Positions 1 to 64,000 of a stretch of DNA of 64,000 nucleotides are shown one piece after another (positions within the stretch are counted from its first letter, which is position 1; every line of letters begins with the position of its first letter). The stretch covers positions 1 through 64,000 of the forward strand of contig NIVC01003287.1 of NCBI GenBank assembly GCA_002269645.1, given 5' to 3'. Under the pieces are notes generated by a model. The model was not told the DNA's origin. It worked only from the letters and a program-made list of their open reading frames with translations, and ran no database searches. The DNA is from Macrostomum lignano (taxonomy: Eukaryota). The position numbers and the translations under genes were made by a program.

Positions 1-288
1 GATCTCAACCCACAGGCCAACAGCCACAATACCGCCACCATCATCAAATCCGTCTGGCAATGGCGTGGCATCGATGCAGGCCACTTCGTTTGGCAGCTCG
101 CGCTCGGCTAGCACAGTCAAAGTGCCTTCGCCAATCGCTAGGCAGGTGAGCTGTCGGCCAATAGCTATTAGCAGGTGACGCTGTCCGGCTCCGCAAACGG
201 ACACTGTCCGACCAGATGGTGGCAGCCATTCAGCTAATCGACGCTTGCCAGTGGAATCCAATAGGCGAGCGGACTGCGGGCGCGTGAC
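1..288 (-). CDS. DDB1: DDB1 exon 6 (runs off the window's left edge)
   Basis: Acceptor ctcAG at 289-290. Reads VTRPQSARLL...ELPNEVACIDATP...VAVGLWVEI, matching DDB1 'ITSASVRLV...EHEVACLDITP...AIGLWTDI'. Phase 0 with exon 5. Not shown in the ORF track in this frame. Confidence 0.93.
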
Positions 289-1325
289 CTGAGATTTTAA
301 AGAAATTTTAATTTTGGTTAATATTATTCATTATGCGCTACTAATAAAAGATTTAATAAGTAGTGTAGTGTGGAAATAAACTGCAAAAAATATTTGAAAA
401 TTCTATACTTGCTACTTAAACAAAGGTAAGTAGTACAGTAAAGGACAGAGATAAAATTTGCGAAGTTCTATTTTGTGTATGAGGACTAGTACAAGAGCCC
501 CTTAAGGGGAATGTACTTGATCTCGTACTATATAGTTTGTAAGTGGCTATTAACTGCAAGCAAAAAATTTTATGAAAATAAAAAAATCAAGTAGACAAAA
601 GCAATCTGTTTGATTCTGTACACTCTTTGTACGAATTCGTGTGTGAGTTGAAAGCTCAGTGAAATGGCCATAACGGCTCCCCGTTGGAAAGTTATGCACC
701 TGCAGAGGCATAAAAGGTGAACGAGGTGCACAAAAGAGGCACTTTGGTGGTCTATTTCGTGTGTGTTTTGGAAATGCACCTGAGTGCACCTTTTATGCCT
801 AAATGTCACCAATATTTTTGAAAAGAGGCATGAAAGGTGTAAAATAGGTGAAGTGGTCAGGCAGTAGGTGAATTCTCAATTTTGATTTGTTGCGGCGGTA
901 GGGGCAGTAAAGGTGTATAAGGGGCACTGGAGGTGCGCAAAAGGTGAAGAGTAGGCTCACAAGTGAGGCACATCAGGTGCACCAGAGGTGCTGAAGGGGC
1001 GTTTGGATGACGCAGAATGTAGAAATGACACAATCGAATATATCTCTAAGTAACTAAAAATGACGCGCAAAAAATTACCGTTTCAAAAAAAGGATATATT
1101 CTAAATATACCCCATATAAAAAATGACGAAACTTAAAACAATAAAACAACACAAGATTTTTCCCTATCCCAACAAAAATAAAGCTAAAATCAGATACACT
1201 ACTTCAAGGAGAAAAACAAAGACACATATTAGACTTCAAGAGACAAAACTACAATCCTTCGAAAAACTATTTGAAGTTATAGTTATTCAAATAACTATGT
1301 AAATAACAATATTGCAACCTGCGTT

Positions 1326-4300
1326 ATATTCAGCCCCTTGAGTGTCATTTCTAAGCTCTCCATTTAATTCTATATATTGACAGCGACAGGGCTAGTTAGA
1401 GATGCTGAGAGTAGCGGGCTCTGCGTCATCTTTGCACCTGTGTATATCAGCCCATTGAGTTCATTTCTAAGCTCTCCATTTAATTCTATATATTGACAGC
1501 GACAGGGCTAGTTAGAGATGCTGAGAGTAGCGGGCTCTGCGTCATCTTTGCACTGTGTATATCAGCCCATTGAGTGTCATTTCTAAGCTCTCCATTTAAT
1601 TCTATATATTGACAGCGACAGGGCTAGTTAGAGATGCTGAGAGTAGCGGGCTCTGCGTCATCTTTGCACCTGTGTATATCAGCCCCATTGAGTGTCATTT
1701 CTAAGCTCTCCATTTAATTCTATATATTGACAGCGACAGGGCTAGTTAGAGATGCTGAGAGTAGCGGGCTCTGCGTCATCTTTGCACCTGTGTATATCAG
1801 CCCCATTGAGTGTCATTTCTAAGCTCTCCATTTAATTCTATATATTGACAGCGACAGGGCTAGTTAGAGATGCTGAGAGTAGCGGGCTCTGCGTCATCTT
1901 TGCACCTGTGTATATCAGCCCATTGAGTGTCATTTCTAAGCTCTCCATTTAATTCTATATATTGACAGCGACAGGGCTAGTTAGAGATGCTGAGAGTAGC
2001 GGGCTCTGCGTCATCTTTGCACCTGTGTATATCAGCCCCATTGAGTGTCATTTCTAAGCTCTCCATTTAATTCTATATATTGACAGCGACAGGGCTAGTT
2101 AGAGATGCTGAGAGTAGCGGGCTCTGCGTCATCTTTGCACCTGTGTATATCAGCCCCATTGAGTGTCATTTCTAAGCTCTCCATTTAATTCTATATATTG
2201 ACAGCGACAGGGCTAGTTAGAGATGCTGAGAGTAGCGGGCTCTGCGTCATCTTTGCACCTGTGTATATCAGCCCCATTGAGTGTCATTTCTAAGCTCTCC
2301 ATTTAATTCTATATATTGACAGCGACAGGGCTAGTTAGAGATGCTGAGAGTAGCGGGCTCTGCGTCATCTTTGCACCTGTGTATATCAGCCCATTGAGTG
2401 TCATTTCTAAGCTCTCCATTTAATTCTATATATTGACAGCGACAGGGCTAGTTAGAGATGCTGAGAGTAGCGGGCTCTGCGTCATCTTTGCACCTGTGTA
2501 TATCAGCCCATTGAGTGTCATTTCTAAGCTCTCCATTTAATTCTATATATTGACAGCGACAGGGCTAGTTAGAGATGCTGAGAGTAGCGGGCTCTGCGTC
2601 ATCTTTGCACCTGTGTATATCAGCCCCATTGAGTGTCATTTCTAAGCTCTCCATTTAATTCTATATATTGACAGCGACAGGGCTAGTTAGAGATGCTGAG
2701 AGTAGCGGGCTCTGCGTCATCTTTGCACCTGTGTATATCAGCCCCATTGAGTGTCATTTCTAAGCTCTCCATTTAATTCTATATATTGACAGCGACAGGG
2801 CTAGTTAGAGATGCTGAGAGTAGCGGGCTCTGCGTCATCTTTGCACCTGTGTATATCAGCCCATTGAGTGTCATTTCTAAGCTCTCCATTTAATTCTATA
2901 TATTGACAGCGACAGGGCTAGTTAGAGATGCTGAGAGTAGCGGGCTCTGCGTCATCTTTGCACCTGTGTATATCAGCCCCATTGAGTGTCATTTCTAAGC
3001 TCTCCATTTAATTCTATATATTGACAGCGACAGGGCTAGTTAGAGATGCTGAGAGTAGCGGGCTCTGCGTCATCTTTGCACCTGTGTATATCAGCCCATT
3101 GAGTGTCATTTCTAAGCTCTCCATTTAATTCTATATATTGACAGCGACAGGGCTAGTTAGAGATGCTGAGAGTAGCGGGCTCTGCGTCATCTTTGCACCT
3201 GTGTATATCAGCCCCATTGAGTGTCATTTCTAAGCTCTCCATTTAATTCTATATATTGACAGCGACAGGGCTAGTTAGAGATGCTGAGAGTAGCGGGCTC
3301 TGCGTCATCTTTGCACCTGTGTATATCAGCCCCATTGAGTGTCATTTCTAAGCTCTCCATTTAATTCTATATATTGACAGCGACAGGGCTAGTTAGAGAT
3401 GCTGAGAGTAGCGGGCTCTGCGTCATCTTTGCACCTGTGTATATCAGCCCCATTGAGTGTCATTTCTAAGCTCTCCATTTAATTCTATATATTGACAGCG
3501 ACAGGGCTAGTTAGAGATGCTGAGAGTAGCGGGCTCTGCGTCATCTTTGCACCTGTGTATATCAGCCCCATTGAGTGTCATTTCTAAGCTCTCCATTTAA
3601 TTCTATATATTGACAGCGACAGGGCTAGTTAGAGATGCTGAGAGTAGCGGGCTCTGCGTCATCTTTGCACCTGTGTATATCAGCCCCATTGAGTGTCATT
3701 TCTAAGCTCTCCATTTAATTCTATATATTGACAGCGACAGGGCTAGTTAGAGATGCTGAGAGTAGCGGGCTCTGCGTCATCTTTGCACCTGTGTATATCA
3801 GCCCCATTGAGTGTCATTTCTAAGCTCTCCATTTAATTCTATATATTGACAGCGACAGGGCTAGTTAGAGATGCTGAGAGTAGCGGGCTCTGCGTCATCT
3901 TTGCACCTGTGTATATCAGCCCCATTGAGTGTCATTTCTAAGCTCTCCATTTAATTCTATATATTGACAGCGACAGGGCTAGTTAGAGATGCTGAGAGTA
4001 GCGGGCTCTGCGTCATCTTTGCACCTGTGTATATCAGCCCCATTGAGTGTCATTTCTAAGCTCTCCATTTAATTCTATATATTGACAGCGACAGGGCTAG
4101 TTAGAGATGCTGAGAGTAGCGGGCTCTGCGTCATCTTTGCACCTGTGTATATCAGCCCCATTGAGTGTCATTTCTAAGCTCTCCATTTAATTCTATATAT
4201 TGACAGCGACAGGGCTAGTTAGAGATGCTGAGAGTAGCGGGCTCTGCGTCATCTTTGCACCTGTGTATATCAGCCCCATTGAGTGTCATTTCTAAGCTCT

Positions 4301-7300
4301 CCATTTAATTCTATATATTGACAGCGACAGGGCTAGTTAGAGATGCTGAGAGTAGCGGGCTCTGCGTCATCTTTGCACCTGTGTATATCAGCCCCATTGA
4401 GTGTCATTTCTAAGCTCTCCATTTAATTCTATATATTGACAGCGACAGGGCTAGTTAGAGATGCTGAGAGTAGCGGGCTCTGCGTCATCTTTGCACCTGT
4501 GTATATCAGCCCCATTGAGTGTCATTTCTAAGCTCTCCATTTAATTCTATATATTGACAGCGACAGGGCTAGTTAGAGATGCTGAGAGTAGCGGGCTCTG
4601 CGTCATCTTTGCACCTGTGTATATCAGCCCCATTGAGTGTCATTTCTAAGCTCTCCATTTAATTCTATATATTGACAGCGACAGGGCTAGTTAGAGATGC
4701 TGAGAGTAGCGGGCTCTGCGTCATCTTTGCACCTGTGTATATCAGCCCCATTGAGTGTCATTTCTAAGCTCTCCATTTAATTCTATATATTGACAGCGAC
4801 AGGGCTAGTTAGAGATGCTGAGAGTAGCGGGCTCTGCGTCATCTTTGCACCTGTGTATATCAGCCCCATTGAGTGTCATTTCTAAGCTCTCCATTTAATT
4901 CTATATATTGACAGCGACAGGGCTAGTTAGAGATGCTGAGAGTAGCGGGCTCTGCGTCATCTTTGCACCTGTGTATATCAGCCCCATTGAGTGTCATTTC
5001 TAAGCTCTCCATTTAATTCTATATATTGACAGCGACAGGGCTAGTTAGAGATGCTGAGAGTAGCGGGCTCTGCGTCATCTTTGCACCTGTGTATATCAGC
5101 CCCATTGAGTGTCATTTCTAAGCTCTCCATTTAATTCTATATATTGACAGCGACAGGGCTAGTTAGAGATGCTGAGAGTAGCGGGCTCTGCGTCATCTTT
5201 GCACCTGTGTATATCAGCCCCATTGAGTGTCATTTCTAAGCTCTCCATTTAATTCTATATATTGACAGCGACAGGGCTAGTTAGAGATGCTGAGAGTAGC
5301 GGGCTCTGCGTCATCTTTGCACCTGTGTATATCAGCCCCATTGAGTGTCATTTCTAAGCTCTCCATTTAATTCTATATATTGACAGCGACAGGGCTAGTT
5401 AGAGATGCTGAGAGTAGCGGGCTCTGCGTCATCTTTGCACCTGTGTATATCAGCCCCATTGAGTGTCATTTCTAAGCTCTCCATTTAATTCTATATATTG
5501 ACAGCGACAGGGCTAGTTAGAGATGCTGAGAGTAGCGGGCTCTGCGTCATCTTTGCACCTGTGTATATCAGCCCCATTGAGTGTCATTTCTAAGCTCTCC
5601 ATTTAATTCTATATATTGACAGCGACAGGGCTAGTTAGAGATGCTGAGAGTAGCGGGCTCTGCGTCATCTTTGCACCTGTGTATATCAGCCCCATTGAGT
5701 GTCATTTCTAAGCTCTCCATTTAATTCTATATATTGACAGCGACAGGGCTAGTTAGAGATGCTGAGAGTAGCGGGCTCTGCGTCATCTTTGCACCTGTGT
5801 ATATCAGCCCCATTGAGTGTCATTTCTAAGCTCTCCATTTAATTCTATATATTGACAGCGACAGGGCTAGTTAGAGATGCTGAGAGTAGCGGGCTCTGCG
5901 TCATCTTTGCACCTGTGTATATCAGCCCCATTGAGTGTCATTTCTAAGCTCTCCATTTAATTCTATATATTGACAGCGACAGGGCTAGTTAGAGATGCTG
6001 AGAGTAGCGGGCTCTGCGTCATCTTTGCACCTGTGTATATCAGCCCCATTGAGTGTCATTTCTAAGCTCTCCATTTAATTCTATATATTGACAGCGACAG
6101 GGCTAGTTAGAGATGCTGAGAGTAGCGGGCTCTGCGTCATCTTTGCACCTGTGTATATCAGCCCCATTGAGTGTCATTTCTAAGCTCTCCATTTAATTCT
6201 ATATATTGACAGCGACAGGGCTAGTTAGAGATGCTGAGAGTAGCGGGCTCTGCGTCATCTTTGCACCTGTGTATATCAGCCCCATTGAGTGTCATTTCTA
6301 AGCTCTCCATTTAATTCTATATATTGACAGCGACAGGGCTAGTTAGAGATGCTGAGAGTAGCGGGCTCTGCGTCATCTTTGCACCTGTGTATATCAGCCC
6401 CATTGAGTGTCATTTCTAAGCTCTCCATTTAATTCTATATATTGACAGCGACAGGGCTAGTTAGAGATGCTGAGAGTAGCGGGCTCTGCGTCATCTTTGC
6501 ACCTGTGTATATCAGCCCCATTGAGTGTCATTTCTAAGCTCTCCATTTAATTCTATATATTGACAGCGACAGGGCTAGTTAGAGATGCTGAGAGTAGCGG
6601 GCTCTGCGTCATCTTTGCACCTGTGTATATCAGCCCCATTGAGTGTCATTTCTAAGCTCTCCATTTAATTCTATATATTGACAGCGACAGGGCTAGTTAG
6701 AGATGCTGAGAGTAGCGGGCTCTGCGTCATCTTTGCACCTGTGTATATCAGCCCCATTGAGTGTCATTTCTAAGCTCTCCATTTAATTCTATATATTGAC
6801 AGCGACAGGGCTAGTTAGAGATGCTGAGAGTAGCGGGCTCTGCGTCATCTTTGCACCTGTGTATATCAGCCCCATTGAGTGTCATTTCTAAGCTCTCCAT
6901 TTAATTCTATATATTGACAGCGACAGGGCTAGTTAGAGATGCTGAGAGTAGCGGGCTCTGCGTCATCTTTGCACCTGTGTATATCAGCCCCATTGAGTGT
7001 CATTTCTAAGCTCTCCATTTAATTCTATATATTGACAGCGACAGGGCTAGTTAGAGATGCTGAGAGTAGCGGGCTCTGCGTCATCTTTGCACCTGTGTAT
7101 ATCAGCCCCATTGAGTGTCATTTCTAAGCTCTCCATTTAATTCTATATATTGACAGCGACAGGGCTAGTTAGAGATGCTGAGAGTAGCGGGCTCTGCGTC
7201 ATCTTTGCACCTGTGTATATCAGCCCCATTGAGTGTCATTTCTAAGCTCTCCATTTAATTCTATATATTGACAGCGACAGGGCTAGTTAGAGATGCTGAG

Positions 7301-10108
7301 AGTAGCGGGCTCTGCGTCATCTTTGCACCTGTGTATATCAGCCCCATTGAGTGTCATTTCTAAGCTCTCCATTTAATTCTATATATTGACAGCGACAGGG
7401 CTAGTTAGAGATGCTGAGAGTAGCGGGCTCTGCGTCATCTTTGCACCTGTGTATATCAGCCCCATTGAGTGTCATTTCTAAGCTCTCCATTTAATTCTAT
7501 ATATTGACAGCGACAGGGCTAGTTAGAGATGCTGAGAGTAGCGGGCTCTGCGTCATCTTTGCACCTGTGTATATCAGCCCCATTGAGTGTCATTTCTAAG
7601 CTCTCCATTTAATTCTATATATTGACAGCGACAGGGCTAGTTAGAGATGCTGAGAGTAGCGGGCTCTGCGTCATCTTTGCACCTGTGTATATCAGCCCCA
7701 TTGAGTGTCATTTCTAAGCTCTCCATTTAATTCTATATATTGACAGCGACAGGGCTAGTTAGAGATGCTGAGAGTAGCGGGCTCTGCGTCATCTTTGCAC
7801 CTGTGTATATCAGCCCCATTGAGTGTCATTTCTAAGCTCTCCATTTAATTCTATATATTGACAGCGACAGGGCTAGTTAGAGATGCTGAGAGTAGCGGGC
7901 TCTGCGTCATCTTTGCACCTGTGTATATCAGCCCCATTGAGTGTCATTTCTAAGCTCTCCATTTAATTCTATATATTGACAGCGACAGGGCTAGTTAGAG
8001 ATGCTGAGAGTAGCGGGCTCTGCGTCATCTTTGCACCTGTGTATATCAGCCCCATTGAGTGTCATTTCTAAGCTCTCCATTTAATTCTATATATTGACAG
8101 CGACAGGGCTAGTTAGAGATGCTGAGAGTAGCGGGCTCTGCGTCATCTTTGCACCTGTGTATATCAGCCCCATTGAGTGTCATTTCTAAGCTCTCCATTT
8201 AATTCTATATATTGACAGCGACAGGGCTAGTTAGAGATGCTGAGAGTAGCGGGCTCTGCGTCATCTTTGCACCTGTGTATATCAGCCCCATTGAGTGTCA
8301 TTTCTAAGCTCTCCATTTAATTCTATATATTGACAGCGACAGGGCTAGTTAGAGATGCTGAGAGTAGCGGGCTCTGCGTCATCTTTGCACCTGTGTATAT
8401 CAGCCCCATTGAGTGTCATTTCTAAGCTCTCCATTTAATTCTATATATTGACAGCGACAGGGCTAGTTAGAGATGCTGAGAGTAGCGGGCTCTGCGTCAT
8501 CTTTGCACCTGTGTATATCAGCCCCATTGAGTGTCATTTCTAAGCTCTCCATTTAATTCTATATATTGACAGCGACAGGGCTAGTTAGAGATGCTGAGAG
8601 TAGCGGGCTCTGCGTCATCTTTGCACCTGTGTATATCAGCCCCATTGAGTGTCATTTCTAAGCTCTCCATTTAATTCTATATATTGACAGCGACAGGGCT
8701 AGTTAGAGATGCTGAGAGTAGCGGGCTCTGCGTCATCTTTGCACCTGTGTATATCAGCCCCATTGAGTGTCATTTCTAAGCTCTCCATTTAATTCTATAT
8801 ATTGACAGCGACAGGGCTAGTTAGAGATGCTGAGAGTAGCGGGCTCTGCGTCATCTTTGCACCTGTGTATATCAGCCCCATTGAGTGTCATTTCTAAGCT
8901 CTCCATTTAATTCTATATATTGACAGCGACAGGGCTAGTTAGAGATGCTGAGAGTAGCGGGCTCTGCGTCATCTTTGCACCTGTGTATATCAGCCCCATT
9001 GAGTGTCATTTCTAAGCTCTCCATTTAATTCTATATATTGACAGCGACAGGGCTAGTTAGAGATGCTGAGAGTAGCGGGCTCTGCGTCATCTTTGCACCT
9101 GTGTATATCAGCCCCATTGAGTGTCATTTCTAAGCTCTCCATTTAATTCTATATATTGACAGCGACAGGGCTAGTTAGAGATGCTGAGAGTAGCGGGCTC
9201 TGCGTCATCTTTGCACCTGTGTATATCAGCCCCATTGAGTGTCATTTCTAAGCTCTCCATTTAATTCTATATATTGACAGCGACAGGGCTAGTTAGAGAT
9301 GCTGAGAGTAGCGGGCTCTGCGTCATCTTTGCACCTGTGTATATCAGCCCCATTGAGTGTCATTTCTAAGCTCTCCATTTAATTCTATATATTGACAGCG
9401 ACAGGGCTAGTTAGAGATGCTGAGAGTAGCGGGCTCTGCGTCATCTTTGCACCTGTGTATATCAGCCCCATTGAGTGTCATTTCTAAGCTCTCCATTTAA
9501 TTCTATATATTGACAGCGACAGGGCTAGTTAGAGATGCTGAGAGTAGCGGGCTCTGCGTCATCTTTGCACCTGTGTATATCAGCCCCATTGAGTGTCATT
9601 TCTAAGCTCTCCATTTAATTCTATATATTGACAGCGACAGGGCTAGTTAGAGATGCTGAGAGTAGCGGGCTCTGCGTCATCTTTGCACCTGTGTATATCA
9701 GCCCCATTGAGTGTCATTTCTAAGCTCTCCATTTAATTCTATATATTGACAGCGACAGGGCTAGTTAGAGATGCTGAGAGTAGCGGGCTCTGCGTCATCT
9801 TTGCACCTGTGTATATCAGCCCCATTGAGTGTCATTTCTAAGCTCTCCATTTAATTCTATATATTGACAGCGACAGGGCTAGTTAGAGATGCTGAGAGTA
9901 GCGGGCTCTGCGTCATCTTTGCACCTGTGTATATCAGCCCCATTGAGTGTCATTTCTAAGCTCTCCATTTAATTCTATATATTGACAGCGACAGGGCTAG
10001 TTAGAGATGCTGAGAGTAGCGGGCTCTGCGTCATCTTTGCACCTGTGTATATCAGCCCCATTGAGTGTCATTTCTAAGCTCTCCATTTAATTCTATATAT
10101 TGACAGCG
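1326..10108. repeat. 118-bp tandem satellite, about 74 copies
   Basis: Period 118 read from line offsets. Unit gtgtatatcagccccattgagtgtcatttctaagctctccatttaattctatatattgacagcgacagggctagttagagatgctgagagtagcgggctctgcgtcatctttgcacct. The 1-nt-shorter variants occur only before about position 3100. Confidence 0.99.
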
Positions 10109-11255
10109 CCGCTATAGTTTAAATCCATGTTTGAATTTACTGCGCTCGTACATTTTAACTTATACTTGATATTGACAGGTTAGCTCAGAAATATTTCGCC
10201 AGCTTCTTTAGTAATGGCTTTTTATCAAAATACAATTGGGCTTTGCTTTTACTTTTGGTTTGGTCACCTGCTGTGAGCGTTCCACTTTTTATCTATATAT
10301 TGTTTTGTATTATGCACAGCGGTTTGTTTGGAGGTGTGTTTCGCGCTTTTCTCGATCTTTCCACTGTAGCTGGATTTTGAGTAAAGATAAGAATCGCAGT
10401 TCTCACGATTGCTTAAAAGCAAATACGTGCTCTGGGTATGCTCAAGATTGCGCAATGCTCGGTGACAGTGATGGGTGGTTCATGGTGGAAGACACCTATC
10501 TAAGCAAATTTGTTGCACCAAACTTATGATTGCGCCATTATCGTAAAGAATAGTGTCAAGCAGTTCCAAATATGTAAAATTGTAAACTTTATTTAGTCAC
10601 CAAAGAGAAATTTTATCTACTCTTTGATTTGTTGATGACTGACTTCATCCTAATTTTTGAGCATATACGTCTTTTTCTTGCATATTTAATCTATTTCTCG
10701 AATTTCTATTTTGCATCATTCATTTAATTCCTATCCAATTCATTGTGTGTCATTTATTTGTTATCCACTGCCCACTGTATATTGACAGCAGCGGATCTCA
10801 CAGAGCTACTCAATGAATTGAAAATGCAGAAATAACTGAGTATTCGAAACCCAAACTGGATTAGGGTCGATCAGTGAGTCTGGCTGTGAGGCTGTGAATG
10901 AGGCAGTGAATGAGGCTGTGAATGAGGCTGTGAATGTGAGTGGGGCATATTGTACCTAATGTATGTTTCATGCTGGTTAATGCGCATGTTTCATTTTGAA
11001 TCAAAGTAATTTGGTGTCAAAATGAGTCACTACTGAAATGAAGCAGTCCACCCCTTTGAGTCTAAAAGCATAGTGGATTTGACACGTACTATGAACGTGA
11101 AATATTTTGACCACCCCATTCCGAACCAATGAAAATTAGAGTGAACTTGTTGATGTCAAACTGCCGCTTCATATAAAATGGGACTTCAGTTGGCCTTTCA
11201 AAAAGCCAGATTTCTATTTGTCAATTAATTTCATTTTTTCAATAAATTAACCCAA

Positions 11256-12811
11256 ATGTCCAAACAATTGGAGTTCATAAAACAGCTGATAAGCCGCAAA
11301 GGCAAATGCTATGACGTCGCTAAGCGGCAAAAGTCGTTTGAGAAAGAGCTCGCCGCGTCTGATCGATTCCAGTTAATGGTAAGTGAAGGTGAAGAGCAAT
11401 ATTTTTACCAATAACTGCCCTGTCTCTACCATTCTACCCTGTCTCTACCATTCTACCCTGTCTCTACCATTCTGCCCTGTCTCTACCATTCTACCCTGTC
11501 TCTACCATTCTGCCCTGTCTCTACCATTCTGCCCTTTCTCTACCATTCTGCCCTGTCTCTACCATTCTACCCTTTCTCTACCATTCTGCCCTGTCTCTAC
11601 CATTCTGCCCTGTCTCTACCATTCTACCCTTTCTCTACCATTCTGCCCTGTCTCTACCATTCTACCCTGTCTCTACCATTCTGCCCTGTCTCTACCATTC
11701 TACCCTGTCTCTACCATTCTGCCCTGTCTCTACCATTCTACCCTGTCTCTACCATTCTGCCCTGTCTCTACCATTCTGCCCTTTCTCTACCATTCTGCCC
11801 TGTCTCTACCATTCTGCCCTGTCTCTACCATTCTGCCCTGTCTCTACCATTCTGCCCTGTCTCTACCATTCTGCCCTGTCTCTACCATACTGCCCTGTCT
11901 CTACCATTCTGCCCTTTCTCTACCATTCTGCCCTGTCTCTACCATTCTGCCCTGTCTCTACCATTCTGCCCTGTCTCTACCATTCTGCCCTGTCTCTACC
12001 ATTCTGCCCTGTCTCTACCATTCTGCCCTGTCTCTACCATTCTGCCCTGTCTCTACCATACTGCCCTGTCTCTACCATTCTGCCCTTTCTCTACCATTCT
12101 GCCCTGTCTCTACCATTCTGCCCTGTCTCTACCATTCTGCCCTGTCTCTACCATTCTGCCCTGTCTCTACCATTCTGCCCTGTCTCTACCATTCTGCCCT
12201 GTCTCTACCATACTGCCCTGTTTCTACCATACTGCCCTGTCTCTACCATTCTGCCCTGTCTCTACCATTCTGCCCTTTCTCTACCATTCTGCCCTGTCTC
12301 TACCATTCTGCCCTGTCTCTACCATTCTGCCCTGTCTCTACCATTCTGCCCTGTCTCTACCATTCTGCCCTTTCTCTACCAATAACTGCCCTGTCTCTAC
12401 CATTCTGCCCTGTCTCTACCAATAACTGCCCTGTCTCTACCATTCTGCCCTGTCTCTACCATTCTGCCCTGTCTCTACCATTCTGCCCTGTCTCTACCAT
12501 TCTGCCCTGTCTCTACCATTCTGCCCTTTCTCTACCAATAACTGCCCTGTCTCTACCATTCTGCCCTGTCTCTACCAATAACTGCCCTGTCTCTACCAAT
12601 AACTGCCCTGTCTCTACCATTCTGCCCTGTCTCTACCAATAACTGCAATTTCTCTACTCAGACCGATGCGTCACAGCCCGGATCAGCTGAGCAGCCGCCC
12701 ACCGCAGCCCAGCAGCCGCCCGGCCCAGCTGAGCGGCCCAAGTCGCATGCCGGCAGGAGTACATTTGCCCATTCGGTGACTGCCTACCAATGCACTATTT
12801 CAACATGCTAA
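11256..12811 (+). CDS. Putative two-exon 90-aa protein of unknown function (exons 11256-11378 and 12662-12811), nested antisense in the DDB1 intron
   Basis: ATG, 41 codons, GTAAGT donor at 11379; acceptor tttctctactcAG ending at 12661; both phase 0; second exon GC-rich, 49 codons then TAA. No recognisable homology. Confidence 0.55.
11407..12646. repeat. 19-bp minisatellite (accattctgccctgtctct), about 65 copies, forming the intron of the nested ORF
   Basis: Direct period-19 repeat. The 419-aa ORF 11383-12642 is an artefact of it. Confidence 0.97.
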
Positions 12812-13886
12812 TATAACTATTTTCTAACATGTGAAACATGTAAAGATAATATAATATTTGAAAACTTATTAATTATAACTAAAATTCGTATGCACATAAA
12901 ATATAATTATAAAATTTGCAAGTAAATAATATATATAACTAAAATAGCTGGACTTGTGTCTAATGCGATTTATTTGAAACCCTTTGGAGCTGCGATCGAA
13001 TTATTTTCGCATTTCTACTATTAGTAGCATGTAATGCAAAATTTATAGTTTTTTGCGAAACTTTTATGTGTCATATTTCGAAATATTCTGGTCGGATATA
13101 TTTTTTTGGAGTGTCATATCTGTGATGTGGCCTGTCGGGTATCCCCTACGATGTGCGTCATTTCTTTGTTTTGGGTCATCACTGATAACATAGGGGCGCA
13201 GAAAGCGCGTGAAAGGTGAATTAGAGGTGCATAAGGTGTACATATGCGGCGTAAATATGTATACAGGTGCATTTCCAAAACACGCTCGAAATTATAGACC
13301 CCTAAAGTGCCTCTTCTGTGCACCTCGCTCACCTTTCATGCCTATGCACGAATATTAACGCATTAAGAATTCGTAACAAAAAATTAACTGAGAGTTACAT
13401 ATATGCTAATCGCTGTTATCCCCTTCCTAATCCTGACAAACCACGAAAAAACATTTCCAAAACTGATCACCTTTCGTGCCTCCAGTGCACACTGTACACC
13501 TTTTCTGCACCTCCACCGCAGCACACCTTTTTTTCACCTTTCACTCCTCCAATGCCCCCAATTCCTATTTTATTCACCTTTTGTGCCTCAACGCACACTG
13601 TGCACCTTTTATGCACCTAACTCACCTATGACACCTGTGCCCCTACCGCCTATTTCGTGCCTTAAATTCACCTTCCGCCCCTGCAGAGGCACTCAGGTGA
13701 ACAAAAGGTGCACAAGTGGCATAAAAAAGGCATAGGAGAGGCGAAAGTGAGGCAGAAGGTGCAAAACTCTTCACCTTTCATGCCTACTTTAAAAACTCAA
13801 AATCCAACGGGCTCGCCTCTTAATCTGAGGCGGTGCCCTAAACGCCCCCTCCCCCAGCAACTAAGAAGATTAATGATTCTCATTAC

Positions 13887-14408
13887 CTGAACAATCTGTC
13901 CGCCAAGAACATTCTGGCACAGGTAGGTGCGCTCGGCAGTTTCAAATGCGGGCATTGGCACCTCTTCAATCTCCATAGCCGGATCGCAGGGCGAACAGCT
14001 CATTAATAGAGTCTTGGTCTGATTCTGGAAGGTGATAATGATGAAGTTATCGAAGCTGCTGCCAGCTGTTCGCAGATTCCAGACGCCTTTGATGCCGGCC
14101 AGATCGATGTTAACCATCTCGTTGATGCCGACTCCGCTGCGAATGATTCTCAGACTGCCGTCTTTGAATGCGCCCGAACAGGTGACTAGCTGTCCCTGGC
14201 CCAGGTTGTCAATGTCAACAACTGCCATGTCAACCACTGGAGCAATATTGACAAAGCTTTCCAATACGCTGACAAAATTGCCCGAACTATCGGCCTCTAC
14301 TAGTAGGCGAATCAATTGACTATCGCCGAAACGGGAGCCAATGAAAACAACATTGTTGTCAAGGTAACTGATTGTCTCCGGTATAGAAATTTCGCCAAGT
14401 AGTTCAAC
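13887..14408 (-). CDS. DDB1: DDB1 exon 5
   Basis: [32 protein letters not shown]...[26 protein letters not shown]...GQIVQ. 522 nt, phase 0/0, AG and GT present. Confidence 0.96.
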
Positions 14409-14614
14409 CTGGAAATGTTTTTACATTGAAGTTGATTGTAGTAATTAGATGCCGAGACAATTATTTCATAGTTGCTCCCGCCGTTTACCCAGCACAAGCT
14501 AAGTTAAAACGTTTTGAGCTTTGTGCCAGCAGAAATAGACTTGATCCTGCTAGTTAGAACGAGTTCTAACAAAACAATAAACGGAGCTCAAATGTTATTT
14601 TAACACCAACAGAC

Positions 14615-14854
14615 CTTCATATCTTTGACTCGGTCGCCTTCCCTCTCCAGGAACAGCATGAACAGCCGGCCGGCCATGTCGCCCAATAGGAATCGATTGC
14701 AATCCAATCGATCAAAGGCCAGCATTGGCGAAGTTCGAATCACTGGCGGAGCGATGGTTTTTAATGAGCCGTCCTTTGAACGGATTGTCACGGTCTCTTG
14801 GCCTACTATTAGTAGGCCCGGATGCGGCATTGGCAGCGGAATTAGCATGGATGC
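14615..14854 (-). CDS. DDB1: DDB1 exon 4
   Basis: ASMLIPLPMPHPGLLIVGQE...RFLLGDMAGRLFMLFLE...KDMK. 240 nt, phase 0/0. Confidence 0.95.
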
Positions 14855-15084
14855 CTGTCAATGGAAATGAGTAATTTAACAATTAGTTGAGTTTCTTAGA
14901 AGCACAAGAGCCAATAATCGGGTAAGTCGGACCAGTTTCTTAGAAAGCGATTTCATAGAATGGCGAGGTGATTGGTTTCTTACAAATATTGGATAAATGA
15001 TTTCTTAGAATGATTACGTATTTTATTTCTTAAAATTGCTTGAATAATATTTTTTTAAATGGCTGGGAATTTTTATTTGAATTG

Positions 15085-15757
15085 CTAGGTAAGTAATGCC
15101 TTAGAATTGCTGGGTAAGTGGTTTCTTGGAATCGCTGGGTAAATGATTTCTTGGAATCACTGGGTAAGTGGTTTCTTGGAATCGCTGGGTAAATGATTTC
15201 TTGGAATCGCTGGGTAAGTGGTTTCTTGGAATCGCTGGGTAAATGATTTCTTGGAATCACTGGGTAAGTGGTTTCTTGGAATCGCTGGGTAAGTGGTTTC
15301 TTGGAATCGCTGGGTAAGTGGTTTCTTGGAATCGCTGGGTAAGTGATTTCTTGGAATCGCTGGGTAAGTGGTTTCTTGGAATCGCTGGGTAAGTGATTTC
15401 TTGGAATCGCTGGGTAAGTGGTTTCTTGGAATCGCTGGGTAAGTGATTTCTTGGAATCACTGGGTAAGTGATTTCTTGGAATCGCTGGGTAAATGATTTC
15501 TTGGAATCACTGGGTAAGTGGTTTCTTGGAATCGCTGGGTAAGTGGTTTCTTGGAATCGCTGGGTAAGTGGTTTCTTGGAATCGCTGGGTAAGTGGTTTC
15601 TTGGAATCGCTGGGTAAATGATTTCTTGGAATCACTGGGTAAGTGGTTTCTTGGAATCGCTGGGTAAGTGATTTCTTGGAATCGCTGGGTAAGTGATTTC
15701 TTGGAATCACTGGGTAAGTGATTTCTTGGAATCGCTGGGTAAGTGGTTTCTTAGAAT
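15085..15757. repeat. 25-bp minisatellite (tgggtaagtggtttcttggaatcgc) in DDB1 intron 3
   Basis: Period 25, about 27 copies with diverging edges. Confidence 0.95.
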
Positions 15758-15847
15758 AAGAACAGCTTTATAAAAGCGATTTCTCGAATGAACATTAGAA
15801 ATCGGTGTGGCTAATTAATATATAATAAAATATGCAAGTTATTGTAC

Positions 15848-16372
15848 CTGCGCTTGAATAGAGTCAATTTTCCAAGGCCCCGGCGCCAGATCTCTGGTGT
15901 CGCAATTGATTTCCACAGTTTTCAGATGACGCCCAACAGAATCCTGAGTTATATAGGCAATCGTAGGATTCACTCCGTCGATGAAAGTCATATCGACCAA
16001 GTCGATCTCTTCGATTCGAACATTGAAAGCTTTCAACGTGTCCGGTCCGGCCTCCGGATTGTAGGGCTTCTGAACAAAGGACACTGGAATAACCTTCAGT
16101 AGGCCTTCGTATAGTTGCAGAGCCACTACACGACCGCGAGGATCCACAATGCCCAGCGGACCGTTCTCAGATTGTCTACCAATTCGTTCGTGCAGATTGC
16201 CAGAGGCCAGGGTCACCACCTTCAGGCAGTGGCTGTTGTCAGCTAAATCATCACCAGCAGCCTCAGTAGCTTCCATCATTGACAAGCCAGTGTTGTCTAC
16301 CTGGCATTCCAATATCATGGCGTCCTTCTTTTGTGTCAGCAGGAAAATCAAATCGGTGCCAGATGTTCGACC
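15848..16372 (-). CDS. DDB1: DDB1 exon 3
   Basis: GRTSGTDLIFLLT...ERIGRQSENGPLGIVDP...LYEGLLKVIP...KAFNVRIEE...GRHLKTVE...GPWK. 525 nt, phase 0/0. Confidence 0.96.
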
Positions 16373-16569
16373 CTGCGCGAAAGAAATAAAAAGTAATAAA
16401 GCTAGCTGTATGCTTTTTTGAGAAGAACTCTATAAAAATATAGGCAGGCTAGAATGTTTTTAGTAAATATAGGGCGGTTTTTTCAAAGAGGTGATAGATT
16501 TCTAGGAGTATTATTATTATTGCTAGGAAAATAATACTTAGACACGATGTGGCAACTTTTACAGTGCTA

Positions 16570-18150
16570 TTCGGCATCTAACAACAACAGTCAGGCGTGG
16601 GACAATGTCAACAGGGCGCGTTTCAGGGCCTTGGCGCCAGCGTAGGCAGCACAGCCGGCGTCAGCCAGCAGGCAGTCGACGAAACGCCGAGTGCGCGCCT
16701 GTCCCCGCCGGTAGAGTGCAGCGTGAGCAACGACTCGGCTAGAATGATATGGCCTGCCAGCTGGAGTCGCCGACGGCGCAACAGCTCGCTCAGTTCCCTG
16801 GGACGAGACAGGCCGGTGCGGCGATAAAGTGCAGCATTGGTGACTCGCTCGTATCCGAATCCGTCAGCGTCCTGCGCCCAGGTCTCGGCGTTGTACAACA
16901 GGACGGTCTCGACCACCGCATGGAACAACGCTGCCCTCTGGCGGTCAGGCAGGGCCTCGGACTGCAGGGCAGCCATCGCGGAACGGAAGAAAGCCCAGGC
17001 AAGTCCACCGTACCTTGCGAACATCAGGCAACAGACCGCCGAGGTAGACGAACTGCTGACGACGTGGAAGCCTCGTCACCTGCCCATCAGCGCCTCGACA
17101 GAAAATTGCAGTCTCGATGTCGTCCGGCACGCAGAGCACGACGGTCTTCTGCGTGTTGACTACCAGGCCAACACTCGCCCAGTCAAGCAACAGAACGAAC
17201 AGGAACGGCGCAAGCGCATCTCGAAGCACCCCGGACTCCGGAGGATGTCTTAAAGAAGTCCGATAGGCCGTCCAGTCTTGAAACAGCAGCTTTCGTATCA
17301 CGGTACATCGCCATGATGGCGAATATCAGCTGCTCTGGCACGTTGTACGCACAGATCACCTTTGGGAGCACAGACCTTACGGCCGAGTCGAATGCCTTCT
17401 TGATGTCTATGAAGATGACAATCAGGATCGATTGGGGTGTCCGCGCTTCCTCGATAACTTGCTGAATAGCCAGGATCTGCTGCGTTACTGTGCCGCGATG
17501 GGGCCGGAAGCCGTTCTGCTCAGGACGCAGGTACGGATCCAGTACGGGCTGCAACCGCGATAACAGCATCCGGATGAACAACTTCGCAGTGCAGGACTGA
17601 AGGCAGATACCTCGATGCTCCTCTAGCCGTGTGGTGTCCGGCTTTTTAGGAACTGCGACGATGTGCACCGTGGTCCATTCGTTGGGAGCACGCGATTCAT
17701 CACCCTGGCGACCTCACTGGCCACACAGTAGATGCGCGGCAGAGACGGCCCGAATGGCGTCATCAACAGCAGCCTGCAGTCGCTGCAGATAGACAGCCGC
17801 CAAGGCCTCCTCTGCCTCGCGGGTTGGTCTCCTGCTCAAGCGGAGTCTTTCCAGCTATTCCCTCGCTTGCCGAATCGCGGAGTCGTCTTGCCATACCGGC
17901 TGCCCCTACTAGGCTGGTCGTATCAGCGGGACTGCTTGTTCCACAGCAGCTCGAACAGCAGCACACAACTCCACGTACTCGGCACCTCCACGCTTGCCGC
18001 CGAGCGCAGTGATGAAAGTGCTGGTAAAGCGGCTGTTTGTGTCAACATCCAGATTGTGACTTGTGAGACAAAGGTCACAGATGAGGAGTCGATGATCGAA
18101 CTGCAGAGTCAGCGGCATGATGGCATTGTTACTGGCATCCTGGGTCTTAA
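16570..18150 (-). mobile_element. Degenerate RTE-clade non-LTR retrotransposon (endonuclease end plus RT) in DDB1 intron 2
   Basis: Frameshifted motifs DHRLL (APE end), HRGICL, QNGFRPHRGT, FIDIKKAFDS, LAPFLF, VETVLLYNAETW, RRRRLQLAGHI. Boundaries are approximate. Confidence 0.85.
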
Positions 18151-18434
18151 TTTGAGATGCCGAGTTGAAAAAGTTCAAAATCAAATAAAATACCTGCGCC
18201 TTTTAGATCCACAGAGGTCTGCAGACTCTATGCTTACAGGGTACTTAAATCTGACAGTTAATATAAGTCTTGAAATTCCAGTGATTATAAATTTATTGAT
18301 ACTTCAATCAAATTTGAATAACAAAAAAAACAAATGGCAGCCAGATTGAAAAATGGGTTACTAATTTGGCATCTGGAGATGATATGCCATGACATAAAAA
18401 CCCAGCTGATATTACTAGATAATAAAATAGATAC

Positions 18435-18583
18435 CTGAGGCTGAAATCCAAGCAGTACACTGATCTTGCCATATATAGAGATCTCCTTAATAGTCTTGAC
18501 GCCACTGGAGCTGACAACATGTAACTCGAGAGTGTTGTGCTTGGCAACTAGCAAATTTCTATGATTCTTGCCAGTGAAATGAC
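18435..18583 (-). CDS. DDB1: DDB1 exon 2
   Basis: (G)HFTGKNHRNLLVAKHNTLELHVV...IYGKISVLLGFQPQ. 149 nt, phase 1/0. Confidence 0.95.
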
Positions 18584-18919
18584 CTGTTGTTGAGTTGATG
18601 TTATGATTAATTATTATTAAGTATAAGTGATACACATAACTTATCAAAAGCAATATAAACTTGAAAAATATGATATCAAAACAAAAAATAGGCCTAACTG
18701 AAAAATGTTACTTTTACAAACTAGAAAATCAAATAATGCTTAAAAGCCCACTAAAATAAAATAAAACACTACCAAACTTTTGTAAGTTCAGAACTTGAAA
18801 AGCCTAATAAATCAATTTATAAGCAAATAAATAAAAGAAAAGTATAATGAATAAAATCTTATAATTTTTTTGTTTGGTATAACAGTCTTTTATAAATTTC
18901 CATGAACTAATCTTTAGAG

Positions 18920-19419
18920 CAGGGGTCGGCAAAATGCGGCCCGCGGGCCAGATCCGGCCCGCGTCATCTTCAAGTCCGGCCCGCAGCACTCTTACTATCT
19001 AACAATGTTAAAGTGGCCCGCGAACCAATTTTGTGTTGAAACATTCAACTTTTCAAGCAAAATTAGCTTTCACCTCGGCATTCCTATAACAATACTGTGT
19101 CAATTTCAATTGTGATGTTGTTGGTTGTATTTGGTCTATCATATAAAATTGGCGGCTATCCTTTAGTAGAATCATTTGTTAAATTAATTTTTGATTGAAT
19201 TCGATTTCTTTCTATTTTTAGAGTCCAAAAATATGAAACAAGTGAACAATCTAACAGTTTACAATTAAATGTACTGGCAGCTAAATTGTTTGTTATAGTC
19301 AATTGCCGCATCACGACACGAAGGTACTACTTTGTGTGCATTGTTGTGCATTTTTTTGGCCCGCCACCTCAGCCAGTCATCCAATCCGGCCCGCACTGAA
19401 AAAAGTTAGCCGACCCCTG
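18920..19419. mobile_element. hAT (Charlie/SPIN-OC1-like) MITE, 500 bp
   Basis: TIR CAGGGGTCGGC / GCCGACCCCTG; 8-bp TSD CTTTAGAG at 18912-18919 and 19420-19427; subterminal CGGCCCGC motifs. Confidence 0.92.
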
Positions 19420-19690
19420 CTTTAGAGATTCCTTTTTAAATCAATTATAGTATTATTCAAATATTTTTTGTTTGTTTTGACTATTAAATACTATATTTTA
19501 GCCAAGGTCTAAAATACACTAGACACCCCCTTTGAATACCTAATGGCACCAATATGCCAGATTGTGTCTATATAACTAGGAGTCAATCCCCACAAGACAC
19601 TGTCTACAATAATGGCCATTGGCTGCCATAAGGATTTAAAATACATTTTTCTTTTGTTTTTTACCTATATACATTTTTACAATTTTTGGT

Positions 19691-19988
19691 CATACATGCA
19701 CAACCTCCAAATTTCGGTCGGCCGTGCGACTTAGTTTTAACAAAAATGCGACGTAGTTTTTGGCCAAAAATGCAACTTACATGTAGAAACCCTAAAAGCA
19801 AAATTAACGCAACTTTGGGTAAACGGCAGGAGTAACTATGACTGTCTTATAAACCCAAAATGCCTCGTCAGCTACTTAGTACTACTACTCTGTGTTTTTT
19901 TTGGGTTGGCATTTTTTGCGACTTCCTTGGTTGGCCGCCAAATCGGTCGGCCGGATCGGCCGACTTGTCCGACTATTGTGCATGTATT
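19691..19988. mobile_element. hAT-type MITE, 298 bp
   Basis: TIR CATACATGCACAA / TTGTGCATGTATT (one terminal mismatch); 8-bp TSD TTTTTGGT on both sides. Confidence 0.7.
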
Positions 19989-20150
19989 TTTTTGGTATTT
20001 GATTAGATTGGTTTTGCAACAAACTTTTTATGGCCACTATCACCTAGCTAGGTTAGCTGAATATTTAGCATGTAAAGGTAAATAGCAAAATTAGTTTCAG
20101 TCTTTAAATAGGTTAGGCTTATAAATTATCATTCATTTATTGCTCTACAT

Positions 20151-20404
20151 CAGTGGCGGCACAGTACCTCCTATTGGGGGGAGGGGGTAGTAGTTGGGTG
20201 GTCACCCCTTCCCCTAGCAAATTTTCAGAATTAGAGTAGTGCATTACTCTAAAATCTCACAAAAGTGCATATAATAAGCTTATAATAAACAATTATGGTG
20301 GGTTACCCTATAAAGGGATAGGAGGGTAGTCATCCCCAAGGAGGTAAGAGGGGTTATCACCCAGGGGCAATAGCCCCCTCTGCTCTCCACCTGTGCTACC
20401 ACTG
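20151..20404. mobile_element. hAT-type MITE, 254 bp
   Basis: TIR CAGTGGCGGCACAG / CTGTGCTACCACTG; 8-bp TSD CTCTACAT. Confidence 0.88.
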
Positions 20405-21546
20405 CTCTACATTGAATTCCAATATAGATTAGTGCCAACAATGTTTCTAGATAAACTTAAAACATTAAATAAAAAAGGATATACAAAAAAATAGTATGTC
20501 AATAATCAATATTATATTATAAAACAAAATTAGATATATAAGGTAAAAAATTAATATATATAATAATATACTTTTAAAGTAGGCCTACTTCTTTAATAGA
20601 CTCTGTTTAACAAACTGTCTAACAATATTTAATAAATAACTAGGCTTAGGCCTAGCAAAGGATCTTTATTTTATTTTAGATTTTAAAATTAGAAATTTTT
20701 AGATAATAAACTCAAAATCAGTTAAATTCTAAAAAATGTTTATTAGTATTACTCATGCACTTAAGCCTAGGCCTAAGGTTTGAATAAAATATTCTGGCTT
20801 TATTCTATTTTCAAAGATGTTATTCATAGAACCAAATAATAATTTAAAAAGTTTTAGTTTTAGGCCTAGTATATAAAATAAATTTTGAAATCATTCAAGG
20901 CCTATTTTTATATACTAAAAACTTGAACAAAATAGTTCAATAAATAGAACATAATTATAACAACATTATATACAAATTTGTAGACAGTATAGCCTATTCA
21001 ATTAGATAGGTAGTTTTTTAGATCATATTTAACATTGAGAAATTTCTTAGCCAGGATGGATGTACTGTCCCCCAGAAAAATTTCTGATCAAATGGTTTAA
21101 GTTTGAAGAAAATTGGTTGAGCATTTTTTTCTAAAATATATTGCATAGTTATAGACAACTCATTTTTAGTATATGGATTTAACTGTCTTCTTTCCGGACA
21201 ATTTTGAATCTTTTGGCGAAAATGCGATCAAAATCAGTCAAGAATAGCGAGCTCTAGAGCATTATGGACATTCAAGCAAACATACAAACCTTACAGATTT
21301 AGTATATTTGGATTCATAAATCATAGCATAGGTCTATATTGCAAGCCATGGCCTAAGGCACAAGTTAAGTAAGTCATAGCCATGCGAGTTAAATACAATG
21401 TAAAAAAACATATTAGAAATAAAAAAATGTATAAATAAAACCTTCATTTAAAATTATGAGACTAATGAACTTTCATAGATACAAAAAACAAATATATTAC
21501 ATGGATTCACTATCGTCTATTCAGTATTCTATCTTATCAGGCATAC

Positions 21547-21607
21547 CTGTAAGAGAGCAGCTTACTGCAGTAGATCGTTGGGCTGTTACAATATAATTTT
21601 TCGACAT
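21547..21607 (-). CDS. DDB1: DDB1 exon 1 (start codon)
   Basis: MSKNYIVTAQRSTAVSCSLT(G), matching DDB1 [21 protein letters not shown]. Phase-1 donor GTATGC joins exon 2 in frame. Confidence 0.95.
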
Positions 21608-21756
21608 TATTATTGCAGAAAGTAAACTAAATATTAAAAGTGCGAACTTTTTATATATCCTTCTTTCTGTTCGCTGAACTACTCGCTGAAACGACGAACA
21701 AACTACGAAAACAAGTGTAAGCTTCAGCTTCGACGCCGACAGACGCACAAGTCGTA
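21608..21756. promoter_or_regulatory. Putative compact bidirectional promoter between DDB1 and PHF12
   Basis: 149 bp between the DDB1 ATG (-) and the inferred PHF12 ATG (+). TATATAAA on the - strand at 21650-21657. Depends on the micro-exon call. Confidence 0.45.
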
Positions 21757-21765
21757 ATGTTATCA
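21757..21765 (+). CDS. PHF12: Putative PHF12 first coding micro-exon (MLS)
   Basis: ATG TTA TCA followed by a perfect GTAAGT donor at 21766. Phase 0 matches the acceptor ending at 26656. Inference only. Confidence 0.5.
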
Positions 21766-22135
21766 GTAAGTTTTAAAACAACTATTTTTGCCAAAAAATT
21801 TTAACTACAATTTTAGGAAATTGCAAAAAAATTAAAATTTATTTTATAGCAGTACAAATTTTAAAAAAATTTATTTAATTTTTGTATATTTTGTGTTATA
21901 ATTTATGATATTTTTAGCAAAAATTTAAAAAGCAATTTAAATTTAACCCTGTATAGAAATTAATATTTGTCTGATTAGGCCTGCTGTTTCTATCTAATTC
22001 AATGACCTGCTTTTCTAAGTCTAATTGACTCTAATATATAATCTTTAACTTCAGAAAAAATAGTAGTATAGTTTGACTTGATTTTCGAGATAGATAGACA
22101 TCATTTCAAGATAGGCCCTAGGCCTACAAAATAGG

Positions 22136-22332
22136 CAGTAGCGCAACCAGAAATTTTTCAAGGGGGGGCGGATTCTGAGGGTAAAGTCCCGGGAGGGGGG
22201 GGGGCGGCGGAGGGGTGGCTCTGTTTTTGGCGAAAATTCGCTTGGTCCCCCCTTTGATTTTTTTTCGGTCCCCCGCCTAAGGGCTAAGGGGGGGGGCGAC
22301 CGCCCCCCCGCCCCCCCCTGGTTGCGCCACTG
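22136..22332. mobile_element. hAT-type MITE, 197 bp
   Basis: TIR CAGTAGCGCAACCAG / CTGGTTGCGCCACTG; 8-bp TSD AAAATAGG. Confidence 0.9.
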
Positions 22333-22911
22333 AAAATAGGCCTACATTACTCATTCGCTTATCAGTGATCATTCAGATCTAATTTCAAGGTCCAGTTTTG
22401 AACATATCAAAAAAATATCTTATCTTAATTATTTATCTTATATTAGGGCCTATCAATTTATCTTTTTGTTTTTTTATTTACAGCTCTATGGCTTGTTTAA
22501 TTTTGCTAGTAAATAGTAATGTTTCAAATGGATTAAAGAGATCCTACACATTAAGTTGTAAAATAACTTAGTAGGCCTATTTGGCTATTTGTTTCATTAT
22601 TTTTCAAAATAAAAACTAAGTTTATTTAAATTTACATTCTAAAATATAGTTCAAATACATGCAATAGTTTTTTGGCATTATATAAACATCAAAGTATCAA
22701 TCCATACTTTACAAAGAGTACTTTAAAAAAGTTCTAAGCCTTGGTATGAAGCCATAGTCAGGAAGGTATATTATGTGCGCGGCAACAAATTCCTAGTCAA
22801 ATTTTTAACTGTATGCTATGCGCCAAGTAAAAAAAGTGCATGTGTACCAAGAATCTTATTTTGAATTTTGAATTTTATATATTTCTAAATTTTTCTTTCA
22901 TGTTTTATTAA

Positions 22912-23563
22912 AGGCACTGAAGGCAGTGCTTAGGCCTATCCCCATGGTACCATAGGAATAACTTCTGTCTTATTCCAATAGTACCATAGGAATAATTTTT
23001 TGTTTATCTGCATAGCACACAAACAAGATAGTTGCCCTACATTCTATGTGTGCCATGGGAATAATTTTCTGCTTATCTGCATAGAATAATAAGATAGCTG
23101 ACCTATCTTTTACATATGCCATGGGAATAATTTAGTTTGTTGCTTACATTTTGAGTGCAGTATAATAACATAACTTTGCTTAAACATTTGTTTTATAGAA
23201 ATAAACATTTTTTGGCCTTTCTATGCAAAAACAACACTTTTTTCTATTGAAAAGTTATGATTTAAAGTAAATTATTCTAGTAATTGTTCATAAATTAAAT
23301 TTTTACCATAGTCTATGACAGAATCTATGATTAAAATTTAGTGTCTATCCTCTTAGCAAGATTGAAATGTAGAAGATAAGGCAGATATCTTGTCAGTGTG
23401 CCATGTAGATAAACAAAATAATTCCTATGGCATATGTAAAAGATAGGCCAGATATCTTGTTGGTGTGCTATACAGATAAGCAAAACATTATTCCCATGGC
23501 CATTGGAATAAGACAGAAATTATTCCTATGGTATTGTGAAGGTAGGGGGCCTAAGCACTTCCT
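22912..23563. mobile_element. Foldback-shaped non-autonomous element with TTAA flanks (Kolobok-like), 652 bp
   Basis: TTAA|AGG...CCT|TTAA. Imperfect inverted arms of about 200 bp beginning AGTGCTTAGGCC and built of CCAT(A/G)GGAATAAT sub-repeats. Confidence 0.65.
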
Positions 23564-23719
23564 TTAATAAAGTAAAGATGGTCATAATATTTAATTTTTT
23601 AATATAATGTGTATCATTTGTAGATTTGGAAAAAAACTTTTTATACTATTTGAATTGAATTAGATATTTGAAAATGGAGCAAGTATATATATACATGTCA
23701 TACTTTATATCTATATCTA

Positions 23720-24096
23720 TATACTAATTTTGTGCTGTATTCGTGTGTCCGTGCGTGCGTTTAATAGATTTTTTCGAGAATGGCTCAACCGATTCTCTTC
23801 AAACTTGCATCATTCAATAAAAAATTTTCCTGGGATGGTGCATGCATCTTGGCTAAGAAATTGATCAATATTAAAGGGATTAAATATTCGAAAAACATGA
23901 TTTTCTGCGAAGGTCAAGCAGCTCTTTCGACCTGAAATGCATTGTAAGAATGCTAGAGAAAAACCTGACTGACTGAATTTCAATTCTGATAAAGATTGCA
24001 TCACAGCAAGTTGAAAACAGTGTCGAAGAAATGCACACCCGACTTGATTTAAATTGCGTAACCATATTGCTAACTTAAATTGAGACTGATACTAGC
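23720..24096 (+). mobile_element. Helitron-like non-autonomous element; partial inverted relative at about 21040-21135
   Basis: TCTATATCTATATACTAAT start, GTCCGTGCGTGCGT, GGCTCAACCGATT...AAACTT, CTAG end. The second copy is recognisable by eye but diverged. Confidence 0.45.
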
Positions 24097-24329
24097 TGAC
24101 TGAGAAATTGATTATGTCATAACTTTTTACTCCAACCGATTTGCTATAAGAATTGAATTATAAGGGCCACAATTCATGTTCTCCAATCGACAAGAGATAG
24201 CCTAGATGCGAACAGACTGGAATGCTAATGTAGCGACCTGGGTTCGAAACTTAGTAGTGCAAAATAATTTTTTTATTTAAACATCTTAAAAACAAAATGC
24301 TAAACATAAAAGAAGCACAACAAAAGTGG

Positions 24330-24780
24330 CACCATTTCAAACATTAAAGGCCACCATGTCAAACATATATGTGATTCCATGTCGAACATTAAAGAGCCAC
24401 CATGTCGAACATTAAAGAGCCACCATGTCGAACATTAAAAGCCATCATTACAGACATTAAGGTGCCACCAGGTCAAACATTAAAGAGCCACCATGTCAAA
24501 CATAAAAGAGCCACTATGTCAAACATCAACGAGTCACCATGTCAAGCGTATACATGACTCCATTTCAGACATTAAAGTGCCACCATGCCAAACATTTAAG
24601 AGCCACCATGTCAAGCGTATAAGTGACTCCATGTCAGACATTAAAGAGCCATCATTGCAGACATTAAAATGCCACCAGGTCAAACATTAAAAAGCCACCA
24701 TGTCAAATATAAAAGAGCCACCATGTCAAACATTAAAGAGCCACCATGTCAAACACAAAACAGCTACCATGTCAAACATA
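24330..24780. repeat. Degenerate 23-24-bp tandem repeat (ccaccatgtcaaacattaaagag)
   Basis: Recurrent unit with diverged copies. Confidence 0.8.
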
Positions 24781-24782
24781 AA

Positions 24783-25070
24783 TGGGGTGCCTACTATCTT
24801 GGAGTGCTTGCTATCTGGAGATGCGTGCTATCTGGGGGTGCTTGCTATCTGGGGGTGCTTGCTATCTGGGGGTGCTTGCTATCTGGGGGTGCTTGCTATC
24901 TGGGGGTGCTTGCTATTAGGTGGATGCTTGCTATCTGGGGTGCCTGCTATCTTGGAGTGCTTGCTATTAGGTGGATGCTTGCTATCTTGGGGTGCTTGCT
25001 ATTAGGTGGATGCTTGCTATCTGGGGTGCCTGCTATCTGGGGGTGCTTGCTATCTGGGGGGTTGCTTGCT
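24783..25070. repeat. 16-17-bp tandem repeat (ggggtgcttgctatct)
   Basis: Direct tandem copies. Confidence 0.88.
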
Positions 25071-25659
25071 GTCCTGGGATGTTTTCTTTTTGCATTGCAC
25101 TTCATTTGAGCAGTTTTTCTATTGTCTATGTGAAGGCTTTTTTTGGCCGTCTTTTTGATACTTGTAGAGAGCCAGAGATTCTATCTAGATGCCCCCCATC
25201 GGGGGGGGGGGGCGAAGATTGCTAGTATAAACTAAAAAGATTTTACTGTATAGACTGCATTGAGTATGGCGCACTATGTGCCATATGCACCATGTGTGCC
25301 AGAAAGTTCCTTTGTGTGTGCTATAATTTTGTGTGAAATCTACAACCTTCCTGACTATGGGTGTGAAGGAGAGAGAATTGGACAAAAACATTTAGCTCTT
25401 TTTCACTAAGCCTTGGTAAATGAAAGCCTTGTGACATCTTGATTGCAGTGCTTTGATGCCACTCTGAAAGAACTATGTTGAGCATCCCTCAAACCAGGAG
25501 GTTGCAGCATCTTTTAGTGCCTTATTAGTATTGGATCACTGCCTACAGAGTTACCTGCTTTAGATGCAGAAATAGGTGAAAGTTGCTAGGGGCAAGGTCT
25601 GATGAATAGGCAAGGTGTAGCAGCTCTTAGAACCCTGCAATGCTGCCAATTGCCATTGC

Positions 25660-26428
25660 CAGCCCATTGGTATGAGCAGGTACATTGTTATGCAGCAGTA
25701 CTATGGCTCAGCATTCCCCGCAAATTTTCCTTGATTACTTCGCATAAATTTACAATCAGATTGGCATAGTAGGCACCTATGACTGTCTGCTTGTTTGGCA
25801 GAAAGTCCAGCAGCAGTTGGTCTTTGGTATCCCAAAAGACAGTAAGCGTTATCTTACCTGCACTGCATATAGTCCGTGCATTCAATGGTGCAGATGAACC
25901 AACTGGCAGCCACTACTTTGACTCTTCCTTTGATTCAGGATTGTGGTGGTGGATCCATGGCTCATCACCAGTCACATAGCAGGACAGAAAGCTAGCAGGA
26001 TCTGGATTGTAAGCTTGCAGTGACAAGCTTCGCATATTGAAACTGTGTGGATTTCTGGTTGCTTGTCAAGATTTATGGGATCCATAAGGCCAAGACATTT
26101 GACAGATAAAGATGCTGGTGTAGGATCTCGATGACCTGTATCAGAGAGCCCAGTGTCTGCCCAAATTTCCTGACCTTTACTTGCCAGTCACTATCAACCA
26201 GGGCCTAGATGTGCTGGATGTTTTCAGCAGTGACAGCAGTCCAGGGGCATGTGCATCGAGGGTCATCTTTGAGAGAGTTGCAGCCAATGCTTGAACTCAG
26301 CTGCCCAATGCTTCACGTGGTGTATGAGGGGGCAGCCCCAGCATACACGCCAGCCATTCGACTTTGGATTTCAGCAGGTTTTGAGCCCTCCAGGGTCAGG
26401 AATTAGATCACTGCCCTGTCTCTCGTAT
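25660..26428 (-). mobile_element. Decayed mariner (DD34D) transposase remnant
   Basis: Minus-strand peptides YVTGDEPWIHHHNPESKEES and SAGKITLTVFWD...YYANLIVNLCEVIKENLRG, interrupted by stop codons. Confidence 0.8.
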
Positions 26429-26656
26429 TGTTTAATACAATTTTTCTAGTAATATATTTTTATTGTCATTTTACTATCAAAAAATTTGATGAAAACTTAA
26501 AACTTTGATTAGTGTAAGCTACTATTAGAGCTATCATCTCATTTTTAATTCTTTATTTTTCAATCGAACTATTGCCTATACAAGATTACTTAAATTGGCC
26601 TCTGAAACCCTTACACAGTAGCCGTCTCCTTGTACCCACATGGCCCACAATTGCAG

Positions 26657-27003
26657 GAGTTTGTTCCTCATCCCAGCCCGTCGGGCAGTCTCATGCACGA
26701 GATCCAACGCCTGGTTGCTACTCCAGGCAGTGGATCCGACATCGCTGCATCTGGGGCTGTTGAATCTTCAAATCAGCAGCCAGCGCAGCAGCATCACCAA
26801 CAGCAGCATCAGCAGCAGTTATTAGCTCAGCATCATCGATATTATTCCGGCGATTGGAAAGCGCCTAGAGCTGTCAATCATGTAGAGTGCGACAGCTGCG
26901 GCGCTGACGGCGACCTGCTGTGCTGCGACCGCTGCCCGGCCAGCTTCCATCCGGAGTGTCTCAATCCGCCGCTAGAGAAAGAGGCTGCCCCAACTCACGA
27001 TTG
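26657..27003 (+). CDS. PHF12: PHF12-like exon (N-terminal motif plus most of PHD1)
   Basis: [15 protein letters not shown] resembles PHF12 SGGLMEQIQALLAPP; [33 protein letters not shown]. Phase-2 donor at 27004. If the micro-exon is wrong, the start would be the ATG at 26693. Confidence 0.88.
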
Positions 27004-27027
27004 GTAAATTTGTCCTTCTCTACCAGT

Positions 27028-27057
27028 TAGATAGATAGATGGATAGATAGATAGATG

Positions 27058-27091
<34 letters not shown>

Positions 27092-27141
27092 CAGATGGAT
27101 AGATAGATAGATAGATAGATGGATAGATAGATAGATAGATG

Positions 27142-27173
<32 letters not shown>

Positions 27174-27233
27174 TATAGATAGATAGATGGATAGATAGAT
27201 ATATAGATAGATGGATAGATAGATAGATAGATG

Positions 27234-27300
<67 letters not shown>

Positions 27301-27337
27301 GGATAGATGAATAGATAGATAGATAGATGGATAGATC

Positions 27338-27372
<35 letters not shown>

Positions 27373-27405
27373 GGATAGATAGATATATAGATAGATGGAT
27401 AGATG

Positions 27406-27460
<55 letters not shown>

Positions 27461-27493
27461 GGATAGATAGATAGATGGATAGATGGATAGATC

Positions 27494-27524
<31 letters not shown>

Positions 27525-27525
27525 C

Positions 27526-27556
<31 letters not shown>

Positions 27557-27557
27557 C

Positions 27558-27592
<35 letters not shown>

Positions 27593-27712
27593 GGATAGAT
27601 GGATAGATAGATAGATGGATAGATGGATAGATATATAGATAGATGGATAGATAGATAGATAGATGGATAGATAGATAGATAGATAGATAGACAGACAAAC
27701 ACACAGATAGAC
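27028..27712. repeat. (GATA)n microsatellite in a PHF12 intron
   Basis: GATA/GGAT tetramer run. Confidence 0.98.
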
Positions 27713-27772
27713 AGACAGCCATATCAGTCAGAATTAAGCACACGTATTTACACGTGTCCGCCACCAAACCAG

Positions 27773-28289
27773 GTACTGCCACGAGTGCTCGCTTCGCCTG
27801 CTCAACGCCGGAGATTCATCAAACAAAGCCGACAGCGAGTCGCTGGACAGCCCGGGCGGCTGCCTCCTCGCCCTAGCAACCGCAGTCCAGGCCGCTAATC
27901 CTCGAGAATTCGCTCCGCCAGTCGCCTGTGGAGCCGACGCCACGGGCGGCCTCTTAATCCCGGGCCTCGCCGAGCGAACCAACTGCGGCGCCGCTCGAAC
28001 TATCGAACTCGAATTGGGCGCATTTGTGCCCCAACCGGTTCGAAGATGCTACGTCTGTGGTGGTAATTGCCGGCGTGCGCCGCTGCTTCCGTGCGACTAT
28101 TGTTCGCTGTGCTATCATCTGGACTGCTTGGATCCGCCGCTGACTGTGCCGCCATCCCGATGGGATTTGTGGATGTGCCCGGCTCATCCCGAGCATCTGA
28201 TCGATCGATTTCTGCTTAGCAGTTCGCGATTGTCTGAACGGGCCCGGCTGTGGAATCGACTGGCTAAAAAGCCAGTGTCTGTGCAAGAG
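27773..28289 (+). CDS. PHF12: PHF12-like exon (end of PHD1, PHD2)
   Basis: (W)YCHEC...ANPREF...CYVCGGNCRRAPLLPCDYCSLCYHLDCLDPPL...WMCPAHPEH. 517 nt, phase 2/0. Confidence 0.9.
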
Positions 28290-28367
28290 GTTCGGTCTCG
28301 TATTGGGATTATTTATTTTAGTATTGTCTTTGTTGTTTGAGTTAGTGACTTGTGCCGTACTGTCTTC

Positions 28368-28940
28368 CGCTATCTCCATCTCCCTGTCTCCCTCCCTCCA
28401 TCTCCCTATCTCCCTCTCCCTCTATCTCCCTGTCTCCCTCTACCCACCCCATCTCCCTGTTTCTCTCTCCCTCCATCACCCTGTCTCTCTCTCCATCCAT
28501 CTCCCTGTCTCTCTCTCCCTCCATCTCCCTGTCTCCCTCTCCCTCCATCTCCCTCTCCCTCCATCTCCCTGTCTCTCTCTCCCTCCATCTCCCTGTCTCC
28601 CTCTACCCCATTTCCCTGTCTCCCTCTCCCTCCATCTCCCCGTCACCCTCTCCCTCCCTCTCCCTGTCTCCCTCTCCCTCCATTTCCCTGTCTCCCTCTC
28701 CATCCATCTCTCTGTCTGCCTCTTTCTACCTCCGTCTTCCTGTCTCCCTCTCCGCCACCATTTCCATGTGCCCTATTCTCTCACTCCCTCTCCTTCCATC
28801 TCTCTGTCTACATCTCCCTGTATCCCCTTTCCTTCATCTCCCTGTCCCCCTCCATCTTCCTCTCTGTTTACCTTTCTGTCTCCATCTCCTCCCCAATCCT
28901 GTCTTTTGTTGCCCCCTTCCAATATCTGCCATCTCCCTAA
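28368..28940. repeat. CT-rich degenerate minisatellite in a PHF12 intron
   Basis: ctccctgtctccctctccctccat-like units. Confidence 0.85.
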
Positions 28941-29062
28941 GCTTGTACTGTCTGCTATACTCCTTGTCCAGTAAATTGTTTCCTCTGTCGGCAATATTGC
29001 TCAAGCCTGCTTAATGAGCTCAGTCTACAAGCCAGTGCTAACTCTGCGCTCTCCCTCACCAG

Positions 29063-29980
29063 GTGCTGCACAATTTCTGCTCCAAACGTCGTCTTTGGCG
29101 TCGACTTCAACAGCGCCGATTTAGCGGCAGACTGAGACGCCGACAGCTGCCGCCACCAGCTGTGGCCACCGATGTCCCGGCAGCCATCAAAGCGGCTTAC
29201 CGCTGTCCCGCATCGCCGCCAACTCCACCTCGCTCTCCGCCTCGAGCTTCGTCAGCGAAGCCTCCAAGAGCCAAGGCAACAACAGGTCAGCGCACTGAGT
29301 TAGAACGTTGCGCAGCTGCCGCTCTGGAACAGCTGCAGAGCGGCAAGCAGCAGGTGGCATCAGCTCCAGGACAGACACCCTGTTTTGCCTATCTAGTTCG
29401 CTACTATGATTCATCTGATACTACTAGTAGTATGTCGGTTTATCGTCTAACTAATCAAGTAGTTAGCGTTGGACTATTAGATAGTAACATTTTATCTCTG
29501 GCTAGTCTGTGGAACATCGACTGTTCGCTAATTGATCCGGAACAGCACGCTGTGATCTGCTGCTCAGCTGATGACGATGGTAATAGCAGCTTCGAGTTGT
29601 TGAACTACAGTCAGTACGGTACTGTTGTTGATGGAGTAGTCTACGGCGTGGACGCTGACGCTAGCCGGTCCAGTAGAGAGCCTGTACTGTCTCACCTCGT
29701 TCAGACGGTCGATGATTTCCTGAATCGTAACGACGACGACAGCGACAGTCTCAACTCGTCTCTGTCCGACTCTGAAGCTAAGCCGGATGTTAAACGGTCG
29801 CTAAATAAAAGTACATCTAAACAGTCGCTGTCTCCGTCGCCTCGTCGAATGCTGCGCTGCCGATGCGGCTTTGAACCGCTAGAAGCTCTAGCTGGATGGG
29901 AGGGCAGCGCTGTGCTGAGGCATGGATCTGTCATTCGAATGGGCTGTCTGTCTATGCTGTTTGTATTGCCGCTGGTCTGA
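29063..29980 (+). CDS. PHF12: PHF12-like last exon (C-terminal FHA-like domain)
   Basis: Acceptor at 29061-29062. FELLNYSQYGTVVDGVVYG...GWEGSAVLRHGSVIRMGCLSMLF matches the PHF12 C-terminus. Ends in TGA. Confidence 0.9.
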   Translation: MLHNFCSKRRLWRRLQQRRFSGRLRRRQLPPPAVATDVPAAIKAAYRCPASPPTPPRSPPRASSAKPPRAKATTGQRTELERCAAAALEQLQSGKQQVASAPGQTPCFAYLVRYYDSSDTTSSMSVYRLTNQVVSVGLLDSNILSLASLWNIDCSLIDPEQHAVICCSADDDGNSSFELLNYSQYGTVVDGVVYGVDADASRSSREPVLSHLVQTVDDFLNRNDDDSDSLNSSLSDSEAKPDVKRSLNKSTSKQSLSPSPRRMLRCRCGFEPLEALAGWEGSAVLRHGSVIRMGCLSMLFVLPLV

Positions 29981-30129
29981 AGCTGCTGAACTAGCAGTAG
30001 CTTTTGTACTTCCTTACATACATGTAATACTGGCTTTAATATTAATAAGACTGACTCACTTTAATAACCAATCCCCCTGATACCATTCCCGTTGAAAACA
30101 TTACCGTTCTCTACAGGACTCAAAAGACT

Positions 30130-30500
30130 GTAAATTCAACAGAGAAGGCGACTGTTGGATCTTGCATCTTTTGAGTTGGTAGAATCGTGAGAGTCGCAAA
30201 AAAGGTCGTCTTAAGAGTCGTTGTGTTAGCGCTTAACTTTCTACTAACTTAAGTAGACTGCATTGAGTTGTTATCAATTCAAAAGGCGATTCTAATTCAT
30301 AAAGTGATGTAAATGCACTTACATGACTCTACAGCGACTCTAGCACGCCTCATATACGACTCTATGGCCCCAGAGTCGTCTCAAGAGTTGCAGACAATAA
30401 AATGCCTCAAATTGACTCTTAGGTGACTTTGTGGCAACTTGTACCGTGACATCTCTTCATTTTAAAGTCGTCGAAAGTCACTTCTTTCCAGAGATTTTAC
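30130..30500. repeat. GAGTCG/CGACTC motif-rich block, possibly a DNA-transposon remnant
   Basis: Many short motif copies in both orientations; no termini or TSD resolved. Confidence 0.3.
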
Positions 30501-31747
30501 CTGTGTCACCTGAGTCTGGGACGCTTCTTGGCCTTAGGTACCGTTTTCATTGGAGTTGTCGTGCGATTCACACCCATTGGAGCTGAAACCCCCTGTAAAC
30601 TTGAAAAGGGTTTAAAAGTTTCTCTTAGTAATCATTTTTGCATATGTTTATATTACAATTAGTAATTAGCAGCATTTTACTGTTGCAATATGTCTAGTTT
30701 ATTTTATTGTAAACAATTTTATGTTTGTTTGTAAACGCAAATACAAGGTAATTCACACAGTCATAATATACTACAAACCTTATGCGTTGTTTTAATTTCG
30801 ATATTCTAATTAAAACTTGAATACAAATTTTAGCCAAGTGTGTTCTTTAACTAGTTAATAGAAGCTTTTGTCTATGGCCAGGATATGGAGCAATTTCGCT
30901 GAGAATGTCTATGACAGGCGGTTGGCGGCCCGCCAAGCCTTCTAATTTTTAAAACTTCACTTCACAATGGCAATCTGGTCTGCTTTCTTATGCTTATTTT
31001 CCCTTCTCTTTCCATTCTCCTCTCCCTTCTCTCTCCGTCCTCTCCCTTCTCTCTCCTCTCCCCTCTTTTCTCCTATACCCCACTCTTCTCACCCCTCGTC
31101 TCTTCTCTCCCGTCCTCTCTTCTCTCCACTCTCCTTTGTGGCCTTCTCTTCTCCCCTCTTCTCTCTTCTCTAAAGGTTCTCTAAAGGTACAGTAGTTTCA
31201 TGACCCTTTGTCTGTAGCTAAAGCCGTTTGATTCAGTACAAAGTCAGCTGGCGTGAATCGCCAAGACCGTCTATGGTTAATCATCATACTAAATAATGTC
31301 AAGGAAGCATCCCTGCATCCTATGTGCTCTTCGAATATAGCAAAGCGAACATAAAGGTTTCCTTGAAAAATATGCTTTGCTGACTATACGAAACTACTCG
31401 TATAATATTTCCATATTTGTATATTGAGAATTAACTAAAAGTGCTCAAAAGATTGGTTCGGGGGTATGAACATGATACTAGCTGGACTCGGTGGCTTGAA
31501 TTCCTGTTTTCGATGTTCTGAACATAAATTCTATGGCTTTTCTAGGGTTTAAATTTACCGTAGAATTTCTTTCTTTTCTCGATCGCCAAAGCAACTCTTT
31601 TCGATCCAAAATTTGTAAAAACATTTATTTAACCATCAATTTTTCGTTTCATGCGTTTCTTTGTAAATCCATAGTTTATTTCGTGGTTAAATCTAGAAAG
31701 TCCGTCTCAAAAGTCGTGAAAATTTTTTTTCAAAATCTCTAGCAAAA

Positions 31748-33187
31748 ATGAGCCGAAAGCGTCGCAGCGACAGCTCGAGTTCGGACGCGCCTCCCGCTTC
31801 CCCAACTCCTATCTGCATCATCTGCGACCAAGCTGCAGTCGGTGTGGCTCCGTTATTCCGCTGCCACATGTGCAGTCAACACCTCAGTGTCGATGTGGCC
31901 AATCTATTCAAGCTCAAGGAGGAGGTCGACGAGCTGCTGCGTGCCTACTCACAAGAGTCACAAGGTGCAGCAGGTGCAGCTGGCCATGCAGCGCTGCTGC
32001 GACACCGACAAGACGCTGAGTCGCTGCGTCGTCTTGCTCTCGACATCCAACAGCAGCTGCAAGAGGTCAATCACAAATTCGATTTGGTACAGCAACACAT
32101 CGACTCGTTTCGTAGCAGGGTGACGGGCCAGCTCTCAGGTGTGCTTGAGGCAGTGCGTGTGTGCGAGCGGGACCTCGAGGACGTCTCCAGCTACAAGCAG
32201 GAGGTGGCCACGGCGGAGGCTGCAGGCGACATGGCGGAGCTGCTTCGCCTGGTCCAGTCCATGCACGAATCGCTTGGAGACTTGGAGGCCGACTTTGAGA
32301 GGTCAGAGCGGCTGCGCAGAGACCAGAGCGACAATGAGGAGCTGCAGCTGCGGCTTCTGGGCCAGCTCGAGCGGCTGGTCGGCATTTGTGCGGGACACAG
32401 CGAAGAGGGCGACTAGTCGAGAGAGGCTGCGGTAACCGCGACTTCTGAGGAGATAGAGGCTGCTCAGAGAATTTCGGAGCCGATGGTCTTCAGTCATGAG
32501 GTGAAACTGGATCGCTCAGTTCAATGGCTGGCTGTGTGCAGCGACACCAGCGGATTTGTTGCTGCACAAACAGGCCGTGTGGTTCCCGTCGACTCGGCGA
32601 GAGACCGCAGAAAACCTCTGCCCCAGCCCTGCATCCTGGCATCATTCTCTAGCTTAGTAGGAGGAGAGAGAGAACACCTACTGGTGCTGTCTGTGGACGG
32701 CTCACAGAAGCTGCGGTGCCACTGCGACATCGACTGGAAGAAGTACATGTGTGGCCTTCACTGCGACCGTCAGCTGCTGTTCATTGCTCAACCTGATACA
32801 GTGACAGTGACGGAACTGAGCGGTCGTGCGGTGCGTCGAGTCCGCCCATTCATCAAGGACTTCGGTGACATCAAGGGAATCGGCGGCAACGCAGCCTCCG
32901 TGTTTGTGTCCAGTGGAAACAAAATTGTTGCATTCAGCAAAGCCACTTGGCAGATGGAGACGGTCATCACGCTGTCTCAGCTTCCTTTTGCTGCACTGGG
33001 CAACCTGGCGACCCACGACAACTGTATTCTTGTGATAGATAGGCGTGACAATCAGGTGCACAGAGTGCGCATTGACACCCAGCAGCTGGTCGCCTCCTTT
33101 CCGACTCGGCAGCATCCGTTCAAAAATTTTTCTAGTCCAGAGGATGCGGCCGTAGACAGCAGAGGTCGTGGAATAATATTCCAATAA
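31748..33187 (+). pseudogene. B-box-like/coiled-coil/NHL (TRIM-NHL-like) paralog A: in-frame TAG at 32414-32416 and 3' truncation
   Basis: Near-identical to 44133-45806. TAG replaces TGG (Trp) and the frame continues to 33187. Homology stops after AVDSRGR. Confidence 0.8.
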
Positions 33188-33644
33188 TGTGATTCACGAC
33201 ATACGCAGTACCTCAAACACACTTATTAGTAATTAGCATGGCTTGCCTTGAATTCATTTTCTTTTGACCTAAAACACCTGTCGAGCATTGGATTGGCAGA
33301 AATTTCCACTTCTGCGATTCGATATGATAGGACGATGTTGGTATAGTAACATGAAAAGTGTAAAATTATAGTCAAGTTGGATAGAATTAGGTTGTATATT
33401 ACTGCCTTTACAGTCTGTCTTTCAATATTCGTAGATAACAGAGGTACCAAAACCTTTGATTGTAAATTTAAATGATTCCTGAATCATTTGGACACCCCTT
33501 AATGTTATGGGATCGATATAAACTGACATAGACTTCTAACGGAGCTAGTAGGCCTCATACCAGTAACCAAGACTTCGATTCCCCTCTATAAACCTAGTAC
33601 TCTCTTATCTTCTTTACAGATACTGAAGTAATTCCAATCTAAGC

Positions 33645-34480
33645 ATGAGCGGCGCTCAAAATGCCGACAATAAATCGGAATCGAACCCGCGACCTTCGGC
33701 AGACAAGCCGCCCCTTTGTTTTGTCTGTCGCAAAGCTCCAGCAGCTGGTGTTGGTCCGTTCTCGCTGAATAATCTGTGCCAGAACACCTTGCAGTTGATG
33801 TTGCTGAAGTATTGAAACTGCGAGACAGTGTTGATGAGGAGTTGCATCGTTTCTTAGAAAGCGGCACAACTGCCGCCGTCGTTGTGCCGGGAACTCGTCC
33901 TCTGGTGCAAGAGCTGCAGATTAGCGGTCAGCTAAAATGTATTGAAAACGAATGCCTATTGATGCGAGCCGAATTAGATGATTTTTATCAGCGAGTTCAG
34001 CTGCAGATTGAAGAATACTTGAATGCTGTACGAACTTGTCAGGATGGTCTCAATGATACTCAGAGCTACAGGCAGGAAGTGGCTGCAGCGGAGGCTGCAG
34101 GCAATATTTCAGAAATTGCAAAGCTGTCAATGTCTATGCAACTGTCCATTCCCGATCTGCAAGCTGAATTTGACTTGGCGCAACGCATTCGGCTTGAAAC
34201 TGACTGTGTCGCGATGCAGTTGCAACGGTTTAGACAGATGGAGAAACTTGTTGGCAGTGTTGCAACTGATAGGAACTCAGGTGTGACTGACGCAGCTGTT
34301 TCTGCTCTACCAGATGTTAGAGACGCCGAGTCAACAGCTAGTCCAAGTGTACTTAGCGCTGCCGTTACTGCAAGACTAATTGGTATTGATATTGAAACGA
34401 CCGTCACACCCGAGATCTGTGACGCCTCCCTCACCGCTAGCGACTCGCCGTTTGATCCAATTGTGTTCAAGTGTACTTAG
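33645..34480 (+). pseudogene. Diverged paralog C (B-box-like plus coiled coil only) with a frameshift near 33777
   Basis: The ATG 33645 frame gives CFVCRKAPAAGVGP...C; another frame gives EHLAVDVAEVLKL...SYRQEVAAAEAAGNISE. One extra base would join them. No NHL part. Confidence 0.7.
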
Positions 34481-34639
34481 CGCTGCCGTTACTGCAAAAC
34501 CTCAAAAGCGGTCTTTGTTGAGACCTCACTAGCTACTTAAAGGCACCAAACATTGAGCGCAGGTTCTGGACATTCCCACGTTAACATTGAAGCAACTTTC
34601 CGCTTCTACAGTGAGAACTCGGATCGGTGTTTTAAAAAG

Positions 34640-35215
34640 CGTAAAAATTGACTCTGACAGAAGGTTGGCTTAATCGCTTCTTGGTGCGCCACCTTGGCAA
34701 TCGCAGAAACACCTCAACCGGTCAATTATTAAGCCCGGAATCTCCTAACCAAGGAGCGAATTCTTCAACGGTTTCGGAGCATGATGCTGAGGCGGCCCGT
34801 CCTGATCGTAAAGTTCTTCACGAAGCCCAAACTCGTGACACTCGTGACTCCTGACAATGCTTAAATGCACACTTAAGCATTCTAGATTATTTTTATTCGT
34901 TTGAATGGGCTAAAAGTTTGTCTACACAAAGACTATAGACAGTAAAGAGAAGAATGCAAGGTTACCTCCAGGCTTCGGGATCTATGCTGCCGCCTCATTT
35001 TATCTTCGTAGTGAAGAAGCTTAATGTAACATCATGTCCCTGACATCTACAAGTATTTTATGACCAAAGAATGGCTGGATGACCAAGGATTCATCGTTGC
35101 GAGAGTTGGTTACAGAGACCTTCCTGCCCTACCCGAAGTATTCTGCGACAACCACGACTCGCGACATAATGCTGAGACGCTGGGCCGTTTTCAAGGAAAG
35201 AAAATGTATAAGCAG
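34640..35215 (+). mobile_element. Decayed pogo/Tc5-like (CENP-B HTH plus DDE_1) transposase remnant
   Basis: Scattered frames give GWLNRFLVRH, ASGSMLPPHFIF, KNGWMT and FCDNHDS, the expected ordered motifs of DDE_1 transposases. Confidence 0.65.
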
Positions 35216-35916
35216 GTTATAATCTAGCTATCTGTATTATTCATCTTTCACTCCGGAAAAGCGAAAAAAACTATATTTCATGTTCCATTCTGATCTATTT
35301 CCATCTAGCATGGTATATTTTGTTTTAATCAATAATTACTTTAAACTTTTCTTCAATCGAGAAACAATTCTGCATTTTTGGGCGCGTGTGAAGCGCAACG
35401 CACGTGCATGTAATGCAGCCACCTGATGTTTCAGTCTTCAGCTAAGTTAAGGCATCTTGACTATAACTGTTTTCGTTCTTTTTGGCTGAATCTGTTCTAT
35501 TTCCAACGTGGCAATCTATCTTTGTTGACTAGCAAAAGTATATATAGCTAGGTCAGTCAATCATTACAATATACGTGTGTATATATTCATAGCTAAAGAG
35601 CAGGCTATGGGTATTGTTGTATCAAATATTTTCATTTTATAGTATTATTTGTCTTTGAGCTTATGGTTTCACCGTCCCATAAATATATCTTTATTCTGCA
35701 TAATACGTTTGCATTGCTTTATTGAAACTGCAGTCACTTATGCTTATCCGTAATCCGCCGATGGACTTATATCATAAGTTTAAAAAACGCTTTTGCTTAT
35801 TAATATACATAATTTTGTCGCTGACTACTCTAGTAGTATATGTGTGATTGATTTGTTGCCTGTATAAAAGTTTTTAAGAGTGCAATATATATACATTTAC
35901 AGTAAATTGAAGAATA

Positions 35917-36240
35917 GGAGGCTGTAGCCTACTAGTGGTTAGAGCATCGACTCAAGACTAATTGATCGGTCGGGGGGGGGGGGGGGGGGTCGATTCCCGA
36001 TCCCACTCGGAGCAATTTGTGTCCTTGAGCAAGACACAACTCTGCACTGCTTCAGTTCACCCAGCTGTAAAATGTGTGCCAGCATTAGCTGGGGTAATTG
36101 AGGCTGTGTGTCACCCCCCAGTCCTTGGACTGAACAGCCGTACGCAGCCTTCAGATGCGCCGCGCAATAGCTGCGGCTGAGCTGTCGGTTGCACATCTGG
36201 CCCAATGAGGGAGCTGTAATTAATATTATTATTATTAATC
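35917..36240 (+). mobile_element. tRNA-derived SINE, family B copy 1 (head damaged)
   Basis: Body near-identical to 37193-37495; (TTA)n-like tail. Confidence 0.8.
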
Positions 36241-37192
36241 CTGGCAGCAAAGTGACGTCACCTGTATAGCCGTGCGATGATTGGTCGAAACAATGGGGTG
36301 CGGGTCAAAATAGGTTTACAAGGGGATTACTCGTGACTGGAAGCAGAATGGATGTGGCTTACATGCCTGGTTATAATCAAGCTATAATGTCTGCGGGCTT
36401 GGTGGGAGAGAATAGGATAGGGAATAGAGGCAGTAGGGATAAGATGAGAAGAGATCGAGGAGACAAGGAAAGTGATTAGAGAAAAAAGCCTTGAAATTGA
36501 GCAGGACTGCAGCTGTTGCTATTGAAGTTTCAAAGGAGCCGCGATGGCCCCGGATAGACTAATTGTCTATTGTCTTGTTGTCTAAGAGTTAACCTACCCC
36601 GGCCGTGCATGTTGCACCCCAGTAAATTGCACCATTGGACATGCTAAAAGTAGGAAGCTACCTAGCTTACGCCGGTATAGGAACGTGTACTTGCGTTTCG
36701 CTATATATTTTATCTCTTCAAGAGAAAGCATGTGTGCTTGAGGGGGCCGTAGCCCGGGTCTATGACAATTGACTGCCACAATTTGACTGCGGTCAATTTG
36801 ACTGCCGAGCAATTTGACTGCCGACAAAATGACTGCGGACAAAATGACTGCCAACAATTTGACTGCCAACAATTTGACTGCCAACAAAATGACTGCCGAC
36901 AAAATGACTGCCAACAATTTGACTGCCGACAATTTGACTGCCAACAAAATGACTGCCGACAGAATGACTGCCAACAAAATGACTGCCAACAAAATGACTG
37001 CCAACAAAATGGCTGCCGACAAAATGACTGCCAACAATTTGACTGCCAACAAAATGACTGCCGACAAAATGACTGCCAACAATTTGACTGCCGACAATAT
37101 GACTGCGGCAATTTGACTGCCGAGCAATTTGACTGCCTCAAATACTACACGTACATCCTCTTTATATATGTATTGATCATTGTATTGAGCAA

Positions 37193-37495
37193 GGGGGTTG
37201 TAGCCTAGTGGTTAGGGCGTCGGACTCACGACTTGAAGGTCGGGGGTTCGATTCCCGATCCCTCTGCAACAATTTGTGTCCTTGAGCAAGACACTTAACT
37301 CTGCGTTGCTTCAGTTCACCCAGCTGTAAAATGGGTACCAGCATTAGCTGGGGTAATTGAGGGTGTGTGTGGCGACCCCCCAGTCCTTGGACTGAACAGC
37401 CGTACGCAGCCTTCAGATGCGCCGCGCAATAGCTGCGGCTGAGCTGTCGGTTGCACATCTGCCCATTGGGCAGGTGTAATCAATTATTATATTAT
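37193..37495 (+). mobile_element. tRNA-derived SINE, family B copy 2 (inside the MULE-like element)
   Basis: A box TAGCCTAGTGG, B box GGTTCGATTCC, central GTGTCCTTGAGCAAGACAC...CACCCAGCTGTAAAATGGGTACC, AT-rich tail. Confidence 0.85.
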
Positions 37496-38767
37496 TGATC
37501 ATATTTATGCAGGACTAAAAATTCGTTCTTTACGAGTAATGATGCAAGCTACATTTGCCTTTCAGCAATACATGCATTTGTTATGACGAATGTTCAAACG
37601 GATCATCTATACATAGCTATGGTTTGTTGAGCAGAGTGCTCTTTATAGAGCTAGCTTACCATTAACTTTAGCTTTTGACTGATTAATCCAAATATACTAA
37701 ATATTAGTCTATTAGGCAACTAATAGATTGTATAGTACGAGTCTATGGTATTGCTTTTAAATCTGGAAGATTCCATCCAATATATGAGATTAATATGACA
37801 TAGGAGAAAGAAAGAACCTTTAAATGTGGAAATCATCACCTTAATAGTAGAGTCTAGACTAGTAGGCAATGCTAGGACATATCAGATATGCCAAGTCACA
37901 ATTAGTGAATCTATATATATATACATGCATGTAAATCGATAATAAGCCCATAAAATTAATATAGAAAACAAGAGGCCACCCCTCCTCCTCTCTCCCCCAG
38001 TCCCTCAATGTTCGCCACTTTAAACCCCCCTCTCTCTCTCACAATGGAGTTTTATGAGTTTGCTCGCCACCTAAACTTGTGGGCTCCACTGATCACCCTC
38101 TCCTTTCATTTTTTGACTCCAAACCCCCAAGTTGGCAACCCCAAACACCAAAACCAAAAGCTTAGCCTAGTTGTGCACAGCTTTATATTGACGAATGAAA
38201 TTGAAAAGCTTGCTAGGCGCATTCTCATTATGCAAAAGAGGATAGAGAGATGAGAGAGTAGTTGAGAAAGAAGACAGGGGAAAGGTGAGATTGTAGAGAT
38301 GAGATAGTGGAGATGAAAGGAGAGATGAGACTCAATGAGAGAGTAGAAATGAGAGAGATGAAAGGAGAGATGAGAGATGAGAGAAGACAAGAGAGGGAGA
38401 GAGTATAGAAGAGAAGAAAAGAAAAGGGAAGAAAGGAGAAAGGAAAGAGAGGAGTCAAAAGAGGGGAAGAGAAGAGTACACAGGAGAGAGGTGAGAGAAC
38501 ATACGAGTACATGTATAAGAGTAAGATGAGTCGATGACAGATAAGAGAGGGGAGATGAGAGAGCAGAGACGAGAGAGAAGTGAGAAAACAGAAGAGAAGA
38601 TAGAAGGTTCAAAGGATGCAAGGAACATAGGGATCTAGAGGCCAGAGTTTTTCTGACATTCTGCGCCGCACCCCAGCCAACAATATCAATAGTTTGCCTC
38701 CAATCCTTATTTTCCACGAATTTAATCTATGTTATGTTTAACTCTATCCTAATTCCTAACTAATAAT

Positions 38768-39702
38768 TAGGGATTCCAATCCCGGGATCCCGGGATCCCG
38801 GGATCCCGGGATTGGGGCCAAAAATCCGGGATTTGAATCCCGGGATTTTTTTGGGAATCGAATCCCGGGATTTTTAATCCCGGGATTGCAAAAGACCGGG
38901 ATCGGGATCCCGGGATTTCAAGGCCTTAATCCCGGGATTGGTTCGGGATTAGAACGACCTTTCAATGCCTAAATTAGATAATTTAAAGTCTAAACGTTTA
39001 TTTGAATAATAAAACATTTATTTGTTTTTGCTGTTTCTCAATGAAACGTTAAACATTTGCAAAGCTCCTGTCCTAATTGAGCTAAAAATTGTTAATGTGA
39101 ACTGTAAATTATAGATAATTTTAACTGTTTTTTTTCGTCTTCTACCACGAGACGAGACTGAGGGCCTTTTCATATTGCTTGCTCTGGTTCCAGAACAAGA
39201 ACCAATTTGTGAAGTATAAACTTTTTGTCTCCATAACTAGAGGGAGATACGTGCTATAAAGTTTTTATTATTGAATGACAGTCGCCAAGAAGAAAGTGAA
39301 AAATTGTGCTAAGTGAGGCTGTTAAGGCAGTCAAATATTAACAGAGTTTAATAGTTATACTGCTGTTTTTCTTCGAATTCCGAACCGATTCTGGTTCTGG
39401 AATTGGTAATATGAAAAGGCCCTGAGACTCTGAGAGTCGTGAGACCATGACTACTGCACGCGGCACGCCGCACAGTCCGTCTAGCAATTTAGGGATTCCA
39501 ATCCCGGGATCCCGGGATTGGGGCCAAAAATCCGGGATTTGAATCCCGGGATTTTTTTGGGAATCGAATCCCGGGATTTTTAATCCCGGGATTGCAAAAG
39601 CACCGGGATTCCGGGATTTTGAATCCCGGGATTTAAACAGCATCGGGATTTCGGGACTATTCAATCCCGGGATTGTAAAATGTCGGGATTTTGGAATCCC
39701 TA
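38768..39702. mobile_element. Composite hAT-type element (TAGGGATTCCAA TIR) with a duplicated left end, 935 bp
   Basis: 8-bp TSD CTAATAAT at 38760-38767 and 39703-39710. A second left end starts at 39490. ATCCCGGGAT subterminal repeats. Confidence 0.8.
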
Positions 39703-40946
39703 CTAATAATAAAAGTTTTTGCTTGAGTTTAAACTCAGATTTTAGAATATATGCAAAATAGTTCCTAAGATTAGAATTCCCATTTCCCACGGTTCAAAAT
39801 CCGAGGGTTTCAACAGCCGTTACAGCTTGTATAAAGGTTATGTGTTCTGTTCTGCATCATTCTAGCTCGTAAATACAATATTTCACTACATGCATCGACT
39901 TAAAAGGGTTGACAGAGTGCTAAACTTTATAGGAGCATCATTTTTCCGGCAGTCATTTCGCTGGCAGTCAAATTGCTCAGCAGTCATTTTGTCGGCAGTC
40001 AAATTGCCGCAGTCATTTTATCGGCAGTCAAATTGCTCGGCAGTCAAATTGCCGCAGTCTTTTTGCTGGCAGTCAAATTGCCGCAGTCATATTGTCGGCA
40101 GTCAAATTGCCGCAGTCATATTGTCGGCAGTCAAATTGTTGGCAGTCATTTTGTCGGCAGTCATTTTGTTGGCATTCATTTTGTTGGCAGTCATTTTGTT
40201 GGCAGTCAAATTGTCGGCAGTCAAATTGTGGCAGTCAAATTGTGGCAGTCAAATTGTGGCAGTCAAATTGTGGCAGTCAAATTGTGGCAGTCAAATTGTG
40301 GCAGTCAATTGTCGTGCACCCCCGTAGCCCAGCGGTCTAGCGCAGGCTCTGGTGTGCCAGCGACCCAGGCTCGATTCCAAGTGCAGTCACATTAATTTGG
40401 GGCTGAATTGGAATCTCGGCTTGGCTCTGCTCGTGCAATTAACGGCCTTGAGAGCCAACCCCCCAAGGCGCAGTGAAGTGTACATGCCTAACGATAAAAT
40501 AAAGTTAGGGCCGCTGTACACTCCTGTGTGAGTGTGTGCCTGCATACGTATCCGCGCGCTTGTATGCCTGCTCAGGGGAGTCGGCGGAATGGGCACTAAT
40601 GCCTCTCGCCGGTTGTGTGCCTATGTCGCTTAAAGTGCGCCAGGGTGCACACAACCCCCTGCCTCTAATAAAAAATAAAAGCATGTGTGCTTTATCATGT
40701 ACATGCAAATATCTTGTGCAGCTGTACATGTCTATATATGCCTGTATGCTGGAGCTCGTACAGCTATATCTGCCCTTATCGTTCCGTGATTAGAAATCTG
40801 CAGATCTGCACACTATGGTTTCAGGGACTTCGATCCGTTAAATGTTAGATAGATTGCAGCGGGTGTCATGGAAGATACGTCGTACATTTGTAGAAGTTGG
40901 CGCTATCATATGGACACTGAGACATACATGTATCACCCGCTCATAT

Positions 40947-41217
40947 GAACAGGCACTAACTAACAACACTCTTATGAGCAGGCACTAACTAACAACACTC
41001 TTATGAGCAGGCACTAACTAACAACACTCTTATGAGCAGGCACTAACTAACAACACTCTTATGAGCAGGCACTAACTAACAACACTCTTATGAGCAGGCA
41101 CTATCTAACAACACTCTTATGAGCAGGCACTAACTAACAACACTCTTATGAGCAGGCACTAACTAACAACACTCTTATGAGCAGGCACTAACTAACAACA
41201 CTCTTATGAGCAGGCAC
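40947..41217. repeat. 29-bp minisatellite (gagcaggcactaactaacaacactcttat), about 9 copies
   Basis: Direct tandem copies. Confidence 0.95.
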
Positions 41218-41443
41218 ATCGTCATAATTCCCATGCAACTCGAACGATCGAGAGACACGCCCCCGCCCTGCTGATGGTTCAGCAGCTTGTTTTGAGAGCA
41301 AGCCGGAGAAGTGCTCAAAAGTGATGATGGGACTCTGCTTGCAGGGCACTATAATCGCGGGTGAGTCTATACGGTTATCTTCGATCTGCGGCCTTGACCG
41401 CGAAGGAAATATGGATCGCTGAATCCCAGTGTCAGGATTGCAA

Positions 41444-41653
41444 AACAGAGTGAGTCCCAGAGATCACAGAGTGAGTCCCAGAGATCACAGAGTGAGTCCC
41501 AGAGAACACAGAGTGAGTCCCAGAGAACACAGAGTGAGTCCCAGAGATCACAGAGTGAGTCCCAGAGATCACAGAGTGTCGAGTCCCAGAGAACACAGAG
41601 TGAGTCCCAGAGAACACAGAGTGAGTCCCAGAGAACACAGAGTGAGTCCTAGA
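41444..41653. repeat. 21-bp minisatellite (cagagtgagtcccagagatca)
   Basis: About 10 copies. Confidence 0.95.
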
Positions 41654-42097
41654 GAATAGCAGCTCAGATCCCAAGTCTGTCTGAATTCAAAATTCTGAAA
41701 CCAACCAGCTTCAGCTCATAAATCTGACCGAACAGCCCACAGCGGCAGTGACTGCAGCCGTCAATCCTCCTCTCTGCTCTTCTGTGCTGCACCGCCCTTT
41801 GTGCCCTCAGCTGTTAGCGAACTCTGATGTACCACACTGCACCAAATCAGTGACTGTCTTTGCCTTAAAACTGATCATTTTATACCTGCCTTTCTGCAGT
41901 TCACCTTCAAGTTGTTGCTGACAAAGGCGAACTTTAATCTGAATTCCGAATAATTAAAATAAATTCAGTTTATCCCACTCTGAGAAATAATTTACTAATA
42001 AATCTGATTACTCAAATATTGTCAATCAAAAATGTAAAACTTGTTTTCTCTGCTCAGTTTTGACTCTGAATTCAATGGGAATAAATTCTGGGCAGAT

Positions 42098-42480
42098 GGG
42101 GACTGGGTGTTGATGGAGCTGATGAGAGACTTGGTGTTGATGTGGCTAATGAGAGACTGGGTGTGTTGATGGAGCTAATGAGAGACCGGGGTGTTGATGG
42201 AGCTAATGAGAGACTGGGTGTTGATGGAGCTAATGAGAGACCGGGGTGTTGATGGAGCTAATGAGAGACTGGGTGTTGTATGGAGCTAATGAGAGACCGG
42301 GGTGTTGATGGAGCTAATGAGAGACTAAGTGTTGATGGAGCTAATGAGAATGGGTGCAAGGACCACTGAAGTCACTTCGTTAAAGTAGTCCTTGAATGGG
42401 TGTTGATGGAGCTAGAGAGAATGGGGTGTTGATGGAGCTAATAAGAAACTGGGGTGTTGATGGAGCTAGTAAGAGAGACT
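42098..42480. repeat. 27-28-bp minisatellite (gggtgttgatggagctaatgagagact)
   Basis: Tandem copies with diverged edges. Confidence 0.9.
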
Positions 42481-44132
42481 GGGAGGCTGATGCTGCTCAA
42501 TTAGTGGAGACTCAAGAATGAGACAGTTATCCGGAAAATTCGGGTTCATCATCCAACCCAGAAATTCTGCTGACACAGTCCTGCTCAGTGAACTAAACTC
42601 GCTGAATTGACTGAACCAGTTGCCAGTGTAGAGAGTTATTAGACCATACCGTAATGCTCTACTTAAAGTAATATTCTAAGGAAGTCAATTTCTTTCAAAA
42701 TGAGTCATATCTATTTTAGGAATCACGTGCAAACAGAATGATTTAGAACCCTACATTGTTTGATCAAGGAACCGGATTTCAACAGCTGTATTTGTTTAAC
42801 TCCATATATGGTAATGCTCAAACATGCATGACCGCTTAATCAAACATTTTTGACCTAAGTAAATACCCAATCCCAAACCGGTTTTTCTCCAAAATTTTGC
42901 TATAAATATAAGTCAAAATTCGAGTCACAAATTCAGACTCAGAGCGGTCTCTAAGAAGACTCCGAAGAAATAAGAAGACCAATCTCTGAGGGACCACACC
43001 TGTCCAATTGCTAAGCGTTTACCCGATTTAGTTAATTGTTAATAGCGCTAATAAGTTGATTAATTGAGTTTACGAGAGCCACTTATTGTCGACACATTTG
43101 AGAAAGGCCTCCTTGTTTCCTAGGATACATTCCTAGAGGATTTATTGAATTGAATTGAGTTATCCGTTACGTTTCGGACGTAACGAAGAAGACGCCCTTC
43201 AGGAGGACCTATCACAGAAAATTAGAGAATTCAATTATTCATTAGGGCGCACGTTCTACTGTTAATTCCGAGCTCGAGGACCGTCAAGAAGTTCTGATTC
43301 GCTCTCGTTTTTGGTCGACTCACAGATAAAAGTCAAGGACTCCCGGAGGTACTGAGTCACCTAAGCCAAACCAAGAAGCCTACAAGCCACTAAAGGATCC
43401 GCTGCAGTAAGTTATTTGAACTGGTAAATACCTAGGCACTTGTTCCCCAGTGTCTAGAAGTGGGAGTTTTTGAGTGACTGATCACCACTCTTAAACTCTT
43501 CACCAGTGCTGCACATGTAGTTCCAGAATCACAGATCCCATCCCAATCTGTTAGATGCAGGAGTGCATCCGGAGTTTCTGACAGCGCTTTAATGCACGAG
43601 TTTATGAAAATTGGGTTTTGTATCTTACTTTTTGTACTTTCCATCAATTTCCAAAAACTTCAACTTTCCAAAGCACTCATATTTTAACAACAATTTCCCA
43701 GCTAAAAATACCTGTGCCCATGCACACAGCAGTGACCCATTGAGGAAAATGCAACACAGAAGCGAGCGCTGAGTCTGCAGCGAGTGAGGAGAATTAAAGC
43801 AAACTGCATGCCATTTTTGCAGAAATTCAATTCAAAGTCAAGTTCCAGTTTCTGGTGCTGAAACTTCTAGAAATAGAAAAACAATGAGAGAAGTTATGAG
43901 GACCAAAGTAAGTTTAATTTAATTACTTTATGCATGCATAATGTTTATTGTGCTTCTATTCAATAAATATCAAATTCTGAATATGCTGGACGTAACAAAC
44001 AATTATCGGACAAAGAAGTTCATCGCGTGTTGAAAATTAATTATAAGAGAAACTCGATCGAAAACCCGACCTTTAATAAATCAATCACTCCAGTAAGACT
44101 ACAGTTTAATTGTTTTCGGCAAGTGAATAAAA

Positions 44133-45806
44133 TTAGGATGCACTGAACACCTGCAGTCTCATGTTGCCTCTGTCAGCCACCACCAGCTGCTCGCGCGGAC
44201 CTCCCGTCACCACCGCAAGACCCCATGGACGGTTGAATCTGCCGTCTCCGCTGCCGCTCTCGCCCGAAGTCCCCAGAGTCCACAGCAGCGACCCGTCGTC
44301 TGCAGCCACCGCTCGCACTGAGTGACCCCACAATTCACTCACGAACAGGCGGCCTCTGCTGTCGACGGCCACATCCAATGGCCAAACAAACTGTTTAAGG
44401 CGAGAGCTCTGAGTCGGGAAGGAGGCGACCAGCTGCTGGGTGTCGATGCTCACTCTGTGCACCTGATCGTGCTTAAATTCTGTCACCAGCATACAGTTGT
44501 CGTGAGTCGCCAGGTTGCGCAGATCAGCACGAGGAAGCTGAGACAGCGTGATGACCGTCTCCATCTGCCAAGTCTCTTTGCTGAATGCAGCAATTTTGTT
44601 TCCACTGGACACAAACATGGAGGCTGCGTTGCCGCCGATTCCCTTGATGTCACCGAAGTCCCTGATGAATGGGCGGACTCGACGCACCGCACGACCGCTC
44701 AGGTCCGTCACTGTCACTGCGTCAGGCTGAGCAATGAACAGCAGCTGACGATCGCAGTGAAGGCCACAGATGCGCTGCTTCCAGTCGATGTCGCAGTGGC
44801 ACCGCAGCTTCTGTGAGCCGTCCGCAGACAGCACCAGTAGGTGTTTTCTGTTCGGAAGGAATGATGCAAAGATGCAGGGCTGAGGCAGAGGTTTTCTGCG
44901 TTTTTTGCGGTCTCCCGCTGAGTCGGCGGGAACCACACGGCCTGAGCGGTTACCAACGTATCCGCTGGTGTCGCTGCTCACAGCCAGCCATTGAACTGGG
45001 CGATCCAGCTTCACCTCGTGACTGAAGACCATCGGCTCTAACATTCTCTGAGCAGCCTCTATCTCATCAGAAGTCGCGGTCACCGCAGTCTCTCTCGACC
45101 AGTCGCCCTCTTCACTGCGTCCCGCACAAATGCCGACCAGCCGCTCGAGCTGGCCCAGAAGCCGCAGCTGCAGCTCCTCATTGTCGCTCTGGTCTCTGCG
45201 CAGCCGCTCTGACCTCTCAAAGTCGGCCTCCAAGTCTCCAAGCGATTCGTGCATGGACTGGACCAGGCGAAGCAGCTCCGCCATGTCGCCTGCAGCCTCC
45301 GCCGTGGCCACCTCCTGCTTGTAGCTGGAGACGTCCTCGAGGTCCCGCTCGCACACACGCACTGCCTCAAGCACACCTAAGAGCTGGCCCGTCACCCTGC
45401 TACGAAACGAGTCGATGTGTTGCTGTACCAAATCGAATTTGTGATTGACCTCTTGCAGCTGCTGTTGGATGTCGAGAGCGAGACGACGCAGCGACTCAGC
45501 GTCTTTTCGGTGTCGCAGCAGCGCTGCATGGCCAGCTGCACCTGCTGCGCCTTGTGACTCTTGTGACTCTTGTGACTGTTGTGACTCTTGTGAGTCTTGT
45601 GACTCTTGTGAGTAGGCACGCAGCAGATCGTCGACCTCCTCCTTGAGTTTGAATAGATTGGCCACATCGACACTGAGGTGTTGACTGCACATGTGGCAGC
45701 GGGAGAATGGAGCCACACCGACTGCAGCTTGGTTGCAGATGATGCAGAGAGGAGTTGCGGGAGGCGCGTCCGAACTCGAGCTGTCGCTGGAGCTGCTGTG
45801 GCTCAT
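44133..45806 (-). CDS. Intact single-coding-exon B-box-like/coiled-coil/NHL-repeat protein (TRIM-NHL-like, no RING), 557 aa; paralog B
   Basis: CxxC-x12-CxxCxxH motif, long coiled coil, NHL repeats (GSGDGRFNRPWGLAV...LVVADRGNMRLQVF). ATG at 45806, 11 nt after an acceptor AG. The ORF track starts 14 codons earlier. Confidence 0.85.
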   Translation of the reverse strand: MSHSSSSDSSSSDAPPATPLCIICNQAAVGVAPFSRCHMCSQHLSVDVANLFKLKEEVDDLLRAYSQESQDSQESQQSQESQESQGAAGAAGHAALLRHRKDAESLRRLALDIQQQLQEVNHKFDLVQQHIDSFRSRVTGQLLGVLEAVRVCERDLEDVSSYKQEVATAEAAGDMAELLRLVQSMHESLGDLEADFERSERLRRDQSDNEELQLRLLGQLERLVGICAGRSEEGDWSRETAVTATSDEIEAAQRMLEPMVFSHEVKLDRPVQWLAVSSDTSGYVGNRSGRVVPADSAGDRKKRRKPLPQPCIFASFLPNRKHLLVLSADGSQKLRCHCDIDWKQRICGLHCDRQLLFIAQPDAVTVTDLSGRAVRRVRPFIRDFGDIKGIGGNAASMFVSSGNKIAAFSKETWQMETVITLSQLPRADLRNLATHDNCMLVTEFKHDQVHRVSIDTQQLVASFPTQSSRLKQFVWPLDVAVDSRGRLFVSELWGHSVRAVAADDGSLLWTLGTSGESGSGDGRFNRPWGLAVVTGGPREQLVVADRGNMRLQVFSAS

Positions 45807-45859
45807 TGTTGGATTGGCTGTGAGGAGTTGAAATGTAGATGAAGTCAAAACCCAACGTA

Positions 45860-46034
45860 GGATGCAGTGTGGGGATGGGGTGCAGTGTGGGAATGGGGTG
45901 CAGTGTGAGGATGGGGTGCAGTGTGGGAATGGGGTGCAGTGTGGGAATGGGGTGCAGTGTGAGGATGGGGTGCAGTGTGAGGATGGGGTGCAGTGTGAGG
46001 ATGGGGTGCAGTGTGGGAATGGGGTGCAGTGTGA
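45860..46034. repeat. 18-bp G-rich minisatellite (gatggggtgcagtgtgag)
   Basis: About 10 copies upstream of paralog B. Confidence 0.93.
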
Positions 46035-46488
46035 ATGGGCTGAAAAGAACCCGTGACACTGAAGGTGTCAGTAAATGATAGTCTATCAAACACTAAGACA
46101 GCTATAAGTATAAATAAAAAATGATATGTTTAAAAAGCAAAGCAAATGTTATTGCATGGCATGAAAACTTAACTGTGGTAAATGATGAGCATATAAAAAT
46201 GCTGTCTTTAAATTCAGTATATTTTGCATGCAGCACATAGTTAATGAAAAGGCAAATCACAATTATCTATTTTGGATTAGATAATCAGAATTATTCGACA
46301 GATAATTTGATAATATACAATAGTACACTCATAAATAACAGTACACTATTATTAGTGCCCAGATTTAAAGTGCAATGCCAGTGGAATACTAAGGTTGTAG
46401 CAGCCGGTAAATGATGACTCATCAAAAAAGCAAAAAATTAATTAAAGCCTGTTCAAGAACTCGTAATGCCCATAGCAGCACACAGATA

Positions 46489-46943
46489 CTCAGGCTACTC
46501 AGCCAAGCAACCACAGCAGCTCAGGCTACTCAGCCAAGCAAAGTCAGCAGCTCAGGTTACTCAGCCAAGCAAAGTCAGCAGCTCAGGCTACTCAGCCAAG
46601 CAAAGTCAGCAGCTCAGGCTACTCAGCCAAGCAAAGTCAGCAGCTCAGGTTACTCAGCCAAGCAAAGTCAGCAGCTCAGGCTACTCAGCCAAGCAAAGTC
46701 AGCAGCTCAGGCTACTCAGCCAAGCAAAGTCAGCAGCTCAGGCTACTCAGCCAAGCAAAGTCAGCAGCTCAGGCTACTCAGCCAAGCAAAGTCAGCAGCT
46801 CAGGTTACTCAGCCAAGCAAAGTCAGCAGCTCAGGCTACTCAGCCAAGCAAAGTCAGCAGCTCAGGCTACTCAGCCAAGCAAAGTCAGCAGCTCAGGCTA
46901 CTCAGCCAAGCAAAGTCAGCAGCTCAGGCTACTCAGCCAAGCA
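46489..46943. repeat. 31-bp minisatellite overlapping the TSC2 stop codon
   Basis: Unit ctcaggctactcagccaagcaaagtcagcag, about 15 copies. Confidence 0.96.
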
Positions 46944-47609
46944 ACCAATCCCAGCCTCTCGATCAGCCAGACTCCAGACCCTCCTCAGCTGCAGCAGCCT
47001 CGCCAGATAGACGTTGCCACCAGGATTGGCGGCATCCCTGGGCGCACCGGTGGCAACCTGAGCTGCCAAGTCTGTCAGCAGAGCCAACTGCGAGGCAACC
47101 AGAGGCAGCGCGTTGTCGCTAACCAAGCAGAGCCGCCAGTCGCTGAACGAGTCTGCCAATCCCGGCACATCCTTGACAACCAATCGAACTCGATTGAGCC
47201 CGTTCGGCAGCGGCTGAATCACTAAATGGGAGAAGAGGCATTGCGTTGCTATGGACTCAACTCCATAGCGACTGCCAGCCTCTTGATAAATTACTGCGGT
47301 TAGATCGTTGCCAACCAAGCGCTTCTTCCGATTGATGCCTTCCCGACCTCTGCCGCTCTCGGCCGGTCGCATCGCTGTCACGGCGTGGAAAACCGCGGAC
47401 TTCAGACCCAGCCTCAGCTGCCACAGCCACCTGCCGTCATCCTCGGCATCCCAGCCTCCGGTTCCAGCGCCATCATCGCGAAGTAGATCCCTCGGAGTTG
47501 CCAGGCGGCGAAGGAAGGCGGCGTAGCGAGGGGAACCGGCCTGGTTTGAGAAGAACTCAGACTCGGCTGACTGGTGCTGGTCGGCGTATACCAGGCCGAT
47601 GGAGTGCAC
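46929..47609 (-). CDS. TSC2: TSC2/tuberin last exon (Rap/Rheb-GAP domain)
   Basis: HSIGLVY...SNQAGSPRYAAFL...AVFHAVTAM...KKRLVGNDLTAVIY...VSDNALPLVASQLAL matches the tuberin GAP domain. Phase 0. Confidence 0.93.
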   Translation of the reverse strand: MHSIGLVYADQHQSAESEFFSNQAGSPRYAAFLRRLATPRDLLRDDGAGTGGWDAEDDGRWLWQLRLGLKSAVFHAVTAMRPAESGRGREGINRKKRLVGNDLTAVIYQEAGSRYGVESIATQCLFSHLVIQPLPNGLNRVRLVVKDVPGLADSFSDWRLCLVSDNALPLVASQLALLTDLAAQVATGAPRDAANPGGNVYLARLLQLRRVWSLADREAGIGCLAE

Positions 47610-47689
47610 CTGCGGGTGGGGAGGGTTGGGGACATTGCTGATGGCGGAGGAGGCTGGCTGATAGGGACAGACTGTGTGGCTGGATCATA

Positions 47690-48710
47690 AAAACTGGGTG
47701 TCCGGAGTGCTAAACTGGGTGTCCGGAGTGCCAAACTGGGTGTCCGGAGTGCTAAACTGGGTGTCAGGATTTACAAACTGGGTGTCAGGATTTACAAACT
47801 GGGTGTCAGGATTTACAAACTGGGTGTCAGGATTTACAAACTGGGTGTCAGGAGTGCCAAACTGAGTGTCAGGAGTGCCAAACTGACTGTCAGGAGTGCC
47901 AAACTGGGTGTCAGGAGTGCCAAACTGACGGTCAGGAGTGCCAAACTGGGTGTCAGGAGTGCCAAACTGGGTGTCAGGAGTGCCAAACTGAGTGTCAGGA
48001 GTGCCAAACTGGGTGTCAGGAGTGCCAAACTGGGTGTCAGGAGTGCCAAACTGGGTGTCAGGAGTGCCAAACTGGGTGTCAGGATTTACAAACTGGGTGT
48101 CAGGAGTGCCAAACTGGGTGTCAGGAGTGCCAAACTGGGTGTCAGGAGTGCCAAACTGGGTGTCAGGAGTGCCAAACTGGGTGTCAGGAGTGCCAAACTG
48201 GGTGTCAGGATTGTCAAACTGGGTGTCAGGAGTGCCAAACTGGGTGTCAGGAGTGCCAAACTGAGTGTCAGGAGTGCCAAACTGGGTGTCAGGAGTGCCA
48301 AACTGGGTGTCAGGAGTGTCAAACTGGGTGTCAGGATTGTCAAACTGGGTGTCAGGAGTGCCAAACTGGGTGTCAGGATTGTCAAACTGGGTGTCAGGAT
48401 TGTCAAACTGGGTGTCAGGATTGTCAAACTGGGTGTCAGGAGTGACAAACTGGGTGTCAGGATTGTCAAACTGGGTGTCAGGAGTGCCAAACTGGGTGTC
48501 AGGATTGTCAAACTGGGTGTCAGGAGTGCCAAACTGGGTGTCAGGATTGTCAAACTGGGTGTCAGGATTGTCAAACTGGGTGTCAGGATTGTCAAACTGG
48601 GTGTCAGGAGTGACAAACTGGTGTCAGGATTGTCAAACTGGGTGTCAGGATTGTCAAACTGGGTGTCAGGATTTACAAACTGGGTGTCAGAGCGCCAAAC
48701 TGGGTGTCAA
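47690..48710. repeat. 21-bp minisatellite (aaactgggtgtcaggagtgcc), TSC2 intron
   Basis: About 48 copies. Confidence 0.96.
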
Positions 48711-48724
48711 GAGCAGAGCATCAC

Positions 48725-49179
48725 CTGAGGCACTCGCAGGTGATCCAGCCTGTCGCAGGACAGCCTGAGCAGTTCGCTGTCGTCCCGCAGTCTCAGCGGT
48801 GCAATATTATTCAGTCCGGCAGGTGACAGGCCGCGGTACATCGCGTGAAAAGCCGCCACGGCGGCGGCCGAATCGTCCACGTCGCTCTCAGCGGCGGCTG
48901 ACAGCTTCACCGCGGCCGACGTGACGCCGGCTACTCGGTGGATTCGAACCTCGGACCTACCAGCAAACGAAGTTGGGGCTACGCAAATCAGACTGGAGCC
49001 AATGAGCCAGCGGTGCTGAGTCTTTGTTGTCTGCTGTTGGTGGTCTTTGTTCTCAGATTCCGGTGCTGATGAGGCCGCTCTAAACACAACGGCGGCTTCG
49101 GCGGCTGATGTTGGAGACTGGGGAGCACCTGAGTCTGTCGCTTTGAGCAGCTCTGAGCAGTGGTTGAGATGATTGGGTC
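48725..49179 (-). CDS. TSC2: TSC2 exon
   Basis: (G)PNHLNH...WLIGSSLICV...RSEVRIHRVAGVTS...SCDRLDHLRVPQ. 455 nt, phase 1/0. Confidence 0.85.
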
Positions 49180-49218
49180 CTTTTAATACAATCTTAGCCT
49201 TAATAAAAAAAAACAAAT

Positions 49219-49680
49219 TGATTCTTCAGGGGAAAGAGCCGATTCTTCAGGGGAAAGAGCCGATTCTTCAGGGGAAAGAGCCGATTCTTCAGGGGAAAGA
49301 GCCGATTCTTCAGGGGAAAGAGCCGATTCTTCAGGGTAAAGAGCCGATTCTTCAGGGTAAACAGCCGATTCTTCAGGGGAAAGAGCCGATTCTTCAGGGG
49401 AAAGAGCCGATTCTTCAGGGGAAAGAGCCAATTCTTCAGGGGAAAGCGATGATTCTTCAGGGGAAAGAGCCGATTCTTCAGGGGAAAGAGCCGATTCTTC
49501 AGGGGAAAGAGTCGATTCTTCATGGGAAAGAGCCGATTCTTCAGGGGAAAGAGCCAATTCTTCAGGGGAAAGCGATGATTCTTCAGGGGAAAGAGATGAT
49601 TCTTCAGGAGAGAGAGCCGATTCTTCAGGGGAAAGAGCCGATTCTTCAGGGGAAAGAGCCGATTCATCAGGGGAAGAAGC
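49219..49680. repeat. 21-bp minisatellite (gattcttcaggggaaagagcc), TSC2 intron
   Basis: About 22 copies. Confidence 0.96.
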
Positions 49681-49702
49681 CAGTTTTATTCCCCACACTC
49701 AC

Positions 49703-49893
49703 CAGTCTCGTCCAGATCCAGCGGAAGCACTGAGAAGTGCTCGGCCAGGTCGCAGGTGACAGCCGCCAGGTCCCGGTTGAAATCCCGAGTGTCAAAGGCG
49801 GCCACGTTGCCGAGACGGAGGAGCGAGTGGATGCCAGGGCGGCTGTCCGAAGCCCGCTGGTCCGGGCCGCTGCGTAGCAGGCCGGACACTAGC
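49703..49893 (-). CDS. TSC2: TSC2 exon
   Basis: (R)LVSGLLRSG...DLAAVTCDLAEHFSVLPLDLDET(G). 191 nt, phase 2/1. Confidence 0.82.
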
Positions 49894-49929
49894 CTGTGGC
49901 GAGGGCGGATCGATTCTGATTACGTGCAG

Positions 49930-50880
49930 ATTTGTGCCTGATTAGGGGCGGATTGGTGTCTGATTAGGGGCGGATTTGTGTCTGATTAGGGGGCGAATTG
50001 GTGTCTGATTAGGGGGCGGATTGGTGTCTGATTAGGGGCGGATTTGTGTCTGATTAGGGGGGATTGGTGTCCGATTAGGGGGCGGATTTGTGTCTGATTA
50101 GGGGGGATTGGTGTCTGATTAGGGGCGGATTTGTGTCTGATTAGGGGGGATTGGTGTCTGATTAGGGGCGGATTGGTGTCTGATTAGGGGCGGATTTGTG
50201 TCTGATTAGGGGCGGATTGGTGTCTGATTAGGAGGCGGATTTGTGTCTGATTAGGGGGGATTGGTGTCTGATTAGGGGCGGATTGGTGTCTGATTAGGGG
50301 CGGATTTTTGTCTGATTAGGGGCGGATTGGTGTCTGATTAGGGGCGGATTTGTGTCTGATTAGGGGGGATTGGTGTCTGATTAGGGGCGGATTTGTGTCT
50401 GATTCGAGGGCGGATTGGTGTCTGATTAGGGGCGGATTTGTGATTAGGGGTGGATTTGTGATTAGGGGTGGATTTGTGATTAGGGGTGGATTTGTGATTA
50501 GGGGTGGATTTGTGATTAGGGGTGGATTTGTGATTAGGGGTGGATTTGTGATTAGGGGTGGATTTGTGATTAGGGGTGGATTTGTGATTAGGGGTGGATT
50601 TGTGATTAGGGGTGGATTTGTGATTAGGGGTGGATTTGTGATTAGGGGTGGATTTGTGATTAGGGGTGGATTTGTGATTAGGTGCGGATTTGTTTCTGAT
50701 TAGGGGGCGGATTGGTGTCTGATTAGGGGCGGATTTGTGTCTGATTAGGGGCGGATTTGTGTCTGATTAGGGGCGGATTTGTGTCTGATTAGGGGCGGAT
50801 TTGTGTCTGATTAGGGGCGGATTTGTGTCTGATTAGGGGCGGATTTGTGTCTGATTAGGGGTGGATCGGTGTCTGAGTAG
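49930..50880. repeat. About 22-bp minisatellite (tgattaggggcggatttgtgtc) with an inner 18-bp sub-array at about 50435-50690
   Basis: Tandem copies; units contain TTAGGG. Confidence 0.95.
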
Positions 50881-51744
50881 CAGCGGATTAGTGTGAATAA
50901 AACGGCAGACAGGCAGGCAGTCTATTGGGAATAAAGATGTGTAACTCACACTCACACGTGACACAACTTAAACGAGCGTATTGACAGCAAGCCAAAAGCA
51001 AATATCGATCAGTCTGTGTACGCCAGCATGCCCCGCCCTATGGTATAAAATATTTAAGTTGTAGAAAAGTGCCCACTTCTATTTTATTAACTTAATTTCG
51101 ATATTCTTTACATAATCTACTACTAAGTTCTAATGGCAGGGAATATTTAACAACTTTTACAATACTTTTTTGACAAAACAACGCAAGCAAATTACTGATG
51201 AGAGGCACACGAAACACGTCAGGTGCAGCACACGCGGAGTCAAAACTGTGAAATTATCACATCTATACTGTATAAAGATTATTAGTTTCAAACAAATACT
51301 ACTCATGCTTGTTTTAGTTAGTAGTAATAGTTGAATATCTATATTCTGAATTTATACATTTACATAACAAAATCTGCAACCCAATTACAAAGCGCTAATT
51401 CTATACTACTTTTACAAAGACAAAATTCAGTAGTATAGACGATTTTCAACAAAAAATATTGCATGCATGAACATTAAAAAATTATAATGGTAAGAATATC
51501 GGCTTTGGAAAACTAGGAATGGGAAACAGGGGCTACCGCTGTGTCTTACTTTAATCCTTACCCATCACATTCGAGTGACAGAGAGTCCAAGTTGCTGCAG
51601 AATTGGCAGTATCCGTGTTGTCATAATTCTAATTCAGATTAATCAAAAAAACATTAGAAAATTACCATTTAAATCTACTATATAACATGGAATAATTAAT
51701 CCCATTATCGAAATTCATAATAAACAAAATCGATCATAATATAA

Positions 51745-53305
51745 GAAAATGCCCATCATCTACAAATCCGCTCATAATATTAGAGAATGACAATTATCTA
51801 CAAAACCGCTCATCATATTGGAGAATGACCATTATCTACAAAACCGCTCATCATACCAGTATTAGAGAATGACCATCATCTACAAAACCGCTCATAATAT
51901 TAGAGAATGACCATCATCTACAAAACCGCTCATCATATTGGAGAATGACCATCATCTACAAATCCGCTCATCATACAAGTATTAGAGAATGACCATCATC
52001 TACAAAACCGCTCATAATATTAGAGAATGACCATCATCTACAAAACCGCTCATCATATTGGAGAATGACCATCATCTACAAATCCGCTCATCATATTAGA
52101 GAATGACCATCATCTACAAAACCGCTCATCATATTAGAGAATGACCATCATCTACAAAACCGCTCATAATATTAGAGAATGACCATCATCTACAAATCCG
52201 CTCATCATATTAGAGAATGACCATCATCTACAAAACCGCTCATAATATTAGAGAATGACCATCATCTACAAAACCGCTCATAATATTAGAGAATGACCAT
52301 TATCTACAAAACCGCTCATAATATTAGAGAATGACCATCATCTACAAATCCGCTCATCATATTAGAGAATGACCATCATCTACAAAACCGCTCATAATAT
52401 TGGAGAATGACCATCATCTACAAAACCGCTCATAATATTAGAGAATGACCATCATCTACAAAACCGCTCATAATATTAGAGAATGACCATTATCTACAAA
52501 ACCGCTCATAATATTAGAGAATGACCATCATCTACAAATCCGCTCATCATATTAGAGAATGACCATCATCTACAAAACCGCTCATCATACCAGTATTAGA
52601 GAATGACCATCATCTACAAAACCGCTCATAATATTAGAGAATGACCATCATCTACAAAACCGCTCATAATATTGGAGAATGACCATCATCTACAAATCCG
52701 CTCATAATATTAGAGAATGACCATCATCTACAAAACCGCTCATAATATTAGAGAATGACCATCAGCTACAAATCCGCTCATAATATTAGAGAATGACCAT
52801 CAGCTACAAATCCGCTCATAATATTAGAGAATGCCCATCATCTACAAATCCGCTCATAATATTGGAGAATGACCATCAGCTACAAATCCGCTCATAATAT
52901 TAGAGAATGACCATCATCTACAAAACCGCTCATAATATTAGAGAATGACCATCATCTACAAATCCGCTCAAAATATTAGAGAATGACCATCATCTACAAA
53001 ACCGCTCATAATATTAGAGAATGACCATCATCTACAAATCCGCTCATAATATTAGAGAATGACCATCATCTACAAATCCGCTCATAATATTGGAGAATGA
53101 CCATCAGCTACAAATCCGCTCATAATATTAGAGAATGCCATTATCTACAAAACCAGTCGTAACATTAGAGAATGACCATTATCTACAAAACCGCTCATAA
53201 TATTAGAGAATGACCATTATCTACAAAACCGCTCATAATATTAGAGAATGACCATTATCTACAAAACCAGTCATAACATTAGAGAATGACCATTATCTAC
53301 AAAAC
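51745..53305. repeat. 38-bp minisatellite (tattagagaatgaccatcatctacaaaaccgctcataa), about 40 copies
   Basis: Period 38. Confidence 0.96.
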
Positions 53306-53394
53306 GAAACGATAAGACGAACCGTTCATGTACTACTGTTATGGATATACTAACTATACTACTGAATGGGGATATATTTATCTAATTAACCCAC

Positions 53395-53894
53395 CTGCTC
53401 ATGGCTCGTTCGTTCAGACTGCCGCCTCTCGGCCTGTCGCTGCTATCCTCGTTGCTAAGCTGCCTAGCAACCGTCGCGACAGACGATTGTCGGCTGTCAT
53501 TTAATCTAAGCCGATGCTGACTCGTCACATTTAAAGACAGCTTGCTTGACTGTTGCTTTTGCAACAACTGCTGTTGCTGCTGTTGCTGCTGTTGCTGCCC
53601 TCCAAACATATTGGACAGTGTTGAAACTATAAATTCAGATTCATTAATCCGCTGCTGTCCCATAGGCAAGGCTAGCAGCAGTCTCAGCACAAGATCGTGA
53701 GCCAATTGGACACCGTAGCAGCTGCAACGGCCCGGATGGCAACCGGCCAGAGCTGATGACGTCAGGCATCGGTATTCGACTGGACTGAGGCTGACTAGCA
53801 GGTCCGGTTGGCGACAGAGGAATGATAGAAAGTGCAGCGCAGTTAGGGAGACTGGAGGCTGATCGTTTGATGTGGCGGCTGCGTCATCTGCTTC
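53395..53894 (-). CDS. TSC2: TSC2 exon
   Basis: EADD...LHFLSFLCRQPDLL (human LEFLSTLARLPHL)...YGVQLAHDLV...RPRGGSLNERAMS. 500 nt, phase 0/2. Confidence 0.88.
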
Positions 53895-53959
53895 CTGTTG
53901 GCGATGATAAAATAAATGAGATATAGAAATGATTCAATACATATTCACGCATCGTTGTG

Positions 53960-55310
53960 TTCACAACTAGTCACTGATTGTAGTCACACTAGTCACTGAT
54001 TGTGTTCACTAGTCACTGATTGTGTTCACACTAGTCACTGATTGTGTTCACACTAGTTACTGATTGTGTTCACAACTGGTCACTGATTGTAGTCACACTA
54101 GTCACTGATAGTGTTCACTAGTCACTGATTGTGTTCACACTAGTCACTGATTGTGTTCAGACTAGTCACTGATTGTAGTCACACTAGTCACTGATTGTGT
54201 TCACTAGTCACTGATTGTGTTCACACTAGTCACTGATTGTGTTCACACTAGTTACTGATTGTGTTCACAACTAGTCACTGATTGAATTCACACTAGTCAC
54301 TGATTGTGTTCACTAGTCACTGATTGTGTTCACACTAGTCACTGATTGTGTTCACACTAGTTACTAATTGTGTTCACAACTAGTCACTGATTGTAGTCAC
54401 ACTAGTCACTGATTGTGTTCACTAGTCACTGATTGTGTTCACACTAGTCACTGATTGTGTTCACACTAGTTACTGATTGTGTTCACAACTAGTCACTGAT
54501 TGTAGTCACACTAGTCACTGATTGTGTTCACACTAGTCACTGATTGTGTTCACACTAGTCACTGATTGTGTTCACACTAGTTACTGATTGTGTTCACAAC
54601 TAGTCACTGATTGAATTCACACTAGTCACTGATTGTGTTCACTAGTCACTGATTGTGTTCACACTAGTCACTGATTGTGTTCACACTAGTTACTGATTGT
54701 GTTCACAACTAGTCAATGATTGAATTCACACTAGTTACTGATTGTGTTCACAACTAATCAATGATTGAATTCACACTAGTCACTGATTGTAGTCACACTA
54801 GTCACTGATTGTGTTCACTAGTCACTGATTGTGTTCACACTAGTCACTGATTGTGTTCACACTAGTTACTGATTGTGTTCACACTAGTCAATGATTGAAT
54901 TCACACTAGTCACTGATTGTGTTCACATTAGTTACTGATTGTGTTCACACTAGTCACTGATTGTGTTCACACTAGTTACTGATTGTGTTCACAACTAGTC
55001 AATGATTGAATTCACACTAGTTACTGATTGTGTTCACAACTAGTCAATGATTGAATTCACACTAGTCACTGATTGTAGTCACACTAGTCACTGATTGTGT
55101 TCACTAGTCACTGATTGTGTTCACACTAGTCACTGATTGTGTTCACACTAGTCACTGATTGTGTTCACACTAGTTACTGATTGTGTTCACAACTAGTCAC
55201 TGATTGTGTTCACTAGTCACTGATTGTGTTCACACTAGTCACTGATTGTGTTCACACTAGTTACTGATTGTGTTCACAACTAGTCAATGATTGAATTCAC
55301 ACTAGTAACT
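53960..55310. repeat. 20-23-bp minisatellite (cactagtcactgattgtgttca) with a 109-bp higher-order repeat
   Basis: Variant units recur at 109-bp spacing (53979, 54088; 54174, 54283, 54392, 54501). Confidence 0.95.
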
Positions 55311-55789
55311 GAGCGGTCACATTATCAACTAATACATATTTATAACTTAGCTATCAGACAATGTTCACTCATTATTCACACTCCCGCCTAAATATTCACA
55401 CAATAACAGTCGGGCATTCACACAATCATTTGACCCTTTAAGCTTACACAATATCACCTAAGTATATTCACACAATTATTAACTATTAGAATTCGCACAA
55501 AATCACCAATTAGTGGCAAGTTAAAAATCACTTTTTTTAGCACTCACATAAATGGCCTATTAGGATTCACACAAATTTGCCTATTAGCATTCGCACAAAA
55601 CCACCAATTAGTGGCAAGTTAAAAATCGCTTTTTCTAGCACTCACATAAATGGCCTATTAGGATTCACACAAATTTGCCTATTAGCATTCACACAAAATC
55701 ACCTATTGGCATTAACACAAAAATCCCCTTTTAGCAGCATTCACACAAGACAAAATAGTCTATTAGCATTCACACAAAATCGTCTATCA

Positions 55790-56355
55790 GCATTCACAAA
55801 ATTGCCTATTAGCATTCACACAAAAATCACCTATTAGCAGCATTCACACAAGACAAAATAGTCTATTAGCATTCACACAAAATCGTCTATCAGCATTCAC
55901 AAAATTGCCTATTAGTTAGCATTCACACAATTGCCTATTAGTTAGCATTCACACAAAATAACCTATTAGTTAGCATTCACAAAATTGCCTATTAGTTAGC
56001 ATTCACACAAAATAACCTATTAGTTAGCATTCACAAAATTGCCTATTAGTTAGCATTCACAAAATTGCCTATTAGTTAGCATTCACACAATTGCCTATTA
56101 GTTAGCATTCACACAATTGCCTATTAGTTAGCATTCACACAATTGCCTATTAGTTAGCATTCACACAAAATAACCTATTAGTTAGCATTCACAAAATTGC
56201 CTATTAGTTAGCATTCACAAAATTGCCTATTAGTTAGCATTCACACAATTGCCTATTAGTTAGCATTCACACAATTGCCTATTAGTTAGCATTCACAAAA
56301 TTGCCTATTAGTTAGCATTCACACAAAATAACCTATTAGTTAGCATTCACAAAAA
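55790..56355. repeat. 26/28-bp minisatellite (cctattagttagcattcacaaaattg)
   Basis: Tandem copies, preceded by longer diverged duplications from about 55500. Confidence 0.92.
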
Positions 56356-56425
56356 TCGTCTATCAGCCTTCACTAAGCACTATCAATCCGAACAATACTC
56401 GCATTAATCACCCGAGTCTGCTCAC

Positions 56426-57085
56426 CGGGTGCTCAGCCAATTGCCAATCAGTGGGAGATCCCCGCTGCATAGCGAACAGCAGATGAGCCAGCTGAGGCAG
56501 CACAGGCCTCACAGCTCCGGGTGTCTCAATCAGCAGCTGTGTGAGAGCAGCCAGGGCGCTAGCGGCCAAGCCAGACTCTTGCGGATGCCGGCGACTCTGC
56601 AGATTTGACAGAATTTGGCAAACAGCCGCAGCCAGCTGGTTTTGCAGTTCTACCGGACAATCAAACAGATAGGGCGCCAGAGAGCGCGCCGCGGTTAGCG
56701 CCGATATTAAGATTGGCGCCGGTTGTTGTTGTTGCGAGAGAAGAAACTTAGACAGACTAACAATTAATGGAATGGCTGCCTCTTCTAGGGGAAGCAGATT
56801 CCGATGCGGAGCCAGTGCGCAGATGCCGTCTAGGAGAGCCCGGAGAACAGACAGATTGCGCTCGGTTGACAACAAAGAAGCCAACAGACACGTGGCTTTT
56901 GTTAAAGGCAGATAAACAAAATCCTGTTGAATCTGTTGCTTTTTGTCCTCTAGAAGCAGCAGACAAATGCGACGCGAGGGCACCAATTTGGAGCCGGTTC
57001 GATCGTCTAATCGAAAGCTGACAATGAAATCTACTAATGCCAATCGAATATCGCGGCTCTGCTGTTGCTGGGGCAGCTGGGAGAT
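56426..57085 (-). CDS. TSC2: TSC2 exon
   Basis: ISQLPQQQQSRDIRLALVDFIVSFRLD...LTQLLIETPGAVRPVLPQL...AEHP. 660 nt, phase 0/0. Confidence 0.87.
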
Positions 57086-57329
57086 CTGGGAGGGCAGGGT
57101 GAAGATGGACGGTAAACATTATGTAAACTGCAGCTGTTTTGAGTGGTGTATTGGATATAAGGGGGGCATCAGAAACCCGAAAATTCACAACTCCGAAAGT
57201 GCTTCCCATTATTTATAAACGCGAAATACTTTATCATAACTCCGATAGAGCTAGCAACGCATAACGCTATTTTGGTTCCGGAGTTGTGATTTTTTCAGGT
57301 TTGTGATGGCAAGGTAACCCTTTATTAAG

Positions 57330-57950
57330 AATTATGAGGTATGAGATATGAAGTATAACATATTACATGAAATTAAATGTACGCAGCATGAGATTTGAGG
57401 TATTCGATACAAGATGTTAGATATTAAAAAATTAGAAGACACACAACATTAAATATGAGATTTAAGACATGAGATTTGAGATAGGAGATTAGAGATATGA
57501 AATTTGAGATATGACATTTGGAGTATGAGATTTAAGATATGATATTTGAGATATGAGATTCAGGATATGAGTTTGAGATATGAGATTTAAGATATGAAAT
57601 TTGAGATATGACATTTAAGATATGACATTTGGGGTATGAGATTTAAGATGAGATTTGAGATATGAGATTTGAGGTATGAGATGAGGTATGACTATGAAAT
57701 TTAAGATATGAGATTTGAGATATGAGATTTAAGATATGAGTTTGGGATATCAGATTAAAGATATGAGATTTGAGATTTGAGGTAGGAGATTTGAGATAGG
57801 AGATTTGAGGTAAGAGATTTGAGATAGAAGATATCAGGCACAAAACGTTAAAATTATTTACTAAAACAATTAGATACACATTTTTAAACACTAAATATGA
57901 GATCCGAGATATGAGACTTCAGATTTAAGATACAAAGCATGAGACATACA
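57330..57950. repeat. Degenerate 7/14-bp repeat (gagatttgagatat)
   Basis: Low-complexity tandem units. Confidence 0.85.
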
Positions 57951-58044
57951 AGACACAAATTTAGGCATAAACAATAATCAAACAATGCAGAAGATAGGGA
58001 TCGTAGAGATTTCAGTCCTGTCAATAGCTAAAACCCGAACTCAC

Positions 58045-58369
58045 CTGGCCAGCCAGCAGCTCGTACACCTGTACGGCGACCTCCAGACAGTCGTGGCGCA
58101 ACGATACGCTAAACACCGAGGACAGACCTCGGACAGCGGACAGCAGGGCTGAACCGGCCGAGTCTGTCTGGCACACCTGAGTAGCCCACACCAGACAGGC
58201 TGAGCGCAAGCATCTCTCAGGCTCTGAGCTGCCGCTTGACTGCGAGCTGTTGATCAGGCTGGTCAGCCAGCCCAGGCTCAGCTCCACTGCTGAGCAGGCG
58301 AACTGCTTGTCCGGCTGCTGAATGCGCTGCGCTGTGGCTGCGCTGTTTAGTGCGGATACGATGGGCAGC
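58045..58369 (-). CDS. TSC2: TSC2 exon
   Basis: (R)LPIVSAL...[12 protein letters not shown]. 325 nt, phase 2/0. Confidence 0.85.
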
Positions 58370-58396
58370 CTGGGTGGGGATTGGGGTTGGAGATAA

Positions 58397-59936
<1,540 letters not shown>

Positions 59937-59939
59937 GAC

Positions 59940-60165
59940 CTGTCACCACCAGCAGTCCTGTCAGTCCAGGCGGTGGCAAGCAGACGCAGTCCGGCCAGCG
60001 CCACAGGGGTCCTCAAAGAGTCGCCCAGAAGGCGGGGCGCCACCCGCAGGCAGTGCCGCCGGGCCCAGGCGCTCTGGCAGAGGCCGGCAGCCGCAGTCTG
60101 GGCGGGTCTCACGGGCAGACAGTTGAGCAGCAGTTCGTGGAGACGGTCCAAGTCAGCAGCGGAGC
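59940..60165 (-). CDS. TSC2: TSC2 exon
   Basis: (G)[15 protein letters not shown]...TAGGD(R). 226 nt, phase 1/2. Confidence 0.83.
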
Positions 60166-60459
60166 CTGTATTGTTGGCGGGCGATGGGGCAATTTTTTTA
60201 GGTTTCTCCTCTAGTTATAATGAAGCTAGAATGACTATCGATATGTATCATAATTATTTTTTGAGAATAAATTATTGCGACTGCTAGTGCGAGCATGAAA
60301 ACCTTTATAATATGGATCTGATCTTGTACAATAAACTCAAAAAAGTTTCTTTTACCGTAACTTATTTTCTAACGAATAAAATTTTACAATACCGAAACTT
60401 CCCTTTACTGACATCTTACCCCACCAAAAGTCCTGCACTGGAATACCTGCAATAGTTAA

Positions 60460-60880
60460 ACTCCCCTAACACTAAAATTCCCCTAATACTAAGATTCCCC
60501 AAATACTAAAATTCCCCTAATACTAAGATTCCCCTAATACTAAAATTCCCCTAATACAAAAATTCCCATAATACTAAAATTCCCCTAATAGTAAAATTCC
60601 CTTAATACTGAAATTCCCCTAATACTAAAATTCTCCTAATATTAAAATTTCCCTAATACTAAAATTCCCCTAACACTCAAATTCCCCTAATACTAAGATT
60701 CCCCTAATACTAAAATACCCCTAATACAAAAATTCCCATAATACTAAAATTCCCCTAATAGTAAATTTCCCATAATACTAAAATTCCCCTAATAGTAAAT
60801 TTCCCTTAATACTAAAATTCCCCTAATACTAAAATACCCCTAATACAAAAATTCCCCTAATACTAAAATTCCCCTAAACC
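60460..60880. repeat. 17-bp minisatellite (aaaattcccctaatact)
   Basis: Period 17; contains CCCTAA. Confidence 0.93.
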
Positions 60881-60953
60881 GAAATGCCCCAAATGAAATA
60901 CTCCATACAGAAATTCCCTCCTACCTAAGTCCCGCAATCAGTGCAATTCTCAC

Positions 60954-61452
60954 CTGTAAATAGTCGCTGTTTCTGCTGCACCTGACCAAAACCCAGCAGC
61001 TGCTCAATAGCCAGACAGACTTTCTCTTTGTCTCCAGCATTGCCGCCAACATCAAAATCGAACAGACACTTGTCCAACAGATCCAACAGAACAGTCCAGC
61101 ACAGGCTGCGTAACCCGGCAACCGTTGTCATGGCTTCTAATAGCCTAGCAACCGAGGCTAATATATCGAATGCCAGTTGCCTAGCAACAGGAGAATCGCT
61201 TGCGGCGGCAGCAGACTGACGGTTCAACGCTCTCAGCAGGCAGAGCAGCACGCTGGTGTAATTTGGGCACAGCTGATCCACTCGTTGACCCCGTTCACCC
61301 CAGAGCGCCAATGACAGACAGGCAACGGAGCCGCGCGCAATCTCAATGCTGCTGTCTGGCGACTCCAGCAGAGCGCACAGCACCAGCAGAGTTGCTTGGC
61401 CAAGATGGGAGCACAGCAAGGAGTGAACCACGTCCCAGGACTTGACGCTTAA
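60954..61452 (-). CDS. TSC2: TSC2 exon
   Basis: LSVKSWDVVHSLLCSHLGQ...ARGSVACLSLALWG...SVLLCLLRAL...WTVLLDLL. 499 nt, phase 0/1. Confidence 0.9.
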
Positions 61453-61514
61453 CTGCGGTGTTATGTAGATTTAATGTTTCTTTAGGCGGTTCACACCACC
61501 CAAGTAGGCCTCCA

Positions 61515-61880
61515 CTCATCTTTTCATACCCTCCCCTAATCTCTTGATACCCTCCACTCATCTCTTCATAACCCTCTCCTCATCTCTTCATAGCCCTCCC
61601 CTCATCTCTTCATAGCCCTCCCCTCATCTCTTCATAGCCCTCCCCTCATCTCTTCATAATTATAGCCCTCCCCTCATCTCTTCATAGCCCTCCCCTCATC
61701 TCTTCATAGCCCTCCCCTCATCTCTTCATAGCCCTCCCCTCATCTCTTCATATACCCCTCATCTCTTCATACCCACCATATCTTCATACCCTCCCCCTCA
61801 TATCTTCATAACCCTTCCCTAATCTCTTGATACCCTCCACTCATATCTTCATACCCTCCCCCTCATATCTTCATACCCCT
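61515..61880. repeat. 22-bp minisatellite (cccctcatctcttcatagccct)
   Basis: Period 22. Confidence 0.9.
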
Positions 61881-61924
61881 TGAAAGTACACGAACAAGTG
61901 CAAAAATGAGGCGGTAAATCTCAC

Positions 61925-62314
61925 AGCCGAATTAGTAGCCATAAGACACAGCGCCCTTAAAGTGGCCATCAGACACTCCATCGGCAAACTGTGATGCTGT
62001 ACCAGTTTCCTCAACAGAGCAACATAGTGCTGACCGCACTGACTGACATTGCTACCTGACTGAGTCAGAGACCAAACAGTCAGCGCCATATCGCGCACAT
62101 GTTCGTGATCCAGATGCCCAGCGTTGTGCTCGACTATGCTCAATAACAAAGGAAACAATGCGTTACAGGCCGAGGTTGAACCGCCAGTTCTAGCCAGCCA
62201 ACGGCATAGCAACGGGCCAGCTTCCTCCTCCATCAAGTTGAGATCGATGCCTGATCGAGTTAGGACTCGAAGAGCTTCGATTCGATCGCACAGCTCGGCG
62301 GGGTTCGAGTCCAC
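61925..62314 (-). CDS. TSC2: TSC2 exon
   Basis: VDSNPAELCDRIEALRVLTRSG...LPMECLMATLRALC. 390 nt, phase 0/0. Confidence 0.88.
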
Positions 62315-62442
62315 CTGAAGCGTTGAGAATTTCGGTGGATAATTAGTGAAATGGATCGAGATTTCAAAATATGAGATTGAGATGCGAGGTGAGTTGTTAA
62401 GTAGAGAAATGAGAGATTGAAATTAAAGATCAGAAATGAAAG

Positions 62443-63188
<746 letters not shown>

Positions 63189-63193
63189 CTAAC

Positions 63194-63430
63194 CTCGGGC
63201 AGTCCCGTATCAGTCTGCAGCGCCTGGAACATGGCGGCCCTGCCGTAGCCCAAGCACGGATAATAGGCGCCAGCAAGCGCCGTCACCAGGCGCCAAACAG
63301 CTGAGCGCGCATCGAAATTGTTTGTCTGGCCGGCATCCACCAGATCTCGAACTGCCAGCCAGATTCGCTCTAAACCACCGGATTCTGTCTCTAAGCGCCT
63401 GTTGGACACCAGCTCCGCCAACTGTTGAAC
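63194..63430 (-). CDS. TSC2: TSC2 N-terminal exon (first exon or exons lie beyond the window)
   Basis: VQQLAELV...IWLAVRDLV...DARSAVWRLVTAL...GRAAMFQAL resembles the tuberin N-terminus (LWKAVADLL...ARHAVLALL...LRALFF). 237 nt. Confidence 0.85.
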
Positions 63431-63589
63431 CTGGATTATTTGATATATAGGGATTATGGCTTATGAAGTTCTTTCTAATGCAGTAGTAAGCACTCTGGTA
63501 CTTCAAACTATCTCATGCTTCCCTAAGCGCAACCATCTTTCCCTAAGCATAATATCTTTAAATGCACAATTCATATTGTTTCCATGGCT

Positions 63590-64000
63590 CTAAGCACCAC
63601 AAAGCGCCCTTGAGCTCCAAAAAGAATCTATAAGCACGGCGAAGCATTCTTAAGCGCCAAAAGGAATCTATAAGCACCACGAAGCATCCTTAAGCGCCAA
63701 AAAGAATCTATAAGCACCACGAAGCATCCTTAAGCGTCAAAAAGGATCGGTGTAAGCATCACGAAGCGTCCTTAAGCGCTTAAAAGAATCTATAAGCACC
63801 ACGAAGCGTCCTTAAGCGCCAAAAAGAATCTATAAGCACCACAAAGCATCCTTAAGCGCCAAAAATAATCTATAAGCACCACGAAGCATCCTTAAGCGCC
63901 AAAAATAATATATAAGCACCACGAAGCATCCTTAAGCGCCAAAAATAATCTATAAGCACCACGAAGCATCCTTAAGCGCCAAAAGGAATCTATAAGCACC
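63590..64000. repeat. 40-bp minisatellite (ttaagcgccaaaaagaatctataagcaccacgaagcatcc), continues past the window
   Basis: Period 40. Confidence 0.93.

Follow-up and report, generated by a model that had tools for sequence, protein, structure and literature searches.

CACTA elements of the plant dSpm/I type have short terminal inverted repeats (TIRs), a 3-bp target site duplication (TSD) and motifs of 12-16 bp, in both direct and inverted orientation, crowded into subterminal regions several hundred bp long, and they frequently contain internal tandem arrays. The terminal motif of the CMC superfamily is CMCWR, while PIF/Harbinger elements have a 3-bp TSD with the consensus TWA. The hallmark of Chapaev elements is their CAC/GTG termini, and the TSD consensus of Chapaev3 is likewise TWA (PMC4079192). 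SmTRC1 and the other TRC elements are CACTA-related transposons of Schistosoma mansoni, Aedes and Tribolium, and their TIRs start with CCC (DeMarco et al. 2006, PMC1636069). SmTRC1 is described there as having 54-bp TIRs, a 2-bp TSD, a Transposase_21 ORF and a 3' tandem repeat, and as giving rise to spliced transcripts; one of its insertions fills an intron. In the genome of the flatworm Macrostomum lignano, tandem repeats account for ~13% and annotated DNA transposons for ~3% (PMC5730564 supplement), and a literature search on M. lignano DNA transposons or satellites found no family-level description.

The locus analysed here is an intron of a DDB1-family gene on M. lignano contig NIVC01003287.1, of which positions 1 to 64,000 make up the stretch of DNA examined, referred to below as the window. 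Tandem and inverted repeats are extremely abundant in the window. The host exon located 3' of the intron (1-288, minus strand) is of the DDB1 family and is truncated where the contig begins. The exon located 5' of the intron (13887-14410, minus strand), whose donor is CAG/GTAATGA, encodes a Beta-prop_RSE1_2nd domain (2e-36), and the best named homologues of its protein are DDB1. The best matches in the DDB1 protein search were 47-48% identical and all shorter than 470 aa, and none came from M. lignano. The intron extends from 289 to 13886 (13,598 bp), and 96.6% of it is occupied by a 13,132-bp element. Subtracting this element and the 3-bp TSD leaves 463 bp, in agreement with the intron of ~460 bp that an earlier reading of the letters alone (the sequence-only reading) had proposed for the site once emptied. 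A compact DDB1 intron of ~0.46 kb would have grown to 13.6 kb, with a predicted antisense transcription unit within it. A search of the window against Rfam returned a single tRNA only, distant from the element. The outer boundaries are those of a genuine non-autonomous class II (TIR) transposon insertion, and in the interpretation that we favour, with a probability of roughly one half, the 13.1 kb is composite, with an interior module lying within a foldback-like element of ~0.9 kb.

The left TIR, CCCGTTGGA (680-688, plus strand), is matched exactly by the inverted 9-mer TCCAACGGG on the right (13803-13811, minus strand), and the trinucleotide CTC, a putative TSD, stands immediately outside both, at 677-679 and, in direct reading, at 13812-13814. 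On each side, 17 non-conserved nucleotides separate the 9-mer from the outermost copy of a 16-mer, AGGCATRAAAGGTGAA; the outermost left copy is AGGCATAAAAGGTGAA (706-721, plus strand) and the outermost right copy AGGCATGAAAGGTGAA (13770-13785, minus strand). The inverted termini, the 17-nt spacing and the external CTC described in the sequence-only reading proved exact at 677-688 and 13803-13814. Its statement that each terminus is found once holds as well, the exact 9-mer being present at just two sites in 64 kb, both at the ends of the element. When up to 2 mismatches are allowed, the 16-mer occurs 8 times in 64 kb, as against 0.07 expected, and all copies are confined to the arms, 3 in the left and 5 in the right, where 5 out of 5 are on the minus strand. 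Taken alone, the 9-mer is unenriched (7 matches in 64 kb with at most one mismatch, 6.6 expected), and it owes its significance to the placement of both copies 17 nt outside the outermost 16-mers. The CTC present on both sides is within the 2-4 bp typical of the TSDs of CMC elements; it is read from one insertion, and a match of 3 bp has a chance of 1/64. Alternatively, the direct repeat is 5 bp long, GGCTC (675-679 and 13810-13814), overlapping the TIR-terminal GG, or the TSD may be the 2-bp TC accompanied by a chance C. Scans of metagenomes with the terminus pattern and with a satellite 31-mer gave 0 matches each, and the single match to the pattern in a scan of prokaryotic genomes, in an Omnitrophota MAG, was discarded, ~1 being expected by chance.

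One could suppose that there is no single element here at all, and that two unrelated repeat-rich patches happen to lie beside a resident satellite and gene, the 9-bp match and the CTC being coincidental. The repeat-richness of the window, the lack of over-representation of the 9-mer at one mismatch and the 1/64 chance of the 3-bp repeat would all suit this idea. We nevertheless regard it as very improbable, given that both exact 9-mers stand at an identical 17-nt offset outside 16-mers that are absent elsewhere in the 64 kb (a chance of ~4^-9 for a fixed offset), that the polarity of the arm motifs is mirror-symmetric, and that similarity ceases exactly at the 9-mers.

Several assignments were considered and rejected. 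CACTA/En-Spm in the strict sense (CACTA...TAGTG or CAC...GTG) does not fit termini of the form CCCGTTGGA...TCCAACGGG, and PIF/Harbinger and Chapaev3 were set aside since the TSD is CTC and not TWA. For piggyBac, CCC...GGG is present, but the flanking GGCTC and CTCGC are without TTAA. Arms that fold back are also a feature of Foldback (FB) elements, but those of the present element consist of irregular repeats, and its duplication measures 3 bp (5 at most) instead of 9. As for a Helitron in the interior, its ends, TTTGGATGAC... and ...ATAACATAGGG (or ...GTAACAAA), are unfit on either strand (5'-TC, 3'-CTRR, subterminal hairpin, A/T insertion, no TSD). The designation "CACTA/EnSpm-like" given in the sequence-only reading can be kept in part: the polar subterminal repeats, the short TSD, the non-autonomous character and the CCC start speak for it, but the terminus is neither CACTA nor CAC.

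In the left arm (680-1001, plus strand) the subterminal repeats follow the pattern AGGYRCAnAAAGGTGnA and run mainly in plus polarity; the arm also has an internal hairpin (706-722 with 784-800). The right arm (13382-13811, minus strand) comprises an AT-rich stretch and then, at 13450-13802, subterminal repeats that are mostly of minus polarity. The arms hold 18 of the window's 31 AAGGTG/CACCTT hexamers, which form clusters there only, and the segment 701-785 is an inverted, collinear copy of 13348-13261 (49/55 and 28/32 identical); these two results bear out the motif-dense, inverted arms that had been claimed from the letters. The layout, with a short motif in multiple copies, direct and inverted, restricted to the arms and mirrored in polarity, is that of CMC-type subterminal regions. 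The segment 13261-13348, an 87% identical inverted copy of the left module 701-785, belongs to a 170-bp arm-like hairpin block (block X, 13196-13365) that has no 9-bp terminus and is absent at a second locus described below; neither TSD nor microhomology was found at the edges of the block. No similarity to the arms is seen in the intron flanks outside the TIRs, which rules out that the element is inserted in an older copy of itself; similarity ends exactly at the 9-mers. No similarity was found, either, between the arms or the interior and the remaining window or the flank of the second locus. The outer element, reconstructed as a 935-nt sequence from 680-1001 and 13199-13811, folds back on itself so that its two termini pair (z=-12).

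The interior begins with an A-rich unique part (1002-1311, plus strand) bearing ATGACRC motifs at 1007, 1025 and 1060, which is followed by a 118-bp satellite (1312-10108, plus strand; 74.6 copies, 99% identical), each monomer of which bears two GYGTCAT motifs in right-end polarity. Next come a unique spacer (10109-11255, plus strand) that includes a 12-bp mini-array (10887-10936), and a 90-aa ORF in two exons. Exon 1 (11256-11378, plus strand) is followed by a GT donor at 11379, and exon 2 (12662-12811, plus strand) includes the stop codon; the intron between them houses a 19-bp minisatellite (11415-12638, plus strand; 63.9 copies). The right unique part (12812-13195, plus strand) has GYGTCAT at 13068, 13111 and 13155 and ends in ...ATAACATAGGG. 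An inverted match between 1006-1036 and 13180-13149 is weak (z~1.8 versus shuffles); these inverted ends lie 4 and 15 nt from the boundaries of the interior and are mismatched at the very tips.

The product of the 90-aa ORF is 100% identical to the annotated protein BOX15_Mlig001263g3 / Mlig018228g1, and several M. lignano gene models exist, in which exon 1 is identical and exon 2 variable, being divergent or frameshifted. Protein searches found no homologue outside M. lignano, and Pfam gave no significant match. Host gene capture is therefore unproven, since the ORF is an orphan with several M. lignano models and no outside homologue. No transposase ORF was found within the element, a protein search with the concatenated stop-free translations of the arms and the interior ends had no matches, and exact-protein look-ups for the NHL ORF, P0122 and the arm ORF found no record.

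The interior, satellite included, is found again on contig NIVC01001458.1 (L002), where its identity is ~99.9%, with 99.55% over 9.8 kb. For the unique spacer, 1283/1285 aligned bases are identical, with an additional 21-bp length difference, and in the right unique part 545/545 are identical, up to 13195; these figures come from one other copy, whose contig begins inside the satellite. Homology ends at position 13381 of the window, 430 bp before the right TIR. There is no arm motif or TIR in the 9.6 kb of L002 past this breakpoint, and no 16-mer (up to 3 mismatches) or TIR anywhere in L002; neither terminus recurs in the window or in L002. The neighbours differ too: directly after the L002 breakpoint come a hairpin and an ORF that is tyrosine-recombinase-like (Crypton-like), and zf-C2H2_jaz and DHHC sequences are also present. 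The L002 copy may be misassembled. The sequence-only reading had seen a single non-autonomous mobile unit that carries the satellite and the ORF as cargo. The TIR-bounded insertion stands, but the interior recurs in L002 without the right arm and TIR, and the ORF is an orphan with multiple models. That reading had also named, as an observation that would go against it, arms that never bracket similar interiors; half of this is what is seen, on the right side of the one other copy.

The last sequence common to both loci is AGAATTCGTAACAAA(A) at 13366-13381 (plus strand), which matches at 15 of 16 positions the 16 nt following the L002 junction. Of the 9571 16-mers of the L002 flank, 4 match, all of them at this site. 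Because of these 16 nt, the L002 copy is seen to reach past block X into the right arm of the window. This match is not predicted by simple nesting with 13195 as the end of the interior, a model that it weakens. A possible, if rather doubtful, explanation is that there is a single family of non-autonomous CACTA/CMC-like elements of ~13 kb, with the satellite and the ORF as normal internal parts. L002 would then derive from such an element by 3' truncation or rearrangement, another TE or a deletion having cut it 16 nt past the site of block X, and block X would be an internal duplication specific to the window copy. Homology running 16 nt beyond the X site agrees with this, as do the Crypton-like ORF and the hairpin that abut the L002 breakpoint; the arms are similar in size (322 vs ~360 bp) and collinear if X and the AT-rich stretch are counted as internal, the outermost TIR and TSD pair is the sole perfect one, and SmTRC1 has an internal tandem repeat too. 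However, the remainder of the right arm is absent from the 9.6 kb that follow in L002 and enter host genes, no second both-ended copy was found in the window or L002, and the AGGGGCG repeat and the repeat unit restored across 1001 and 13199, to which we now turn, are left unexplained.

The interior is bracketed by a 7-bp direct repeat, AGGGGCG (left copy at 995-1001), located exactly at the switch from AGGTG-type to ATGAC-type motifs. The repeat may represent the TSD of the interior module, GCG if its length is 3 bp, or else microhomology at the junction. When position 1001 is joined to 13199, an arm-type repeat unit is restored, 22/30 identical to 920-949. The same junctions lend themselves to a capture scenario (transduplication), in which the arm element took a ~12-kb segment from an L002-like locus through template switching during gap repair, with AGGG as microhomology at the right junction, in the manner of Pack-MULE and Pack-CACTA. 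L002 reads ...CATAGGG/AGAATT and the arm GAAGGGGCGCAG, so that a switch within AGGG could have produced CATAGGGGCGCAG, the junction present in the window, and the two interior copies are near-identical. We consider this scenario improbable: the arm sequence at the junction is duplicated (AGGGGCG on both sides), not deleted, which is what a clean insertion would give; the scenario does not account for the 16-nt match beyond X; the many variant copies of the ORF make it resemble part of a repeat family and not a single-copy host gene; and 12 kb is very large against known captures, typical captured fragments being far smaller.

We thus return to the composite element, which is called composite because its interior is a separate multi-copy module. 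A presumed autonomous relative would supply a transposase in trans. This enzyme would recognise both the 9-bp termini CCCGTTGGA and the ~16-bp subterminal motif, repeated in opposite polarity through two arms of ~320-430 bp, and would mobilise everything between the termini by cut-and-paste, leaving the 3-bp CTC duplication. The 12.2-kb interior (118-bp satellite, two-exon orphan ORF and 19-bp minisatellite) would most likely have entered the ~0.9-kb foldback/MITE-like element secondarily, by nested insertion or by repair-mediated acquisition at AGGGGCG. Unequal exchange probably expanded the satellite from a segment bearing the module's own ATGACRC end motifs. The termini, the motif polarity, the TSD, the multi-copy interior and the second locus without a right arm are read directly in the DNA. 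The transposase and the succession of events are inferred, and the composite may or may not have moved in one piece. What is known here is ordinary TE biology, with nothing unexpected for transposons. A bolder proposal, which we hold to be unlikely, is that the 13.1 kb in its entirety is still active today as a non-autonomous CMC-like element of the CCC type, which transposes as one unit and moves an 8.8-kb satellite array and a putatively transcribed orphan gene to new loci. Such unit transposition, if true, would offer a tangible means by which tandem arrays are seeded; these account for ~13% of the genome and fill many introns.

A well-delimited TIR element that contains a satellite and an annotated, putatively transcribed orphan ORF gives a handle on the spread of arrays into the introns of a regeneration model. 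It is also a candidate family for annotation in a species whose DNA-transposon families are essentially undescribed. Both contigs end in or beside the element, which probably accounts for breaks in the assembly.

Like Pack-MULE and Pack-CACTA elements, the M. lignano element is a non-autonomous TIR element with coding sequence that does not look TE-derived between its arms; unlike them, it carries an orphan ORF with repeat-borne copies and no parental host gene, in a far larger interior. It shares with FB, with Tetris of Drosophila and with the pearl/MITE-like elements of bivalves long inverted arms of degenerate short repeats, strong hairpin potential and a satellite tied to TE ends; in contrast to FB, which has a 9-bp TSD and regular tandem arms, the satellite motif ATGACRC belongs here to the interior and not to the arms. 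With plant CACTA/En-Spm elements it has in common a short TIR, a 3-bp TSD, arms packed with motifs in the layout of TnpA-binding sites, and internal arrays, whereas its termini are CCCGT..., of which the first three positions alone fit CMCWR. Overall, the architecture may be called CACTA/En-Spm-like, and the closest described elements appear to be CACTA-related ones with CCC ends from flatworms and insects, such as SmTRC1, the likeness being one of structural description. TRC elements are recognised by a CCC TIR with a 2-bp direct repeat; the CCC start is present here, and the flanking duplication is read as 3 bp. SmTRC1 differs by its 54-bp TIRs, 2-bp TSD and Transposase_21 ORF from the present element, which has a perfect TIR of 9 bp, a TSD of 3 bp as read and no transposase within. 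The two have in common a flatworm host, a TIR starting with CCC, an internally repeated motif in the TIR region, a short TSD, internal tandem repeats, spliced transcripts (putative in the present element) and an insertion that fills an intron.

The outer ends of the 13.1-kb element at 680-13811 very likely mark the insertion of a genuine element with terminal inverted repeats (TIRs). At the left (677-721), ACGG and CTC are followed by the 9-bp terminus CCCGTTGGA, the 17-nt spacer AAGTTATGCACCTGCAG and a 16-nt arm motif, AGGCATAAAAGGTGAA; at the right (13770-13814), the 16-mer TTCACCTTTCATGCCT and spacer ACTTTAAAAACTCAAAA precede the terminus TCCAACGGG, CTC and GCC. The inverted termini, spacer length, 16-mer and flanking CTC described in the sequence-only reading agree exactly with the sequence, and each terminus is single-copy as claimed there: the exact 9-mer occurs in the 64 kb at the two element ends and nowhere else. 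The spacer is not conserved at either end. At one mismatch the 9-mer is found at chance frequency (7 matches in the 64-kb window, 6.6 expected); the weight of the terminus observation comes not from 9-mer frequency but from 16-mer enrichment, 9-mer placement and arm symmetry. The 16-mer AGGCATRAAAGGTGAA, with up to two mismatches, is present in 8 copies in the 64-kb window against 0.07 expected, all confined to the two arms and in mirror polarity. Relative to the outermost 16-mers, each exact 9-mer lies 17 nt further out, and a 9-mer match at a fixed offset has a probability of about 4^-9. The arms also hold 18 of the window's 31 AAGGTG/CACCTT hexamers, which cluster nowhere else. They are roughly collinear when one is inverted, and the inverted similarity suggested earlier is borne out by 87% identity between 701-785 and inverted 13261-13348. 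Similarity ends at the 9-mers, and the intron sequence beyond them is unlike the arms. The reconstructed outer element (935 nt) forms a strong foldback with its termini paired.

The host intron runs from 289 to 13886 on the minus strand (donor CAG/GTAATGA, acceptor TCTCAG/GTCACG). Removal of the element and one CTC leaves 463 bp, in agreement with the ordinary intron of about 460 bp described in the sequence-only reading. The host gene product carries RSE1/DDB1/CPSF1 beta-propellers; its best named homologues in a protein search are DDB1, at just 47-48% identity over returned matches of at most 468 aa. The gene is truncated by the contig start: the first 288 bp of NIVC01003287.1 are DDB1 exon sequence, and the intron follows. 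The annotated product, of 545 aa, ends before the element-bearing intron; full-length DDB1 has about 1,140 aa. Another intron of this gene contains, at 16600-17700 on the minus strand, a GC-rich fragment (53-58%) with a reverse-transcriptase domain (RVT_1, 4e-11), which looks like a LINE-type insertion.

Repeats are reported to make up more than half of the M. lignano genome, tandem repeats accounting for about 13% and DNA transposons for about 3%, and chromosome duplications to make the DV1 assembly redundant (PMC5730564). The richness of the window in tandem arrays fits this tandem-repeat content. Tandem Repeats Finder returned 75 rows for the whole window. In most genes the coding ORFs are separated by long mini- and microsatellite arrays of high homogeneity, among them 15072-15757 (25 bp), 27028-27695 (8 bp), 51724-53305 (38 bp) and 58410-59934 (AGAC x384). 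Several very long arrays fall within a large minus-strand gene at 46929-63421 (Rap_GAP domain, 7e-17), which appeared by eye to be tuberin/TSC2-like. A foldback-like structure at 36765-40314 consists of two inverted arrays of the 15-bp unit TGACTGCCAACAAAA, about 3 kb apart and complementary at 93% over up to 135 nt, with a tRNA-Val (CAC) gene (37192-37267) immediately inside the left array. Roughly concentric with it is a large inverted duplication of an NHL-repeat gene (31797-33168 and 44350-45763, 79-96% identical), which gives a stretch of about 14 kb a palindromic arrangement.

Within the element, the left arm (680-1001) is followed by an A-rich unique stretch with ATGACRC motifs (1002-1311), a 118-bp satellite (1312-10108; 74.6 copies, 99% identical), a unique spacer (10109-11255), an ORF (11256-12811), a unique stretch with the ATGACRC motif in inverted polarity (12812-13195) and block X, an arm-like hairpin (13196-13365). 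The right arm (13366-13811) comprises an AT-rich stretch, repeats (13450-13802) and the TIR (13803-13811). Each satellite monomer has two ATGACRC/GYGTCAT motifs in right-end polarity (148 over the whole array), and short exact matches connect it with both ends of the interior, a suggestive rather than strong sign that the interior's own end sequences gave rise to the array.

The two exons of the ORF (11256-11378 and 12662-12811, with a 19-bp minisatellite at 11415-12638 in the intron) encode a 90-aa protein that is 100% identical to the M. lignano hypothetical proteins PAA52179.1 and PAA67728.1 (BOX15_Mlig001263g3, BOX15_Mlig018228g1). Tracing the contigs that encode this protein places the window at 1-64000 of NIVC01003287.1, assembly GCA_002269645.1. 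At least six further models exist in an older UniProt proteome; exon 1 is identical throughout and exon 2 variable or frameshifted. A protein search found no homologue outside M. lignano, and the protein has no Pfam domain. The ORF behaves like a repeat-borne orphan rather than a host gene that was captured.

A second copy of the interior is found on contig NIVC01001458.1 (L002), which begins within the satellite array and matches window positions 2842-12617 at 99.55%; in the unique parts 1283 of 1285 and 545 of 545 bases are identical, and the same ORF is encoded. Both module-bearing contigs end in the module or right beside it. The homology has a sharp limit at window position 13195, after ATAACATAGGG. 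The following 16 nt of L002, AGAATTCGGTAACAAA, agree with 13366-13381 at 15 of 16 positions, and not by chance, since just 4 of 9571 16-mers from the L002 flank match the right arm within one edit, all overlapping this spot. Beyond these 16 nt no similarity to the window was found, and neither the arm motif (at up to three mismatches) nor the TIR was found anywhere in L002. Past the breakpoint, L002 10346-12184 holds a hairpin directly after the truncated module, with arms of about 100 bp (about 10378-10690), and then an ORF of 373 aa. The match of this ORF to Phage_integrase (tyrosine recombinase) is weak and below the Pfam cut-off (E=0.0018); it is tentatively a possible Crypton-like element. 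Further on, L002 carries host genes that encode zf-C2H2_jaz and DHHC proteins. At the level of sequence, the L002 comparison establishes that the satellite and ORF form a repeated module, duplicated or moved very recently, that the window has the 170-bp block X in addition, and that the right subterminal repeats and right TIR are absent from the L002 copy.

A composite origin, in which the interior entered secondarily by nested insertion or repair-mediated acquisition, is given a probability of about 0.5. It is favoured by the 7-bp sequence AGGGGCG, repeated in direct orientation at 995-1001 and 13192-13198 and placed exactly where AGGTG-type motifs switch to ATGAC-type, and by the restoration of an arm-type repeat unit when 1001 is joined to 13199. 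The left arm and X together would make a symmetric foldback; the distance from the 85-bp module to the left terminus is 21 nt, and to the right edge of X 18 nt. The interior has weak inverted ends of its own, at 4 nt from one of its boundaries and 15 nt from the other; these ends, the 935-nt foldback and the occurrence of the interior in L002 without the right arm point the same way. Against a simple nested model, L002 continues for 16 nt into right-arm sequence and no target-site duplication (TSD) was found at block X. That continuation, and the similar sizes of the arms, would be accounted for by the single family of roughly 13-kb elements first proposed, an appreciably less probable origin, which requires an unexplained truncation in L002 and makes the AGGGGCG junction a coincidence. 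Capture specifically from a source locus is improbable, and other explanations share the little that is left. Under any of these origins, all 13.1 kb could be moved by a transposase that recognised the outer ends. The single mobile unit with cargo envisaged at the outset finds partial support: the TIR-element ends stand, and the interior also occurs without the right arm.

We regard the element as real but ordinary. It is a new TIR element of M. lignano, non-autonomous and unclassified, and its interior bears a satellite and is best read as composite. Its initial assignment to CACTA/EnSpm holds for the architecture, not for the terminus, which is neither CACTA nor CAC. The CACTA terminal motif is CMCWR, which the terminus fits in its first three bases only. 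CAC is invariable at Chapaev ends (PMC4079192). PIF and Chapaev3 were rejected because the TSD is CTC and not of the TWA type, piggyBac because the target duplication is not TTAA, FB because it is not 9 bp, and Helitron because the required ends are lacking. The element is CACTA-like in its architecture and possibly a candidate for CMC/TRC. In SmTRC1, a flatworm element, and its relatives from Aedes and Tribolium, the TIRs start with CCC and contain a repeated motif, a tandem repeat is present internally and the TSDs are 2 bp (PMC1636069). These elements are like the present one in every feature that could be compared except the TSD, which is 2 bp in SmTRC1 and its relatives and reads as 3 bp here.

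What the first reader, a model, noticed from the sequence alone, without database searches (positions are those of the whole stretch)
11256..12811. Hidden two-exon 90-aa gene antisense to DDB1, inside the large element
Seen, and absent from the ORF track: ATG at 11256, consensus GTAAGT donor, pyrimidine-rich CAG acceptor, matching phase 0 and exon-like composition. The product is MSKQLEFIKQLISRKGKCYDVAKRQKSFEKELAASDRFQLM-TDASQPGSAEQPPTAAQQPPGPAERPKSHAGRSTFAHSVTAYQCTISTC. I recognise no family. The intron is filled by a minisatellite, like the real introns in this window. A possible upstream non-coding exon ends at a GTGAGT donor near 10874. It could be a transposon accessory gene, a captured host fragment or a de novo microprotein.
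Basis: partly seen in the sequence, partly recalled or inferred. Interest (0 to 1): 0.7.

Follow-up and report, generated by a model that had tools for sequence, protein, structure and literature searches.

The report
Already annotated repeat-borne orphan gene
The two-exon 90-codon gene is really there, but GenBank already lists it as a hypothetical protein of the flatworm Macrostomum lignano. It sits in a young, multi-copy repeat block inside a DDB1 intron, and nothing yet shows that its product has a function.

Summary
ATG 11256, GTAAGT donor at 11379, CAG acceptor ending at 12661 and stop at 12809-12811 give the 90-aa product quoted. That product is 100% identical over its full length to GenBank PAA52179.1/PAA67728.1, hypothetical proteins BOX15_Mlig001263g3 and Mlig018228g1. 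The window is the start of Macrostomum lignano contig NIVC01003287.1. That annotation was built from stranded RNA-seq with TransDecoder ORFs, so the splice has indirect transcript support. The sequence pattern alone is not above chance.

The gene lies antisense in a 13.6-kb DDB1 intron (289-13886). It sits inside a block (at least 2842-13195, probably from about 1001) that recurs at 99.2% identity on another contig with a different right flank. The block also carries the 8.8-kb 118-bp satellite.

An exhaustive protein search finds relatives only in M. lignano, and there are no Pfam or PDB matches. Seven older gene models share codons 1-79 and then diverge at an internal GT donor into domain-less tails. 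Six of 12 variants switch reading frame, but only through indels, the error type I expect of that older assembly.

Coding tests are ambiguous. Verdict: a real, already annotated orphan transcription unit carried by a repeat; low novelty.

The parts
11126..11177 (+). Putative core promoter: CCAAT at 11126-11130 and TATAAA at 11172-11177, 84 nt upstream of the ATG
   Evidence: One search gives the motif positions: 31 TATAAA and 65 CCAAT on the + strand of the whole window, so the joint placement is unlikely by chance, though noted post hoc. The only ATG between the TATA motif and 11256 overlaps the TATA box itself. A stands at -3 of the ATG. Inferred, not shown by 5'-end data.
11256..11378 (+). 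Coding exon 1: 41 codons forming a basic (pI 9.8) predicted helix
   Evidence: Identical to GenBank PAA52179.1/PAA67728.1. AlphaFold2 gives a helix at residues 3-42 with pLDDT about 70-77. The codon score is best in frame 0: 6.1 against -12.5 and -15.0.
11379..12661 (+). Intron of 1,283 nt, GTAAGT...CAG, phase 0
   Evidence: The intron of the second copy is 1,243 nt, so the array length differs.
11415..12638 (+). 19-bp minisatellite (63.9 copies, 94% matches) filling 95% of the intron
12662..12811 (+). Coding exon 2: 49 codons plus TAA, a P/Q/A-rich tail predicted to be disordered
   Evidence: pLDDT is below 50 for residues 46-73. Frames 0 and 1 score equally for codon usage: 25.3 against 28.9.
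12776..12781 (+). Internal phase-0 GT donor (GTGACT) after codon 79, the point where seven older gene models leave exon 2
   Evidence: P0006 and P0008-P0013 are identical or nearly identical to the product through residue 79 and then diverge.
1001..13195 (.). Repeated block that carries the gene. Its right end is exact. Its left end is approximate, because the second copy's contig starts inside the satellite. The part shown to be shared is 2842-13195.
   Evidence: Window 2842-13195 equals L002 1-10329 at 99.25%. Outside the arrays the two copies differ by one 21-bp indel and 2 substitutions in 1,306 nt, and by 0 in 550 nt. The flanks differ completely after 13195. The flanking motif-rich arms stop at about 1000 and resume at about 13201. 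There is a weak inverted similarity between 1006-1313 and 12900-13180, score 92 against 52.8 +/- 8.0 for shuffles.
1312..10108 (.). 118-bp satellite, 74.6 copies, 99% alike, part of the repeated block
289..13886 (-). Host intron of DDB1 (13.6 kb) that holds the block
   Evidence: The flanking exons match consecutive positions of the Pfam profile. The boundaries CAG|GTAATG and ...CTCAG|GTC were read.
13887..14315 (-). DDB1 exon upstream of the host intron
   Evidence: Pfam Beta-prop_RSE1_2nd, profile positions 1-85, E = 3e-16.
1..288 (-). DDB1 exon downstream of the host intron; it runs off the start of the contig
   Evidence: Pfam Beta-prop_RSE1_2nd, profile positions 86-176, E = 4e-15.
701..782 (+). 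Left arm of an outer inverted repeat. It is 87% alike to 13264-13348 and lies in AGGTG-rich sequence that brackets the block.
13264..13348 (-). Right arm of the outer inverted repeat. It lies outside the block shared with the second copy.

Best explanation
This is a real, transcribed and spliced two-exon transcription unit of Macrostomum lignano, already in GenBank as a hypothetical protein. It is carried by a young, multi-copy repeat block of about 12 kb, most of it satellite, that lies antisense in a DDB1 intron.

Inferred mechanism:
- Transcription starts about 30 nt downstream of the block's own TATAAA.
- The 1.28-kb minisatellite intron is removed at GTAAGT/CAG.
- The first AUG, with A at -3, opens a 90-codon frame. 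If translated, it gives a 9.9-kDa basic protein: one long N-terminal helix and a disordered P/Q/A-rich tail.

The frame is an orphan. It is known only from this species, belongs to no family and shows no sign of selection. I therefore read it as an ORF that rides on a repeat-borne mRNA, not as a conserved gene. In other copies exon 2 may also act as an internal exon, through a GT donor after codon 79.

Shown: the sequence anatomy, identity to the annotated CDS, the intronic antisense position, the second copy with a different flank, and the restriction to M. lignano in the libraries searched. Inferred: the promoter, translation, and the transposon-like nature of the block.
For: - The product is 100% identical over its full length to PAA52179.1/PAA67728.1 on two contigs of GCA_002269645.1. 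One of the two loci is this window, at exactly 11256-12811.
- That annotation derives from stranded RNA-seq (STAR, StringTie, TACO, TBONE) with TransDecoder ORFs. Weak antisense transcripts and repeat-overlapping transcripts were filtered out.
- The block recurs at 99.25% identity with an unrelated right flank.
- At least 12 further M. lignano protein models carry the same N-terminus, with at least 5 unrelated tails.
- The exhaustive phmmer search of 1.84 billion representatives finds no credible hit outside M. lignano.
- There is no Pfam or PDB match.
- CCAAT and TATAAA are well placed, and 11256 is the first ATG downstream of the TATA motif.
- The structure prediction is a helix followed by disorder.
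Against: - No read-level RNA data could be inspected. Multi-mapping reads were allowed (up to 1,000 loci), so expression of this particular copy is not shown.
- There is no canonical AATAAA or ATTAAA between the stop and the end of the block.
- Codon statistics are intermediate: 0.35 bits per codon, against 0.65 +/- 0.18 for coding and -0.32 +/- 0.28 for non-coding open stretches. A chance ORF is therefore not excluded.
- Terminal inverted repeats and a target-site duplication are weak or unverified, and the block holds no transposase ORF. 'Transposon-like' thus rests on dispersal alone.
- Sister species may be missing from the protein libraries, so 'species-restricted' may reflect sampling.
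Confidence: 0.5

Rival explanations
1. A functional small protein, either an accessory protein of the element or a host microprotein. The basic helix of exon 1 would bind a partner or nucleic acid, and the tail would be a disordered linker.
For: - 11256 is the first AUG downstream of a plausible TATA box, in a good context.
- The exon 1 peptide is unchanged in 11 of the 12 other variants: P0013 changes frame inside it and P0007 replaces only its first six residues.
- Exon 1 scores best in frame 0.
- The helix is predicted with moderate confidence.
- The model survived the annotators' filters.
Against: - No homolog is found outside the species, and there is no family or fold match.
- The copies are so young that identity says nothing about selection: there are 0 substitutions in the CDS between the two copies available as DNA.
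- Exon 2 scores as well in frame 1 as in frame 0.
- Half of the ML2 variants change frame.
Confidence: 0.17
2. A captured 5' fragment of a host gene. The block picked up a promoter, exon 1, intron 1, exon 2 and the start of intron 2. The last 11 codons and the stop would be read-through into the former intron.
For: - A phase-0 GT donor lies right after codon 79, and seven older gene models leave the exon there.
- The sequence after it is AT-rich (29% GC), like an intron.
- The fragment has a complete promoter-like region.
Against: - No parent gene was found.
- All seven tails lack any Pfam domain. They have the A/R/L/S-rich, K/N-poor make-up of spurious ORFs, and one is LINE-derived.
- The RNA-based GenBank annotation holds only the 90-aa form.
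Confidence: 0.13
3. A non-coding, repeat-derived RNA. The 90-codon frame would be a chance ORF that TransDecoder promoted to a CDS.
For: - The sequence pattern is not above chance.
- Codon statistics are intermediate, and exon 2 does not favour one frame.
- The tail is low-complexity and disordered.
- The variants show frame switches.
- There are no homologs.
Against: - The frame starts at the first AUG of the inferred mRNA and crosses the splice in phase. A scanning ribosome would translate it whatever its function.
- Exon 1 clearly prefers frame 0.
Confidence: 0.15
4. Not a mobile element. The block would be a plain segmental duplication or assembly redundancy of this hidden-polyploid genome, and the gene an ordinary nested intronic gene.
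For: - The Mlig_3_7 assembly holds 180-312 Mb of duplicated sequence at 95% identity or more.
- Only two copies could be seen as DNA.
- No transposase and no clean terminal repeats were found.
Against: - The right flanks are unrelated from one exact base onward.
- At least 5 further unrelated downstream contexts appear in ML2 models.
- The block is bracketed by the two arms of another inverted repeat, as expected for an insertion.
Confidence: 0.1

Closest known systems
Taxonomically restricted (orphan) genes annotated from transcriptomes as 'hypothetical protein'
   Same: It is short and found in one species only. It has no domain and a helix-plus-disorder prediction, and it was called by an ORF finder on an assembled transcript.
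   Different: This one is multi-copy and rides inside a 12-kb satellite-bearing repeat block, rather than being a single-copy locus.
Gene-fragment capture by DNA elements (Pack-MULEs, Helitrons); recalled from general knowledge, not tested against reference sequences
   Same: A promoter and 5' exons lie inside a dispersed repeat, and a splice donor is able to join downstream sequence.
   Different: No parent gene was found. The ends do not fit a Helitron (no 5'-TC, no 3'-CTRR), and no MULE-type long terminal repeats were seen.
Nested genes lying antisense in an intron of a host gene
   Same: The unit lies wholly within intron 289-13886 of DDB1, on the opposite strand, with its own promoter-like motifs.
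   Different: The nesting results from insertion or duplication of a repeat block. The second copy is not in DDB1.
Satellite-carrying foldback or non-autonomous DNA elements (for example the Drosophila Tetris/foldback type); recalled from general knowledge
   Same: A long internal tandem array sits between short unique ends, and the block is bracketed by inverted motif-rich arms.
   Different: The inverted arms are not part of the block shared with the second copy. Those elements are not known for carrying a spliced gene of this kind.

Membership tests
Functional protein-coding gene | A spliced, stable transcript | tested here: met
   Indirect. The CDS equals a GenBank model derived from stranded RNA-seq assembly. 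No reads were seen here, and multi-mapping means the family, not this copy, is what is supported.
Functional protein-coding gene | Homologs in other species | tested here: not met
   The exhaustive phmmer search gave only M. lignano models. The one foreign hit scores about 32 bits per repeat unit, inflated by summing five near-identical repeats. Sister species may be unsampled.
Functional protein-coding gene | Reading frame kept among paralogs | tested here: inconclusive
   Six of 12 ML2 variants are identical through codon 79. The other six switch frame between one and at least four times. All differences are indels, and ML2 is documented as less base-accurate.
Functional protein-coding gene | Purifying selection (dN/dS below 1) | not testable with these tools
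   The two DNA copies have no substitution in the CDS. DNA of the other copies is not on record.
Functional protein-coding gene | Frame-specific codon usage | tested here: inconclusive
   Exon 1 favours frame 0 and exon 2 does not. The overall score of 0.35 bits per codon lies between the coding and non-coding ranges.
Functional protein-coding gene | Evidence of translation | not testable with these tools
   No ribosome profiling or proteomic data are available here.
Non-autonomous class II (TIR) DNA transposon | Near-identical copies in unrelated flanks | tested here: met
   Two copies are seen as DNA. At least five more contexts are implied by protein models.
Non-autonomous class II (TIR) DNA transposon | Terminal inverted repeats | tested here: inconclusive
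   There is only a weak, gapped inverted similarity between 1006-1313 and 12900-13180, about 4.9 SD above shuffles. The outermost 15 nt do not pair.
Non-autonomous class II (TIR) DNA transposon | Target-site duplication | tested here: inconclusive
   GGGGCG may occur at both edges (996-1001 and 13193-13198). However, the left end is not independently defined.
Autonomous DNA transposon | A transposase or recombinase gene inside the element | tested here: not met
   No ORF of 90 aa or more lies outside the tandem arrays in 1001-13195, except 10236-10529, which has no Pfam match.
Helitron | 5'-TC and 3'-CTRR ends with a subterminal hairpin | tested here: not met
   The defined end reads ...ACATAGGG (CCCTATGT... 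on the other strand).
piggyBac | TTAA target at the ends | tested here: not met
   The flanks after the end are GCGC... in the window and AGAA... in L002.
Crypton | A tyrosine recombinase gene within the element | tested here: inconclusive
   There is none in the window copy. A 373-aa ORF with weak Phage_integrase (E = 0.0018) and QRICH1 hits lies 0.7 kb beyond the shared block in L002.
De novo gene | Orthologous non-coding sequence in an outgroup | not testable with these tools
   No genomes of other Macrostomum species are reachable here.
Transduplicated host-gene fragment | An identifiable parent gene | tested here: not met
   No model with these exons has a recognisable downstream domain.

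The most novel reading that the evidence does not exclude
The block is a previously undescribed satellite-carrying mobile element of Macrostomum. On this reading its own small spliced gene encodes a basic helical microprotein used by the element. Its promoter and two exons also act as a portable 5' module that splices into downstream sequence through the donor after codon 79, creating chimeric transcripts wherever the element lands.
Probability: 0.1. Interest if true: 0.5.

Novelty: already known. Interest (0 to 1): 0.2.

Why it matters
Biologically the result is modest. It explains one 'hypothetical protein' of the M. lignano annotation as the ORF of a repeat-borne transcript. It also flags a family of about a dozen UniProt entries whose names (Caprin-1_dimer, MamL-1, Peroxin-14, kinase, integrase and others) are mutually inconsistent and not reproduced by Pfam. 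If the frame proved to be translated and conserved in sister species, it would be a small example of an element-borne microprotein in a regeneration model. It would also be a case of a satellite array travelling with a transcription unit.

Tried and rejected
- Pfam on the product and on eight longer variants gave nothing. The best hit was DUF6919 at E = 0.15.
- The PDB sequence search gave nothing.
- Fold search was not run, because the model is a single helix plus disorder (mean pLDDT 57).
- The ankyrin-repeat protein P0014 (E = 2.6e-5) was rejected. Each repeat scores about 32 bits, and the total is a sum over near-identical repeats.
- Rfam and tRNA scans of 1-20000 gave nothing.
- There are no paralogs of the exons elsewhere in the window.
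- Helitron and piggyBac ends were rejected from the sequence of the defined end.
- DNA for a diverged variant (P0004) is not on record.
- Gene identifiers Mlig001263 and Mlig018228 were not found in the full text of the library, nor in the supplements of four M. lignano papers.
- The ML2 genome paper is not held, so how the ML2 models were made is unknown to me.
- A control search with a DDB1 exon returned nothing, although the M. lignano model exists. The word-indexed search therefore misses things, and I rely on the exhaustive search.
- dN/dS was abandoned, because there are no substitutions between the two copies.
- The frame-conservation test was kept but downgraded, because all differences are indels in a less accurate assembly.

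Full report
**1. Observation**

- The ATG is at 11256, and exon 1 (11256-11378) translates to the 41 residues quoted.
- GTAAGT starts at 11379, and the acceptor ...TTTCTCTACTCAG ends at 12661.
- Exon 2 (12662-12811) gives the 49 residues quoted plus TAA, in phase 0.
- A 19-bp minisatellite (11415-12638, 63.9 copies) fills 95% of the 1,283-nt intron.
- A true DDB1 intron nearby also holds a minisatellite (15072-15757).
- The exons are 46% and 64% GC, against 39% and 29% in the flanks.
- GTGAGT is at 10874.

As a bare pattern this is not above chance. With the same rules (ATG, perfect GTAAGT donor, YAG acceptor with at least 60% pyrimidines, at least 90 codons) the window offers 3 starting ATGs. 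Shuffles that keep the first-order (dinucleotide) statistics offer 6.35 on average, range 0-16.

**2. Identity of the window and of the gene**

The 90-aa product is 100% identical over its full length to GenBank PAA52179.1 and PAA67728.1. These are 'hypothetical protein BOX15_Mlig001263g3' and 'BOX15_Mlig018228g1' of the flatworm Macrostomum lignano.

One of the two encoding loci is this window. Contig NIVC01003287.1 of GCA_002269645.1 carries the gene at 11256-12811, and the window starts at base 1 of that contig. The gene is therefore hidden only from a plain ORF list.

The GenBank annotation of this assembly was made from stranded RNA-seq.
- Reads were mapped with STAR, allowing up to 1,000 multi-mappings, and assembled with StringTie and TACO.
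- Gene boundaries came from spliced-leader and poly(A) reads (TBONE), and ORFs from TransDecoder.

That is indirect but real support for the transcript and its splice. Because the copies are nearly identical, it supports the family rather than this particular copy.

**3. Position**

DDB1 runs on the minus strand.
- The exon at 13887-14315 matches positions 1-85 of Pfam Beta-prop_RSE1_2nd.
- The exon at 1-288 matches positions 86-176 of the same profile.
- The 13.6-kb stretch 289-13886 is therefore one DDB1 intron, bounded by CAG|GTAATG and ...CTCAG|GTC.
- The small gene lies inside it on the opposite strand.

**4. The large element**

Window 2842-13195 aligns to bases 1-10329 of a second contig (NIVC01001458.1, locus L002) at 99.25% identity.
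- Outside the tandem arrays the two copies differ by one 21-bp indel and two substitutions in 1,306 nt upstream of the intron array.
- They do not differ at all in the 550 nt that include exon 2.
- The similarity stops at one exact base (window 13195, ...ACATAGGG). After it the window continues into the DDB1 intron.
- L002 instead continues into a palindromic MITE-like stretch, a 373-aa ORF and genes with zf-C2H2_jaz and DHHC domains. None of these has any match in the window.

So the gene, its promoter region and the 8.8-kb 118-bp satellite (1312-10108, 74.6 copies at 99%) form one repeated block.

The left end cannot be fixed, because L002 begins inside the satellite. Two observations place it near 1001.
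- AGGTG/CACCT-rich arms stop at about 1000 and resume at about 13201. They contain an 87% inverted repeat, 701-782 against 13264-13348.
- A weak inverted similarity links 1006-1313 with 12900-13180, score 92 against 52.8 +/- 8.0 for shuffles.

GGGGCG occurs at both edges and could be a target-site duplication, but this is unverified.

The block contains no transposase-like ORF. Its defined end fits neither a Helitron nor piggyBac.

I read it as a non-autonomous, transposon-like repeat inserted into an older palindromic repeat in the intron. A plain segmental duplication remains possible.

**5. The family**

The exhaustive phmmer search of 1.84 billion representatives returned eight hits. The seven looked up by accession are M. 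lignano models from UniProt, the older ML2 assembly. The eighth is an ankyrin-repeat protein of unchecked source. Its score is about 32 bits per repeat, summed over five near-identical repeats, which I do not accept as homology.

With the word-indexed search the family has 13 distinct protein models.
- P0006 and P0008-P0013 (127-1,631 aa) match the product through residue 79; only P0013 departs from it, with a frame-shifted stretch in exon 1. All seven then diverge into at least five unrelated tails.
- The point of divergence is a phase-0 GT (GTGACT at 12776) inside exon 2.
- None of the tails has a Pfam domain.
- Their composition is that of spurious ORFs in GC-rich DNA, and one is LINE-derived.

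These long models therefore do not show fusion to real host genes. They do show that the two exons occur in several more genomic contexts, and that exon 2 offers a usable donor.

The UniProt names of these entries contradict each other and are not reproduced by Pfam.

**6. Coding or not**

- Six of the 12 other variants are identical through codon 79.
- The other six change frame between one and at least four times, in exon 2 or, in one case, exon 1.
- Every difference is an indel, and none is a simple substitution.
- ML2 is documented as less base-accurate, with fewer intact ORFs than Mlig_3_7.
- Models with closed frames would not have been listed at all.

The test is therefore inconclusive.

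Other tests do not settle it either.
- dN/dS cannot be computed, because the two accurate DNA copies have no substitution in the CDS.
- I trained a codon-usage score on 2,754 codons of other ORFs in the window. Exon 1 scores 6.1, -12.5 and -15.0 bits in frames 0, 1 and 2. Exon 2 scores 25.3, 28.9 and 12.8.
- The whole frame scores 0.35 bits per codon, between coding chunks (0.65 +/- 0.18, minimum 0.36) and non-coding open stretches (-0.32 +/- 0.28, maximum 0.24).
- AlphaFold2 without an alignment predicts one helix (residues 3-42, pLDDT about 70-77), a disordered stretch (46-73) and a weak short helix.
- The product would be 9.9 kDa with pI 9.4.
- There is no Pfam or PDB relative.

**7. How it most likely works**

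TATAAA at 11172 and CCAAT at 11126 lie 84 and 130 nt upstream of the ATG. The only other ATG in between overlaps the TATA box, and A stands at -3 of the start codon.

I infer the following sequence of events.
- Transcription starts near 11200.
- The minisatellite intron is removed.
- Ribosomes scanning from the cap meet the first AUG at 11256 and translate it.

No canonical poly(A) signal lies between the stop and the end of the block, so the 3' end is open.

Given the youth of the copies, the lack of any relative and the frame-neutral exon 2, I commit to this reading: an orphan ORF on a repeat-borne mRNA (confidence 0.5).

The rivals are:
- a functional microprotein (0.17);
- a chance ORF on a non-coding RNA (0.15);
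- a captured 5' fragment of a host gene (0.13);
- a plain segmental duplication rather than a mobile element (0.10).

**8. Comparison and verdict**

The closest known things are orphan genes called from transcriptomes, gene fragments carried by DNA elements, nested antisense intronic genes and satellite-carrying foldback-type elements. Membership in a transposon superfamily could not be shown.

The feature is real but already annotated, and its kind is ordinary for this repeat-rich, hidden-polyploid genome. Interest is low (0.2).

Noticed in passing
window 1312-10108: A 118-bp satellite, 74.6 copies at 99% identity, belongs to the same repeated block as the small gene and is shared with the second contig. 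A weak partial monomer lies apart from the array at 10741-10789.
   Followed up: partly
window 701-1000 and 13201-13800: AGGTG/CACCT-rich arms in inverted orientation (core 701-782 against 13264-13348, 87%) bracket the block and are absent from the second copy. They look like an older palindromic repeat split by the insertion. GGGGCG occurs at both edges.
   Followed up: partly
window 16623-17668 (minus strand): A remnant of a non-LTR retrotransposon reverse transcriptase (Pfam RVT_1, E = 4e-11) lies in the next DDB1 intron. Its reading frame is spread over three frames, so it has at least two frameshifts, and it is truncated.
   Followed up: partly
L002 11063-12184: A 373-aa ORF with weak Phage_integrase (E = 0.0018) and QRICH1 hits, possibly a Crypton-like tyrosine recombinase. 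It lies 0.7 kb beyond the end of the shared block, after a palindromic MITE-like stretch (L002 10330-10700).
   Followed up: partly
window 13914-21772 (minus strand): The GenBank DDB1 model on this contig has only 545 residues and ends at 13914, short of the exon end at 13887. The exon at 1-288 is not part of it, so the 13.6-kb repeat-filled intron seems to have broken the transcript-based model.
   Followed up: no
window 31748-33187 (+), 33776-34480 (+), 44133-45848 (-): Three ORFs look related by eye in the ORF list, judging from similar N-terminal and coiled-coil-like stretches. One lies in inverted orientation, suggesting a local gene-family expansion.
   Followed up: no
window 26630-27007 and 28014-28340 (+): ORFs with cysteine/histidine spacing of the PHD-finger type, probably exons of one gene. 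They are separated by (TAGA)n and CT-rich arrays.
   Followed up: no
window 58410-59934: A 1.5-kb (AGAC)n microsatellite. More generally, the tandem-repeat scan returns 53 rows (overlapping rows describe the same array), many of them between ORFs that look like exons.
   Followed up: no
UniProt entries behind P0001-P0013: Near-identical short proteins carry unrelated automatic names (Caprin-1_dimer, MamL-1, Peroxin-14, DM, protein kinase, integrase, TPR, PI3K/PI4K, NPH3). None of these names is reproduced by Pfam.
   Followed up: yes
tool behaviour: The word-indexed protein search returned nothing for a DDB1 exon, although a M. lignano DDB1 model is on record. Negative results from that tool are therefore weak.
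   Followed up: no
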